50,730 bases of DNA from Mageeibacillus sp. UBA5442 (GTDB taxonomy: Bacteria > Bacillota > Clostridia > Saccharofermentanales > DTU023): positions 1 to 50,730 of the forward strand of contig DIRG01000053.1 in the NCBI GenBank assembly GCA_002427475.1, in the 5' to 3' direction. The position numbers and the translations under genes were made by a program. Below the pieces are notes generated by a model. It searched no databases. It was given only the letters and a program-made list of their open reading frames with translations, and had not been told where the DNA came from. Positions 1 to 50,730 of this stretch are shown in pieces (within the stretch, counting starts at the first letter, position 1; every line of letters starts with the position of its first letter).

Positions 1-666
1 GGCATTATGGGTCCTACCGGTTCCGGCAAAAGCACGATCATTCGCCTACTTCTGCGCCAATACGATGTCAGATCGGGCGAAATTTTGGTGCGCGGAGTCA
101 ACATCAAGAACCTGCACAGAGAAGACCTGCACAGTTTATTCGGCAGCGTATTCCAGAACGATTTCCTCCACAGCGGCACTGTCCGAGAAAATATTACTTT
201 CGGCAGAGATTTTTCTGATGAAGAAATTCTGAAGGCAAGTGAATATGCTCAGGCTTTCGATTTTCTTGACAAAAAAGAAGGGGGTCTCGACTTCATGCTG
301 GCTTCAAAAGCGGTCAACTTGTCTGGTGGTCAAAAACAGCGCCTCCTGATCAGCAGAGCTCTGCTCGGAGATTCAGCAATTCTCCTGCTTGACGACTCTT
401 CCAGTGCCTTGGATTTCCGGACTGAAGCAAACTTGCGTCGCGCCATACGAGAAAACTTCGCCGATGCCACTTCGATTGTGATCACTCAGCGAGTAAGTTC
501 TGTGCGCACAGCTGAGGAAATCCTCTTCCTTGATCAGGGCAAAATCTTAGCTCAGGGCACGCACGAGGAATTGCTGCGAACATGCAGACCGTATCGTGAA
601 ATCGCGAACATGCAGACACGTGAAGGCCAAGATTCGGATGATTATGATCTTGCTTATGAATATTAA
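1..666 (+). CDS. ABC transporter ATP-binding domain (3' part of a fused permease/ATPase gene; 5' end lies outside the window)
   Basis: The reading frame is open from position 1. It carries Walker A GPTGSGKST, signature LSGGQKQR and Walker B LLLDDSSSALD. The second half-transporter gene starts 12 nt after its stop. Confidence 0.85.
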   Translation, partial: GIMGPTGSGKSTIIRLLLRQYDVRSGEILVRGVNIKNLHREDLHSLFGSVFQNDFLHSGTVRENITFGRDFSDEEILKASEYAQAFDFLDKKEGGLDFMLASKAVNLSGGQKQRLLISRALLGDSAILLLDDSSSALDFRTEANLRRAIRENFADATSIVITQRVSSVRTAEEILFLDQGKILAQGTHEELLRTCRPYREIANMQTREGQDSDDYDLAYEY

Positions 667-678
667 AGAGGTTGATAA

Positions 679-2457
679 ATGGCAATGCTAACGGAAAGAG
701 ATAAAGATCAAGTCCAAGCGAGAAATTATCGCGCAATTTTCCGCAGACTTTTATCATATATGAGATCTGAAGCGTGGCGCTTCTTGCTGGGCATGATCCT
801 TGTGATTGCGGCGAACGTGGTAGCACTATGGGGACCTCGCTTTGCCGGTCAGGCTATTGACGCGATGGGCGTCGCGGTCGGTCAAACAGATTTCTCTCTA
901 GCCATCACGCGAGCATTGCTAATGCTAGTAGCTTACGCGAGTTCAGCCTTGCTCAATTTCTTCATGGTCAGACTGGTGGTACGTGCCGCTCAAAATGTAG
1001 TTGAACGTATGCGTCAAGATACTTTCGACAAGATTGTCGAATTGCCGATCTCTTATATTGATACGCACCAAGCCGGAGACTTGGTCTCTCGCATTTCCTA
1101 CGATCTCGATCTGGTCAGCCAGTCGATGACGCATGATTTCGTGCAAGTGGCTGCCAGTAGCATTACCGTGCTCGGCTCCCTCATCATGATGATGCAGATA
1201 TCCCTGACCCTCTCAGTTGTCTTCCTGCTTATCTTACCCGCAACTGTAATCTTCACAATCTATCGTGTTAAAAAGACCCGTCCCCTCTTCCGGATCCGCT
1301 CGAGGAAATTGGGCGAGATGAACGCCTATGTTGAAGAGATTCTCTTTGGTCAAAAAACCATCCGAGCTTACGACAAGGAAGATTATTTTGCTGATCAATT
1401 CGGCGAGGTAAACAATGAGAGTATTGGAGCCTACTTCAAGGCTGACTATCAAGCAGCTTTGAACGGACCTTCCATCTCCCTGATCTCAAACCTCTCACTG
1501 GCACTGGTATCACTCTTCGGCTCTCTCTTGTTTTTACAGGGACGCTTCAGCATCGGTAATTTTTCCTCGTTCATTCTCTATTCGCGCCGTTTCTCCGGCC
1601 CGATCAATGAGATTGCCAATATTTTTGCAGATTTGCAGTCTTCATTATCTGCTGCTAATCGTGTTTTTTCTCTCTTGGAACAAGATTCCGAACCCGCTGA
1701 TAAAGAAGACGCGCACGTCCTGACTGACGCCCGCGGCGAAGTAGAATTCGCCAATGTCTCTTTCTCCTACGTCGAGGATGTGCCAGTAATTCAAGACTTC
1801 TCTTTCGTTGCTGAGCCCGGCAGCTTAGTTGCTATCGTTGGGCCGACCGGAGCAGGCAAAACTACACTTATTAATCTCTTGATGCGCTTTTATGATCCGC
1901 AGGAAGGCGAGATCCGCATTGATTCTTATCCCATTAAGGATTTGAGCCGCAAGAGTTTACGGCGCTCTTTTGCTATGGTTCTGCAGGATACATGGCTTTT
2001 CAGGGGCACGATTCGGGAAAATATTGCCTATGGGCGTCCTGAAGCTAGCCTTGAAGAAGTTATACAAGCAGCAGAAGCTGCGCATATCCACGACTTTATT
2101 GAGTCTCAGCCTTTGGGCTACGACACGATGCTCAGCGACGAAGCATCTAACTTGTCGCAGGGTCAAAAGCAGCTGCTCACTATTGCTCGCGCTATGCTTC
2201 TGGACACACCAATGCTGATTTTAGACGAGGCGACTTCTAACGTTGACAGCCACACAGAAATCATCGTTCAAGATGCAATGAACAATCTTATCTCAGGACG
2301 TACGTCTTTCGTAATTGCGCACCGCCTCTCGACTATACAAAACGCTGATCATATTCTGCTTTTAGTCGATGGAGAGATTGCCGAAGAAGGCACGCATTAT
2401 GACTTGCTCAATAAAGAGGGCGCCTACTACGACTTGTATCAGTCGCAATTTGCCTAA
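679..2457 (+). CDS. ABC exporter permease/ATP-binding protein (half-transporter, heterodimer partner of the upstream gene)
   Basis: 592 aa. An N-terminal multi-TM exporter domain is followed by Walker A GPTGAGKTT, signature LSQGQKQ, Walker B LILDEATS and an AHRLST H-loop. Confidence 0.9.
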   Translation: MAMLTERDKDQVQARNYRAIFRRLLSYMRSEAWRFLLGMILVIAANVVALWGPRFAGQAIDAMGVAVGQTDFSLAITRALLMLVAYASSALLNFFMVRLVVRAAQNVVERMRQDTFDKIVELPISYIDTHQAGDLVSRISYDLDLVSQSMTHDFVQVAASSITVLGSLIMMMQISLTLSVVFLLILPATVIFTIYRVKKTRPLFRIRSRKLGEMNAYVEEILFGQKTIRAYDKEDYFADQFGEVNNESIGAYFKADYQAALNGPSISLISNLSLALVSLFGSLLFLQGRFSIGNFSSFILYSRRFSGPINEIANIFADLQSSLSAANRVFSLLEQDSEPADKEDAHVLTDARGEVEFANVSFSYVEDVPVIQDFSFVAEPGSLVAIVGPTGAGKTTLINLLMRFYDPQEGEIRIDSYPIKDLSRKSLRRSFAMVLQDTWLFRGTIRENIAYGRPEASLEEVIQAAEAAHIHDFIESQPLGYDTMLSDEASNLSQGQKQLLTIARAMLLDTPMLILDEATSNVDSHTEIIVQDAMNNLISGRTSFVIAHRLSTIQNADHILLLVDGEIAEEGTHYDLLNKEGAYYDLYQSQFA

Positions 2458-2539
2458 TCAATATTACTTTCTCCCACCACCGGGACGCTGTTTGGATGGC
2501 CGAAAGGTCCAGCGTCCCGGGGATACTCCTCATATTGCA

Positions 2540-2592
2540 AAAGGGGCCTAGCTGCTAAAAACAGCTGGCCCCTTTACTTCTTTTGTATTTTT
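2540..2592. terminator. Bidirectional rho-independent terminator between convergent genes
   Basis: GGGGCC(T)AGCTG at 2543-2554 pairs with CAGCTGGCCCC at 2562-2572. A T-rich run (TTTACTTCTTTTGTATTTTTT) follows. The A-run just upstream supplies a U-tract for the minus-strand transcript. Confidence 0.7.
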
Positions 2593-2628
2593 TGCAGAAG
2601 ATCTATCCTCTTTAGCAAAACACAGACT

Positions 2629-4179
2629 TTAATTGTTGATCACTTCGACCGAGATCAGCCCCAAGAGTGGTTTCTTTAGCTCTTGTGATATTTCCAAAGA
2701 ACGCAACAAGCTCTGCATCTCTGTCTCTCGTGGACGCACCATAATTATGGCCGCATCTGTCGCTCTCAGCGCATCAATTACTGCAACTTCGCTCATCGAG
2801 TCTGCGAGAGAGATCAGTTCGAAACTCTTACCCCCGTTTAACTCAGCTGCCTGATTGATAGCAGCCAAGGCAGTCTGCACGGCAGCATCCTCAGTCGAAA
2901 GAGCTGCGATCTTATAGACAGAAGCATCTGAGTCTTCCCTGTTTTCACTGACGCCAGAGATGACTGAGGCAGCATATTCTGCGCTCACTTCTGTCGCTTC
3001 TGCATCCCGTAGTTTGGCTCCCAGATAGCGACGCTCAATCCAGCGATCAATCGCCGAAGCGAAACGTTGTTTCTCCTTTGATTCCTCAGCAGAAACAAAG
3101 ATTTCATTAATGTACAGCAGGCCGATGCTGCGAGCGAGATCCGCAGGATGCAGCAATTTGCCGGCAGATGCGCCGCGATAGAAATTCCACATCACAGCAA
3201 TCATAATACCTACGAGCAGGCCACCGATGGTGTACAAGGGCACGCTGGCGCTCTTAGCCAGCTCTTCCTCTACTTCTTCTTGTTCTGCCTCTGCCTGTGC
3301 CTTAATCTTCTCTTCTAATGCCAATTCAAGCTCGAGTTCGAGTTCTGTTTCTAAATCTTCTTCAATATATTTATCTAAGGTGTCAATTGTACTTTGTAAT
3401 TCAACATCGAGTTCTTCGATCTGGCTTTCGACCCTTTGTCTTTCTCGGCTGATGGACGGGTTTTTAACAGTTCGAAAGTTCTCATCAACAACATTTAGTG
3501 TATGAGGATAGGAAAAGCTGATCTGGTTCTCTGCCTCGAGAAAGATATACTCCTGAGCGGCAGTGCTCAGTTTACGCACGAAACCTTGGTCGGGACCGGT
3601 AAATTCAAATTCAATGCTACCGTCTGCCGCAAGGTTTACCTCTACTAGCTCTCGCAAATTGTCACCTGTGACTGATGAAAAAATCTCTCTCCCTAAATGG
3701 GTGTAAAAGGCATTACTGCGCATTGATCGTAGATAATCGAGGCTTAAAAGCAGGTGTCTTTGTTCTATAATTTCATCATTTTCGTTAGTGATATTATTCA
3801 TCACTATCTCTAGACTGAAAGTCCCCAGAGGCTGAGAGTCCGGATCCAAGGATAGATAGACACTATTACTCAGATGTTCGCTCATGATGCCAATATTTTC
3901 TCTCAGGAAGGCTATGCGCTTGTTATGGCGAATTACAGTAGTATCGTCAGCAATCAACTTTTCGCGAATAGCAGCGATTTCTTCATCTGTCAGTTCCACC
4001 TCTGCTTCTTCAATTGATTCGGTGCTGACGACAGGCACTTCCTGTTCTCGATTGCGGTAAAGAGCCACTCCGGCTAAGAGAATTGCACCAATCAGAGCAA
4101 ATAAAACTATCTTGCGCCAACCCTTCAATGCAAAATAGATGAAATCCTTTAAATAATATGCTTCGTAGTCTTTTTCCAT
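2629..4179 (-). CDS. Wzz/PCP-like two-TM membrane protein with coiled-coil ectodomain and a degenerate BY-kinase-like cytoplasmic tail
   Basis: The track ORF starts at a TTG (4269) that has no RBS. The ATG at 4179 is preceded by GAGGT at 5-nt spacing. TM1 is IVLFALIGAILLAGVALY. A long acidic coiled-coil segment (ELELELELALEE...) follows, then TM2 (LYTIGGLLVGIMIAVMW). The C-terminal about 170 aa ends LLGLISVEV, as chain-length-regulator kinases do, but it has no P-loop. Confidence 0.55.
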   Translation of the reverse strand: MEKDYEAYYLKDFIYFALKGWRKIVLFALIGAILLAGVALYRNREQEVPVVSTESIEEAEVELTDEEIAAIREKLIADDTTVIRHNKRIAFLRENIGIMSEHLSNSVYLSLDPDSQPLGTFSLEIVMNNITNENDEIIEQRHLLLSLDYLRSMRSNAFYTHLGREIFSSVTGDNLRELVEVNLAADGSIEFEFTGPDQGFVRKLSTAAQEYIFLEAENQISFSYPHTLNVVDENFRTVKNPSISRERQRVESQIEELDVELQSTIDTLDKYIEEDLETELELELELALEEKIKAQAEAEQEEVEEELAKSASVPLYTIGGLLVGIMIAVMWNFYRGASAGKLLHPADLARSIGLLYINEIFVSAEESKEKQRFASAIDRWIERRYLGAKLRDAEATEVSAEYAASVISGVSENREDSDASVYKIAALSTEDAAVQTALAAINQAAELNGGKSFELISLADSMSEVAVIDALRATDAAIIMVRPRETEMQSLLRSLEISQELKKPLLGLISVEVINN

Positions 4180-4438
4180 ATCTACCTCATATCCTGTCCC
4201 CACCCCTGCAGGAACGTAAATTTGTCTAGCAAAAGTCAAGCCTTCATGGCTAACTGATTCAATTGGCAACCTGCTAAAATCTTAACCACTAAACTGGCCT
4301 TTTGCAAGCTTAGCATAAGCAAGGAAATGGTCACATTTAGATATTTTCCCAAGTTGAAATCTGCTATTTTAAATTATAGTAAGAGCTTTCTCTAGCAAGC
4401 GTAAGCAGATCTACTACGATCAGGAAAGGACGTATCAC

Positions 4439-5020
4439 ATGAACTTTGACAATACGCAATGGCTAATAGAAGGAGAATATAGACTGATGGAAGATGGTAT
4501 CGGACTCCGTTCCTTGCCGGAATCAGACTATTTCGTCAACCCGCTGGACGGTAAAGTTAAGAGCGATGCCGTTTTCCGTTATCGCGAAGTCGAAGGAGAC
4601 TTCATCTTCAAAGCCCGTGTCAGCTGCTACTTTGATCAAGACTTCGACGCACCCATACTCATGGCCTATGACAATGAAAAGCTTTGGACCAAGGTCTGTT
4701 TTGAGCAAACGGATCAAGGAACTCCGGCCATAGTATCTGTCGTCACGAGAGATCGCTCCGATGATGCCATCGGCGAGTATATCAACAGAGAAGAAGTGTG
4801 GCTATTATTGGCCCGCCAAGGCGATACCTTCTCCGCACATTACTCACTGGATGGCGACAAATATTTTATGGTGCGCCTCGCTTGGCTGCCCATGCCTAAG
4901 AAAATCAAAGTAGGTTTTGGTGTACAATCACCTACGGGTGGCGGTGTCAGGGCATATTTCAGAAATATGAGTTTAAAGGAACGCACACCGTCAGATATTA
5001 GAGACGCTAACAAGGATTAA
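4439..5020 (+). CDS. DUF1349-like (concanavalin A-like lectin/glucanase fold) protein
   Basis: 193 aa. The pattern GDF..K..V...FDQDFDA.ILM....KLWTKVCFE......IVSVVT..RSDD matches my memory of the DUF1349 family signature. Confidence 0.55.
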   Translation: MNFDNTQWLIEGEYRLMEDGIGLRSLPESDYFVNPLDGKVKSDAVFRYREVEGDFIFKARVSCYFDQDFDAPILMAYDNEKLWTKVCFEQTDQGTPAIVSVVTRDRSDDAIGEYINREEVWLLLARQGDTFSAHYSLDGDKYFMVRLAWLPMPKKIKVGFGVQSPTGGGVRAYFRNMSLKERTPSDIRDANKD

Positions 5021-5039
5021 AGAAATTAGAGGGATTTGA

Positions 5040-5567
5040 GTGCAAGATTTACTTTTAGTCGTGGACATGCAAAATGATTTTATCAGCGGTAGCCTTGGGA
5101 GTAAGGAAGCTGAGGCTATTCTGCCTCGCGTGCGTGAACTGATCGACAGCTATCCGGCAGACAAGGTCTATTTCACACGCGATACTCACCAGGAGGACTA
5201 TCTCGAAACGCAGGAAGGCCATAAACTTCCGATTGCACACTGTTTGGAAGGTAGCGAGGGTTGGCAGATAGAAGAGTCTTTAGAAAAAAGACGGCAAACC
5301 GCAATTATTGATAAACCTGCTTTCGGTTCTGTAGAACTGGCACGCCTCTTGGCTGAGCTAAATCAAGAAGAAGTCATTCGCAGTTTGCGCTTTGTCGGTC
5401 TTTGCACCGATATCTGTATTATTTCCAATGCACTGATCGCTAAGGCTGTCCTGCCCGAGGCTGAAATTATCGTGGACGCTTCTGCTTGTGCAGGCGTTAC
5501 TCCGGAGCAGCATCAAACCGCCTTGGATGCCATGAAGGTCTGCCAGATTACAATCGAAAACGAGTAA
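5040..5567 (+). CDS. Isochorismatase-family cysteine hydrolase (nicotinamidase/pyrazinamidase-like)
   Basis: A GTG start is preceded by AGAGGGA. LLVVDMQNDF sits at the N-terminus and the catalytic Cys context is VGLCTDICI. Confidence 0.8.
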   Translation: MQDLLLVVDMQNDFISGSLGSKEAEAILPRVRELIDSYPADKVYFTRDTHQEDYLETQEGHKLPIAHCLEGSEGWQIEESLEKRRQTAIIDKPAFGSVELARLLAELNQEEVIRSLRFVGLCTDICIISNALIAKAVLPEAEIIVDASACAGVTPEQHQTALDAMKVCQITIENE

Positions 5568-5600
5568 CGTTGGCCAAGCATCACCCCAAACCAACGTTAC
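5564..5600. terminator. Hairpin terminator between convergent genes
   Basis: A perfect 10-bp stem (GTAACGTTGG at 5564-5573, CCAACGTTAC at 5591-5600) has a 17-nt loop. T-rich sequence lies downstream on the plus strand and TCGTTTTCG on the minus strand. The stem includes the TAA stop of the upstream gene. Confidence 0.55.
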
Positions 5601-5624
5601 TCGTACTTTACTTAGTATTTCTTT

Positions 5625-6017
5625 TTACTCGCTTAGAGCATTAAATACGGCTGCCTTGATCACCTCGCTGGAGTGTGTAGCGCCGCTTACTGCGTCAACA
5701 GAGAGGCTGTTTTCCCGCACCATCTCTTCTGTGATAGTTTCCGCAGCTTTGCCTCTTCCCTGTCGGTGCGAGATGATTTCGATGGCTTTGATCTCATAAT
5801 CACGGAGAATAACTTTAACTTTTACTTTGATCAAGCCGGCAGATTCTTCGCCGTAGTATTCTCCTGGTGCAATAGTCGCAAGGTCCAAGGAATCATAATC
5901 GTTCTCACTGAGTTCGTTACTGCGTACGCTCGTCAAAGTGAAAGCTACAATAATCAGTAGAACTAGCAGAAAGGCAAACAGCGCTGCCGACAATATCATG
6001 TACTTTCTGCTCTCCAA
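5625..6017 (-). CDS. Membrane-anchored FMN-binding domain protein
   Basis: An N-terminal TM helix is followed by a C-terminal VDAVSGATHSSEVIKAAV motif (FMN_bind type, the threonine-flavinylation context). The TTG start has a strong GGAGG 7 nt upstream; an alternative ATG lies at 5999. The gene starts 36 nt after the end of the nucleoside hydrolase gene, on the same strand. Confidence 0.65.
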   Translation of the reverse strand: MESRKYMILSAALFAFLLVLLIIVAFTLTSVRSNELSENDYDSLDLATIAPGEYYGEESAGLIKVKVKVILRDYEIKAIEIISHRQGRGKAAETITEEMVRENSLSVDAVSGATHSSEVIKAAVFNALSE

Positions 6018-6052
6018 TTATTTCCCTCCGAGCAATCTTTTGTAGGCTCCTT

Positions 6053-6979
6053 CTAATAGCGGCCAATTATCTCCAGAAAACGTTCAAAAAAGCGGTCGCG
6101 ATCCACAGCCAAGACGACATCTACAGTACGATCCTGGAAGTGAAAATCACTATATACATCCGAGACCGTCTTGCCGCGCGTCAACTTACCCTTGGTCTCT
6201 ATCTTCACACCGGCTTTCTCTGAGTAAAAAAGCTCCGGATAGACCAGATAAAGGAAGGTGCAAGGATCGTGCATGGCTACAAAGTCGAGACCAAACAGCT
6301 TTTCCGCCCAAGTAAGGGTCTGTTGCATAGATTTGGCTAGGAAAGCTCCTTGCTCATTCACGTTCCCCAATTGCTCAATATCTTGGGCTTTTAAAGATGC
6401 CTGCATAGTAACGTCTAGTCCTAGCATTGCTATATCCAAATCTGAAGAGAAAACAATATCCGCTGCTTCCGGGTCAAAGTAGATATTAAATTCGGCTGAA
6501 GGGGTCGTATTGCCATAGGAAACGGCTCCACCCATCAGGACAACGCGCTTGATCTTTTGCTTGAGATCGGCATATTTAAGTAAAGCAATAGCTAGATTTG
6601 TCAGAGGTCCGATCATCACGAAAGTCAAGTCTTCATAGTCGGACGCAGCTTGGTAGATGGCATCCCAGGCCGGCAAATCTTCATGCTGAGCGTTAGAAGG
6701 CGTCAGCGTCTGCCCTCCCAAGCCATTCTCGCCATGAATTTCCCGTGCAAAATAAGGTTCTGCCAGAAGTGGTTGCTCTGCCCCTTTATACACCGGCACA
6801 TCGAGACCGGCATAGGTGATCAGGTTGCGTGCATTCTCATAGGTATATTTAAGCTCTACGTTACCTGCGCAGGCGGAAACGCCAACAATTTCAATTTCTG
6901 GCATTTTCGCCGCTAGTAAAATTGCGGCTGCGTCATCTATGCCCGGGTCGGCATCGAGCCATACTTTCATCGTTGTCAT
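6053..6979 (-). CDS. Inosine/uridine-preferring nucleoside hydrolase family protein
   Basis: The N-terminal DADPGIDDA aspartate cluster is typical of IUNH enzymes. 308 aa. ATGA start/stop overlap with the upstream paralog. Confidence 0.9.
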   Translation of the reverse strand: MTTMKVWLDADPGIDDAAAILLAAKMPEIEIVGVSACAGNVELKYTYENARNLITYAGLDVPVYKGAEQPLLAEPYFAREIHGENGLGGQTLTPSNAQHEDLPAWDAIYQAASDYEDLTFVMIGPLTNLAIALLKYADLKQKIKRVVLMGGAVSYGNTTPSAEFNIYFDPEAADIVFSSDLDIAMLGLDVTMQASLKAQDIEQLGNVNEQGAFLAKSMQQTLTWAEKLFGLDFVAMHDPCTFLYLVYPELFYSEKAGVKIETKGKLTRGKTVSDVYSDFHFQDRTVDVVLAVDRDRFFERFLEIIGRY

Positions 6980-7923
6980 TGTTCCACCTCCCCATAAGAT
7001 TCCAGTGCTGAGCAGATCAGATCGACGAAATTCTCTCGTTCGATGTCGAACACAAGATCAACATTTGCTTCTTGACCCCACACACCGTAACGATCCACTA
7101 CCGTCTCGCCTCTACAATAGTCACCCGTCAACTCCACGTCGACAAAGCAGGTTTTCTTTGTCAGAATCTCAGGATTAGTTAGAGCGATTACGGCCACGGC
7201 GTCGTGCACCGGAGCTCCCGGATAGCCTTTTTCTTTATGAAAAAGGTAGAAGAAATCTAGCCATTCGGCAACAATCTGTGCGACAGGATTCTTAATCTGT
7301 CGCATCCGTTCGATGTCCTCAGGCTGAACCAAAGCCTTCTCCGTCACATCCAGGCCGCACATGGTTAGAGGCAAACCTGCGTGGAAGACTACGTGAGCGG
7401 CTTCCGGATCGACCAGAATATTAAATTCTGCCGCCGGCGTCCAATTGCCATAGGCAGCTCCGCCCCCCATAAAACAAATCCGGGCAATCTTCTCTTTCAG
7501 CTCAGGATAAGTTAACAGAAGTGTCGCCACATTCGTCAACGGTCCGGTCGGAACGATCGTGATTGGCTCCTCGGCTTCACGTAGCAATTGCGCCATCAAG
7601 TCAACGGCACCCAGCTCATGTAATTCAATTTCGGGATCAGGTAGAGCGGGACCGTCCAGTCCTGATTCTCCGTGCACGGAGGGCGCATCAATGTGTTCCG
7701 TGAATAAAGGTTTAGCAGCACCTTGGGCGATTACAACCTCTTGACCCAGCATAGTCCAGATCTTTCTGCTGTTTAAAGTTGTTTTATCCAGAGTGACGTT
7801 TCCTGCGACTGTAGTAACAGCAAGAATGTCCAATAATGGCGACGACGCCGCCAAAGTCCAAGCAATGGCGTCGTCGTGACCAGGATCTCCGTCCAGAATG
7901 ACGGGGATTTTCTTTTCTAACAT
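6976..7923 (-). CDS. Inosine/uridine-preferring nucleoside hydrolase family protein (second paralog)
   Basis: It carries the DGDPGHDDA motif. I prefer the ATG at 7923 (GGGAG 5 nt upstream, 2 nt after the permease stop) over the TTG at 7935 used by the ORF track. Confidence 0.9.
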   Translation of the reverse strand: MLEKKIPVILDGDPGHDDAIAWTLAASSPLLDILAVTTVAGNVTLDKTTLNSRKIWTMLGQEVVIAQGAAKPLFTEHIDAPSVHGESGLDGPALPDPEIELHELGAVDLMAQLLREAEEPITIVPTGPLTNVATLLLTYPELKEKIARICFMGGGAAYGNWTPAAEFNILVDPEAAHVVFHAGLPLTMCGLDVTEKALVQPEDIERMRQIKNPVAQIVAEWLDFFYLFHKEKGYPGAPVHDAVAVIALTNPEILTKKTCFVDVELTGDYCRGETVVDRYGVWGQEANVDLVFDIERENFVDLICSALESYGEVEQ

Positions 7924-7925
7924 AT

Positions 7926-8882
7926 TTACTCCCAATCAGATGTGCTGATCATCCTCCGACGGCGCTCAGCTTTGCGCTTGGAGCTCCAGACGAAGAGGAC
8001 CAGACCAACGATAGTAACAAGATATGGAATCGCCGCTACCAAGAAAGACGAGACTCCTTGAATACCGGATACTCGGCTTTCTAAAGCTTGAGCAAATCCA
8101 AAAATCAGTGAACTGAACATGGCTCCAACCGGCTGACCACGTCCCATCGCTTCGGCCGCTAGCGCGATGAAACCGCGACCTGCGACCATGCCGGTGTTCC
8201 AGCTTTGCGAATAGTACATGGACATAAAGGCTCCGCCAAGACCCGCCAGAGCACCTGACAAGATCAGCGCTATGTACTGAACGCGCTTAACAGAAATCCC
8301 GACAGAACGAGCAGCGTCACTGTTCTCGCCCACAGCTCTAATATTCAAGCCGATGGACGTGCGATTAAGCATAAAGCGCACGACAAAGACCAGAATAAAG
8401 GCTAGGTACGTCAGAACCGCATGGCCGGAGAAGATCGGGCCAAGAATCGGTATGTCCTTTAAGAGGGGGATGTTTACTGTGGGGATAAGAATATTGGGCG
8501 AGCTCAATGAACTCGTGTTGCCCCTTAAACCCGTAAACATATATAGCAGGAAGATCGTGCCTCCGTCCCCCAACATATTGACGGCGATACCGGTCAGGAT
8601 AATATCTGTGCGCAGGCGCAAGGCGAAAAATCCCATCATCAGTCCAATCAGCATACCTACGATCACTGCGCCTAAGACACCTACTATCCAGCTCTGTGTC
8701 CAGTAGCTGATCAGGGTGCCGAAGAGGGCTGAAATCATCATAATGCCGTCTAAACCGATATTGGTGACGCCGGCCTTTTGTGCTATTACCGCTCCTAAAG
8801 CTGCAAAGAGAATGGGGGCAGTGATCCGAAAGATCGCAAAAACAAAGTCAGTTGTTAATACTGTGCTTAAAAAACCGGACAT
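7926..8882 (-). CDS. ABC transporter permease (BMP/nucleoside-type, NupQ/YufQ-like)
   Basis: 318 aa polytopic membrane protein, contiguous with the second permease and the double ATPase. Confidence 0.85.
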   Translation of the reverse strand: MSGFLSTVLTTDFVFAIFRITAPILFAALGAVIAQKAGVTNIGLDGIMMISALFGTLISYWTQSWIVGVLGAVIVGMLIGLMMGFFALRLRTDIILTGIAVNMLGDGGTIFLLYMFTGLRGNTSSLSSPNILIPTVNIPLLKDIPILGPIFSGHAVLTYLAFILVFVVRFMLNRTSIGLNIRAVGENSDAARSVGISVKRVQYIALILSGALAGLGGAFMSMYYSQSWNTGMVAGRGFIALAAEAMGRGQPVGAMFSSLIFGFAQALESRVSGIQGVSSFLVAAIPYLVTIVGLVLFVWSSKRKAERRRRMISTSDWE

Positions 8883-10004
8883 TTATTTACCCTCCTGTAC
8901 TGTTTCAGCTTCCAAGGCAGCCAGCTCATCTCTGGTGTTCTTAACCACCAGTTTCTGGCGTGCGCCGGCCAAGAACTGCTCAGCCGCGAAGAAGAGGAAA
9001 ATTGAAGCTTGGATGATCGAAATCATTTCCGAAGGTACGTCACTGTGTGTTGACATCAACTGACAGCCCCGGTTCAGATAGGCCAGGAAAAATGCCGCGA
9101 AAGGTACAAAGGCGGGATTATTTCTGGCCAAAATCGCTATCGTGATTCCGGTCCAGCCGAAGCCGGGTAACTCTTTCCATAAGAAGGTATTGTAGCGACC
9201 CAGAACTTCAATTGCGCCTCCCATCCCGGAGAGGAAACCGCCGATGAACTGCGCCAAAACCAAAGTGGACATCACGTTCATGCCGGAGTACTTAGCGAAG
9301 TTTGGGTTGATACCGATCATGCGTACCTGATAACCCCAGCGGGTACGGTACATAAAGATGGCAATGATCACCACGAAGACCAAGCCCACAATAAAGCCGT
9401 AGGTTAAGCGGGAGCCGCCTGAAACCATCTGCGGGATCTTAGCAGTTTCCAGAAAGGGAAAAGTCTGCGTAGCACCCTTGGAGCGGTCTGCGAAAACGTT
9501 GTTTAAAAAATGCATAATCACATAGAGGACAACGTAGTTCAGCATCAGAGATGAGACCATTTCACTGGCTCCAACCCGAACCCGGAGTAAAGCGGGAATC
9601 AGAGTGATCAAACCACCTATCAAAGCTCCCAGCAGCACACTGACAACTGGGTGAATTCCTGCAGGCATCGGTACATAGATACCAATCAATGCACCAACGA
9701 AACCGCCGGCCAAAACGGCACCTTCTCCACCGAGGTTAAACATATCAGCTGAGAACATAACACAAACACCAAGGCCGGTGAACATTGTCGGTATCATCAA
9801 AGCCAGAATCTGGTACAGGGACTGCGGATTAAAATTGGCGCTGTCACCATGGAAGGAAACCAGGGGCGCAACCAAGAGTTGTTTTAGAGCTTCAAAAGGC
9901 TCGTCCGAGGCCAAGAAAATAAAGATTGCTGCCACTGCCAATGCTAGCAAAATAGCTGCTAGGCCCCGCAAGATATTAAATGCGAGCATTCTTCGTTTAT
10001 ACAT
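8883..10004 (-). CDS. ABC transporter permease (BMP/nucleoside-type, NupP/YufP-like)
   Basis: 373 aa polytopic membrane protein with an 8-nt overlap with the ATPase gene. Confidence 0.85.
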   Translation of the reverse strand: MYKRRMLAFNILRGLAAILLALAVAAIFIFLASDEPFEALKQLLVAPLVSFHGDSANFNPQSLYQILALMIPTMFTGLGVCVMFSADMFNLGGEGAVLAGGFVGALIGIYVPMPAGIHPVVSVLLGALIGGLITLIPALLRVRVGASEMVSSLMLNYVVLYVIMHFLNNVFADRSKGATQTFPFLETAKIPQMVSGGSRLTYGFIVGLVFVVIIAIFMYRTRWGYQVRMIGINPNFAKYSGMNVMSTLVLAQFIGGFLSGMGGAIEVLGRYNTFLWKELPGFGWTGITIAILARNNPAFVPFAAFFLAYLNRGCQLMSTHSDVPSEMISIIQASIFLFFAAEQFLAGARQKLVVKNTRDELAALEAETVQEGK

Positions 10005-11577
10005 ACGCCGCCTCCTCTATTTTCTCATCGTCCTGCCTTCTCAGACCCAGCATGTATTCGCCCATAACTTCGTCAGTTACAGTGTCTGTGTCATCGAAAC
10101 AGGCCGCAATCTCGCCACCATAAAAGATAAGCAGCCGGTCAGACATCTCCATAACTTCGCTTAGATCAGCTGAGACCAACAGTACGGCAGCACCTTCGCG
10201 GCTGAGTTCGACTAGCCGTTTACGAATGAATTCCGTAGCTCCGACGTCGATACCGCGCGTGGGCTGATCTGCTATGATCAGATCCGGCTCACTGGAAAAC
10301 TCGCGCGCAACGACCACTTTCTGAATATTTCCACCCGAAAGCATCTCAACTTCCTGTGTCTGGTTCCTAGCTACTATGCGATACTCTTGAATCAGCTTAT
10401 CGGTGTCTTCGTAGATTTTTTTCGTCTTGAAAAAGGGGCCGCTATTGTATTTTTTGGATGCGAAACGGTCCGCAATAATATTATCTGTTATGCTTCCTCG
10501 AGCGGCAATACCGTAGAGCATGCGGTCTTCAGGGATCAAAGAAACGCCCTTGCGGCGGATCTCCCTTTGACCTAAACCCAGAATGCTTTCTTCGTTGACT
10601 GTCACTTCTCCCGTGTGCGCCTCGCGCAAACCGAAGAGTATGTCTACCAGCTCTCGTTGTCCATTACCTTCAACGCCGGCAATGCCGACTATCTCGCCTG
10701 CACGCACGTTAAAGGACACATTATTTAATACGAGTTTATTCCACTCGTTGGTGTGGGAAACATCATTAACAGCAAGAACAACCTCTTTGGGTTGGGCTTC
10801 ATCTTTTTCCAACTGCAAAACAACATCACGTCCTATCATCAGACGGGATATTTCCTGCTCACTTATATGCGCGGTCTCGTAGACGCCCATGGAGCGTCCT
10901 CCCCGCATAATAGTCATTCGCTCTGTGAGCTCTTTGATTTCATTCAGACGATGGGAAATAAAAATGATGGTAAAGCCTTCGTCGCGCAAATTATGCAACT
11001 CGTGGAAAAGCTCTACCGTTTCGTTTGATGTTAATACCGCCGTAGGTTCATCCAGAATCAGGATCCTAGCCCCACGCAAGAGAGCCTTCAAAATCTCAAC
11101 TTTCTGTTTCATACCTACAGGGATATCCATGACGCGCTTTTCTGCATCAATCTTAAAATGATAGCGCTCTGCTATCTCAGTGGTCATCCTGACAGCTTCA
11201 TCGTAATCTATGGCGATGCCTTTTTTCGGCGGCATGCCCAGCACCATGTTCTCTGCCACAGTCAAACTTGGCACAAGCATCAGATGTTGGTGAACCATAC
11301 CAATTCCATGCTTGATTGCTTCTGCCGGAGATGACAGTTCGGTTTTCTCTCCGTTGATGAAAATATCGCCTACAGTTGGCTGTTCCATGCCAAAGAGCAT
11401 CTTGACAAGTGTAGATTTGCCGGCTCCATTCTCACCAATCAGTGCATGTATTTCGCCTTTACGAACCGAAAAATCAACATTGCGATTCGCTGCGATTCCG
11501 TTGGGATATACCTTGGAGATTCCTCTCATATCAACAGCGAGCTCCACATCCCGAGCCGTTTTTTCAGCAGCACTCAT
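9997..11577 (-). CDS. ABC transporter ATP-binding protein with two fused NBDs (sugar/nucleoside CUT2-type)
   Basis: 526 aa. It has Walker A GENGAGKST, Walker B ILILDEPT and a second, degenerate NBD with LSGGNIQK, which is typical of the CUT2 family. Confidence 0.9.
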   Translation of the reverse strand: MSAAEKTARDVELAVDMRGISKVYPNGIAANRNVDFSVRKGEIHALIGENGAGKSTLVKMLFGMEQPTVGDIFINGEKTELSSPAEAIKHGIGMVHQHLMLVPSLTVAENMVLGMPPKKGIAIDYDEAVRMTTEIAERYHFKIDAEKRVMDIPVGMKQKVEILKALLRGARILILDEPTAVLTSNETVELFHELHNLRDEGFTIIFISHRLNEIKELTERMTIMRGGRSMGVYETAHISEQEISRLMIGRDVVLQLEKDEAQPKEVVLAVNDVSHTNEWNKLVLNNVSFNVRAGEIVGIAGVEGNGQRELVDILFGLREAHTGEVTVNEESILGLGQREIRRKGVSLIPEDRMLYGIAARGSITDNIIADRFASKKYNSGPFFKTKKIYEDTDKLIQEYRIVARNQTQEVEMLSGGNIQKVVVAREFSSEPDLIIADQPTRGIDVGATEFIRKRLVELSREGAAVLLVSADLSEVMEMSDRLLIFYGGEIAACFDDTDTVTDEVMGEYMLGLRRQDDEKIEEAAYV

Positions 11578-11612
11578 CGGCCTCTCCTCTCCTCCACTTC
11601 CTCAGTTATATA

Positions 11613-11643
11613 ATGGCGGATGATCGCTTTGACCATCCGCCAT
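11613..11643 (-). promoter_or_regulatory. Intercistronic stem-loop between the SBP gene and the ATPase gene
   Basis: A perfect 10-bp inverted repeat (ATGGCGGATG at 11613-11622, CATCCGCCAT at 11634-11643) sits in the 103-nt gap. It has no strong U-tract, so it looks like a partial attenuator or mRNA stabiliser that could raise SBP stoichiometry. Confidence 0.45.
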
Positions 11644-11680
11644 GAAATATCCGCTTTTACGGAATATTTAGTTTATTGTC

Positions 11681-12871
11681 TTATGGTTGCAGTGAATCTC
11701 TCAATTCTTCAACTGCGCCAGTCTCATCACCAATAGCTGTTGGGACTTCAATCTCACCACTTACGATGCCTTCCTCTGCAGCCTGGACTTGTGCTTTAAC
11801 TTCATCAGGTGCATAGGTGTCGAAGTTTTTGTCAGTTACGATGCCAACTCCGCCTTCAGTAATACCGAGCAAAAGGTCTTCGCCGTAGTGTTCACGTCCG
11901 GCATCCAGCTCATCAAAGAACCAGATAATTGAGTTGCCGATATTTTTGAGTCCGCTGGTCAATGTAATAGAGGCCAGCTCTTCAGAGAAGGTCAGCTCTT
12001 GGTCAGAGTCAACGCCGATGAACCATGCTTTACCGGTTTCGAGTGCGGCTTCAGCTGCACCATTACCGGAGTTACCGGCAACGCCCCAGATAATGTCAGC
12101 ATTGTTGTCGTTGATCATGGAGATGGCCAATTCTTTTGCTCTGGCCGGGTCTACGTAACTGTTGACGTAACGGGTATCCACTTTGACGTCTTCATTAGAA
12201 TACTGAGCACCTAAGAGGAAGCCATACAGGAAGTCATTGATAACCGGGCTGTCAACGCCGCCGACAAATCCGAGTACATTGTCTTCATTGATTTTGTCGA
12301 GGCTGGTTTCCTGTGTCATTGCTCCTGCAAAGACACCGACCAAATAACCCATGTCATTTTGTTTGTAGTTGATGTTTACGATATTGTCGCCTACACCGGC
12401 TGAGTCGTAAATCAAATACTTCTGATCAGGGTATTCAGCAGCTACTTCGTTCACGTAGTCAGGCATCTGGTAGGTTCCACAGATGATGAGATCATATTGT
12501 CCTGATTCAGATACTTCATATAGAGTACTGAGCCACTGGGGTTGATCTTCATCAGCGCCGCCCATTTCGATGGTGCGATAGGTAATGCGGCCGGCTGCTT
12601 CCAATTCTGCCAATCCTGCTTCTGCTGAGTCGAAGAAAGATCTGTCGCCGAGAGTTCCGTTAACTAAGTTAACAACATTAAACACTTCGTCTTCTGGATC
12701 TTCTGGATCTTCGGGATCTTCGGGGTCTTCGGGGTCAACCGGGTCGGTTGCGCCTGGCTCATTAGTTTCTTGAGCCGGATCCGATGGTTCTGCTGGTTCT
12801 GAAGGTGCACATGACACCAACATCGTCACTGCTAATAGCAGGCTCAGAACTGTCAATAATATTTTTCTCAT
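11681..12871 (-). CDS. BMP-family (PnrA/Med/NupN-like) nucleoside-binding lipoprotein
   Basis: A signal peptide with lipobox LVSC is followed by a Pro/Glu/Asp linker (PEDPEDPEDPEDPED) and then a BMP-type binding domain. AGGAGG RBS. Confidence 0.9.
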   Translation of the reverse strand: MRKILLTVLSLLLAVTMLVSCAPSEPAEPSDPAQETNEPGATDPVDPEDPEDPEDPEDPEDEVFNVVNLVNGTLGDRSFFDSAEAGLAELEAAGRITYRTIEMGGADEDQPQWLSTLYEVSESGQYDLIICGTYQMPDYVNEVAAEYPDQKYLIYDSAGVGDNIVNINYKQNDMGYLVGVFAGAMTQETSLDKINEDNVLGFVGGVDSPVINDFLYGFLLGAQYSNEDVKVDTRYVNSYVDPARAKELAISMINDNNADIIWGVAGNSGNGAAEAALETGKAWFIGVDSDQELTFSEELASITLTSGLKNIGNSIIWFFDELDAGREHYGEDLLLGITEGGVGIVTDKNFDTYAPDEVKAQVQAAEEGIVSGEIEVPTAIGDETGAVEELRDSLQP

Positions 12872-12927
12872 TTTTTCCTCCTAGAAATTGCATTTGAAAA
12901 TTTTTACTTGCAATTTACATTACAATT

Positions 12928-12955
12928 AGTATAAACAACTAAATTCACTTGTCAA
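12928..12955 (-). promoter_or_regulatory. Candidate sigma-A promoter of the nucleoside operon
   Basis: On the minus strand I read TTGACA (12955-12950), a 16-nt spacer and TATACT (12933-12928). An 8-bp inverted repeat (AAATTGCA at 12885-12892, TGCAATTT at 12909-12916) lies in the predicted 5' UTR. Confidence 0.35.
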
Positions 12956-13062
12956 TTAAGGTCCTAAAATATGACACATGCTACATAATGATAGCTATAT
13001 AAGTATTATAACGAGTAGTATAATTATGATCAAATTTAGTAAATATAGAAGGAAATTTTAAA

Positions 13063-13653
13063 ATGGAAAAATTGCTTTTTATCGATTCATGCATTCGCCG
13101 GGAGGAATCTCGCACGAAAAAAGCTGCCGATTATCTGATGCAAAAGCTGGAAGCCACCGGTAAGTATGAGATTGAGTCGCTGTGTTTGATGGATGAACCT
13201 CTTGTTTATCTAAGCGGAGACTTCTTCAAACAGCGTGAACGCTTGCTCGCAGAAGGCAAACGAAATCATCGGCGCTTTGATTATGCCCATCAGTTTGCGC
13301 AGGCCGACGTCATTGTCGTAGCGGCCCCCTTCTGGGATCTGGGCTTCCCTGCTCTGCTAAAGACCTATATTGAGAATGTTTCGGTCGATGGTATTACTTT
13401 TTACGCGGACGCGGAAGGCTGTCACGGCATGTCGAGGGGACGGCACCTGATCTTCGTCACCACCCGTGGCGGAGACTATGAGGATACACCTTTGGAAATG
13501 GGCTCTCGTTATATGGAGGCCTTGGGTGTCTTCTTTGGCATTGATGACTACAGTTGTCTCTTTGCAGAGGGCTTAGACGGTGAAGGCAACGACCCTGAAG
13601 CCTTGATGCAGGAACTCTTCGCTGAAATCGACCGCTCCGTAGCTGAACTCTAA
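13063..13653 (+). CDS. Flavodoxin-like-fold NAD(P)H oxidoreductase (azoreductase/AcpD-type)
   Basis: 196 aa. The DVIVVAAPFWDLGFPALLKTYIE motif is characteristic of the Flavodoxin_2 / FMN-dependent NADH-azoreductase family. Confidence 0.7.
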   Translation: MEKLLFIDSCIRREESRTKKAADYLMQKLEATGKYEIESLCLMDEPLVYLSGDFFKQRERLLAEGKRNHRRFDYAHQFAQADVIVVAAPFWDLGFPALLKTYIENVSVDGITFYADAEGCHGMSRGRHLIFVTTRGGDYEDTPLEMGSRYMEALGVFFGIDDYSCLFAEGLDGEGNDPEALMQELFAEIDRSVAEL

Positions 13654-13669
13654 TTGTGTGACGGTGTTT

Positions 13670-13716
13670 CCGGCACAGTCTGCTTGTTGGTAGAAGGTGC
13701 CGGACGTTTTCGTTTT
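13670..13716 (+). terminator. Candidate terminator
   Basis: CCGGCAC (13670-13676) pairs with GTGCCGG (13697-13703), followed by ACGTTTTCGTTTT. The large loop limits my confidence. Confidence 0.4.
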
Positions 13717-14245
13717 ATTGCTGATTAAGATCCAATTTCATATAGTCAGCTGCGTAATATTTGCCCTCCAGCTTATAAAAGCGATCTAGAACCCCGAATT
13801 GCTCAAAGCCGAATTTCTTGTACAGAGCTATGGCTCGTTTATTCTCGGACAAGACCTCCAAAGTAATCAATTCGACCTCGAGCGAGCGGGCAAATCCGAT
13901 CATTTGCCGCATCAAAGCGGAGCCAATCCCCTGCCCCCAATGGCTCATTTTCACACTGAGAGCTATATTGGCTCGATGTTGCATACGCTCTCTAGCGTAA
14001 GATTGGATATTAGCATTTCCTACTATATCGGCACCGTCAAGAGCAAGGAAATATTTAGAACGCTGAGAGCTCTGCATAGACTCTAGGAAGCGTCGCTCTT
14101 CTTCCACGCTAAAAGGAATACCCTCCGGACCAAATGTAAGGTTATGAGTCTCCGAACCAATCTGTCTGAGATACTCCAATAGATCAGCGGCATCCGCCGG
14201 TCTCGCTTCCCTAATGATAAAACTATCTAATTCATTCCTAGACAT
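13715..14245 (-). CDS. GNAT-family N-acetyltransferase
   Basis: It has the acetyl-CoA motif WGQGIGSALM. I prefer the ATG at 14245 (GGGGGAAG RBS) over the TTG-extended track ORF that starts at 14335. Confidence 0.85.
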   Translation of the reverse strand: MSRNELDSFIIREARPADAADLLEYLRQIGSETHNLTFGPEGIPFSVEEERRFLESMQSSQRSKYFLALDGADIVGNANIQSYARERMQHRANIALSVKMSHWGQGIGSALMRQMIGFARSLEVELITLEVLSENKRAIALYKKFGFEQFGVLDRFYKLEGKYYAADYMKLDLNQQ

Positions 14246-14356
14246 CAAACTTCCCCCGTAATTTTCTGTACAAATTTTGTCTGCAAACTTACAGTACCCT
14301 AAAAAAGATTCAAAAACTACAGCCTCTAGCGACAATCAATGCTAACTTGTCAAAGA

Positions 14357-14383
14357 AGTTAAGTTTCGTGCCAGGCACGATAT
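14357..14383 (+). repeat. Palindrome-containing repeat, copy C (AAGTTAAGTTTCGTGCCAGGCACGATA)
   Basis: This is the exact reverse complement of 16121-16147. The core TCGTGCCAGGCACGA is a 15-nt palindrome. The copy ends 22 nt before the DUF4256 start codon. Confidence 0.85.
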
Positions 14384-14405
14384 GTGAATTGGAAGGATCA
14401 TCTAG

Positions 14406-14969
14406 ATGGCTAAGGTACTTGGTGATAAAGATAAGGACAAACTTCTGAACATCATAGAAGAACGATATATTCAAAGCCTCGAGAGTAGAAAGCTTTCTAC
14501 AGTTAAAGGTTGGAATGAGATTGAATCACGTCTGAGAAGACACTGGTCAAAACTGTGGTCTTTGTCCCAAATGGAAACGAGTGGCGGCGAGCCTCGTTTA
14601 ATTTCTGTTGATGATCAAGGAAATTTATTATTCATAGACTGCTCTGAAGAAACACCTGCAGGTCGTCGCAATGTCTGCTATGATCGCGAAGCCTTGGAGT
14701 CTCGCAAGAAGCATAAACCTAAAACTAGCTGTCTTGATATGTGTCAGGAAATGGGAGTCGAGCTTCTATCCGAATATGAGTATCGTGATCTGCAGAAAAT
14801 TTATGATTTAGACTTGAGGACATCTAGCTGGGTCAAGACTCCAGACAAGATACGCAAGCTAGGCGGAGCCCTGTTTTGTGATAGACGTTATGACACAGTC
14901 TTCCTTTATCACAACGGAGCTGAATCCTACTACTCTACACGAGGCTTTCGCGCCAAATTGGAAATCTGA
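14406..14969 (+). CDS. DUF4256-like protein
   Basis: 187 aa. The motifs METSGGEP, CSEETPAGRR..CYD, TSSWVKTP, LGGALFCDRRY and YHNGAESYY..RGFR match my memory of the DUF4256 family. Confidence 0.55.
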   Translation: MAKVLGDKDKDKLLNIIEERYIQSLESRKLSTVKGWNEIESRLRRHWSKLWSLSQMETSGGEPRLISVDDQGNLLFIDCSEETPAGRRNVCYDREALESRKKHKPKTSCLDMCQEMGVELLSEYEYRDLQKIYDLDLRTSSWVKTPDKIRKLGGALFCDRRYDTVFLYHNGAESYYSTRGFRAKLEI

Positions 14970-14981
14970 AAGATTCAATTC

Positions 14982-15084
14982 ATGAATCAGTCAAACCTGA
15001 TAACAACTCACATTTCGTGCCAGGCACGATTTATGAATTAGTCAAGTCTGTCAAACAACTCAAGTTTCGTGCCAGGCACGACTA
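14982..15084 (+). repeat. Tandem duplication (about 51 nt x 2), each unit carrying the TCGTGCCAGGCACGA palindrome
   Basis: Unit A (14982-15032) and unit B (15033-15084) both begin ATGAAT(C/T)AGTCAA and end AACAACTCA(CA/AG)TTTCGTGCCAGGCACGA. Together they fill the convergent gap between the DUF4256 and GIY-YIG stops. Confidence 0.8.
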
Positions 15085-15321
15085 GAGATTAAACAGTGCG
15101 ATCTTCTCTGCCCTACTCAGCTTCTTTATAGCAAATTCTCTGCTCATAGCTTTTTCTTTGGTATCAAACTCTTCCAAGTATTTTAGCTTTACCGGGTACC
15201 TGCCTCGAGTATACTTAGAACCTATTCCTGAATTATGCTCCTCCAGCCTTCTCTCAATATCCGTCGTCCAGCCCGTATAAAGCGTTCCATCGCTACATTC
15301 CAGAATATAAACAAAATTCAC
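15082..15321 (-). CDS. GIY-YIG nuclease-family small protein (UPF0213-like)
   Basis: 79 aa. It reads FVYILECSDGTLYTGWTTDIERRLEEHN and has the later ...E...K motif of the GIY-YIG domain. It starts 5 nt downstream of the CDGSH gene. Confidence 0.85.
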   Translation of the reverse strand: MNFVYILECSDGTLYTGWTTDIERRLEEHNSGIGSKYTRGRYPVKLKYLEEFDTKEKAMSREFAIKKLSRAEKIALFNL

Positions 15322-15326
15322 GGATC

Positions 15327-16049
15327 TTAATCCTCAGGAAGTTCGTCCAGCTCATCTAATCCGTCTATATACTTCACTCTAATATGCTGACCATCACAAA
15401 AAGGCATATTCTTAGATTTTCCGCATCTACACAAAGTAATCCTATTTCTCACTTCATAGGTCTCGCCATCAGCTGAAACAATCGGAATACCGCCCTTCAC
15501 TGACAAAGGTCCACTCACACCCATTTCCGGATCTTGCAGCACTTCAATCGTGGGATCGTATTCAGTTTCGATTTCCTGACCGTCCTCATCAGTCAACACC
15601 AATCTACCTGACGGGCACTGACAGGCAGCTTTGATCGCCTCTTCTCTGATCTCGTCGCCATCATCAGTCATCTCCACCAGTTCCCAGGCATCGCCGGCTT
15701 CACGATGGCAAAACCTGGCATAAGCACAACGACCATCATCGTATAATTCCATGTCCGGACCCAAAATCCTCTGTTTAACTCGATCTATATAATCGTCCTT
15801 AGAAGCGGTCTCAGTGCCATCGAAGTTTTCATTTATATGTCTTCCGTCACAAAAAGGCGGATTCTTCGACTTACCACAACGGCAAAGAGTATACGTATTT
15901 GCTTGAGGCAGCTCACGACCATCCTCATAGACATAACCCTTCTCCCCGTGAGGAGTAATTATCTTTTCAACCAAAGGCACATTTCCCGTCACAACGTAAG
16001 GACCGTCTTTAATAATTTTTATTTGTGGATTTCTTCCCTTGTCGCTCAT
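15327..16049 (-). CDS. CDGSH-type iron-sulfur protein with two CDGSH motifs flanking a central Cys-rich domain
   Basis: CRCGKSKNPPFCDGRH and CRCGKSKNMPFCDGQH fit C-x-C-x2-S-x3-P-x-C-D-G-x-H. The central cysteines are C..FC......ACQCPSG. Confidence 0.85.
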   Translation of the reverse strand: MSDKGRNPQIKIIKDGPYVVTGNVPLVEKIITPHGEKGYVYEDGRELPQANTYTLCRCGKSKNPPFCDGRHINENFDGTETASKDDYIDRVKQRILGPDMELYDDGRCAYARFCHREAGDAWELVEMTDDGDEIREEAIKAACQCPSGRLVLTDEDGQEIETEYDPTIEVLQDPEMGVSGPLSVKGGIPIVSADGETYEVRNRITLCRCGKSKNMPFCDGQHIRVKYIDGLDELDELPED

Positions 16050-16120
16050 TGCTTCACCTCAAGTAATTAAATTAATTTGCGAATTAACATGAATATTCTA
16101 ACAGAGATAGGAACGGACGA

Positions 16121-16147
16121 TATCGTGCCTGGCACGAAACTTAACTT
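16121..16147 (-). repeat. Palindrome-containing repeat, copy D (inverted copy of 14357-14383)
   Basis: TATCGTGCCTGGCACGAAACTTAACTT is the exact reverse complement of copy C. It lies 71 nt upstream of the CDGSH start, just upstream of an extended -10 (TGTTAGAAT, 16103-16095 on the minus strand). Confidence 0.85.
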
Positions 16148-16272
16148 AGATCGTTCACATGATACGGTTAAATAGCTCTCTCTACTGCAACATAGCCTAG
16201 GAGTGATAAATGTGCTTCAAATAAGCACTATATAATTTCTTAATAGCTAAGTACTCATTAAAGGGAGACACA

Positions 16273-17052
16273 ATGACAAATATACATTTCATAGATCACA
16301 GCGGTTTCTTGATAGAACTGGAAGAAGTGTTTCTGGTTTTTGACTTTTTTCAAGATCCCACCCAAGTGCTAAGCAGATTCAGCAAGAGCGAGAAGCCCTT
16401 TGTTTTCTTCGTCTCTCATTCCCACCAAGATCACTGGAACCAAGAAATATTGAACTTCAAAACCAACGCCCCCATCTACTACATCCTCGACGGCAGCTGT
16501 GATAGCGAGGAAGTGCGCCAAGCCGCTACTAAAGATCAACGTGAGCTCATTCTCGTCAAACCTGGTGACCTGCTTCAAGGTCAGCTGCACGGCATACCTT
16601 CCCTGCTCAGGCTTTACGTCTTCGGCTCCACAGACGAAGGCTCTTCCTTCCTCCTAGTCAGCACGGCAGGCAGTTTCATCCATATGGGAGATCTCAACGA
16701 CTGGGATTGGCAAGATGAAGATTCTGAGAAAATGGAGGCCGACTACAAAGCGGAACTTACACGTATTGCTGCCACTTGGTCAGAAATACATCAGGACGAA
16801 ACTCTGCCCTCCGAATCTAAGCACTTACAACTGAGCTTCGTCCCTGTTGACAAACGACTCGAAGAAACTGCCCTAAAAGGCGCACTAACTTTCCTTCATT
16901 ATTTGCAACCTGAATATTTACTCCCCATGCACTTGAGTGGCGGCACTGAACTGCCGAGAGAACTCGCAAACACCTTGAGACAGCCAGGACACCCCAACAC
17001 AGTGCAAGTTCTAGAACTAACAGAGCCCGGACAAAACATATCATTAGTTTGA
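16273..17052 (+). CDS. MBL-fold metallo-hydrolase
   Basis: 259 aa with the HSHQDH (HxHxDH) motif. Confidence 0.7.
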   Translation: MTNIHFIDHSGFLIELEEVFLVFDFFQDPTQVLSRFSKSEKPFVFFVSHSHQDHWNQEILNFKTNAPIYYILDGSCDSEEVRQAATKDQRELILVKPGDLLQGQLHGIPSLLRLYVFGSTDEGSSFLLVSTAGSFIHMGDLNDWDWQDEDSEKMEADYKAELTRIAATWSEIHQDETLPSESKHLQLSFVPVDKRLEETALKGALTFLHYLQPEYLLPMHLSGGTELPRELANTLRQPGHPNTVQVLELTEPGQNISLV

Positions 17053-17181
17053 CAATTTTCCACAAAATAACTCACCATAATAAAGCAAATCTAAATTGCT
17101 AACATTTTCGTGCAGGTTCTTAACTTTTTAAGACCTGTCTCTGTGATAGGATTAGATGAAATACTAGAAAGGTTGACCCTT

Positions 17182-17661
17182 ATGACAGCGAATGAATTAC
17201 AGGAAATAGCGATAGAAAGACTTGCCGCGAGAGGTGTAGAACTTAAGGATATAGCTCAGATCGTCCTAGAGCTTCAAAGACCCTTCAGAACAGATTTGAC
17301 CTTGGACGATTGTCTCAACAATTTAGTTCACGTATTAAGAAAAAGAGAAGTCTCTCATGCAGTGCTGACCGGGATCGCCCTTGATGAGTTGGCAGAACAA
17401 AAGCTGCTGCCGGAGCCTTTGCAAAGCATAGTTGAATGTGACGATAATTTGTACGGAATCGATGAGGTCATTCCCCTTTCAATAGTCAACGTCTACGGAA
17501 CAATCGGCTTGACCAACTTCGGTTATCTGGACAAGGTAAAGTACGGAATCATCAAGGAACTAGATGAGGAAAAGGACGAAGTCGTTAACACCTTCCTCGA
17601 TGACATCGTTGCCGGCTTGGCCAGCGCAGCCGCTTCCAGAATAGCCCACTCACAAGACTAG
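17182..17661 (+). CDS. Phosphatidylglycerophosphatase A family protein (YutG-like)
   Basis: It resembles the Bacillus YutG/PgpA-like family as I remember it (KREV..A.LTGI.LD.LAEQK.L.EPLQS, LYG.DEV..LSIVN.YG.IG.TN.GY.DK, TFLDDIV). I prefer the ATG at 17182 over the GTG at 17110. Confidence 0.65.
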   Translation: MTANELQEIAIERLAARGVELKDIAQIVLELQRPFRTDLTLDDCLNNLVHVLRKREVSHAVLTGIALDELAEQKLLPEPLQSIVECDDNLYGIDEVIPLSIVNVYGTIGLTNFGYLDKVKYGIIKELDEEKDEVVNTFLDDIVAGLASAAASRIAHSQD

Positions 17662-17695
17662 ACATTCCGTCAGCCATAAAGATAGTCCTCAGGCT

Positions 17696-17724
17696 TTGAC
17701 AGCTACCTTGCAATCAGCTAATAT
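17696..17724 (+). promoter_or_regulatory. Sigma-A promoter of the pheST leader
   Basis: TTGACA (17696-17701), a 17-nt spacer, then TAATAT (17719-17724). Confidence 0.6.
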
Positions 17725-17729
17725 TTTGC

Positions 17730-17980
17730 TTAATAGCGATGATGAGGAAGCAAAGCAATCCCTCATAGACACTGACAGAGAAAGACAGACGTGGCTGGAA
17801 TCTGTCTCCGGTGATCTGGATTGCCATTCACCCTCGGAGCTGCCGTTTTGCGGCCGGCCCGTAAGCCGTTAAACTTCATTGGAGTGGCGGAGAAAGCACT
17901 GAGAAAAGCTGATTCCGCAAGATGGGTGGTACCGCGATAATTCGTCCCATGGAAGATCAATTCCGTGGGATTTTTCTTTA
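17730..17980 (+). promoter_or_regulatory. T-box riboswitch leader (Phe-specific by context)
   Basis: The conserved T-box sequence GGGTGGTACCGCG sits at 17924-17936. A terminator follows: TCCCATGGAA (17945-17954) pairs with TTCCGTGGGA (17961-17970) with one G-U pair, then TTTTTCTTT. An AGAGA motif is in the 5' part. TTC-A candidates for the specifier codon occur at about 17824-17830 and 17872-17877. pheS lies directly downstream. Confidence 0.85.
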
Positions 17981-18025
17981 TAAATATAATTCCTCAGCTA
18001 ACACTGAGATGAAAGGTGACAGAAT

Positions 18026-19063
18026 ATGTTAGATGAACTTGCACAAGTCAGAGAGGACGCACTCGCAGCGGTTGGAGCCGCTAAAGATCTCGACGAGCTT
18101 GACGAGACGAGACAGTCGCTCTTAGGTCGCAAAGGAGTGATCACCGAGCTACTGAAAAGTGTCGGTTCCAGACCTCCGGAAGAACGACGCAGTTTCGGTC
18201 AGAACACAAACCAGATCAAAAAAGAGATCACACAAGCCTTAGAAGAAAAAGCCGCTGAGCTATTGAGCTCTGCTTCCGTCTTCGAGCAGGCTCCGGACTT
18301 GACCGTCCCCGGGATCAAACCTCAGAGCGGCGGCCTCCACCCTATCACCCAAATGAGCTATGACTTAAACGATGCCTTCCGCTCATTGGGCTTTGAAGTC
18401 TATCACGAACACGAGATAAGCAGTGAACTGTATGCCTTCGACCATCTCAACTTCCCTCCGGAGCACCCCGCACGCGAGACTATGGACACCTACTGGCTGG
18501 CCGGCACGGAAAACGAAACCGGTGCTACACGCTTAGCACTGCGCCCCCACCTTACCGGCGGATCAGTTCGCTACTTGCAGGAACACGGCGCCCCTGCCCG
18601 TTTTGTCTATCCCGGACGCGTCTATCGTAATGAAGCCACCGACGCTAACCATGAACGCGCCTTTTATCAATACGAAGCCTTAATAGTTGAGAAAAACTTT
18701 TCTTTCGCCTCGGGACAGCTCTTCGTGCAGACAATCTTATCGAAAGTCTTCGGACGCGATGTTCCCGTACGCATGCGAGCTGGCTTTTTCCCCTTCGTTG
18801 AGCCAGGCTTTGAGATCGACATGCAGTGCCAAGTTTGCCTCGGCGCCGGCTGTCGCACCTGCAAGCATGTCGGTTGGATAGAGATCATGCCGGGCGGAGT
18901 TCCGCATCCGAACGTCTTGAAAGCAGCAGGGCTTAATCCCGAAGAGTGGAGCGGATTCTATATCAATATCGGACTGGATCGACTGGTAATGATGCGCTAC
19001 GGCATAGACGACGTACGACTGATGCATAGTGCTGATCTGCGCTTCCTCGAGCAGTATCAATAA
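18026..19063 (+). CDS. pheS: Phenylalanine--tRNA ligase alpha subunit
   Basis: 345 aa. It has class II aaRS motifs (HP..R...D.Y, FRNE-like YRNEA, GLDRLVM) and the Cys-rich CQVCLGAGCRTCKHVGWIEI insert. It is preceded by the T-box and followed by pheT. Confidence 0.97.
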   Translation: MLDELAQVREDALAAVGAAKDLDELDETRQSLLGRKGVITELLKSVGSRPPEERRSFGQNTNQIKKEITQALEEKAAELLSSASVFEQAPDLTVPGIKPQSGGLHPITQMSYDLNDAFRSLGFEVYHEHEISSELYAFDHLNFPPEHPARETMDTYWLAGTENETGATRLALRPHLTGGSVRYLQEHGAPARFVYPGRVYRNEATDANHERAFYQYEALIVEKNFSFASGQLFVQTILSKVFGRDVPVRMRAGFFPFVEPGFEIDMQCQVCLGAGCRTCKHVGWIEIMPGGVPHPNVLKAAGLNPEEWSGFYINIGLDRLVMMRYGIDDVRLMHSADLRFLEQYQ

Positions 19064-19082
19064 GACAAAGGAGCAAATAACG

Positions 19083-21530
19083 ATGAAATTATCCTTAAAT
19101 TGGATTCGCGACTATATAGATTTACCCGAAGATTTAGAAATCTCACAACTGGCCCACGACCTCACTATGAGGACGGTCGAAGTTGAAGGCGTCGAATCGA
19201 CGCGTGAACTCTTGGACGGCCTCGTTGTCGGCCGGATCATTTCAGTAGAGCAACATCCGGATGCAGATCTTTTGCGGGTAGTCATGACTGATGTGGGTAC
19301 AGACGAACCTTTGCAGATTGTCTGCGGCGGTTCCAACCTCGAACCCGGACAATTAGTCGCAGTTGCCGTACCCGGTTCGATGGTTCGCTGGCACGGAGAA
19401 GGCGATCCCGTCGAAATCGAGCCCGCTAAACTGCGCGGAGTAATGTCTTTTGGCATGATCTGCGGTGCGAACGAACTTGGCCTGGAGGAACTTTTCCCCG
19501 TGGATGACGACCGCATCATCATGGACCTGAGTGAGTTCGAGGTTGCTCCCGGAACAGCCCTAGCCGATGCTCTAGACTTGGATGACCACATCTTAGAGAT
19601 CGACAATAAATCAATGACGAATCGTCCCGATCTCTGGGGACATTACGGCATCGCCCGCGAACTGGCAGCAATCTACAATCTTGAACTCAAAGAAATTGAA
19701 GAGTTCGAACTTCCTGCAGACACGCCCGAATACAGCGTCGAGATTGTCGCAGAAGAAGACTGCCACCGCTATGTTGCCGCTGTCTATGAAGGCGTTGAGA
19801 ACAGACCCTCACCACTATGGATGCAGCAGCGGCTCTGGTCCGTTGGACAACGCCCGATCAACCTTTTGGTAGACATCAGCAACTACGTCATGATGGCCAC
19901 CGGGGAACCGACCCACGGTTTCGATGCCGAGCATATTAATGCGGGCATTATCGTTCGCCGTGCTCAGCAAGGTGAAAAGCTCGAACTTCTCGACAAAAAA
20001 GATCTTACCCTCACAGAAAACGATCTGCTCATCTGCGACCACAGCGGCCCCGTTGCTCTAGCTGGAGTCATGGGCGGCGCACGCGACTCCGTCCTGCCCG
20101 AGACCACAAGCCTAGTGCTGGAACTGGCCAACTTCGACGCTCAGCAAATCAGACGGACAGCGACCAAGTACGACCAGCGCACCGAATCCTCAACCCGTTT
20201 TGAAAAAGCGATCGACACACAGCGCATCGATCAAGCCCTAGCACTAGCCGACAAACTGATTCGCGATCTCATGCCGAAGACAAAGCTGATTGCCTTCAAA
20301 GATGCTTATTCCCAAAAAACCGAGACGACCCAAATAGATGTAAGCCTCAAATTTTTGGAACGCGGCTTAGGCCATAGCATCGATGCAGACGAGGTGAAAG
20401 AACTCTTACTGCCCTTGGGCTTTAAAGTTGAGCAAAAAAATGAAGAAAACATCGTAGTTGATGTACCTTCTTGGCGCTCAACCGGCGATGTCTCGCTAAG
20501 TCATGACATCCTTGAAGAAGTCGCCCGCATGATCGGCTACGAAAACTTTGACTTTGTCGCCCCGACCGTAAGCTTGCAGGAACCGATCAATCAGCCCTAT
20601 GTCGACTTAGATCGCAATATTCGTACTTATCTAGCAGATCGCTGCGGCTTCCGCGAGATATTCACTTATCCTTGGATATCCGATAGTTATATTGAGGCTG
20701 TGGGCTTGAAGCTCGAGGAGCATCTGCGCTTGGCGGCCCCTCCGGCACCAAACCAAAGTCATCTGCGGACTTCCCTACTCCCGGGTTTGCTTGAAGCAGC
20801 TCAGAAAAATCTCCGCTATAGAGATGAATTCAAAATTTTCGAACTGACAGAAGTCTTCCATCCCGCTGAAATCTGCAGCAACGACTCCGCGGAAGTACTG
20901 CCACTGCAAGAACGCTATCTGGGCGCGGCCATCGTAAAACCCGATTCCACAAATCCCTTCGAGCTGCTACGACTAGCCCGCGGTGTCATCGAGTCCCTAC
21001 CCCGCTATTGTCACGCAGAGACCTTGCACCTACGCGCTAGCACTGCAGAAACGCAAGCGCCTTTGACCGACCCCAACGCCTCCTTGGAAATTATGGATCA
21101 CAAAAACGAAGTCATAGGTCAAGTAGGCATTGTCTCGCTCCAGACCATGTCCGACGTAAACATTAAACGTTCTTTAGTAGCTATAATTGAACTTAATGTA
21201 GAAAAACTAGAACCCTTTACTTCTCGATCGAACTCCTACGAAGCACTACCTCACTACCCGCTAGTAGAGGAAGATCTCTCACTACTGATGGACGAATCCA
21301 CCAGCTGGAATTCACTGGAAGAAGTCGTCTTGAAACAAGAGGGCGTAAAGCGTGTCCAATTCATGGAAGAGTATCGCGGCGAGCAAGTTCCTGCCGGCAA
21401 GAAATCAGTTATGCTACGTTTCTGGATGGGCTCTGATGAAAAAACTCTCAGCTCCGAAGATATCGAGAAACAAACAAACATCATCGTTAGAGCATTGAAA
21501 GAAGCCACAGGAGCTGAAATCCGTCAATAA
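19083..21530 (+). CDS. pheT: Phenylalanine--tRNA ligase beta subunit
   Basis: It begins MKLSLNWIRDY, the canonical PheT N-terminus, followed by the tRNA-binding, B3/4, B5 and FDX-ACB regions. The ATG at 19083 follows AAGGAG. The in-frame upstream extension to 19029 overlaps pheS and I rejected it. Confidence 0.97.
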   Translation: MKLSLNWIRDYIDLPEDLEISQLAHDLTMRTVEVEGVESTRELLDGLVVGRIISVEQHPDADLLRVVMTDVGTDEPLQIVCGGSNLEPGQLVAVAVPGSMVRWHGEGDPVEIEPAKLRGVMSFGMICGANELGLEELFPVDDDRIIMDLSEFEVAPGTALADALDLDDHILEIDNKSMTNRPDLWGHYGIARELAAIYNLELKEIEEFELPADTPEYSVEIVAEEDCHRYVAAVYEGVENRPSPLWMQQRLWSVGQRPINLLVDISNYVMMATGEPTHGFDAEHINAGIIVRRAQQGEKLELLDKKDLTLTENDLLICDHSGPVALAGVMGGARDSVLPETTSLVLELANFDAQQIRRTATKYDQRTESSTRFEKAIDTQRIDQALALADKLIRDLMPKTKLIAFKDAYSQKTETTQIDVSLKFLERGLGHSIDADEVKELLLPLGFKVEQKNEENIVVDVPSWRSTGDVSLSHDILEEVARMIGYENFDFVAPTVSLQEPINQPYVDLDRNIRTYLADRCGFREIFTYPWISDSYIEAVGLKLEEHLRLAAPPAPNQSHLRTSLLPGLLEAAQKNLRYRDEFKIFELTEVFHPAEICSNDSAEVLPLQERYLGAAIVKPDSTNPFELLRLARGVIESLPRYCHAETLHLRASTAETQAPLTDPNASLEIMDHKNEVIGQVGIVSLQTMSDVNIKRSLVAIIELNVEKLEPFTSRSNSYEALPHYPLVEEDLSLLMDESTSWNSLEEVVLKQEGVKRVQFMEEYRGEQVPAGKKSVMLRFWMGSDEKTLSSEDIEKQTNIIVRALKEATGAEIRQ

Positions 21531-21579
21531 GACTTAGCTCTACGGCTCCAACAGCTAAAATAAATCAAACTAACTTTAA

Positions 21580-21617
21580 AGAGACTGGGATTCAATTCAC
21601 CTAGTCTCTTTTTTTAG
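21580..21617 (+). terminator. Rho-independent terminator after pheT
   Basis: AGAGACT.. (21580-21588) pairs with ..AGTCTCT (21601-21609), followed by TTTTTTT. Confidence 0.75.
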
Positions 21618-21832
21618 CTATACACTCAACACTCATCTACTTTTTCACCCTCTTTTACTAAACTCCCCCGCTTCACCCAATGTAGCTCCCACCCACATAG
21701 CAAGTGGTTTTCATCAACAAATCCTTTATTGAATTTTCAAATAAACGCGCTAGCCTTTCATGACAGATTGTATAGAATATGTATGGTTTTCTCACAAAGA
21801 AAATCTGAGATAAGTAAGAAAGGAAACATTTA

Positions 21833-23005
21833 ATGAAAAGATTTCTCTCATTAGCGCTCGCTCTTCTTATGGCCTTGTCCATACTGGTCAGCTGCGCACC
21901 TTCAGAAGAACCGCTAACACCGGAAAACACGAACCCGCAAACTCAGGAGACTCCTGAGGTCACAGATCCGCCGGCAGTCGAAACTGACGCCCCAACAGAG
22001 CCAACTGACGCTCCAACGGAGCCCACAGAGCCGGAAGTTGAACTTACTGTCTTCCCTTTGACTGTAACTGACCAGATTGGTAACGAAGTAACTATCGAAG
22101 CACCGGCAGAACGTATCGTGTCGGGTTACTACATATCTTCATCAACCTGCTTGGCGCTTGGTCTACAGGACAAGCTAGTGGCCACAGAAGAAAAAATCGA
22201 AGCTCGTCCGATTTATGGACTTTCAGCTCCTGATTTGATCGGCAATATCGGAAACGTTGGTTCCGCAAAAGCCTTTGATTTAGAAGCTTGCCTTGCAGCC
22301 GAACCGGACCTAGTCATTCTGCCTTCCAGAGCCAAGGATTACGGTGAAACCCTGACAGAAATGGGCATCCCTACTATTATTGTAAATCCTGAAAGCCACG
22401 AGCAGCTAGTAGAAATGGTCACCTTGATCGGTCAATTAACTGGTGCTGAAGAAGCTGCAAACAAGCTCATTGACCGTTATGATGAGGTCATTGCAAAAGT
22501 CAACGATCTGACCGCAGACCTCACAGAAGATGATAAGCCACTCGTTTACATGAGCGGCACCAGTTCCTATTTGACCACAGCACCTAAAGACATGTATCAG
22601 TCTTCCGTAATTACGTCAGCCGGCGGCATCAACGCTGCTCAGGACATTGATGGCGATTACTGGGTAGACGTGTCTTACGAACAGCTGATTGCTATGAACC
22701 CGGATGTTATCATCATCCCTACAAATAACATGGCAAACGGGCAACCGGACTTTAGCGCAGAAGAACTGATGGCTGATGAGGTCTTGGCAGAAGTTGCAGC
22801 AGTCGCAAATGGCGCGGTTTACAACATGCCTGCCGGTTACGAAGCTTGGGACTCACCTGTACCCTCAGGAGTACTGGGAATGCTGTGGATGCTGTCCACC
22901 TTGCACCCTGATCTCTATTCTCTAGACGAGTTTGCACTTGATGCACAGGACTTCTACAAGACCTTCTACGGTTTTGAAATGGATACAGCTACTATACTCG
23001 ACTAA
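21833..23005 (+). CDS. ABC substrate-binding lipoprotein, iron-siderophore/cobalamin (FecB/BtuF, cluster A-type) family
   Basis: A signal peptide with lipobox LVSC is followed by a TDAPTEPTDAPTEPTEPE linker and then PERIVS...PDLVI...PDVII patterns typical of periplasmic binding protein family 2. Confidence 0.85.
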   Translation: MKRFLSLALALLMALSILVSCAPSEEPLTPENTNPQTQETPEVTDPPAVETDAPTEPTDAPTEPTEPEVELTVFPLTVTDQIGNEVTIEAPAERIVSGYYISSSTCLALGLQDKLVATEEKIEARPIYGLSAPDLIGNIGNVGSAKAFDLEACLAAEPDLVILPSRAKDYGETLTEMGIPTIIVNPESHEQLVEMVTLIGQLTGAEEAANKLIDRYDEVIAKVNDLTADLTEDDKPLVYMSGTSSYLTTAPKDMYQSSVITSAGGINAAQDIDGDYWVDVSYEQLIAMNPDVIIIPTNNMANGQPDFSAEELMADEVLAEVAAVANGAVYNMPAGYEAWDSPVPSGVLGMLWMLSTLHPDLYSLDEFALDAQDFYKTFYGFEMDTATILD

Positions 23006-23020
23006 GAGAGCGCCTCAACA

Positions 23021-24040
23021 ATGAGTTTAACAGCCGAAAAAAGAGGGCTAAAGCCCTTAATCTTTATTGGAGTCACCGCGGCCATCTTCGTTGCCGCGGT
23101 GGTTTCTATTTGTGTGGGGAAATATCAGATAAGCCCTGCAGAGATCATTAACATCCTCAGCGGTAAAGCTGACGTGAGCGACATGAGTCGCAAGGTATTT
23201 TTCACCCTGCGTCTACCGCGCACCATCATGGCCATCATGGCTGGTACCGGTCTGGGCATAGCTGGCAGTGTTTACCAAATAATCTTTAAAAACCCCCTCG
23301 CCTCGCCTGACATTATTGGAGTCGCAGGCGGAGCTAATCTGGGAGCTGCCGTCGCCATCGTCACAATTTCTTCCTCCGGCATGCTAGGCATTGCTACGGG
23401 TGCTTTTTGGGGCGGACTGCTAGCTGTAACCTGCGTCATGTTGTTAGTTAAGGCAACTGGCTCAACCTCAACTTCCACCTTCGTTTTGGCAGGAATAATT
23501 ATTAATGCAGTGTCAAAAGCCGTGATCATGGCTTTGAAATATTTTGCTGATCCGGAAAACGAACTAGCCGCCATCGAATATTGGTCCATGGGTACGTTTG
23601 GAACGACCACCCAATCCAAATTACTGTCGATTCTACCCATGTTCTTAATCGGATTAATCGGCATACTTCTGCTTCGCAGACAAATAGAGCTTATGTCACT
23701 AAGTGACAACGAAAGCCGAGCTTTGGGAGTGCGTTTGCGTCCGATCAGGATAACTGTGCTGCTCTTGTCTACGCTTTTGGTAAGCTCCATCATCAGCATC
23801 ACCGGCCTGATCTCCTTTGCAGGCCTCATAGCACCTCATATCTCACGACTCATGCTCAAACGAAACAATTCCGTCACGATGGTAATGAGTGGTTTAGTCG
23901 GTAGTTTTGTGGTCTTGGTCGCAGATATCTTTGCACGCATCGTCTACAGTTCTGAATTACCGATTTCCATCCTTACGACGGTTATCGGTGTACCGATATT
24001 AGTCTATTTCCTAGTCAAGCGTGGAAAGGAACTAGTATGA
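23021..24040 (+). CDS. FecCD-family ABC permease
   Basis: 339 aa polytopic protein. RLPR, GAGLG.AG..YQ...NPLA.P...GV and a C-terminal GVP motif are typical of FecCD/BtuC. Confidence 0.9.
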   Translation: MSLTAEKRGLKPLIFIGVTAAIFVAAVVSICVGKYQISPAEIINILSGKADVSDMSRKVFFTLRLPRTIMAIMAGTGLGIAGSVYQIIFKNPLASPDIIGVAGGANLGAAVAIVTISSSGMLGIATGAFWGGLLAVTCVMLLVKATGSTSTSTFVLAGIIINAVSKAVIMALKYFADPENELAAIEYWSMGTFGTTTQSKLLSILPMFLIGLIGILLLRRQIELMSLSDNESRALGVRLRPIRITVLLLSTLLVSSIISITGLISFAGLIAPHISRLMLKRNNSVTMVMSGLVGSFVVLVADIFARIVYSSELPISILTTVIGVPILVYFLVKRGKELV

Positions 24041-24813
24041 GCGAACTCTTTCGTCTTGAAAATATGCACGTCGCCTATGGGAGTAACGAAGTAGTCCGCG
24101 GTGTTAATCTCAGTCTTGAGCGAGGCGAGTTCTCCGCCCTTTTAGGTCTGAACGGCAGCGGTAAAACTACCATCCTGCATGCTGCTTGTGGCTTTTTGCC
24201 CATGAGAGGAACTTGCATCTGTGCCGGTCAAAATTGCGCCGGTCTTCACGAAAAGAAACGAGCTCTACTCATGTCTTTCATCCCTCAAGTCTGCAGTTTA
24301 GAGGGCGGCAGGACAGTTTTTGAAGTTGTGATGATGGGTTTCAATGCGCATTTACACCTGCTTGAGTCTCCTTCTGCCGAGCAAAAAGAATTGGGCATGG
24401 CAGCCTTAGAGAAGCTCAACTGCTCTCACTTAGCACATACGGATTTTGGCGCCTTGAGCCAAGGTCAACGCCAAATTGTAATCTTAGCTCGCTGCATCGT
24501 CCAAGACGCCCCCGTTATGTTGCTGGACGAACCTGACAGTGCCCTCGACTTTCTCAACCGTCACATGGTTTTAGGCAAAATCCGGGACCTAATCAAAAAC
24601 GAAAACAGAGCTGGCTTGATCACCCTACATGATCCCAACTTCGCCATGGCCTACTGCGACCGGCTGCTCTTACTTCAGAACGGCATTGTTGCGGCGGAGC
24701 TGGACATGCGGACAGCGTCTGCTGATGAAGTCAAGCAAAAACTGTCGCTCATCTACGGCGACATCGAACTACTACCCTACCAAGAAAGCTATCTGATGAC
24801 GAAAGCAAAATAA
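24037..24813 (+). CDS. ABC transporter ATP-binding protein (FecE/BtuD-like)
   Basis: It has Walker A GLNGSGKTT, signature LSQGQRQ and Walker B MLLDEPDSALD. 4-nt overlap with the permease gene. Confidence 0.9.
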   Translation: MSELFRLENMHVAYGSNEVVRGVNLSLERGEFSALLGLNGSGKTTILHAACGFLPMRGTCICAGQNCAGLHEKKRALLMSFIPQVCSLEGGRTVFEVVMMGFNAHLHLLESPSAEQKELGMAALEKLNCSHLAHTDFGALSQGQRQIVILARCIVQDAPVMLLDEPDSALDFLNRHMVLGKIRDLIKNENRAGLITLHDPNFAMAYCDRLLLLQNGIVAAELDMRTASADEVKQKLSLIYGDIELLPYQESYLMTKAK

Positions 24814-24894
24814 AGGCTGACGCAGCTTAAGTCTAAACTGAAGTCGACTTATGAGCTGAAATGGTAAGAGATCTAGATTAAACAGGAGATAAGA

Positions 24895-26454
24895 GTGTCA
24901 AAGATATTAGTAGCAGATCTAAGTAAGCAAAGCATTAGCCGAGATAAAGCAACGGACGAGCACTACGGTCGCGGGCTGGCAGTTCATCTGCTAAAAGAGC
25001 ATACACCGTTAGAATGCTCCAGATTATCTCCTGACAACGCTTTTATCGTCGTGCCCGGGCTTTTCACCGGCAGTCTAGTTTCTTGTGCCACCCGCGCAGT
25101 AGTTGCAGCTCGCGGAGATGGAGGTGGTCGCTTGGCAATCAGCAACATCACAGGAGACTTCCCTCAGAAGCTAGCTTCACTCGACTTGGCTGCTGTCGTA
25201 GTCAAGGGTAAAGCTGAGACCGGCAACGCAGTCTTATATATCGACGAAAATGAAGCAAAACTGCTGCACCTGCCGGAGCTTAGAGACTTAACCTGCGGCG
25301 AGATCGTAGAACACTTGCGCAGCCGTTTTGGCAACGATGCGGCCATTATCGGCTCGGGTCCCATAGCCGACATGGGACTGCCCTTGAGCAATCTTTTCAC
25401 AAGCTATCCCGAAGGCACACCTCGCTACACTTGTCCACGCAACAGCTTCGGCGACGTCCCCGGCAGCAAAGGTCTAAAGGCGATCGTTGTGAAGACGAGT
25501 AAGTACTTCGCCGCTCCCTGTGCAGATAAAGAAGCTTTGAAGCAAGCTAACAGAGAGCTGACACAGCATCTAATCAACGACCCGATCTGCGGTGGCGCAT
25601 TGCCCGGACTCGGTTCTATCACCATCTTGCATCTGCTCAAGAACAAAGAAGCTATCCCTTCAGTGGTAGAAAAGACCACTACAGCCAAACATTCACAAGT
25701 AGAAGGCCGAGTTAACTACACCTGTGCTCCCCTTTGCGCCATTGGCTGCCTTAACCGTCACAGTTCCAGCAGCAATCAAGTCTTCGCCGCACCGGAAGTT
25801 GCCGAAGTCAGGGCTGCTATGGAACACTGCTTTGCCGTAAACTTCTCTGAAGTCGATCTGGACCGACTTGCCGCTCAACTGTCCGCCAGAGGTTTCGAGC
25901 TGGGTCTGAATACCACCGAATTCATCAATACAGTCGCCCTTTACCTCCAAGTAAAAGAAGAGCAGGTAAGCGAAGAAAACTTGACTTCATTAATGGAGGA
26001 AATTGCCGCTGGTAGCCTCCTCGGCCGTCTTCTCGGCAGTACCACAACAGGCTTAGGCAAACTCTATCCGACTGATGAAAGGATCCAAGCCCGCATTACG
26101 CGACCCGCCAACCGCAACGAAGACGAGCAGCAACTCAAACTGGACAGCCTCTACCCTGACTTTAAAAGCCTCGATGATCTGGATCTCCTGTACCGTCAGG
26201 TTTTTCTCGTAGAAAATTTAGGCATCTGCATTTTCACCGCTTTTGCTCTGCTAAACAAAAAAGATACAATGGATTTATTGGTCGAGCTTTATTCGCATAA
26301 GACAGGTCAGCCGGCAAATGCCGAAGATCTATTGCATTACGCCGGCAGCTGTTTAGCCGCCGAAGAAGCCTTGCAGCGCGAATCCGCTTTGGCCGGAGTC
26401 AAGCGCAGCATTCCGGAGTTCGTCAAAGTTCTCTACACTTACTTCAGTGCTTAG
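24895..26454 (+). CDS. Aldehyde:ferredoxin oxidoreductase (AOR)-family-like protein, short and motif-degenerate
   Basis: A GTG start follows AGGAG. By eye it is collinear with AOR (GRGL, SPDN..IV.PG..TG, VVVKGKAE..VLYID, GSKGLKAIVV, NDP..GG.LP..GS, C...C.IGC, LGICIFTAF). At 519 aa it is shorter than about 600 aa, and the pterin-binding motifs are not recognisable. Confidence 0.55.
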   Translation: MSKILVADLSKQSISRDKATDEHYGRGLAVHLLKEHTPLECSRLSPDNAFIVVPGLFTGSLVSCATRAVVAARGDGGGRLAISNITGDFPQKLASLDLAAVVVKGKAETGNAVLYIDENEAKLLHLPELRDLTCGEIVEHLRSRFGNDAAIIGSGPIADMGLPLSNLFTSYPEGTPRYTCPRNSFGDVPGSKGLKAIVVKTSKYFAAPCADKEALKQANRELTQHLINDPICGGALPGLGSITILHLLKNKEAIPSVVEKTTTAKHSQVEGRVNYTCAPLCAIGCLNRHSSSSNQVFAAPEVAEVRAAMEHCFAVNFSEVDLDRLAAQLSARGFELGLNTTEFINTVALYLQVKEEQVSEENLTSLMEEIAAGSLLGRLLGSTTTGLGKLYPTDERIQARITRPANRNEDEQQLKLDSLYPDFKSLDDLDLLYRQVFLVENLGICIFTAFALLNKKDTMDLLVELYSHKTGQPANAEDLLHYAGSCLAAEEALQRESALAGVKRSIPEFVKVLYTYFSA

Positions 26455-27246
26455 GTGATGATAATGAAGCCGCTAAGATTAACTTGCTGTCCTAATCTAA
26501 GAGATCTCGGCGACCTGCCCGCTCAAGCCGGTTTAAGAATCCGACCCCGCAGACTGATCCGTGCCGGGGCCTTACATGAGATTAGTGCTGAGGAAGCAAA
26601 ATCTCTAGGAAAGCTACTCGCAATCTTTGACCTGCGTAGCGAAACAGAACGCCGCTTCAAACCCGATCCCAATTTCGGTGCTGACTACTATCATATGCCT
26701 CTGACCGAAAAAGGACGGCGCAAACTGATCCACAGCAAGAAAACTTTGGAGGACAAAGTTGTAGATATCATTGCCGGTTATAATCGTGGTGAGAACTTGG
26801 CTTCCGTGCGCATGCGCAAAATCTATCGCAGCTTAGTGCTTTCGCACCAAACCGCGAATTGTCTGGAACAGATTATCCACATCCTTAACGCTGAACCTGA
26901 AGGAGCCGTCCTCTGGCACTGTTCCGTAGGGAAAGATCGTGCCGGTGTAATAGCCGCGATTTTACTGCGTCTTCTTACAGTTCCCGAAGAGCTTATATAT
27001 GAGGATTATCTTTATACTAACGTCGCTCTTCAACACGAGTTGGAAGAGGCAGAAAGCCTAGCTTTTTCCCTAAGCGGAGATCCTGCTGTAGCAAGCTACG
27101 TCAAGGGTTTCTTTGCTGCTTGCCCCTGCTGGCTGAAGGCTGCACTCGATACGGTTGACCACTGCGGCTCGGTTGAGCAGTACCTTCTCCAAAACACAAA
27201 GCTCGAGCAAGCAGATTTCAACAAATTCCGTGCAGCCTGTCTTTAA
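26455..27246 (+). CDS. Protein-tyrosine phosphatase (Y_phosphatase3-type)
   Basis: It has NLRDLGD near the N-terminus and the CX5R active site HCSVGKDRAG. The start is ambiguous (GTG 26455, ATG 26458 or 26464); the ATG at 26464 has the best spacing from AGGTGA. Confidence 0.8.
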   Translation: MMIMKPLRLTCCPNLRDLGDLPAQAGLRIRPRRLIRAGALHEISAEEAKSLGKLLAIFDLRSETERRFKPDPNFGADYYHMPLTEKGRRKLIHSKKTLEDKVVDIIAGYNRGENLASVRMRKIYRSLVLSHQTANCLEQIIHILNAEPEGAVLWHCSVGKDRAGVIAAILLRLLTVPEELIYEDYLYTNVALQHELEEAESLAFSLSGDPAVASYVKGFFAACPCWLKAALDTVDHCGSVEQYLLQNTKLEQADFNKFRAACL

Positions 27247-27247
27247 A

Positions 27248-27706
27248 TCAGTCAGCGCCTTTCTCATAGCCAACCGTTACCGTACCGTCCTCGTTAACCT
27301 CAACAGTCATTCCGGTCTTAACATATTCTAGGAAGTCATCGCCTAGGTTGTCGATTGTAGGCATGGAGATGTCAGTCCAGACGCCTGCCAGAATCGAGCC
27401 GGCAGCAGCCAGACTGTCAATGGGCTTGGAGAATAATAGACAGGCAGGCTGCCTTTCCATCTTGACGGCACAATACAAAACCATGCCTCCGGTTGTACTA
27501 CCTATAGTCTGCGGCAAACATAGCGCTTTGCTTTTCATAGGTTTTTCATAGATGTCCGAGTTGTTCTGGTCTGAGCACTTAGCCTGCTTATCGCCGAACA
27601 TCAGCGCTTTCTGAAAGGAAGCTAGAGTATTAAAACCTTTGGTCGAGACAAGAGCCTCTGCTTTAGCCCTTCCGGGCACCACCACACGTCCTTTAAAGGT
27701 CTTCAT
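27248..27706 (-). CDS. Aconitase X swivel-domain small subunit (DUF126-type)
   Basis: 152 aa. It begins MKTFKGRVVVPGRAKAEALVS and starts 1 nt after the large-subunit stop. Confidence 0.75.
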   Translation of the reverse strand: MKTFKGRVVVPGRAKAEALVSTKGFNTLASFQKALMFGDKQAKCSDQNNSDIYEKPMKSKALCLPQTIGSTTGGMVLYCAVKMERQPACLLFSKPIDSLAAAGSILAGVWTDISMPTIDNLGDDFLEYVKTGMTVEVNEDGTVTVGYEKGAD

Positions 27707-27707
27707 C

Positions 27708-28979
27708 TTATAGGCCTCCTTTCACGATTGCTTCTAGCACCTCAGCGTCAGAACAATAACGAGAGCTGGTATATGTGCGTAATTTATTGCTGTTGGTAAT
27801 GACAGGCATTTTGCCACACAAAGGATTGTTCATATACATCAGCGGACAGATACTGGATACTACGACACCCATATCCTGAAGCCGCATGTAATCCGCTGTC
27901 TGTTTGAACTTCTGGGCCACGGCTGGTGCGGTAGTGAATACGGTTGGAATTTTAACTTTGCCCTTATCTAATCTTTCACTCAAGTTACGAGTCCACTCGT
28001 GCAACTGTCGCAAAGACAAGTGTGGACAACCCACAAAGCACAGTTTGGGCACAGCATCTTTATTCTTCCACATGACAGGGTAAGCAGCCTTTACTCGTGC
28101 GAGTTCTTCATCATCTATGCGAATCGTCTGAGCTCCCTCCGCTATGAGATCTTCTCCTTGTGACCTGGCCTCGGGTGTGAGATCTTCTACATGAAACAGC
28201 CCAACAGCACCATTGGAGGCAGTGGCAGCACCCATATCTTTCAGATAGTCCTTAGCCTGTCCATTAAGTTCAGTACCGAGCCATTTGGACAAACCTTTGA
28301 TATAAGGGACATCTTCCATTACAGCCATACCAATTGCGCTGCCCAAAACCTGAGCCTCCGGCTTTTCCTTAGTGTCGACTTCTATAATCCAAGTGGCCTT
28401 GCGCCCCTCGTCTGTGAGAAGACCAAAGTGAGGTACAAAGGCAGCTATGCTGCCAAACATTTCAATAATTCCTGAATTGCGGTTACACCTTGCGCCCAAG
28501 ACACTGTTGGCATATACCACTGCGCTACTTTCAGCCCAAGATAATATCTCGCCTTCTTGAGGGGTATTGCCTACCTCGTCCATGTAGCAAGTGCAAGTAA
28601 AGGCATCATCGGAAATAAGTCCCATTTGCTCTAACTGAACTTCGTAATCCGCCTGCTTGGAATACATGATTTTAAAAACTATATCTTGCAGGAAACTTGA
28701 TGGTACATTCTTGTCGAGAGGACGAGGATCAACGGTGAACTCTTGTGCGGAAACTACCCCTGCAGCAATCAGTTCATCCATAAGTTCAAACACTGCCTTC
28801 ATCATTGAAATACCGAAGCTTGTGACCAGATGGCCCTTTTTACTGCTAACAGGAAGCATTTTGTCCGCGCCGAAACATTCGCCATACATGACGAGAGTTT
28901 TCATGACCTTGGCCATTACTTCACCCTCTTCTCCATCAAGTAATGCCTGCTGTTCGGCGGTGAGTTTCATTTTCATCAT
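27708..28979 (-). CDS. Aconitase X catalytic large subunit (DUF521-type)
   Basis: 423 aa. The N-terminus LTAEQQALLDGEEGEVMAKVMK.LV.YGE.FGA is typical of the DUF521/AcnX family. AAGGAG RBS. Confidence 0.8.
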   Translation of the reverse strand: MMKMKLTAEQQALLDGEEGEVMAKVMKTLVMYGECFGADKMLPVSSKKGHLVTSFGISMMKAVFELMDELIAAGVVSAQEFTVDPRPLDKNVPSSFLQDIVFKIMYSKQADYEVQLEQMGLISDDAFTCTCYMDEVGNTPQEGEILSWAESSAVVYANSVLGARCNRNSGIIEMFGSIAAFVPHFGLLTDEGRKATWIIEVDTKEKPEAQVLGSAIGMAVMEDVPYIKGLSKWLGTELNGQAKDYLKDMGAATASNGAVGLFHVEDLTPEARSQGEDLIAEGAQTIRIDDEELARVKAAYPVMWKNKDAVPKLCFVGCPHLSLRQLHEWTRNLSERLDKGKVKIPTVFTTAPAVAQKFKQTADYMRLQDMGVVVSSICPLMYMNNPLCGKMPVITNSNKLRTYTSSRYCSDAEVLEAIVKGGL

Positions 28980-28990
28980 AAATTACTCCT

Positions 28991-31048
28991 TTACAGTTTC
29001 ATCGCTACATCCCAGGCGTTCCAGATTACAGTACGCAGATTGCCAACTTTTTTTGCATCTCCTACAATCGGAGCACGCTTACCTGCAACCTTGAGTGGAG
29101 CGGGTTTGTAGCCGGTGGCAAGGATAACGCTGTCGGCTTCGATTTTCTCCTTTTTGCCGGCTTTATCGACTACGATAACACCGTCAGCAAGAACTTCATG
29201 TAGTTGGGTTTCCAGTAGAACAGGAACCTTATTCGCCGCGAAAAAGTCACGCAGATAGCTTGAGTTTGCTAGACAAACTCCGGTGACTGCGATCAGATCA
29301 TCCTTCATTTCTACAATGAGGGGTTTTTTGCCTTCTAGATACAAGTCATAAGCAATCTCACAGCCCGTAAGACCGCCACCAACGATAACTACAGTATCTC
29401 CAACCTCCTGTTCGCCTAGCAAGAAGTCAATGGCCTCAACGCAGCCATCTACACCCTTGACAGGCGGTTTGCACGCAACAGACCCCGTCGCCAGAACGAT
29501 TTTATCTGCGTCGAGCGTAGTGAAATCTTTTACTTCTGTATTCAATTTCACTTCTATAGACGGATATTTTTCTACTTCGCGTGAATACCAAGACAATAGA
29601 GCTCGATCCTTTTCCTTAAAAGAGTGAGCTGCAGCGGCAATGAAAACACCTCCCAACTCATTAGTTTTTTCGTAGATGGTAACTGTGTGTCCACGCTTTG
29701 CTGCTACGAGAGCGGTTTCCATTCCTCCTACACCGCCACCGATGACAGCGATTCTTTTCTTTTTTGCGGCAGGTACAATCTTGTATTTCTTCGACTGCAT
29801 GACTTGAGGATCAAGAGCACAGCGAGCTATATGTGACGCATCGTGTAGCGACTGATCATTGGCTACTCCTTTGTAATGGGTCATATTGAAACAGGCGTTG
29901 TGGCAACAGATACATGGACGGATGTCTTCCAGTCGATCCTCGATCAGCTTTGTCACCCACTCGCTGTCCGCAAGAAATTGCCTTGCCACTCCCATCGCAT
30001 CTATTCTGCCTTCTTCTATGGCTTGCGCTCCCACGTCTGCTTCCATGCGCCCGGCGCAGACAACAGGTATATCTACAGCCTTTCTGATTTCTGCGGCATC
30101 GTCCAAGTTGCAATTGTAGGGCATGTACATCGGCGGATGAGCCCAGTACCAAGAATCGTAGGTGCCGTTGTCTGTGTTGAGCATGTCGTAGCCGGCTTCT
30201 TCCAAATATTTGGCTGCGCGCAAACTTTCTTCTAGATCGCGACCGATCTCTTCATACTCTTCTCCGGGAAGTGCACCTACTCGGAAATCTTTTACTTTTG
30301 AAACTGCACTGTAACGCAATGAAACAGGATAGTCCTTGCCGCACTCAGCTTTAATTGCTTGGACAATTTCAACCGGCAAGCGATAACGGTTTTCGAAAGA
30401 GCCGCCGTATTTGTCAGTACGCTTATTTGTGTATTTCAGCGTGAATTGATCCAGCAGATAGCCTTCATGTACTGCGTGTACCTCAACACCGTCAACTCCG
30501 GCTTCCATACAGAGCTTAGCTGTCTTTGCAAAAGCATCGATAATATCTTCGATCTCACGATTTGTGATCTCACGACAGGTAACCTTGTCCGACCAGCGGG
30601 ACGGAAGTTCGCTGGGGCTGGCAGATTGGTACGGCACGTCGATGATCGGCTTGGCTAACTTGCTGAGTATAGGACTGTTGTGGATCATGACCACATGGTC
30701 AGTAATTGCCCATGAGCGTCCCATGCCGGCAGTTATCTGAACAAATAATTTGGCACCGGCCTTATGGATCTCATCCATAAAAGGTTTCAGTTGCTTAAAC
30801 ATCTTTTTGTTTTGCCAAAGCCAACGGCCGCCGATAGTATCTTTGATCGGGGCGATGCCGGGGATAATCAGGCCGACGTTATTTTTAGCTTTTTCAATAA
30901 AAAAAGCTGCAGCTTCCTTGTCGAAATGGTTTGGCTCCATCCAGCCAAATAGCGAAGTGCCCCCCATGGGGCACATTACAATACGATTCTTGATTTCGAC
31001 ATTGCCAATTTTCCACGGTGTAAATAGGACATCATATTTTGGATCCAT
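28991..31048 (-). CDS. 2-enoate reductase / 2,4-dienoyl-CoA reductase family flavoprotein (OYE-like FMN domain, 4Fe-4S site, FAD/NAD(P) domain)
   Basis: 685 aa. An OYE-type N-terminus (NRIVMCPMG, HAVHEGYLLDQF) is followed by the cluster motif CICCHNAC and then the dinucleotide folds VIGGGVGGME and VIVGGGLTGCE. Confidence 0.85.
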   Translation of the reverse strand: MDPKYDVLFTPWKIGNVEIKNRIVMCPMGGTSLFGWMEPNHFDKEAAAFFIEKAKNNVGLIIPGIAPIKDTIGGRWLWQNKKMFKQLKPFMDEIHKAGAKLFVQITAGMGRSWAITDHVVMIHNSPILSKLAKPIIDVPYQSASPSELPSRWSDKVTCREITNREIEDIIDAFAKTAKLCMEAGVDGVEVHAVHEGYLLDQFTLKYTNKRTDKYGGSFENRYRLPVEIVQAIKAECGKDYPVSLRYSAVSKVKDFRVGALPGEEYEEIGRDLEESLRAAKYLEEAGYDMLNTDNGTYDSWYWAHPPMYMPYNCNLDDAAEIRKAVDIPVVCAGRMEADVGAQAIEEGRIDAMGVARQFLADSEWVTKLIEDRLEDIRPCICCHNACFNMTHYKGVANDQSLHDASHIARCALDPQVMQSKKYKIVPAAKKKRIAVIGGGVGGMETALVAAKRGHTVTIYEKTNELGGVFIAAAAHSFKEKDRALLSWYSREVEKYPSIEVKLNTEVKDFTTLDADKIVLATGSVACKPPVKGVDGCVEAIDFLLGEQEVGDTVVIVGGGLTGCEIAYDLYLEGKKPLIVEMKDDLIAVTGVCLANSSYLRDFFAANKVPVLLETQLHEVLADGVIVVDKAGKKEKIEADSVILATGYKPAPLKVAGKRAPIVGDAKKVGNLRTVIWNAWDVAMKL

Positions 31049-31294
31049 AGCTCCAACTCCTTTTTCAGCTAAACATGCTACTTATATTTATGCATAAAAT
31101 AGCATTAGGTCATATTGATGTCAATTTATTTGTATTACATTTACAAAATCAATGAAAACATTCCAAGTGTTTTTCAGCAAAGAACTCTTAAATAAAAACA
31201 AAACACCTTATATCACAAGATAAAACATTGTAATAAGACGTCTTGCTCTTAGCTATGAATCTTTCGTAGATTATATTTTATTAGCGAAATTTAT

Positions 31295-31741
31295 CTACAG
31301 CTTGTCTATAAAGCCGTGAGCTATCCGTTCACCCATCTCTTTTTCCGGAAGTACCACACGATTGACGCCAATTGACTCCAAGATGTACTTTTGTCTGGGA
31401 CCGTTGGCTTTGGCCATGATGTAAGGCACGCCCATTTCTTTTAGAATTGTGGCAGTGATCGCAGATGCTTCGAAATCCGAGCTGAAGGCAATAATCACGA
31501 CATCAAAATTGCCGATGCCGATCTTTTCCAACGCAGCCTTCTCCGATACATCAGCCACATATGCGTGGGTTGAGTAAACCGAGGCCTCTTGAACTAAGTG
31601 CTCATTAATATCGCAACAAAGCACATTTAGTCCATTGTCAAACAGAGTCTCGGTAATGCTTCTTCCAAACTTACCCAGCCCCAAAACCGCAAACAGCGTC
31701 TCTTCATTTATGTGGATTTTATTATTGTCCATATTTTGCAT
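31295..31741 (-). CDS. KtrA/TrkA-like RCK N-terminal (NAD-binding) domain protein lacking the RCK_C domain
   Basis: 148 aa. A Rossmann GLGKFG motif is present. The protein ends where KtrA-type proteins normally continue into the C-terminal lobe of about 80 aa. Confidence 0.8.
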   Translation of the reverse strand: MQNMDNNKIHINEETLFAVLGLGKFGRSITETLFDNGLNVLCCDINEHLVQEASVYSTHAYVADVSEKAALEKIGIGNFDVVIIAFSSDFEASAITATILKEMGVPYIMAKANGPRQKYILESIGVNRVVLPEKEMGERIAHGFIDKL

Positions 31742-31761
31742 GTTTTTCCTCTTATCTTTCT

Positions 31762-33183
31762 TCAGCCAATAATCACGTCTTCTGAGGGATAAGCGAGCAC
31801 TTCGTCACCAAAGTCTTTCTTGTGTGTGAGAGAAATGATCAAAGTTATCGGTCCAATTCGTCCAATGAACATACAGAGCATTAAGACCAACTTGCCTACT
31901 AACGAGAGATAAGGAGTAATGCCTGTCGTCAAACCTACAGTACCCAAAGCTGAGGATACTTCAAACACAATGTCGGCCATGCTATGCGGGAAGGCGGAAG
32001 TTCTTTCACTTATTAAGAGTATGCCTGTACCGACAAAGAGTAGAGCCAACATTAAAACAACTACAGTTAAGGCCTTTTGCAGACTTAGAGCTGAGATGCT
32101 GCGCTCGAAGGCTACGATCCTCCTGCGGCCTCTCACAAGCGACCAGACACCGAGGAAGATAATTGCCAGCGTCACCGTCTTCATACCGCCGGCGGTACCA
32201 CCAGGTGAACCACCTACAAGCATGAACATACTGGAAAAGAATTTTGCAACTTCGGATAGGCCACCTTGTGCGATGGTAGCAAAACCTGCTGTTCTCAGTG
32301 TTACCGACTGAAACGCTGAGGCCAAAAGTTTTTCTGACAGAGGCAAACCAGCTAGCGTTTCAGGATTCTTCCCTTCCACGAGGAAAAAGAAGATTGTGCC
32401 GCTGAGTAAAAGTAGTGACGTGACAATTAAGGCGAGCTTGCTGTGCAAGGAGATATGATACTTCTGTCTCGTTTGCTTGGAAAGAGAAAATCTCAGCTTC
32501 GTCAGCACATCTCTCCACACCACGAAACCAATACCCCCGATAACGATCAGCAGCATGATAACAATGTTGATAGAGAAATCTCCTACATAAGGCATCAGAC
32601 TATTGTCTCCGATAATGTCAAAACCCGCATTACAAAAGGCTGACACTGCATGAAAGACACCGTAGAAAAGTGCCTGTGGCCAAGCTACACCTTGATAAAG
32701 AAAGGAAGCAAACAGCACAGCGGCACCGATTGTTTCGCAAATAAAGCTTCCCTTAATCACCAGCAATACCAAGCGAACCATGCCGCCCAGCGACAGATTA
32801 TTTGTAGCTGCTTGGATGGCAAGTCGGTTTTTGAGAGATATCTTCCTCCCAATATTGATCAGGAAAAATGTGAAGATAGTAATTAAACTCAAACCACCGA
32901 TTTGGATCAGTAACATGATAATCAATTTACCAAATACACTCCAAGTGGATGCGGTTACCACCGTCACCAAACCTGTGACACAGACTGCGGATACCGCAGT
33001 AAAAAAAGCGTCGACCGGAGCTACTTCAACGTTCGGCTGTTGTGAGATCGGCAAGAGCAAGAGAAGTCCGCCAACAATGATAATGGCAAGAAAACTGAGC
33101 GAAATAATACGGGCGGGAGTGAGTCTGCGCTGAAATCTTCCGAAAAGTACGGGCGTTTGCGATTCGTGTCTACGAATGCTCAT
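31762..33183 (-). CDS. TrkH/KtrB-family potassium uptake membrane subunit
   Basis: 473 aa polytopic protein with repeated selectivity-filter-like segments (CVTGL, NAGF, RTAGF, TVGLTTG). Confidence 0.85.
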   Translation of the reverse strand: MSIRRHESQTPVLFGRFQRRLTPARIISLSFLAIIIVGGLLLLLPISQQPNVEVAPVDAFFTAVSAVCVTGLVTVVTASTWSVFGKLIIMLLIQIGGLSLITIFTFFLINIGRKISLKNRLAIQAATNNLSLGGMVRLVLLVIKGSFICETIGAAVLFASFLYQGVAWPQALFYGVFHAVSAFCNAGFDIIGDNSLMPYVGDFSINIVIMLLIVIGGIGFVVWRDVLTKLRFSLSKQTRQKYHISLHSKLALIVTSLLLLSGTIFFFLVEGKNPETLAGLPLSEKLLASAFQSVTLRTAGFATIAQGGLSEVAKFFSSMFMLVGGSPGGTAGGMKTVTLAIIFLGVWSLVRGRRRIVAFERSISALSLQKALTVVVLMLALLFVGTGILLISERTSAFPHSMADIVFEVSSALGTVGLTTGITPYLSLVGKLVLMLCMFIGRIGPITLIISLTHKKDFGDEVLAYPSEDVIIG

Positions 33184-33283
33184 AAATGCACCTTCATTAA
33201 CTCATCTGCTGAGCCTTGGAAAACCTCTTTGCTCAGCGTGAGTCATTCTAATACTTTATTTGCTTTTGCGCTAGCACGAAACT

Positions 33284-34153
33284 CTATTTAGTATCAAAGG
33301 CGTATACCGGTTCTAATTTACTCTGTACTTCGATTTTTTTGTCCAACTTTTGCAACATCCGTGATCGATCACGCGGCAGCTCTCCGCGGACGCGAAAAGC
33401 GATTGCATCGTGGAGGCCGTCATAGCAAAGCGCAGTGTCGAGCAGATCTATCAGGCGACGCGCTTCTTTCAAGTTCTCAAGCTCGGAGGCCGGCTGAAAG
33501 TCTCCCCTTTCAATGTCATTATAGATGGGTGCCTCTTCATGCAGGAAAAGAGAAAAATTGATTATGCGCTCCGGCTTATGCTGATTGAAAAAGAGAGCCA
33601 GCTTCTCAGCATTCTCTTCTCCCCTAGCTTGGCCGGCTAGACCTGTCATGATATGTGCATTGAAACTAAGTCCCGCTTGTCGCAAGCGCTCGATCTGCTC
33701 AACAGCCGATTCCAAATTATGATCCTTAAGCATGAAATCCAATACAGAAGGCAGACCGCTCTCGATGCCCAAATAAAGACGCTTCAGGCCAGCTTCGCGT
33801 AATTGAAGCAGTTCTTCGTCCGACTTGCGCTCAATGTCCGTTACAGTGGCATCAAGGTTTACCATCTCGCAAGAAGGTAAGTATTCTCTAATCATGAACA
33901 TTATCTGCAAGAGCCGATTTGTAGGCATGGCTAAAGCATTACCATCACCCAAGAAGACCTGCTTCGGTTTTCCGCCCACTGACTGTACGCGGCGCAGTTC
34001 AGCTTCTACTTGATCTAGAGGTAAAAGCCTATAATCCACGTGTTTAAACAAAGTACAGAACTTACAAATGTTGTATGCACAACCAACCGATACCGGCAGC
34101 ATAAAAGAAGCCTTTTCCATCGGTGGACGGCAAATTTGACCTTCATAATTCAC
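33284..34153 (-). CDS. Radical SAM protein (function unknown)
   Basis: A GTG start follows GGAGGGAGGG. The N-terminal cluster motif is GCAYNICKFC, preceded by CRPPMEKASF. GDGNAL and GIESG motifs are present. Confidence 0.75.
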   Translation of the reverse strand: MNYEGQICRPPMEKASFMLPVSVGCAYNICKFCTLFKHVDYRLLPLDQVEAELRRVQSVGGKPKQVFLGDGNALAMPTNRLLQIMFMIREYLPSCEMVNLDATVTDIERKSDEELLQLREAGLKRLYLGIESGLPSVLDFMLKDHNLESAVEQIERLRQAGLSFNAHIMTGLAGQARGEENAEKLALFFNQHKPERIINFSLFLHEEAPIYNDIERGDFQPASELENLKEARRLIDLLDTALCYDGLHDAIAFRVRGELPRDRSRMLQKLDKKIEVQSKLEPVYAFDTK

Positions 34154-34272
34154 AGCAACGCCCTCCCTCCACTGGAACTTAGGAACATTGTAGCTGTGTC
34201 AGGTCAAAAACTCTACTTATTAGAAAATCAAAAAAAGGTCAGCCTTAACGGCTACCTTATGCATTTATTAGA

Positions 34273-34776
34273 TTAAGCGACCGAAACTACCACGATCCAA
34301 GCACTGATTTTGCCTGAATATTGCGGATTATTATCCATAGCATTTTCACTCAATAGGATAGTGTAGCTATAATTGTCTGTCTGAGCCGTAATCATATAGC
34401 CATCCTCTGTTTGGATGGTCATTTTGTCTGTCACATCTTTCAGAATTGCTTCGTAGAAATCACGCAAAGTATCAATATTGTTTTCGCTAACGTAGACTAC
34501 TTCCGTAATTCCGTTTTGACTGTCTTCCTTTACTTCAACGATCACAGCATCCGCAGCCAAAGGCAAATCCTTCTTAGGATAAGTATCAGGCAAACGACCA
34601 TCCTCGGACTCGCTGTCATTAGCGGGTTCATAAGCAGCGGGATCTGTCTGTTCTTGCCTCGTTTCCTTGCCCAAGTTCCCTGGTTCATCGTCTTTAGGCA
34701 CCTGTTCTTTCGGCGTGCAGCTTACCAAGACTAGCAAAACTATTGCTACTACTATTACGGTCAACACTCTCTTCAT
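34273..34776 (-). CDS. Hypothetical lipoprotein
   Basis: The ATG at 34776 follows AGAGGGGGA. It has a signal peptide with lipobox LVSC. I recognise no family. Confidence 0.5.
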   Translation of the reverse strand: MKRVLTVIVVAIVLLVLVSCTPKEQVPKDDEPGNLGKETRQEQTDPAAYEPANDSESEDGRLPDTYPKKDLPLAADAVIVEVKEDSQNGITEVVYVSENNIDTLRDFYEAILKDVTDKMTIQTEDGYMITAQTDNYSYTILLSENAMDNNPQYSGKISAWIVVVSVA

Positions 34777-35045
34777 ATAAATCCCCCTCTTGGCCTTCGA
34801 TTTCTTGCTGCGCATAAGTGCCACAGCTGCAGTGCAAGCCTGGACCCTGCTGCGCTGCGCTCGATCATTTAACGGGATTATTATTGCGTAAAGAAGGGAT
34901 AATTTTTTAAGAAAGTAATCATTATTTTTACGAAAACCATGCGACTAATCATTTGCTCCTACACACGACGACCATGCCTTATAGCATGACAAGGAAGGAG
35001 CGGGCTGTGAGAAATCTAGAAGATTATTATCTTGTTATGGAGCTC

Positions 35046-35924
35046 CTAGTCTACATCAGCTGTCGTTAAGAGTTTTTTGTAAGCTAGGGGTGACATCCCT
35101 TCCCTTTGCTTAAAGGAGGCTGAAAAATGTGCACTGCTTAAGAAGCCGCACAGAACAGCAGTCTTCTCAATGGAGGAATCAGTCTTCTCGAGGATTTCCC
35201 TAGCCTTGTTGTGGCGGCAATCCATAATGCAGCGATAAGGAGTTTTGCCGACATATTGCATAAACACCCTCTGTAAGTGCGCTGGGCTGAGGAAGACTGC
35301 TTCGCTAACATCCTTGACAGTAATGTTGCTACTATAGTTGCTCTCAATAAACCTCAGAGCTTCTTGTACGATAGCTCGAGAACCGCCCTGCTCTCCGTTA
35401 GCAATCTTCTGCTCCAGCTTGGCGGCCCGCAACAATAAAATCGCGATTTGATTCTCTAAACTTTCAAGCATAAGTCGATTGCTAGCTTCATAGTCTACGA
35501 TCTCAGAAATCAAGGCCTCTATAACATCCAACAGGTGATAACCATATGTGGTGTTCAGCTTTTTAAAAACTAAATCACCCACACCTCCGGTCAGCTTGTA
35601 GATTTGCTCCATATAATCCGGTTTGACACAGATAGTGATATATTTTGCGGGACTTGCTGCTTCGACAGGATGAACTAGGAGATCATCTCCGGGCGCCATG
35701 CAGATGAGACTGCCTTTCTTGAACTGATGCTTAACTGAGCGAATCGTAACAGGAGGCGGCGTTGTGAAGCAGATGACAAAGTGATACTCTTCGACAAACA
35801 GCGGTCGATTGACAACGAACTCTTCCGGGATAAAAACAGCCAGATGCTCGCTGATGATTGACTTTGTGTTGTTGTGAATATTTGCAGGTATCTTTTGTTC
35901 GAAATAATCGAAGTTCCTTCTCAC
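35046..35924 (-). CDS. AraC-family transcriptional regulator (cupin-like N-domain plus HTH_18)
   Basis: A GTG start follows AAGGAG. The C-terminal double HTH reads SPAHLQRVF...GKTP..........A..L, with FSSAHFSASFK. It starts 38 nt downstream of the last DUF62 paralog, on the same strand. Confidence 0.85.
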   Translation of the reverse strand: MRRNFDYFEQKIPANIHNNTKSIISEHLAVFIPEEFVVNRPLFVEEYHFVICFTTPPPVTIRSVKHQFKKGSLICMAPGDDLLVHPVEAASPAKYITICVKPDYMEQIYKLTGGVGDLVFKKLNTTYGYHLLDVIEALISEIVDYEASNRLMLESLENQIAILLLRAAKLEQKIANGEQGGSRAIVQEALRFIESNYSSNITVKDVSEAVFLSPAHLQRVFMQYVGKTPYRCIMDCRHNKAREILEKTDSSIEKTAVLCGFLSSAHFSASFKQREGMSPLAYKKLLTTADVD

Positions 35925-35962
35925 AACGTTCTCCTTAAAGACAAATATGTTTCTGCTACAGT

Positions 35963-36448
35963 TTAACCTTCTTTTGAAAAATATTGCGGCCCCAACTGCT
36001 CGAAACTCTTTTCACCTGCTGCCAAGAGAGCTGCACAGTAGGCAAGGTCTATGCCGTGAAGTATTTCGCTACCCTGTTCATCTGCATAAGTCGCCTTCAG
36101 TTCGCTTAAATCGCGCATCTCTTTAAGGCCGTGCTGTTCCTCCACATATTTAAGGCTTCCGTTGTCCGGCGTAAAAATGTAATAACCGTCCTCCGTTAAG
36201 GCGGCGCAGGGTCGAAAGCTCGTCCCCATAGACGGATCTACTACTGAGACAAAGGTTGTGCCTTCAGGCCAGTGTAAGAGCTGCGCGGCTAGATTTTGCC
36301 CCGCAGCCTTAACGTTAAACTGAGGCACATGATGCGTAAGATCGAACACCTTCAACTGGGCTTGCACACTCTTGACTACACCGTACATAGCAGCGGCACT
36401 ATTGCCATGACCGAAGTCTGACTGCAGTACAATACAAGCTGAACTCAT
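35963..36448 (-). CDS. DUF62-family (SAM hydroxide adenosyltransferase/halogenase-like) paralog 5, N-terminal domain only
   Basis: 161 aa with QSDFG, FVSVVDPSMG, TPDNGSL and LHGID..YCAALLAAG. It stops where the C-terminal beta-barrel domain of the other paralogs begins. ATGA overlap with paralog 4. Confidence 0.75.
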   Translation of the reverse strand: MSSACIVLQSDFGHGNSAAAMYGVVKSVQAQLKVFDLTHHVPQFNVKAAGQNLAAQLLHWPEGTTFVSVVDPSMGTSFRPCAALTEDGYYIFTPDNGSLKYVEEQHGLKEMRDLSELKATYADEQGSEILHGIDLAYCAALLAAGEKSFEQLGPQYFSKEG

Positions 36449-37293
36449 GCTTCCTCTTCCTTGACAATGTCGATTCTCCAGGCATCTCCGACGCCAATCG
36501 AATAATGATGAGCAAAGTTATTTTGGTTAATAGCCAATCCCATAAAACCGGTGCTGCTGTTATACATGATCTCCTCACCTACTTCGGTGAAACCGAAGGC
36601 GCGGTGATACAATACGCATTTATCAAATTTTGTCTGATTATTCCATGTAATTGTTGCTCTAACTACATCACCGTGGGCAATGCCTGTCTTTTCAAAATCT
36701 TCAATGCGGATATTGGTCTCGAGATTACCGAAAGTATCCATAATGTCAGTAATATAGCCATGCGCTTGGTTTTGACTTACATCGGCACAGGGAATGTCAA
36801 AGGTAACAATATCTGACACGGGATAGGCAGGACCGACCTCTTCATATGTGATGACGCCGGCGGCCAAACGTGCCGCGCAGTATGCGAATAAATCTCGACC
36901 GTGAAAAATACTCGTCTTTTCCGTTCCTTTATAGCGATTTGTCTGCTCATCAATTTCTCTGATTTCATCGATGCCGAACTCATGCAGCAAATGCGTCAGG
37001 CTACCATTGTCGGGGGTGACAATGTAATAGCCATTCGATGTTTTGGCAATACTTGCTTTCCTCTCAGTACCGACACCGGGATCAACTACTGAAACAAATA
37101 TTGTCCCCTGAGGCCAAAACGGCATTACTCCACGCAAAGAGGACGAGGCTTTCTGAACATTAAACTGCGGGATTGTGTGTGTGATTTCGTATACGTCCAG
37201 CGACAAATCTACTTGCTTGCAGACTCCAAACATTGCTCCGCCGCCACCGACACCAAAGTCAGTTTGCATGACAACACAGGGCTTCATCTCCAT
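36445..37293 (-). CDS. DUF62-family SAM hydroxide adenosyltransferase-like paralog 4
   Basis: It has QTDFG, FVSVVDPGVGTERK, TPDNGSL and FHGRDLFAYCAARLAAG. I prefer the ATG at 37293 (AAGGAG 7 nt upstream) over the track start at 37323. Confidence 0.85.
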   Translation of the reverse strand: MEMKPCVVMQTDFGVGGGGAMFGVCKQVDLSLDVYEITHTIPQFNVQKASSSLRGVMPFWPQGTIFVSVVDPGVGTERKASIAKTSNGYYIVTPDNGSLTHLLHEFGIDEIREIDEQTNRYKGTEKTSIFHGRDLFAYCAARLAAGVITYEEVGPAYPVSDIVTFDIPCADVSQNQAHGYITDIMDTFGNLETNIRIEDFEKTGIAHGDVVRATITWNNQTKFDKCVLYHRAFGFTEVGEEIMYNSSTGFMGLAINQNNFAHHYSIGVGDAWRIDIVKEEEA

Positions 37294-37319
37294 ATCTATG
37301 CACTCCTTCATATTTCTTC

Positions 37320-38174
37320 TCATTTTTCTATAAGCACTTTATATTCGCAGGCACTGTGGCCTTTTTCACTAATATCCTGAAGATACTTGGCTACAAAACT
37401 CCTCTGATTAAGCCCGAAGCCTAAGTACTCACTGGTACTGCCATTAAATAAAATCGGCTCACCTATATCTACAAAACCGAAAGAACGGTGATAAAGCACT
37501 GTTTCATCGAAGATAATTTCCTCTTCTCTTCTTATGCGCAGGCGCACTCGGTCTCCTTCTTTGATACCTATACTCATAAACTCTGCGACGGTAATGTTGA
37601 AACTCACATTGCCAAAATGCTCTGAAGCATCGAGAATACAGCCTTCAGCTCTACCCTGTGATAAAGTCGCTCGTTTAAACTCGTAGAGGACACAGTCGGA
37701 AACTGCGTACTGCGGCCCGACCTCTTCGTAGGAAATCTGGCCGGAAGCTAGTTTAGCAGCGCAATAAGCGTAGACATCGCGACCATGAAAGGTATTCTTA
37801 TGCTCGCTACCCGGCAGCCTGTTAGTGCTCTCATCGATTTCCCGCACTTCGTCTATGTCTTCTATGAGTGCCGTCAGGCTTCCGTTGTCCGGAGTTACCA
37901 CATAAGAACCGTTCTTAAGTAAAGCAACAGCAGAACGACGCTTGGTCCCTACCCCTGGATCTACGACAGAGACAAAAACCGTAGCCGCAGGCCAATAAGG
38001 GATTGTTGCCCGCAGCAATTCTGAAGCCTGCCTTACGTCATATTGACGAACGTTGTGATTCAAGTCGAACACTCCCAGGGATCGATCAACTAGCTTAATA
38101 ACGCCGTACATAGCGGCTACGTAACCGGTAGAAAGACTGAAGTCTGTCTGTAAGACGATAAAGGGTTTACTCAT
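37320..38174 (-). CDS. DUF62-family SAM hydroxide adenosyltransferase-like paralog 3
   Basis: It has QTDFS (Ser instead of Gly), FVSVVDPGVGTKRR, TPDNGSL and FHGRDVYAYCAAKLASG. 8-nt overlap with paralog 2. Confidence 0.85.
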   Translation of the reverse strand: MSKPFIVLQTDFSLSTGYVAAMYGVIKLVDRSLGVFDLNHNVRQYDVRQASELLRATIPYWPAATVFVSVVDPGVGTKRRSAVALLKNGSYVVTPDNGSLTALIEDIDEVREIDESTNRLPGSEHKNTFHGRDVYAYCAAKLASGQISYEEVGPQYAVSDCVLYEFKRATLSQGRAEGCILDASEHFGNVSFNITVAEFMSIGIKEGDRVRLRIRREEEIIFDETVLYHRSFGFVDIGEPILFNGSTSEYLGFGLNQRSFVAKYLQDISEKGHSACEYKVLIEK

Positions 38175-39003
38175 CTAGCTCTCTCCTCTTTTTGATTGAA
38201 ATATTGTACTCACTATAATCGGCGGTTTCGCTCGTTATCTCAGGCAAGTATTTAGCGATAAAATTGTCTTGATTAAGAGCAATGCCCATATAGCCGCTGC
38301 TACCGTTAAAGAGAACAGCTTGTCCCTTTGCCACGTGGCCGAAAGAATCCTCATAAGTCATTGCAGCATCAAAGAGAATAGCGTCATTCCGCGACAACTC
38401 TACTTGCACGGTCTCTCCCTTTGTAAAGCCTGTCTCCTCAAAGTCGTCAGTAGAAATGTTGAGCGTAATGTTGCCGAAATTGGGCAGTATCATAGCGATG
38501 GCACCACATGCTTCTCCGGGCTTAATTTCAACTGCTGCATCTTTGTAATTAACTAGATTCTGCGGCTCTACGAGCTGCCCGAGATCAGCCAGCATCGTCC
38601 CTCTATTGGCTAAGCCGGCAGCGAAATGAGCATAAGCCGCCAGCTCAGTATCAAAATCGGAGAGGTCGAGACGCACAGCCTGTGAGATTCCGAAAGTTTT
38701 CTGCACCAAAGTCAGGCTGCCATTGTCAGGCGTCAGGACGTATCTCCCATTGCTAGTCAGTACTGCGACTGCCCCGCTAGAATCAGACTGCCCAACCATA
38801 GAAACAAAGACTGTCTCCTCAGGCCAAAACGGCAATACAGAGTAAAGCATTGCAGAGGCATCGCGAACGGCAGCTTTCTTAAAACAGTGCTGAACTGAGT
38901 AGACGTCAAGCTCACAATCTGCACGCATTAGCTCTCCGGTCAAAGCAGCAGCCTTTCCGTTTTCTAGTCCAAAGTCCGTTTGCAAGACAACGGGTGCCCT
39001 CAT
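38167..39003 (-). CDS. DUF62-family paralog 2, motif-degenerate (probable non-catalytic)
   Basis: It keeps QTDFG, FWPE.TVFVS and TPDNGSL. DPGVG..R is replaced by VGQSDSSG, and the FHGRD segment is deleted. The ATG at 39003 lies 1 nt after the paralog 1 stop (TAAgATG). Confidence 0.75.
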   Translation of the reverse strand: MRAPVVLQTDFGLENGKAAALTGELMRADCELDVYSVQHCFKKAAVRDASAMLYSVLPFWPEETVFVSMVGQSDSSGAVAVLTSNGRYVLTPDNGSLTLVQKTFGISQAVRLDLSDFDTELAAYAHFAAGLANRGTMLADLGQLVEPQNLVNYKDAAVEIKPGEACGAIAMILPNFGNITLNISTDDFEETGFTKGETVQVELSRNDAILFDAAMTYEDSFGHVAKGQAVLFNGSSGYMGIALNQDNFIAKYLPEITSETADYSEYNISIKKRRELDE

Positions 39004-39004
39004 C

Positions 39005-39859
39005 TTACTCACTCTCGCTTTTGCTAATCTCCACCAGCCACTCCGGACCATAGCCCAGCTGATAGTCTGTCACGAGGTTACCTTGATTAATCGCCAGCAT
39101 AGCAGTTGCAGTCTCTGAACTAAGAAGTACCTTGTCGCCAACGGGAACAAAACTAAAGCTAGGCTCATGTGCCAATTCTTCATCAAGAATGACCTGATCA
39201 AGATGTTTGATTTTCACTTTGACGCGATCACCATAATGGATGCCGTTATCCGCCAAGTAAGTAAAAGGTATGTTAGTGCCCACAAGGCCAAAATGATTAG
39301 TAGCTTCATTAATCATGCCGCTTAGCACATTGTCCTTGACTGCGGGCTTGACATAGGAAGCCATTACAATGTCTTCAACTGGATAGGCAGAACCGACTTC
39401 TTCAAAAGTAATCACTCCGGCAGCCAGACGCGCCGCACAATAAGCATAGACATCACGGCCATGGAAGATATGGATGTGTCTTGTTTCAGGATAACGGTTG
39501 ATGCTCTCATCAATGATGCGAACCTCTTCAATACCAATTTGTTCTTTGACATAAGTAAGTGTTCCATTATCGGGCGTTACAACATAACTGCCGTTTGAAA
39601 GTTTCGCCACACAAGATCTGCGCTCCGAACCGACTCCCGGATCGACGACAGAAACAAAGACCGTGCCTGTCGGCCAGAAGGGTATGGCATAGATCAAGGC
39701 ATCAGATGCTGCCAAGACATCAAACTTCGGTATGGCATAAGTCGCATCAAAGACGTCCAGCTCGTCGCTGACGATACGACACACCCCATACATAGTGCAA
39801 ACAGAAATATTGTCTGTACCGAAATCTGTCTGCATAACCACTGCTGCTTTTTTACTCAT
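39005..39859 (-). CDS. DUF62-family SAM hydroxide adenosyltransferase-like paralog 1
   Basis: It has QTDFG, FVSVVDPGVGSERR, TPDNGTL and FHGRDVYAYCAARLAAG. The ATG at 39859 follows AAAGGA, 23 nt after the ECF T-component stop. Confidence 0.85.
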   Translation of the reverse strand: MSKKAAVVMQTDFGTDNISVCTMYGVCRIVSDELDVFDATYAIPKFDVLAASDALIYAIPFWPTGTVFVSVVDPGVGSERRSCVAKLSNGSYVVTPDNGTLTYVKEQIGIEEVRIIDESINRYPETRHIHIFHGRDVYAYCAARLAAGVITFEEVGSAYPVEDIVMASYVKPAVKDNVLSGMINEATNHFGLVGTNIPFTYLADNGIHYGDRVKVKIKHLDQVILDEELAHEPSFSFVPVGDKVLLSSETATAMLAINQGNLVTDYQLGYGPEWLVEISKSESE

Positions 39860-39882
39860 AAATATCCTTTCGCTGCTAGTTT

Positions 39883-40800
39883 TTATCTGAACCACTCCAT
39901 AAAGAACAGAGTGTCAAAAATATTAGTCTTCGTTATGTTTTCCACTTCTACGAAGGGAGCCCAAATGGTCACCGGGTAGGGATTGATTATCTTTGTATAG
40001 ATGATGTAAAAAACGATAAGTCCGGCAAAGACAAGACCTGCTTTGCGCAAAACCTTATCCAATTTAGTCAGTTCGTGTTCTGCAAACCAAGTGCGCTTTT
40101 TCAGCTTGCCGAAGCTACGTAAATCCATGGCGTTAGCAATCATCTCCACTCGGTCGAATGAGGACAAAATCAAAGGCACCAGGATTAAGCCCGTTTGTTT
40201 TAATCGTTCGCGCAGCGGAGCTTTCTTGCTCATTTCAACGCCGCGCATCTGCATACTGTTGCGTATGGCCATGAAACGGCGGGCAATGTCAGGAATTGTG
40301 CGATACGCAAGCGAAACAATGATGCAGATTCTATAAGGTAGCTTGACAAAGTTAAGACCCGCTGCAAACTCAGAAGGTGTTGTTGCCAAGACGAAAGCGA
40401 TCACGACAGTGAAGGATGCTATCCGCTTAAGGAACGTAACAAACACATACCAGAGCCACTCTTGAGTGATATAAAGCCTGTCCGTAAACTGCCACAAAAC
40501 AGTGTGAGAACCCACATGTGTCAGGCCGGCATCGGGCGAGAAGAAAAAGAGCATAATATTGCCGATAATGCCGACGGTGAAAAACATGAAGCCAAATAGG
40601 AACAGCAGTGGCTTGTAGTTTGGCCTCATTGAAATAATGGCCGCCAAGGGAAAGACCATTAAAGGGATGATAATGCGAATATCGAAGGTCGCTATAATAG
40701 CGAGAGTAAAAAGCAGGAAAAGAACTACTTTTGTTCCTCCGGTAAGCTTATGTACCGGAGTGGAGCCGGGAATGAAATTAATTACAAATTTATTATTCAT
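39883..40800 (-). CDS. ECF transporter transmembrane (T) component (CbiQ/EcfT family)
   Basis: 305 aa polytopic protein. The Ala-Arg-Gly-like coupling helices read AIRNSMQMRG and ANAMDLRSFG. ATGA overlap with the ATPase gene. Confidence 0.85.
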   Translation of the reverse strand: MNNKFVINFIPGSTPVHKLTGGTKVVLFLLFTLAIIATFDIRIIIPLMVFPLAAIISMRPNYKPLLFLFGFMFFTVGIIGNIMLFFFSPDAGLTHVGSHTVLWQFTDRLYITQEWLWYVFVTFLKRIASFTVVIAFVLATTPSEFAAGLNFVKLPYRICIIVSLAYRTIPDIARRFMAIRNSMQMRGVEMSKKAPLRERLKQTGLILVPLILSSFDRVEMIANAMDLRSFGKLKKRTWFAEHELTKLDKVLRKAGLVFAGLIVFYIIYTKIINPYPVTIWAPFVEVENITKTNIFDTLFFMEWFR

Positions 40801-42521
40801 TGTCTCAGCCTCCTCTCATTCGCAATGAAGCCCGAAACAACTGTTTCCGCCTGAAGTCCAATCTGTGCTGCCAGTGAATAAAGTGAGGGCTTAATCAAAT
40901 TAGCCTGTTCAATAACGGAATCGTCCGAGAAAATCTTAAACACCTCTTCGTCAGCAATAAGTTGGCCGTCAGAAAATACAACACAGCGTTCAGTGTGCTC
41001 TAAAGCTAAGTACATATCATGTGTTATCAAAACGATTGTCTTGCCGTGTTCTTTGTTCAAGACATCGACAAATTGCATAATCTCTGTATAGTTACGATAG
41101 TCCTGCCCTGCCGTCGGTTCATCCATAATAATGACATCAGGCATTAAGACTAAAATAGATGCTACGGTAATCCTTTTCTTTTGCCCGTAGCTGACAGCAT
41201 CCACCGGCCAATTGCGCATAGGATATAGATTACAAGCATTTAAAGCCGCAGTGGCTCGCTCCTGTATCTCGGAGGTAGGAAGATCACGCAGAGTCAAAGC
41301 CAGCTCGACTTCGTCTTTTGTATTGTCTTTGATTATCATCTGATTCGGGTTTTGCATTACATACCCGATTCGCTCACCTATCTCACGGATAGACAGATCA
41401 GAACAATCCTCCTCGTTAATATGAATCTTGCCTTCATTAGGCCTGATCACACCACAGATCAGCTTAGCTAAAGTTGACTTTCCCGCTCCGTTCTTACCCA
41501 CAATTGAAATGCGCTCGCCTTTTTCAATAGTTAAAGAAACATCTTCTAGGACGTTTTCTTTTTCGTAAGCGAAATCAACATTCTCCACGCTCAAAATCTC
41601 AGAAGATTGAGTTCTTTCTGTTTTCCGTTGAATCTTGGAGAAAAACGCTCTTAACTGATCCTTCTGCTTCTCTGATAGATGAAGCTCTGAAACATCATCC
41701 AGTATTTGTCCCGGTTCAAACTCACAGCCTGCACGCTTCATTGCAGTAATATACAAGGGTTCCCGAATACCATATTTCTCTAAAAGGTCGGTACGAAGCA
41801 ATTCATCCGGCTCCATATCCGCAACAATTCTGCCCTCATCCATCAGGATGATACGATCAAGATTACAGTGCAAAACATCTTCTAGACGATGCTCGATGAT
41901 TAAGATGGTTCGTTTTCCTTCTTGATTTAAATTATCAATGAGCTCTACAGCAGACTTACTTGTTCTTGGATCTAAGGCAGCTAGCGGTTCGTCAAAGATC
42001 ATGATATTGACATCATTGCCTAAGACACCCGCTATCGCCACCTTTTGCTTTTGGCCGCCCGACAAGTCGAACGGCACAGCTTTTATGAAATCAGCCATGC
42101 CGACAGTTGCAGCGTGCTCTTGCACGAGGGGTAACATTTCTTCTCTGGGCATGGCGATGTTTTCCATAGCAAAGGCTATATCCTCTCCCACGGAAAGACC
42201 TACAAATTGTGCGTCGCTATCCTGCAACACTGTACCTACATTTTGACTCAATTCAAAAATTGACAGTTCCTGTGTATCTTGTCCTTTGACACGTACACTT
42301 CCAGTGATAGTACCTTCGTACGAGAAAGGGATCAGCCCGTTGATGCAGTTTGCAAGAGTAGACTTGCCACTCCCTGAGCCGCCCAAAATCAAAACCTTTT
42401 CACCGGTAGCTATTTGCAAATTAATGTCATAAAGAGTGGGTTTTTGCTGTGATTTATATTGAAACCCAAAATTTACAAACTCAATTACTGCGTTATCCAA
42501 CAAAACCCTCCCCTTATGCAA
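40797..42521 (-). CDS. ECF transporter fused double ATPase (A1-A2, YkoD-like architecture)
   Basis: It has two NBDs: GGSGSGKST/LSGGQKQK/MIFDEP and GKNGAGKST/VSYGQKKR/IIMDEPT. The track start is a TTG. The real start is probably the TTG at 42503 or 42500, just after AAGGGGAGG. Confidence 0.9.
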   Translation of the reverse strand: MHKGRVLLDNAVIEFVNFGFQYKSQQKPTLYDINLQIATGEKVLILGGSGSGKSTLANCINGLIPFSYEGTITGSVRVKGQDTQELSIFELSQNVGTVLQDSDAQFVGLSVGEDIAFAMENIAMPREEMLPLVQEHAATVGMADFIKAVPFDLSGGQKQKVAIAGVLGNDVNIMIFDEPLAALDPRTSKSAVELIDNLNQEGKRTILIIEHRLEDVLHCNLDRIILMDEGRIVADMEPDELLRTDLLEKYGIREPLYITAMKRAGCEFEPGQILDDVSELHLSEKQKDQLRAFFSKIQRKTERTQSSEILSVENVDFAYEKENVLEDVSLTIEKGERISIVGKNGAGKSTLAKLICGVIRPNEGKIHINEEDCSDLSIREIGERIGYVMQNPNQMIIKDNTKDEVELALTLRDLPTSEIQERATAALNACNLYPMRNWPVDAVSYGQKKRITVASILVLMPDVIIMDEPTAGQDYRNYTEIMQFVDVLNKEHGKTIVLITHDMYLALEHTERCVVFSDGQLIADEEVFKIFSDDSVIEQANLIKPSLYSLAAQIGLQAETVVSGFIANERRLRQ

Positions 42522-42570
42522 TAGGACATAATAGAAACTATCATTACTGCCTCTGTCTATTCAATCTTAC

Positions 42571-43164
42571 TTAGTATTCTTCACTCATATCTTCAGTTAA
42601 ATTAGTCTTCGCAGCGTAACGCTTCGCTAAGAGCAAGAGTAGCGGAATGCCAACGACAATCAGAACCAGCGAGTTGCCGGCTGATGCGAAGAGTGCCTGT
42701 AGCAAGGTCACATTCAGGTCAGCTGCATAGAAAAAGTGCGAGAGAACCGGAGTAAGCAGTCCGAAAGCCACCACGTTTCCAACTACACAGAGCACTGAAT
42801 AAATAACAGCCTGTTTAACAGTGAAAATACCTTCTTTGATGCGAACACCGTAAAGTGGCAAAAGAGCCACGAAAAATGCCATCACACCATTTCCTATAGA
42901 CCAATCAAACCACATACCCCAGCCACCGATCAAATCGGCCAAGACATTACCGACGGCACAACTTACCACGGCCGGAAGTGTGCCAAAGAGTCCACCCACA
43001 ATAACCGGAACGATCATTGCTGCTGAAAGTTGGGTATTAGAGAAAATCGGTATGCCACCATATACCATTAGAACTCCATATAGAGCTGCACCTATAGCGA
43101 CTGCGACGATTGTTTTGGTGTTCCATTCACCGACAATCAGTTTTGATTTTTTTTCCTTTGTCAT
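42571..43164 (-). CDS. ECF transporter substrate-specific (S) component, substrate unknown
   Basis: 197 aa with about six hydrophobic helices. The N-terminus W.TK.IV..AIGAALY is typical of the ECF_trnsprt family. It is the first gene of the operon, with a GGAGA RBS. Confidence 0.7.
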   Translation of the reverse strand: MTKEKKSKLIVGEWNTKTIVAVAIGAALYGVLMVYGGIPIFSNTQLSAAMIVPVIVGGLFGTLPAVVSCAVGNVLADLIGGWGMWFDWSIGNGVMAFFVALLPLYGVRIKEGIFTVKQAVIYSVLCVVGNVVAFGLLTPVLSHFFYAADLNVTLLQALFASAGNSLVLIVVGIPLLLLLAKRYAAKTNLTEDMSEEY

Positions 43165-43270
43165 TGTTGTCTCCTTTTAACTTGTTTTACACCTGATGCC
43201 TATTTGTATAAAAATACCCCTTTTGTCTGCAAATCCTTTCGTCATTTAACTTGTTCACAAACTTGTTCAA

Positions 43271-43299
43271 AGCATAGCAATTAGTACTAAGTCTGTCAA
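43271..43299 (-). promoter_or_regulatory. Candidate sigma-A promoter of the ECF-DUF62 operon
   Basis: On the minus strand I read TTGACA (43299-43294), a 17-nt spacer and TATGCT (43276-43271). Confidence 0.45.
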
Positions 43300-43383
43300 C
43301 GTACGTCTGATCAACTTGTGAACATTAACGTGTACTGCTATGATGACAGTAGTTTAAGCCCAAATGTTCGGAGTTATCTACTT

Positions 43384-44112
43384 ATGAAAAACAATGTTTT
43401 CAGCAGCCACGTGCCTTCTTATGTAAGTATTTATAATGTACTTTACCGCGATATTATTAATAATGTCTATGTTGAAGACAGCATTCTACCAAGTGAAAAT
43501 GTGTTGGCCAAAAAATACAACGTCAGTCGCAACACTTTGCGACAAGCTTTGGATATTTTGAGTGAGGATGGCTTGATTGTAAAGTCTCAAGGCAAAGGAA
43601 CCGTAGTTGCTAAGCGTAATGTACATACACATAACAAACGAATTTTTAACCCAATGATAACTTTATGTAATGAGGAAATCAGCGATATTGAGGTTTATTA
43701 CAATTATTCAAAACCTACTGACATCGCCAAAGCTCAACTCAGCCTTATCAAGAGTGACATTGTTATTGCCAGCGATCTGGTTTACAAAGTAGGTAAAACC
43801 GTTGTCGGCTATGCCTTTGTACAGGTTCCAACCAAGATGTTTGATTTTCTTGATGTCGACGTATCGCAGAAGAGCGGTATACATGACCTGCTCAACCAAC
43901 AGATTTATGATGTAGCAGTCAGGCAAAGCCTCAGAATCCAAATGATCTCCGCAAACGAACAGGAAGCTATGTATCTGAAAGTGAAAGAGAGCACTCCGCT
44001 CTTAATGATCAAGTCAATTCTCTATCATGCCAACTACGGACCCTTTGCCCGCTGCAAATTTTATTTTATTCCAGAATGGTATAAGTTAAAGTTTACAATC
44101 TCAGCCCTTTAA
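43384..44112 (+). CDS. GntR-family (HutC subfamily, UTRA effector domain) transcriptional regulator
   Basis: It has the winged HTH LPSENVLAKKYNVSRNTLRQALDIL..DGLIVKSQGKGT.V and a UTRA-like C-terminal half. I prefer the ATG at 43384 (GGAG upstream) to the track start at 43318. It is divergent from the ECF operon. Confidence 0.85.
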   Translation: MKNNVFSSHVPSYVSIYNVLYRDIINNVYVEDSILPSENVLAKKYNVSRNTLRQALDILSEDGLIVKSQGKGTVVAKRNVHTHNKRIFNPMITLCNEEISDIEVYYNYSKPTDIAKAQLSLIKSDIVIASDLVYKVGKTVVGYAFVQVPTKMFDFLDVDVSQKSGIHDLLNQQIYDVAVRQSLRIQMISANEQEAMYLKVKESTPLLMIKSILYHANYGPFARCKFYFIPEWYKLKFTISAL

Positions 44113-44135
44113 GCAAGCATTTCCTAAGACAAAAA

Positions 44136-44177
44136 AACAGTCCCCGCAGCAGTAATAGCGGAGACTGTTATAATTTT
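44136..44177. terminator. Bidirectional terminator
   Basis: AACAGTCCCCGC (44136-44147) pairs with GCGGAGACTGTT (44158-44169) with one mismatch. The stem is flanked by AAAAAAA upstream and ATAATTTT downstream. Confidence 0.65.
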
Positions 44178-44203
44178 ACAAGATAATACAAAACAATACA
44201 ATA

Positions 44204-44410
44204 TTAATGACAATTTATTATCACAGCATTTAGCTGGTTCATCATTTCCTCAAGATCAAGCTCGTGCTTGTCGGCAATACTCTCCAGAGAATCAAATAGG
44301 TACGTGCAGAGCAAGCATGTTCCTATCTCTTCATCATAGCTACGCAAAATCTCCTCAGTCTCAGAATATTTATAGACTATATCAAGCGGGTTCATATCCT
44401 TACTAATCAT
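44204..44410 (-). CDS. DUF1858-like small protein (hybrid-cluster-associated redox disulfide type)
   Basis: 68 aa. The pattern I..I...YPET..IL...G..CL.C........LE.......D...L...LN (here CLLC) matches. 8-nt overlap with the 5'-nucleotidase stop. Confidence 0.5.
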   Translation of the reverse strand: MISKDMNPLDIVYKYSETEEILRSYDEEIGTCLLCTYLFDSLESIADKHELDLEEMMNQLNAVIINCH

Positions 44411-46328
44411 TAACTGCCTTCTTTCTGCGGCGTCTCAGCCTAATTACGATAAATCTAATTAAAAGCACCAGCAATACCACAATGAGTAGGACCAAGAGGA
44501 TAATTACGATAGCAATCGAATTTATTTGTCTGAAGATCCGGGTGAGGCTGAGGCTATCATCCAGAATTTTGCGATTTTGAGCTTGTGCGTACTCAGTAGG
44601 AATGGTGGGAACACCATCAACCTTTTCAAAGGATTGCATATACGAGGCAAGGGCGAACCATTCCTTGACTTCCCTGCCCTCGCTATCGTGCAGAATTGTA
44701 TCATTGTAGTCAGTTACTATATTGCCGTCAGCATCCTTTAGCTCCAGAGACAAGAGCCCTTTGGACATATCCATAACTGCTCCCAACATCTGAGCAGAAT
44801 ATAGGTCTGCGACAATGCGATACAATTTGTCGTCCTGAATGTCCACAAGTTGGCCGTCGGAAGCTATCAATCTAACATCTGTCGCTCGATTGAAAATAAT
44901 GCGGTTCGGATTGAATTGATAACTCAGGCCTGCAGAATAGAGCTGAGCAGATTCAAAGATTGGTGTAATAGATGCGTCAATCTCCGCCAAAGTCTTCAAT
45001 TCTTTGCCGGTGAGATAAACACTAGCCAGTGGATAGCCGGGAATTCCGTCTGCCCCCATACCAAGAGACATAACTTCGTAGATATCGGAAATTGTCAACG
45101 GTCCCTGATTAAAGCTGGCTCGGATGATCCCTACAGGAACGACTGAAACATCGATCGGCACATGACTGTCGCCTTCGGCCTCTTTCGTCGCATAAATAAT
45201 AGCATCGGAAATGAGGTTTCCTATGGCCTGGTCGGCATGGGTTTCATTCATCTCCCTCAAACCGGTAAAAAGATACGGATTGTAGGCAATAATCTGATCA
45301 TGGCCATCAAAGCCGTAATCCTGCAAGAATTCATTCACATAAACTCTGTACTCATCGATTTGCTCCAGTGTATCTGCGTCAGCCGGAATTGTTTCATCTA
45401 TTGCGATTAAATCGTAGTCCTTCAAATCCCAGCGGCCTGTCTCGCTCTGGACCAAATCAATCTTTCCAACATGGCCACCGTATTCACCACAGCTGACAAT
45501 ATAAGTTTCATTGACAACAATAGGCTCTTCAAGTAATGAATGTGTATGCCCGCTGACAATCACATCTATCTCAGGTACTTCCTTAGCAAGGATCTCATCT
45601 TCAGATACTTTCGAGTCAGCCCAGGTTCCGGAATGCGAGAGGCAGACGATTATATCGGGCTCTTCCTCTTCTTTGATTGTGCTGATGGTTTTCTTCGCCT
45701 GCTCAACGATGTTAGTAAAAACCACATCACTGTTAGGCGCACTCTTAGCAGCATCGTCGCCCAGCACACCAAAGAGGGCAACTCTGACATCGCCCTTTTC
45801 CATTATGAGATATTCTTTTGCACCGAAGTCTTGCATGCTTGATTCCAGCTGTTTAGCATTCGCACTGGGAGAATTGGCAAAGTCGATATTTGATATTACT
45901 ATTTCCGGCGTACGTTCCTTGCTTTTGCGAGCAGAATCTAACATCTCAGCCAAACCCTGACTGCCATAATCAAATTCGTGATTGCCGAAAGTTGTTGCGT
46001 CATAACCTAAGCTGCCCAACATTCTTAATTCGATCGCCTGCTCGGTAAAAACACTTTGGTATAAAGTTCCCATGGAAAAATCACCGGCATCAACTATGAG
46101 GGTGTTCTGCTCTGCGCTGATGGCATCAAAAATCGTTTTCAGCTTCGCAAAACCTCCGACTTCCTTTCTTTCACCAGCGACCTCAAAGGCCTTGGTATCA
46201 AGATATGAATGCAGATCGTGAGTAAAGGCAAGTGTCAATTCTTTCGCATCAGTCTCCGCTAGGACCGGTGCGGCTAACACAAGCAATAAGATCAGGACAG
46301 CCAAACATAGAGATGAGTGTTTTTTCAT
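44403..46328 (-). CDS. Bifunctional metallophosphatase/5'-nucleotidase, secreted with a C-terminal membrane anchor
   Basis: It has a signal peptide, the metallophosphatase motifs THDLHS, DAGDF, GNHEFD and GHTH, a 5'-nucleotidase C-domain, and a C-terminal TM helix followed by RLRRRRKK. I prefer the ATG at 46328 (GGAGG 5 nt upstream). Confidence 0.9.
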   Translation of the reverse strand: MKKHSSLCLAVLILLLVLAAPVLAETDAKELTLAFTHDLHSYLDTKAFEVAGERKEVGGFAKLKTIFDAISAEQNTLIVDAGDFSMGTLYQSVFTEQAIELRMLGSLGYDATTFGNHEFDYGSQGLAEMLDSARKSKERTPEIVISNIDFANSPSANAKQLESSMQDFGAKEYLIMEKGDVRVALFGVLGDDAAKSAPNSDVVFTNIVEQAKKTISTIKEEEEPDIIVCLSHSGTWADSKVSEDEILAKEVPEIDVIVSGHTHSLLEEPIVVNETYIVSCGEYGGHVGKIDLVQSETGRWDLKDYDLIAIDETIPADADTLEQIDEYRVYVNEFLQDYGFDGHDQIIAYNPYLFTGLREMNETHADQAIGNLISDAIIYATKEAEGDSHVPIDVSVVPVGIIRASFNQGPLTISDIYEVMSLGMGADGIPGYPLASVYLTGKELKTLAEIDASITPIFESAQLYSAGLSYQFNPNRIIFNRATDVRLIASDGQLVDIQDDKLYRIVADLYSAQMLGAVMDMSKGLLSLELKDADGNIVTDYNDTILHDSEGREVKEWFALASYMQSFEKVDGVPTIPTEYAQAQNRKILDDSLSLTRIFRQINSIAIVIILLVLLIVVLLVLLIRFIVIRLRRRRKKAVND

Positions 46329-46361
46329 TAAAGCCTCCAAAAATGAGTTTGTGCTACTTTC

Positions 46362-47831
46362 TTAGTCCTTGGTCTTGCCTTTTCCGGACGGTATAGTAGC
46401 CACAATACTGATGATCGCCAACAGGGTCAGGAAAATATTAAAGAACAAAGCTAGAGTCGCAGCATATCGGAGTGAAATATTATCTGTACGTCCTACGATA
46501 TCCGTGTAAAACCCACCTTCACGCGCGAGTGGAGAATCACTAATGCCGGTAAAGATAGCTGAAGAAATGGCGATACCAATCGCCGCTCCTAAAGAAGCAG
46601 CCATTCTGTATATTCCTGAGGCTGAGCCGGATTTTTCTACAGAAATTGAAGACAAAGCCACATCAGCAGACGGTGTAGCATACAGACCGAGACCGATTCC
46701 GAAGAAGGTAAAACCGATAGTAGCCACTATGATGTAATCTGAGGTCATTATATTGGTAAAAGAGTTCATGAATATTCCGAGACCTGTAAAGGCGCTACCG
46801 AGAATCATAGGCAAGCGGGCGCCGCGTTTTTGCAGCATTTTCTCTCCCACCTTAATAGCGATCAAAATGCCCACTGCGTAACCAATTGTCAGATATCCTG
46901 CTTCTAGAGGACTTAAATCCGCCCCAATCTGCACCAAGGACAGAGCAACCGTCAACGAACCCGCAGTAGCATTGAGCATAAAGTTAGAAATAGTAGCTCC
47001 GGTGAAGGTCTTTTCCTTGAATAAATTCAAATCAATAAAAGCATTGTCTTTTTTCGCTTCGATTTTATAGAAAACTACAAGGGCCACAATAGTCAGCAAA
47101 GCCAATCCAATATTAAGAGGATGCAGCCAGCCTCTTTGCCCGCCCTGGCTGATCATAATGTTGATCGCTAATATACCAATTACAAAAGTAACTGCACCCG
47201 GGATGTCGTACGACTGTTTCGCTCTATCTGAAGCTTGCTTACTCTCAGGTACTTTGGCAATTAAAAAGAGAGCAACGATAGCGACTGCAATCGAGGCCCA
47301 ATAGATCCAGCGCCAGCCAACAGTTGATGCCAGAAATCCACCGAAGAGGGAACTTAAAGCAGCTCCGCCCCAAGCACCAACAGAGTAAACGCTAACAGCC
47401 CTCTGTCGAGCTTCTCCTTCGAAATAAATCTTGGTCAGAGCTAGTGCATTAGGCAAAATACAAGCCGCTGATAGACCCTGCACGATCCTGCCTGCAAGAA
47501 GAAATACAGCGGTTCCTTGAGGAGATAGAGCTATCACCAAAGATCCGATCATGCTAAGGAAAAGCCCGATCCTCATTATTTTGAGCTTTCCGACTCTGTC
47601 TCCCAAAGAGCCGAAGACAACTATAAACAAGCCCGAAAATAAAGCTGTCAAACTTACCGCAGTATTAGTAAGCTCGACACTACTACCAAGGTCAAGACGT
47701 ATGGTGGTAGCTGTGTTTAACATTGTCTGAGCAAAAAGACCAAAAGTAAATACAGACAATAATATGCCAATAAGTAATTTAGTATCCCCGCGATATTTGT
47801 GATTCAGTCCGTTAATCTCTGTCATTGTCAT
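46362..47831 (-). CDS. MFS transporter (DHA2/EmrB-QacA-like, about 14 TMS)
   Basis: 489 aa, very hydrophobic, with the G.L.DR.GK motif GSLGDRVGKLK. An alternative start at 47825 has better RBS spacing. Confidence 0.9.
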   Translation of the reverse strand: MTMTEINGLNHKYRGDTKLLIGILLSVFTFGLFAQTMLNTATTIRLDLGSSVELTNTAVSLTALFSGLFIVVFGSLGDRVGKLKIMRIGLFLSMIGSLVIALSPQGTAVFLLAGRIVQGLSAACILPNALALTKIYFEGEARQRAVSVYSVGAWGGAALSSLFGGFLASTVGWRWIYWASIAVAIVALFLIAKVPESKQASDRAKQSYDIPGAVTFVIGILAINIMISQGGQRGWLHPLNIGLALLTIVALVVFYKIEAKKDNAFIDLNLFKEKTFTGATISNFMLNATAGSLTVALSLVQIGADLSPLEAGYLTIGYAVGILIAIKVGEKMLQKRGARLPMILGSAFTGLGIFMNSFTNIMTSDYIIVATIGFTFFGIGLGLYATPSADVALSSISVEKSGSASGIYRMAASLGAAIGIAISSAIFTGISDSPLAREGGFYTDIVGRTDNISLRYAATLALFFNIFLTLLAIISIVATIPSGKGKTKD

Positions 47832-48144
47832 CTCCTATCATTAAGCTAACTCTTCTTCCTCTTCCCTAGAAAACCTAATAAGTAAACAAAAGCAAATTAT
47901 AGCGACCTTTGCTAGTACATTTATATCACAAAAGATAAATAAATATAATTAAATTTGCTTCATATTATTGTTAATATTAGCATGTTTTCAAGAGTTTGAC
48001 ATTTATTAGTCTGGGCTCAGATCATAAAAAGCTCTCTATCCAGCTATATATTACGAATGAAATTTTGCTCCCTTGTTATAATTTTTGAACAAGGGTAGCC
48101 CCAGTTTATACGAAGATTTAACTAAGCAATATCGAAGGAGTCAT

Positions 48145-49623
48145 ATGAATAGCTTTTGCATACAAGATCTGACCGTTCGTGATGGCAATCAATCCCTGCT
48201 CGCAACTCGCATGGAACATAAGGATATTCTACTTCTAGCTTCCGCTTTAGACAAAGTAGGTTTTCATAGTATGGAGGTCTGGGGTGGTGCGACTTTTGAC
48301 TCTTCTTACCGCTTCCTCAATCAGTCTGCTTGGGATAGCCTCCGTGCGATCCGCCAGGCAACTCCAAATACCAAACTCTCCATGCTTCTGCGTGGCCAAA
48401 ACATCGTCGGTTATCGCCACTATGACAATGGCATTCTTGAACGTTTCATACGTTTGAGCATAGAAAACGGAATTGATATCATCCGCTGTTTCGATGCTCT
48501 CAACGATATTAATAACGTTTGCAATGCGTTCAAATACATTAAAGAGCATGGCGCCCACTTGCAAGCCGCTATCGCTTATACAGTTAGTAACGTCCACACA
48601 AACGAATATTACGTTGATCTAGTAAAGCAATATGAGGAACTGGGTGCAGATTCAATTTGCATCAAGGATATGGCAGGAATAATAACGCCTGATAACGCAA
48701 AAGAGCTTGTCTCTTGCCTCAAAGAAGAGACGGATCTGCCCATCAATCTACACTCTCATACCACAGGTGGCAATACTGCTCTAGTCATGCTCGAAGGCAT
48801 AAAAGCCGGGGTTGACTGTGTTGACGGCTGTATTTCGCCTTTTTCAGGCGGGACATCTCACCTTGCCGTCGAGACACTTCTAGCTATTGCAGATCATCTG
48901 GGACGTCCCTACTCAATCAATATCGAAGCTCTATCCGAAGCCTACGAAATTGCTGACAAGCTGGCAGACAAATATATTGCTAGCGGCGACTATCGTACTC
49001 GTTCTTTAATCCCAAATCCTAAAATTTTGGAATATGAATTGCCCGGCGGTATGTTGTCGAATTTACTTAGCCAGCTAGAGGAGCAGAATGCTGCAGATCG
49101 TTTCAACGATGTCTTACAGGAAGTTCCACATGTACGTGAGGACATGGGTTGTCCTCCGCTTGTAACTCCTTTATCGCAGATGGTGGGCAGTCAAGCCGTA
49201 CTAAATGTACAAACAGGCGAACGCTACAAGTTGAGTCCTAATGAAATAAAGACTTATCTTACCGGTGGTTACGGACGTCCTCCCGGAGAGGTTAATCAGG
49301 AAGTACGCACAAAAATTCTGGGGGGCGATCTGCCCTTTACGCCTACTAACCCGAATAAGCTCGAAAGTGAATATGAAAAGAACTACACTTATTTAGAAAA
49401 CCTCTTGAGACGTAGTCCTTTAGAGGAAGAAGTTGTAGCTTATACTATTTTCCCCACTCCTGTTGAAGATTATCTGCGACGTAATCAAGCACAGCCAAGA
49501 GTGCAAGCACTTGTAAATGAGCCTCAAAAGAGAGATGACATTCCTACAGAAATGAAAACTTACCGTGTTTCACTAGAAGGCCAAGACTACATTGTGGAGC
49601 TGGAAGAACTAACTCCGGAGTAA
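48145..49623 (+). CDS. Pyruvate/oxaloacetate carboxyltransferase subunit (OadA / transcarboxylase 5S-like) without a biotinyl domain
   Basis: The ATG at 48145 follows GAAGGAG. It has LTVRDGNQS, an HMGL-like TIM barrel (HSHTTGG) and a PYC_OADA-type region (ELPGGMLSNL). The C-terminus has no AMKM biotinylation motif. Confidence 0.85.
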   Translation: MNSFCIQDLTVRDGNQSLLATRMEHKDILLLASALDKVGFHSMEVWGGATFDSSYRFLNQSAWDSLRAIRQATPNTKLSMLLRGQNIVGYRHYDNGILERFIRLSIENGIDIIRCFDALNDINNVCNAFKYIKEHGAHLQAAIAYTVSNVHTNEYYVDLVKQYEELGADSICIKDMAGIITPDNAKELVSCLKEETDLPINLHSHTTGGNTALVMLEGIKAGVDCVDGCISPFSGGTSHLAVETLLAIADHLGRPYSINIEALSEAYEIADKLADKYIASGDYRTRSLIPNPKILEYELPGGMLSNLLSQLEEQNAADRFNDVLQEVPHVREDMGCPPLVTPLSQMVGSQAVLNVQTGERYKLSPNEIKTYLTGGYGRPPGEVNQEVRTKILGGDLPFTPTNPNKLESEYEKNYTYLENLLRRSPLEEEVVAYTIFPTPVEDYLRRNQAQPRVQALVNEPQKRDDIPTEMKTYRVSLEGQDYIVELEELTPE

Positions 49624-49667
49624 AATAAACTTACTGATCACATCCGTTGATATTGCGACAAATCTAA

Positions 49668-50093
49668 CTAATAGCCCATGTTAACCAACTGCCACTCACC
49701 TTCATCCGCTCGAGCAAAATGCCATTCCCAATTTGGATAAAGCCTGTCTCTCTCGCTTTCTTCCCAAGTACCTACACCGGGTTCAGGAGATCGAAAATCA
49801 CTTAAGAGTAAGAGAAATTGGGTAAATTCAATATCCAAATTTTTCGCATCTGCTACTTGATTTGCACTTGAAATATTCTCATCGTTATTTTCTTCATCAG
49901 AGGTATAACTGATGCTAAGCAATTCAACTCCTTCCCAGGCACCTATCTCATCCTTAACAATTTTCATGCATTCTTCTATATCTGCTTTAGAATAGATTTC
50001 AGACTCTCCGAAATCTATTTCCACATCATCACTGGCTCCACAAGAAGAAAGAAAGATTAGAAAAACCAGCGTCAAAACAATTGCCCTTTTCAT
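49668..50093 (-). CDS. Hypothetical lipoprotein
   Basis: It has a signal peptide with lipobox LSSC. 141 aa, acidic. I recognise no family. Confidence 0.45.
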   Translation of the reverse strand: MKRAIVLTLVFLIFLSSCGASDDVEIDFGESEIYSKADIEECMKIVKDEIGAWEGVELLSISYTSDEENNDENISSANQVADAKNLDIEFTQFLLLLSDFRSPEPGVGTWEESERDRLYPNWEWHFARADEGEWQLVNMGY

Positions 50094-50302
50094 AATTTAC
50101 TCCTTTCAATACACTTATCATTTCATGTACCCTATTGCTCATTTTTTAATATTCCTTTTAATTTTATTTTTATTCTTAAATTTTTCTCATAATTTCAAGA
50201 AAGACATTAATATAAAATCTGATGGCTAATGTACAAAATTTAATATGTTTAATTATAACAGCAATTTTGCACAATCTTTCTTTTTATAGTGCATGATGTC
50301 AC

Positions 50303-50677
50303 CTAATGCTCAGGAGCTCGGTGCAACGTGTCGCAGAGCATAGTCAGGCCCTGTTTGTGATCATAGAGCAAGACTTCCTCAGAAGTTTCATGGAAGCTTT
50401 TCATTTCCTCTTCCAGCCCGGGTATATATGTGAGTTTAGACCAGTCAACCATTGTCAAATTAGTGCTACTTTTCACTGTAGTGGTCTCGTAAAAATTACT
50501 GTCATCAAGCTTCACTGTGGTGTAATTCGTTTCGTCCAACAGCCTGAACTGCTCCTTAGATAGAAGGTACTGTGAAACTCCCAATACAAGAATAGTGCTC
50601 AAAAGTGCCAATAGACAGATTAGCAGCACACTGCGCAAGAGGCGACGCCGGAAGAACCGCTGGCTTAACCAATTCAT
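50303..50677 (-). CDS. Hypothetical N-terminally anchored membrane protein (possibly a fragment of an FtsX/MacB-type permease N-terminus)
   Basis: 124 aa. The N-terminus RFFRRRLLRSVLLICLLALLSTILVLGV resembles the first TM of FtsX-like permeases, but the ORF ends after about 85 ectodomain residues. Confidence 0.3.
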   Translation of the reverse strand: MNWLSQRFFRRRLLRSVLLICLLALLSTILVLGVSQYLLSKEQFRLLDETNYTTVKLDDSNFYETTTVKSSTNLTMVDWSKLTYIPGLEEEMKSFHETSEEVLLYDHKQGLTMLCDTLHRAPEH

Positions 50678-50730
50678 TTTTCATCTCCTGATTAAGGTAA
50701 ATACTGATTCTAGTGGCGGTCTATATTAGT

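Follow-up and report, generated by a model that had tools for sequence, protein, structure and literature searches.

DUF62 enzymes build each active site between two adjacent subunits, one supplying its N-domain and the other its C-domain. The MtsTUV (Met-P) family of ECF transporters was reportedly predicted by Rodionov et al. in 2009 from methionine/SAM-dependent regulation. A 'Methionine precursor (Met-P)' ECF family is listed in TCDB as 3.A.1.29 (PMC3654945), and in C. difficile the ECF-linked salvage operon queK-qrtT-queL is placed under a preQ1 riboswitch (PMC11477304). Members of the DUF62 family vary in their sulfonium diastereoselectivity; the role of the hydrolases, called essentially unknown in the original prediction, has since 2020 been proposed to be that of (R)-SAM hydrolases, although it is still disputed (PMC12120602). 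In the literature searched, nothing said on MtsTUV/Met-P mentions DUF62 genes alongside it, arrays of several paralogs or SAM as a substrate, and we found no description of a system joining an ECF transporter to a DUF62 array. New are the conserved module, its ordered and orthologous paralogs P1-P5, the pairing of a paralog having a dead N-domain with one consisting of the N-domain only, the riboswitch link and the operator.

The window (the whole stretch of 50,730 nucleotides that was analysed) contains nine tightly packed minus-strand ORFs and a divergent regulator, and we suggest, with a probability of about 45%, that this locus works as a self-contained module for scavenging SAM-type adenosyl-sulfonium compounds, which would be cleaved at the C5'-S bond. 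The coordinates and domains of the nine-gene run and of the divergent HutC/GntR gene, as originally predicted, were confirmed by the ORF check and by Pfam and NCBIfam, which assigned all five paralogs to PF01887 and the S, fused A1A2 and T proteins to a dedicated ECF transporter. The features, in operon order from the divergent regulator, are:

43384..44112, plus strand: HutC-type GntR regulator, wHTH and UTRA effector domain (Pfam GntR 2e-16, UTRA 3e-9)
43165..43383, minus strand: control region with candidate promoter and operators (promoter scan, motif comparison)
43299-43294 and 43276-43271, minus strand: candidate sigma-70-type promoter, TTGACA, 17-nt spacer, extended TG, TATGCT (promoter scan, 10/12 matches plus TG)
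43324-43311 (O1), 43270-43260 (O2), 43257-43248 (O3): three copies of the candidate operator TTGAACAAGT(T) (motif comparison)
42571..43164, minus strand: ECF S component (substrate capture), 197 aa (PF07155/COG4720 family; PF07155 102 bits, NF010182 120 bits against a cut-off of 99)
40797..42500, minus strand: fused A1A2 ECF ATPase, 567 aa (two ABC_tran and DUF3744; TIGR04520, 428 bits against a cut-off of 315)
39883..40800, minus strand: ECF T (transmembrane coupling) component, 305 aa (PF02361 CbiQ, 1e-27)
39005..39859, minus strand: P1, full-length DUF62, triad intact (PF01887 and PF20257; DPGVGSER, FHGRD)
38167..39003, minus strand: P2, full-length DUF62, predicted pseudoenzyme (PF01887; triad equivalents absent)
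37320..38174, minus strand: P3, full-length DUF62, triad intact (PF01887)
36445..37293, minus strand: P4, full-length DUF62, triad intact (PF01887; nearest paralog to solved hydrolases)
35963..36448, minus strand: P5, N-domain-only DUF62, 161 aa (PF01887 positions 1-145 of 145)
35046..35924, minus strand: AraC-family regulator, 3' end of operon (Pfam HTH_18/HTH_AraC)

The start and RBS of the ATPase were confirmed, the TTG at 42500 giving 567 aa and the longest ORF (from 42521) 574 aa; for the GntR gene the longest ORF begins at 43318 and the gene-caller product (242 aa) at 43384. Checked base by base, all the junctions listed earlier are as described: ATGA overlaps at A/T and P4/P5, 23 nt at T/P1, TAAgATG at P1/P2, an 8-nt overlap at P2/P3, 26 nt with AAGGAG at P3/P4, and 38 nt at P5/AraC, where the AraC gene starts with GTG behind an AAGGAG RBS of its own. 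The gap of about 70 nt between S and A was absent from that list. The genes of the operon are translationally coupled, which we count in favour of the scavenging module.

The adjacency of transporter and DUF62 genes proved to be strongly conserved across phyla. Some 45 genomes of anaerobes from gut and rumen have S-A-T with one to five DUF62 genes, and 43 of the 45 loci with an S ortholog at 56-74% identity, distributed over Clostridia, Erysipelotrichia, Spirochaetota and Coriobacteriia, carry two to five of them. The paralog groups P1-P5 are orthologous between loci and their order is kept; a related group of loci adds five DUF62 genes. In Treponema at least one DUF62 gene adjoins the transporter (the contig ends just upstream), and in Fructilactobacillus a single one lies beside a distant PF07155 S component. 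DUF62 genes had been said to occur normally as single genes, but tandem arrays are the rule in the ECF-linked clade. Since the module is kept while the flanking genes vary between loci, transporter and enzymes appear to be one functional unit. The AraC gene, at first regarded as a flanking regulator of the system, is present only at L001, from the same organism as the window; like the 5'-nucleotidase and the nucleoside operon once cited as supporting context, and a radical-SAM gene, it is not a conserved neighbour and is therefore uninformative on the system. Orthologs of the GntR regulator (220-330 bits, dN/dS 0.035) are divergent from S in L003-L009, L016 and L019, and are placed at the 3' end of the operon in the Lachnospiraceae loci L022, L023, L026 and L046. 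Some variants carry an M20 dipeptidase (10 loci) or a GNAT gene (4 loci), which simple SAM hydrolysis does not explain.

Judging from their residues, three of the five paralogs are apparently catalytically competent. In P1, P3 and P4 the hydrolase triad is complete (Asp68/Arg75/His127 of the SAM hydrolase PH0463, mapped with P4), as are all catalytic and ligand-binding motifs; their dN/dS is 0.05-0.10, and P4 gave the best match of the paralogs to solved hydrolases (1.5e-41 to 2zbu). The PDB matches of the paralogs also include FlA, SalL, ClA1 and ClA2. Scores reached 60-114 bits against the curated (R)-SAM hydrolase equivalogs of NCBIfam (cut-offs 350-470) and 28-94 bits against the fluorinase model TIGR04507 (cut-off 400). 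Because the triad is kept and the fluorinase scores are far below the cut-off, the different nucleophiles or halogenase activity once envisaged are unlikely for P1, P3 and P4. The motif given as FWP in all five paralogs has in fact the form [FYH]WP. The duplications are old, as had been proposed, since the paralogs are only 31-48% identical to P1 and the DNA similarity left between them is confined to 40-46-nt patches, 60-83% identical, at the two motifs that are conserved best.

Membership of the DUF62 family thus holds for all five paralogs, but P5 corresponds to the N-domain only, and P2 does not share DPGVG..R and FHGRD. P2 has lost the equivalents of Asp68, Arg75 and His127 and looks dead; in its orthologs the triad is gone in every lineage and the C-domain is strongly conserved. 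Its AF2 model (pLDDT 93, TM-scores of 0.65-0.86 against family structures) points to an intact two-domain family fold. The apparently half-length P5, in which Pfam detected no C-domain, keeps the Asp and His, has Phe where Arg75 would be, followed directly by an Arg, and LHGID in place of FHGRD. Orthologs of both are under purifying selection (dN/dS 0.10-0.13 for P2, 0.14-0.20 for P5). An N-domain-only gene ends the array in 27 loci, 26 of which also carry the dead-N P2, whereas none of the 17 arrays lacking such a gene has it, these counts being taken across related loci that are not phylogenetically independent. This co-occurrence, together with the purifying selection on both, suggests an obligate hetero-oligomer. 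Stand-alone N-only representatives exist in a library of 1.84 billion proteins, and N-N' fusion proteins were found, which indicate physical association of such domains. P2 and P5 may constitute a split protomer, with P2 giving the C-domain and P5 the N-domain within mixed trimers or hexamers. The mixed oligomers of the original prediction gain support from the pairing, from which we infer the hetero-oligomerisation.

The TTGAACAAGT motif is common to eight of the nine loci with a divergent GntR gene and is positioned directly after the -10 box. The operator overlapping the promoter of the window presumably serves GntR, so that in this lineage a HutC/GntR repressor would act on TTGAACAAGT operators, with induction by substrate or product presumed. 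The leader of about 100 nt is unstructured (fold z-score 0.18), and the Rfam scan gave no riboswitch match at this five-paralog locus. SAM-I riboswitches reaching the Rfam gathering score immediately precede the operon in L017, L018 and L020 (77-80 bits), in L033 (57.5 bits, 64 nt ahead of S) and in L042 (59.5 bits, 95 nt ahead of S); a further riboswitch was found in L043, where a MetK-like gene abutting the operon follows. These six loci are two-paralog variants, the only ones with SAM riboswitches, and in them the riboswitch would shut the operon off when SAM is plentiful. Immediately upstream of the riboswitch-led operon of L033 lie a T-box (specifier AUG) and metQNI. The riboswitches and this neighbour place the system in the methionine/SAM regulon, and the neighbour itself points to the ECF system as a second route by which the methionine/SAM pool is fed, from a compound other than methionine. 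The five-paralog type, having no riboswitch, could have diverged in function from the two-paralog variants.

Because related operons are under SAM riboswitches, the system probably scavenges SAM-like compounds for methionine. The dedicated ECF transporter (S, A1A2 and T) would import SAM, its (R,S) sulfonium epimer, which is inactive, and closely related derivatives, after which the hetero-oligomeric DUF62 set, with P1, P3 and P4 as catalytic subunits, would use water to cleave the C5'-S bond, releasing adenosine and L-methionine (or the corresponding thioether). Methionine could then return to SAM synthesis and adenosine enter nucleoside salvage. The differently shaped C-terminal loops of P1, P3 and P4 possibly reflect different epimer or analogue preferences, and the varied diastereoselectivity of the family offers a rationale for several paralogs acting on a racemised external pool. 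Making a SAM hydrolase at low SAM looks paradoxical unless these enzymes handle imported or unusable forms of SAM. The uptake-and-cleavage pathway originally proposed is materially supported by the riboswitches upstream of orthologous operons and by the Met T-box-metQNI neighbour; SAM as its substrate is what we infer.

It seems unlikely that transporter and enzymes share nothing but a regulon, the former importing a methionine precursor that lacks an adenosyl group or a heteroaromatic compound resembling a B vitamin (B6 vitamer, HMP, riboflavin-type) and the DUF62 proteins performing housekeeping (R,S)-SAM repair of the cell's own pool. The S component, with 925 homologous clusters, scores above the cut-off of the NCBIfam 'ECF-type riboflavin transporter' model, and its family PF07155 includes PdxU and PdxU2/HmpT, B6-vitamer S components among them (PMC9997740). 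Moreover the characterised DUF62 enzymes use intracellular (R,S)-SAM (10.1101/2025.08.29.672840, PMC12120602), and the Met-P family stands in TCDB without assigned substrate (PMC3654945). However, sequence comparison detects no similarity between the S component and any S component of solved structure, the link of the transporter with DUF62 holds across phyla where all other neighbours change, and repair alone would not require two to five specialised paralogs, a pseudoenzyme and a half-protein among them, while a SAM hydrolase switched on at low SAM would be counter-productive without a new SAM source. We know of no S component that binds SAM.

That the paralogs join a 5'-deoxyadenosyl group to an imported nucleophile, or build SAM-like sulfoniums from an imported 5'-substituted adenosine and methionine, each paralog covering different nucleophiles, is more doubtful still. 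SalL and FlA can work in the SAM-forming direction in vitro, the family includes these and other halogenases of reversible chemistry, and some extra copies in related loci have Tyr or Asp for His127 ('DRY' in L014, L015 and L045, 'DRD' in L017, L018 and L020), ClA1 aligning with Tyr there; a SAM-off riboswitch would also fit a SAM-producing route. Yet P1, P3 and P4 have the complete water-activating triad, the fluorinase scores are low, adenosine formation is effectively irreversible and, to our knowledge, the gut has no natural 5'-halo-adenosine pool. We give equally little credence to some or all DUF62 proteins being cytoplasmic ligand sinks, chaperones or ECF regulators, like YkoF with YkoEDC. 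There are precedents for dedicated ECF operons that encode soluble binding proteins, for example ykoCDEF; P2 is conserved and, in its model, folded without catalytic residues, and P5 has no C-domain with which to complete a site, but the motifs kept by three intact paralogs under strong purifying selection and the exclusively triad-bearing copies of the two-paralog variants argue against it. We prefer scavenging by uptake and hydrolysis.

Compared with the DUF62 (R)-SAM hydrolases PH0463, MJ1651, Saci0719 and StDUF62 (PF01887 and PF20257), the two-domain fold is the same, the Asp-Arg-His triad recurs in P1, P3 and P4, and the chemistry to be expected, water attack on C5' of SAM, is likewise shared. 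Those hydrolases are single-gene homotrimers, whereas here five specialised paralogs, triad-less and N-domain-only members included, are operon-linked to a dedicated importer. FlA, SalL, ClA1 and ClA2 have a homologous fold and likewise cleave the C5'-S bond of SAM, at active sites in trimer interfaces, but they belong to natural-product clusters and do not have the triad that P1, P3 and P4 keep. By its description MtsTUV is also a dedicated ECF system with S, duplicated ATPase and T, with SAM riboswitches in relatives. In obligate intracellular bacteria SAM is scavenged as a cofactor by EamA/DMT-type transporters (Rickettsia RP076, Chlamydia CTL843), an uptake like the one proposed here, but these belong to a class of transporters that is unrelated, no hydrolases are associated with them, and the ecology differs. 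The logic of queK-qrtT-queL or B. subtilis ykoCDEF is the same, namely riboswitch-controlled ECF uptake co-transcribed with precursor-cleaving enzymes, although S family, enzymes and ligand class are other ones and the present system has a paralog array with pseudoenzyme members.

Nine consecutive ORFs on the minus strand and one divergent ORF on the plus strand occupy positions 35046-44112, as the original prediction had described them. The five DUF62 paralogs are called P1 to P5 in operon order.

43318/43384-44112, plus strand, divergent: GntR/HutC regulator with a UTRA domain
42571-43164, minus strand: S component of an ECF importer (PF07155; NCBIfam NF010182/PRK13661, 120 bits against a cut-off of 99)
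40797-42500, minus strand: fused A1A2 ATPase (two ABC_tran domains and DUF3744; TIGR04520, 428 bits against 315)
39883-40800, minus strand: T component (PF02361, CbiQ family, 97 bits against a cut-off of 25)
39005-39859, minus strand: P1 (PF01887)
38167-39003, minus strand: P2 (PF01887)
37320-38174, minus strand: P3 (PF01887)
36445-37293, minus strand: P4 (PF01887)
35963-36448, minus strand: P5 (PF01887; 161 aa)
35046-35924, minus strand: AraC regulator

The seven junctions that had been listed for these genes were all exact to the base, and their spacing is compatible with co-transcription and translational coupling. The S, ATPase and T genes are contiguous and those of the ATPase and the T component overlap, which is the arrangement of group I (dedicated) ECF transporters. 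The T component scores below the cobalt CbiQ equivalog TIGR02454 (61 bits against a cut-off of 111.8) and is, judged from its sequence, a generic ECF T component and not one of the cobalt type. The divergent regulator has the architecture of the HutC subfamily (PF00392 wHTH, 2e-16, and PF07702 UTRA, 3e-9). The other paralogs share 31-48% identity with P1, and the paralog DNA can be aligned only as 40-46-nt patches at the two most conserved motifs. Since just these short and weak patches are left, the duplications must be ancient and a recent tandem duplication was rejected.

Relatives of the S component were sought in one genome per species, which gave 45 loci with 56-74% identity; these were annotated by means of profiles made from the window proteins. 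They come from Oscillospiraceae, Christensenellaceae, Lachnospiraceae, Erysipelotrichaceae, Sphaerochaeta and other spirochaetes, and Coriobacteriia, the nearest S orthologs being those of uncultured Oscillospiraceae, Christensenellaceae and Clostridium sp. CAG:1024. The neighbourhood check bore out the adjacency of ECF and DUF62 genes, as the latter follow S-A-T (or precede it, in one lineage) in 43 of the 45 loci, and one of the two loci without them is cut by a contig end. In 14 loci the array has five genes in the unchanged order P1-P2-P3-P4-P5; one locus has six genes, nine have four, four have four and an extra copy on the opposite strand, 16 have two and one has a single gene. The four-plus-one form occurs in a very common Hadza-gut organism. 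Treponema carries at least one DUF62 gene ahead of S-A-T, its contig beginning just upstream, and in Fructilactobacillus a single DUF62 gene has an ECF set beside it, comprising a fused ATPase, a T component and a PF07155 S component of 23% identity. In a neighbour-joining tree P1-P5 form orthologous groups common to these taxa. The relatives are mostly MAGs, of which some bins are probably wrong and a few carry odd labels. Thus L011 and L014 ('Bacteroidaceae' bins) and L043 ('Methanomethylophilaceae archaeon' bin) are near-identical, both in organisation and in sequence, to spirochaete or Erysipelotrichaceae versions of the locus; this probably reflects mis-binning or possibly horizontal transfer of the module.

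When all flanking ORFs were clustered, no co-travelling gene was found besides an M20 dipeptidase and a GNAT acetyltransferase, the GntR gene being conserved separately (divergent in nine loci, and at the 3' end of the operon in the Lachnospiraceae loci). The dipeptidase, of the PepV/Sapep type (TIGR01887, 273 bits against a cut-off of 208), separates T from the DUF62 pair in ten loci (L033, L034 and L036-L043; for example L038:13140-14477), and the acetyltransferase is present in four Lachnospiraceae loci (L022:14809-15669, L023, L026 and L046). Their targets may be the amino-acid moiety that is set free, or peptide or acyl conjugates; plain SAM hydrolysis accounts for neither enzyme.

None of the other window neighbours recurs beside the module in other genomes, and for this reason a functional link to the 5'-nucleotidase, the nucleoside ABC operon, the radical-SAM gene, the lipoprotein and the AraC regulator was rejected. 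The nucleoside-salvage operon does exist (6053-12871, minus strand), encoding a Bmp/PnrA-type binding protein, a duplicated ABC ATPase, two permeases and two inosine-uridine-preferring nucleoside hydrolases, but it is unlinked to the ECF module elsewhere. The 5'-nucleotidase (44403-46340, minus strand; 645 aa, Metallophos and 5_nucleotid_C) starts with a signal-like segment, has a hydrophobic anchor at its C-terminus with an RRRRKK tail behind it, and adjoins the GntR gene in this organism only. The radical-SAM protein (33284-34153, minus strand; 289 aa) weakly resembles PhpK-type B12-dependent methyltransferases (60 bits against a cut-off of 600) and shows no conservation near the module.

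A link with the methionine/SAM regulon was found in two-paralog relatives, and not in loci of the window's five-paralog type. SAM-I riboswitches above the Rfam gathering score lie directly 5' of DUF62a-DUF62b-S-A-T in the Oscillospiraceae loci L017, L018 and L020 (77-80 bits), 64 nt upstream of S in L033 (57.5 bits) and 95 nt upstream of S in L042 (59.5 bits), and a model made from two of these matches finds the same sites again. The S proteins of the riboswitch-controlled operons have 57-65% identity to that of the window, so that the same ligand class is likely. In L033 a T-box leader (804-1024, 118 bits), whose specifier GAAC-AUG-G is read as methionine, is followed by metQ, metN and metI (1072-3546), encoding among others an NlpA lipoprotein (metQ) and an ABC protein with a NIL domain (metN). 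The SAM riboswitch and the ECF operon come directly after these genes, giving a compact methionine-acquisition island. As a methionine importer is already encoded alongside, the ECF system presumably imports something other than methionine itself.

In L043 the riboswitch is followed by a 260-aa MetK-like gene that abuts S-A-T-M20-DUF62-DUF62. A MetK-like protein placed directly behind a SAM-I riboswitch was observed both there (L043:7525-8307, plus strand) and in L038 (6155-6940, plus strand), where its gene lies about 3 kb upstream of the ECF-DUF62 operon. When compared with SAM synthetases of about 390 aa only the HPDKVAD region and the C-terminal GGG..GKD.SK.D.S align, and the protein could be a minimal SAM synthetase or a MetK derivative with a new role. 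Two further riboswitches, a purine riboswitch at L012:3879-3980 and a SAM riboswitch on the opposite strand at L046:4747-4844 (minus strand), are several kb from the module and appear to control other genes.

The window itself gave no Rfam riboswitch match at gathering score over its whole length, a permissive riboswitch scan of 42900-43500 gave only a chance-level match, and shuffled versions of the 106-nt leader fold just as well as the leader (z = 0.18). Instead, a strong promoter (TTGACA, 17 nt, TG-TATGCT; 43299-43271) is directly followed by two tandem copies of TTGAACAAGT(T), with a third copy toward the regulator gene. These three sites share the candidate operator TTGAACAAGTT, and the motif stands right after the -10 box in eight of the nine loci with a divergent GntR gene. 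We infer that in the window lineage control has passed to the HutC/GntR protein, a candidate repressor. A leader segment, GATTT(T)GCAGACAAA (43222-43235, minus strand, in the window), is also present upstream of S in L016 and L019, where it makes up the loop of a GC-rich hairpin with a U-run after it, like an attenuator. The window copy has no such hairpin and may be a remnant or a protein-binding site.

From the class of the importer, the chemistry of DUF62 proteins, the SAM-off regulation and the placement beside methionine uptake genes we infer the substrate, and we are inclined to suggest, with a probability of about 0.45, that the module serves to take up SAM-type adenosyl-sulfonium compounds and to hydrolyse them to adenosine and methionine. 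Here the importer is counted as belonging to the dedicated, high-affinity class, and displacement at C5' of SAM is taken as the only known chemistry of DUF62 proteins. The ECF transporter would import the sulfonium compound and the DUF62 proteins would then hydrolyse it, releasing adenosine and methionine.

All five ORFs matched the N-domain model PF01887 in a profile search (P1 139, P2 75, P3 159, P4 147 and P5 114 bits; cut-off 26.3), and the C-terminal beta-barrel PF20257 was found in P1-P4 at 36-64 bits (cut-off 25.5). No PF20257 match was obtained for P5, which stops 8 residues beyond the N-domain. The earlier description of five paralogs was consequently right as to the family; it had missed by eye that P5 is an N-domain only (Pfam 1-145 of 145) and, as regards the shared motifs, that P2 is without the whole DPGVG..R and FHGRD segments. 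The (R)-SAM hydrolase equivalogs NF058624 and NF053629 were not reached (best 114 bits against 350 and 101 against 470), nor was the fluorinase/chlorinase model TIGR04507 (28-94 bits against 400). On these profile scores P1-P5 are relatives within the DUF62 family and not equivalogs of any characterised enzyme.

The catalytic triad was mapped by aligning P4 to the solved P. horikoshii SAM hydroxide adenosyltransferase (1wu8/2wr8), in whose numbering Asp68 is the D of DPGVG, Arg75 lies seven residues on and His127 is the H of FHGRD. The triad D-R-H is complete in P1, P3 and P4, and with it intact and the scores against the fluorinase model low, a halogenase reading of these three was rejected. 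P5 reads D-F-H, with an Arg one position later and LHGID replacing FHGRD, while P2 has none of the three residues. As a monomer P2 is predicted with confidence by AlphaFold2 (pLDDT 93.3), and the model fits structures of the family at TM-scores of 0.65-0.86, which suggests a folded pseudoenzyme and not a wreck. Substitutions at the His127 position were observed in relatives: His-to-Tyr (TFYGRD) in the extra opposite-strand copy of Sphaerochaeta-type loci (L014:16648-17652, L015:16649-17575 and L045:16531-17457, all minus strand), and His-to-Asp (VFDGRD) in the first DUF62 gene of the riboswitch-controlled Oscillospiraceae operons L017 (8186-9040), L018 and L020. The soil chlorinase ClA1 has Tyr at the same aligned position (TWYGKD). 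These substituted copies may use a different nucleophile or mechanism.

Motif tables were compiled for 161 DUF62 sequences. In four- and five-gene arrays every protein in position 2 (P2-type) has lost Asp, Arg and His, and parts of the ligand motifs TDFG and TPDNG are often missing from these proteins too; their C-domain is unusually conserved (NFGNL.L.I, SFG[YF][VA] and LFNGS[ST]GYMG.GLN). The last gene in almost all such arrays encodes an N-domain only, of about 165 aa. In raw counts that ignore kinship, a triad-less full-length gene is present in 26 of the 27 loci with an N-only gene, the exception being L012, whose P2-like gene has an intact triad, and in none of the 17 loci without one. 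All of S, A, T and P1-P5 are under purifying selection, dN/dS among three Christensenellales genomes being 0.04-0.10 for S, A, T, P1, P3 and P4, 0.10-0.13 for P2 and 0.14-0.20 for P5. The possibility that P2 and P5 are decaying pseudogenes was rejected on these values (0.10-0.20) and on their intact ORFs in about 25 diverged genomes. Two overlapping ORFs take the place of the P5 ortholog in Clostridium sp. CAG:1024 (L003:10312-10906), through either a frameshift due to sequencing error or real loss of the N-only gene in one lineage.

Proteins of the DUF62/FlA family form trimers or hexamers in which the N-domain of each subunit and the C-domain of its neighbour enclose an active site, as seen in the structures of FlA and of the P. 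horikoshii SAM hydrolase PH0463. The simplest reading of the gene-content pattern would be a hetero-oligomer in which P2 gives a C-domain and P5 an N-domain, beside catalytic P1, P3 and P4. An exhaustive search with P5 against 1.84 billion representatives yielded further stand-alone N-only proteins and also fusions of an intact N-domain with a degenerate second N-domain and no C-domain. Two of these fusions, P0249 (366 aa) and P0250 (346 aa), consist of a triad-bearing N-domain, a low-complexity linker and a degenerate second N-domain, and their build suggests that N-only modules bind one another or else proteins that supply a C-domain.

At 37 °C SAM outside the cell will in part epimerise at sulfur and this, together with the differences in diastereoselectivity among family members, gives a concrete reason for keeping several catalytic paralogs. 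StDUF62 favours the (R,S) epimer of SAM and FlA1 the (S,S) epimer (PMC12120602). The view that DUF62 proteins really serve to hydrolyse endogenous (R,S)-SAM has been doubted (PMC12120602, 2025) and has been argued for in archaea in a preprint of the same year (10.1101/2025.08.29.672840). If SAM were salvaged from outside, it would no longer be a contradiction that a 'wasteful' hydrolase is induced at low SAM.

The ECF link does not hold for the whole DUF62 family, as the DUF62 gene of Pasteurella has no ECF neighbour. Other explanations have to be weighed. The transporter and the DUF62 proteins of the module could have separate functions and be merely co-regulated, which we regard as rather unlikely. 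It seems improbable that the paralogs carry out adenosyl transfer or the reverse, SAM-forming chemistry; the His127-substituted copies speak for it and the complete triads of P1, P3 and P4 against it. Non-catalytic accessory roles of some or all of the DUF62 proteins would suit a triad-less P2, but three paralogs keep the whole triad and this reading too seems improbable.

Taking salvage of SAM-type compounds as the preferred reading, a wider scheme can be put forward tentatively, although we would not expect it to hold in full: many gut anaerobes would scavenge SAM like a vitamin through an unrecognised ECF importer, and the pool, partly racemised or damaged, would be processed by an obligate hetero-oligomeric DUF62 machine with P2 and P5 as a split protomer and three catalytic paralogs, each with its own specificity for epimers or analogues. 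Were this so, the physiological role of bacterial DUF62 proteins would be salvage of exogenous SAM and not only repair of endogenous (R,S)-SAM, and SAM would join the cofactors traded in gut and rumen communities. The scheme would also explain the DUF62 arrays in many uncultured Clostridia, Erysipelotrichia and spirochaetes, and would provide a natural hetero-oligomeric enzyme made of active, dead and truncated paralogs. The paralogs may also be of use as biocatalysts of differing stereoselectivity at sulfonium centres, in the synthesis or clean-up of SAM analogues.

In the literature searched, outside which lay the founding work on the Met-P ECF class, no ECF-linked DUF62 genes, multi-paralog arrays or pseudoenzyme and half-protein members were found. 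To our knowledge no SAM importer of the ECF type, or any other from a free-living bacterium, has yet been characterised. The role of the DUF62 SAM hydrolase is still argued, and this locus family, in which conserved synteny and SAM-riboswitch control tie DUF62 to import, could well settle what these proteins are for. Taken separately, the transporter is a standard group I ECF system and the enzymes are PF01887/PF20257 members that fail the curated equivalog cut-offs. No solved S component was detectable by sequence at E<=1. The family of the window S component, PF07155, otherwise comprises B6-vitamer transporters (PMC9997740), and the name 'riboflavin transporter' that the NCBI pipeline would give the window protein is doubtful because of the genomic context. 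Its Pfam and NCBIfam matches link it to S components of the PdxU, PdxU2(HmpT) and RibU types, for B6 vitamers, HMP and riboflavin, at the level of the family only. The closest named class is the predicted 'Methionine precursor (Met-P, MtsTUV)' ECF family listed in TCDB as 3.A.1.29 (PMC3654945), the comparison being one of regulation and description and not of sequence. Methionine/SAM-responsive control as in Met-P is found in the orthologous operons of L017, L018, L020, L033 and L042, whereas the window has no riboswitch. In its overall logic the module is similar to the preQ1-riboswitch queK-qrtT-queL salvage operon (PMC11477304).
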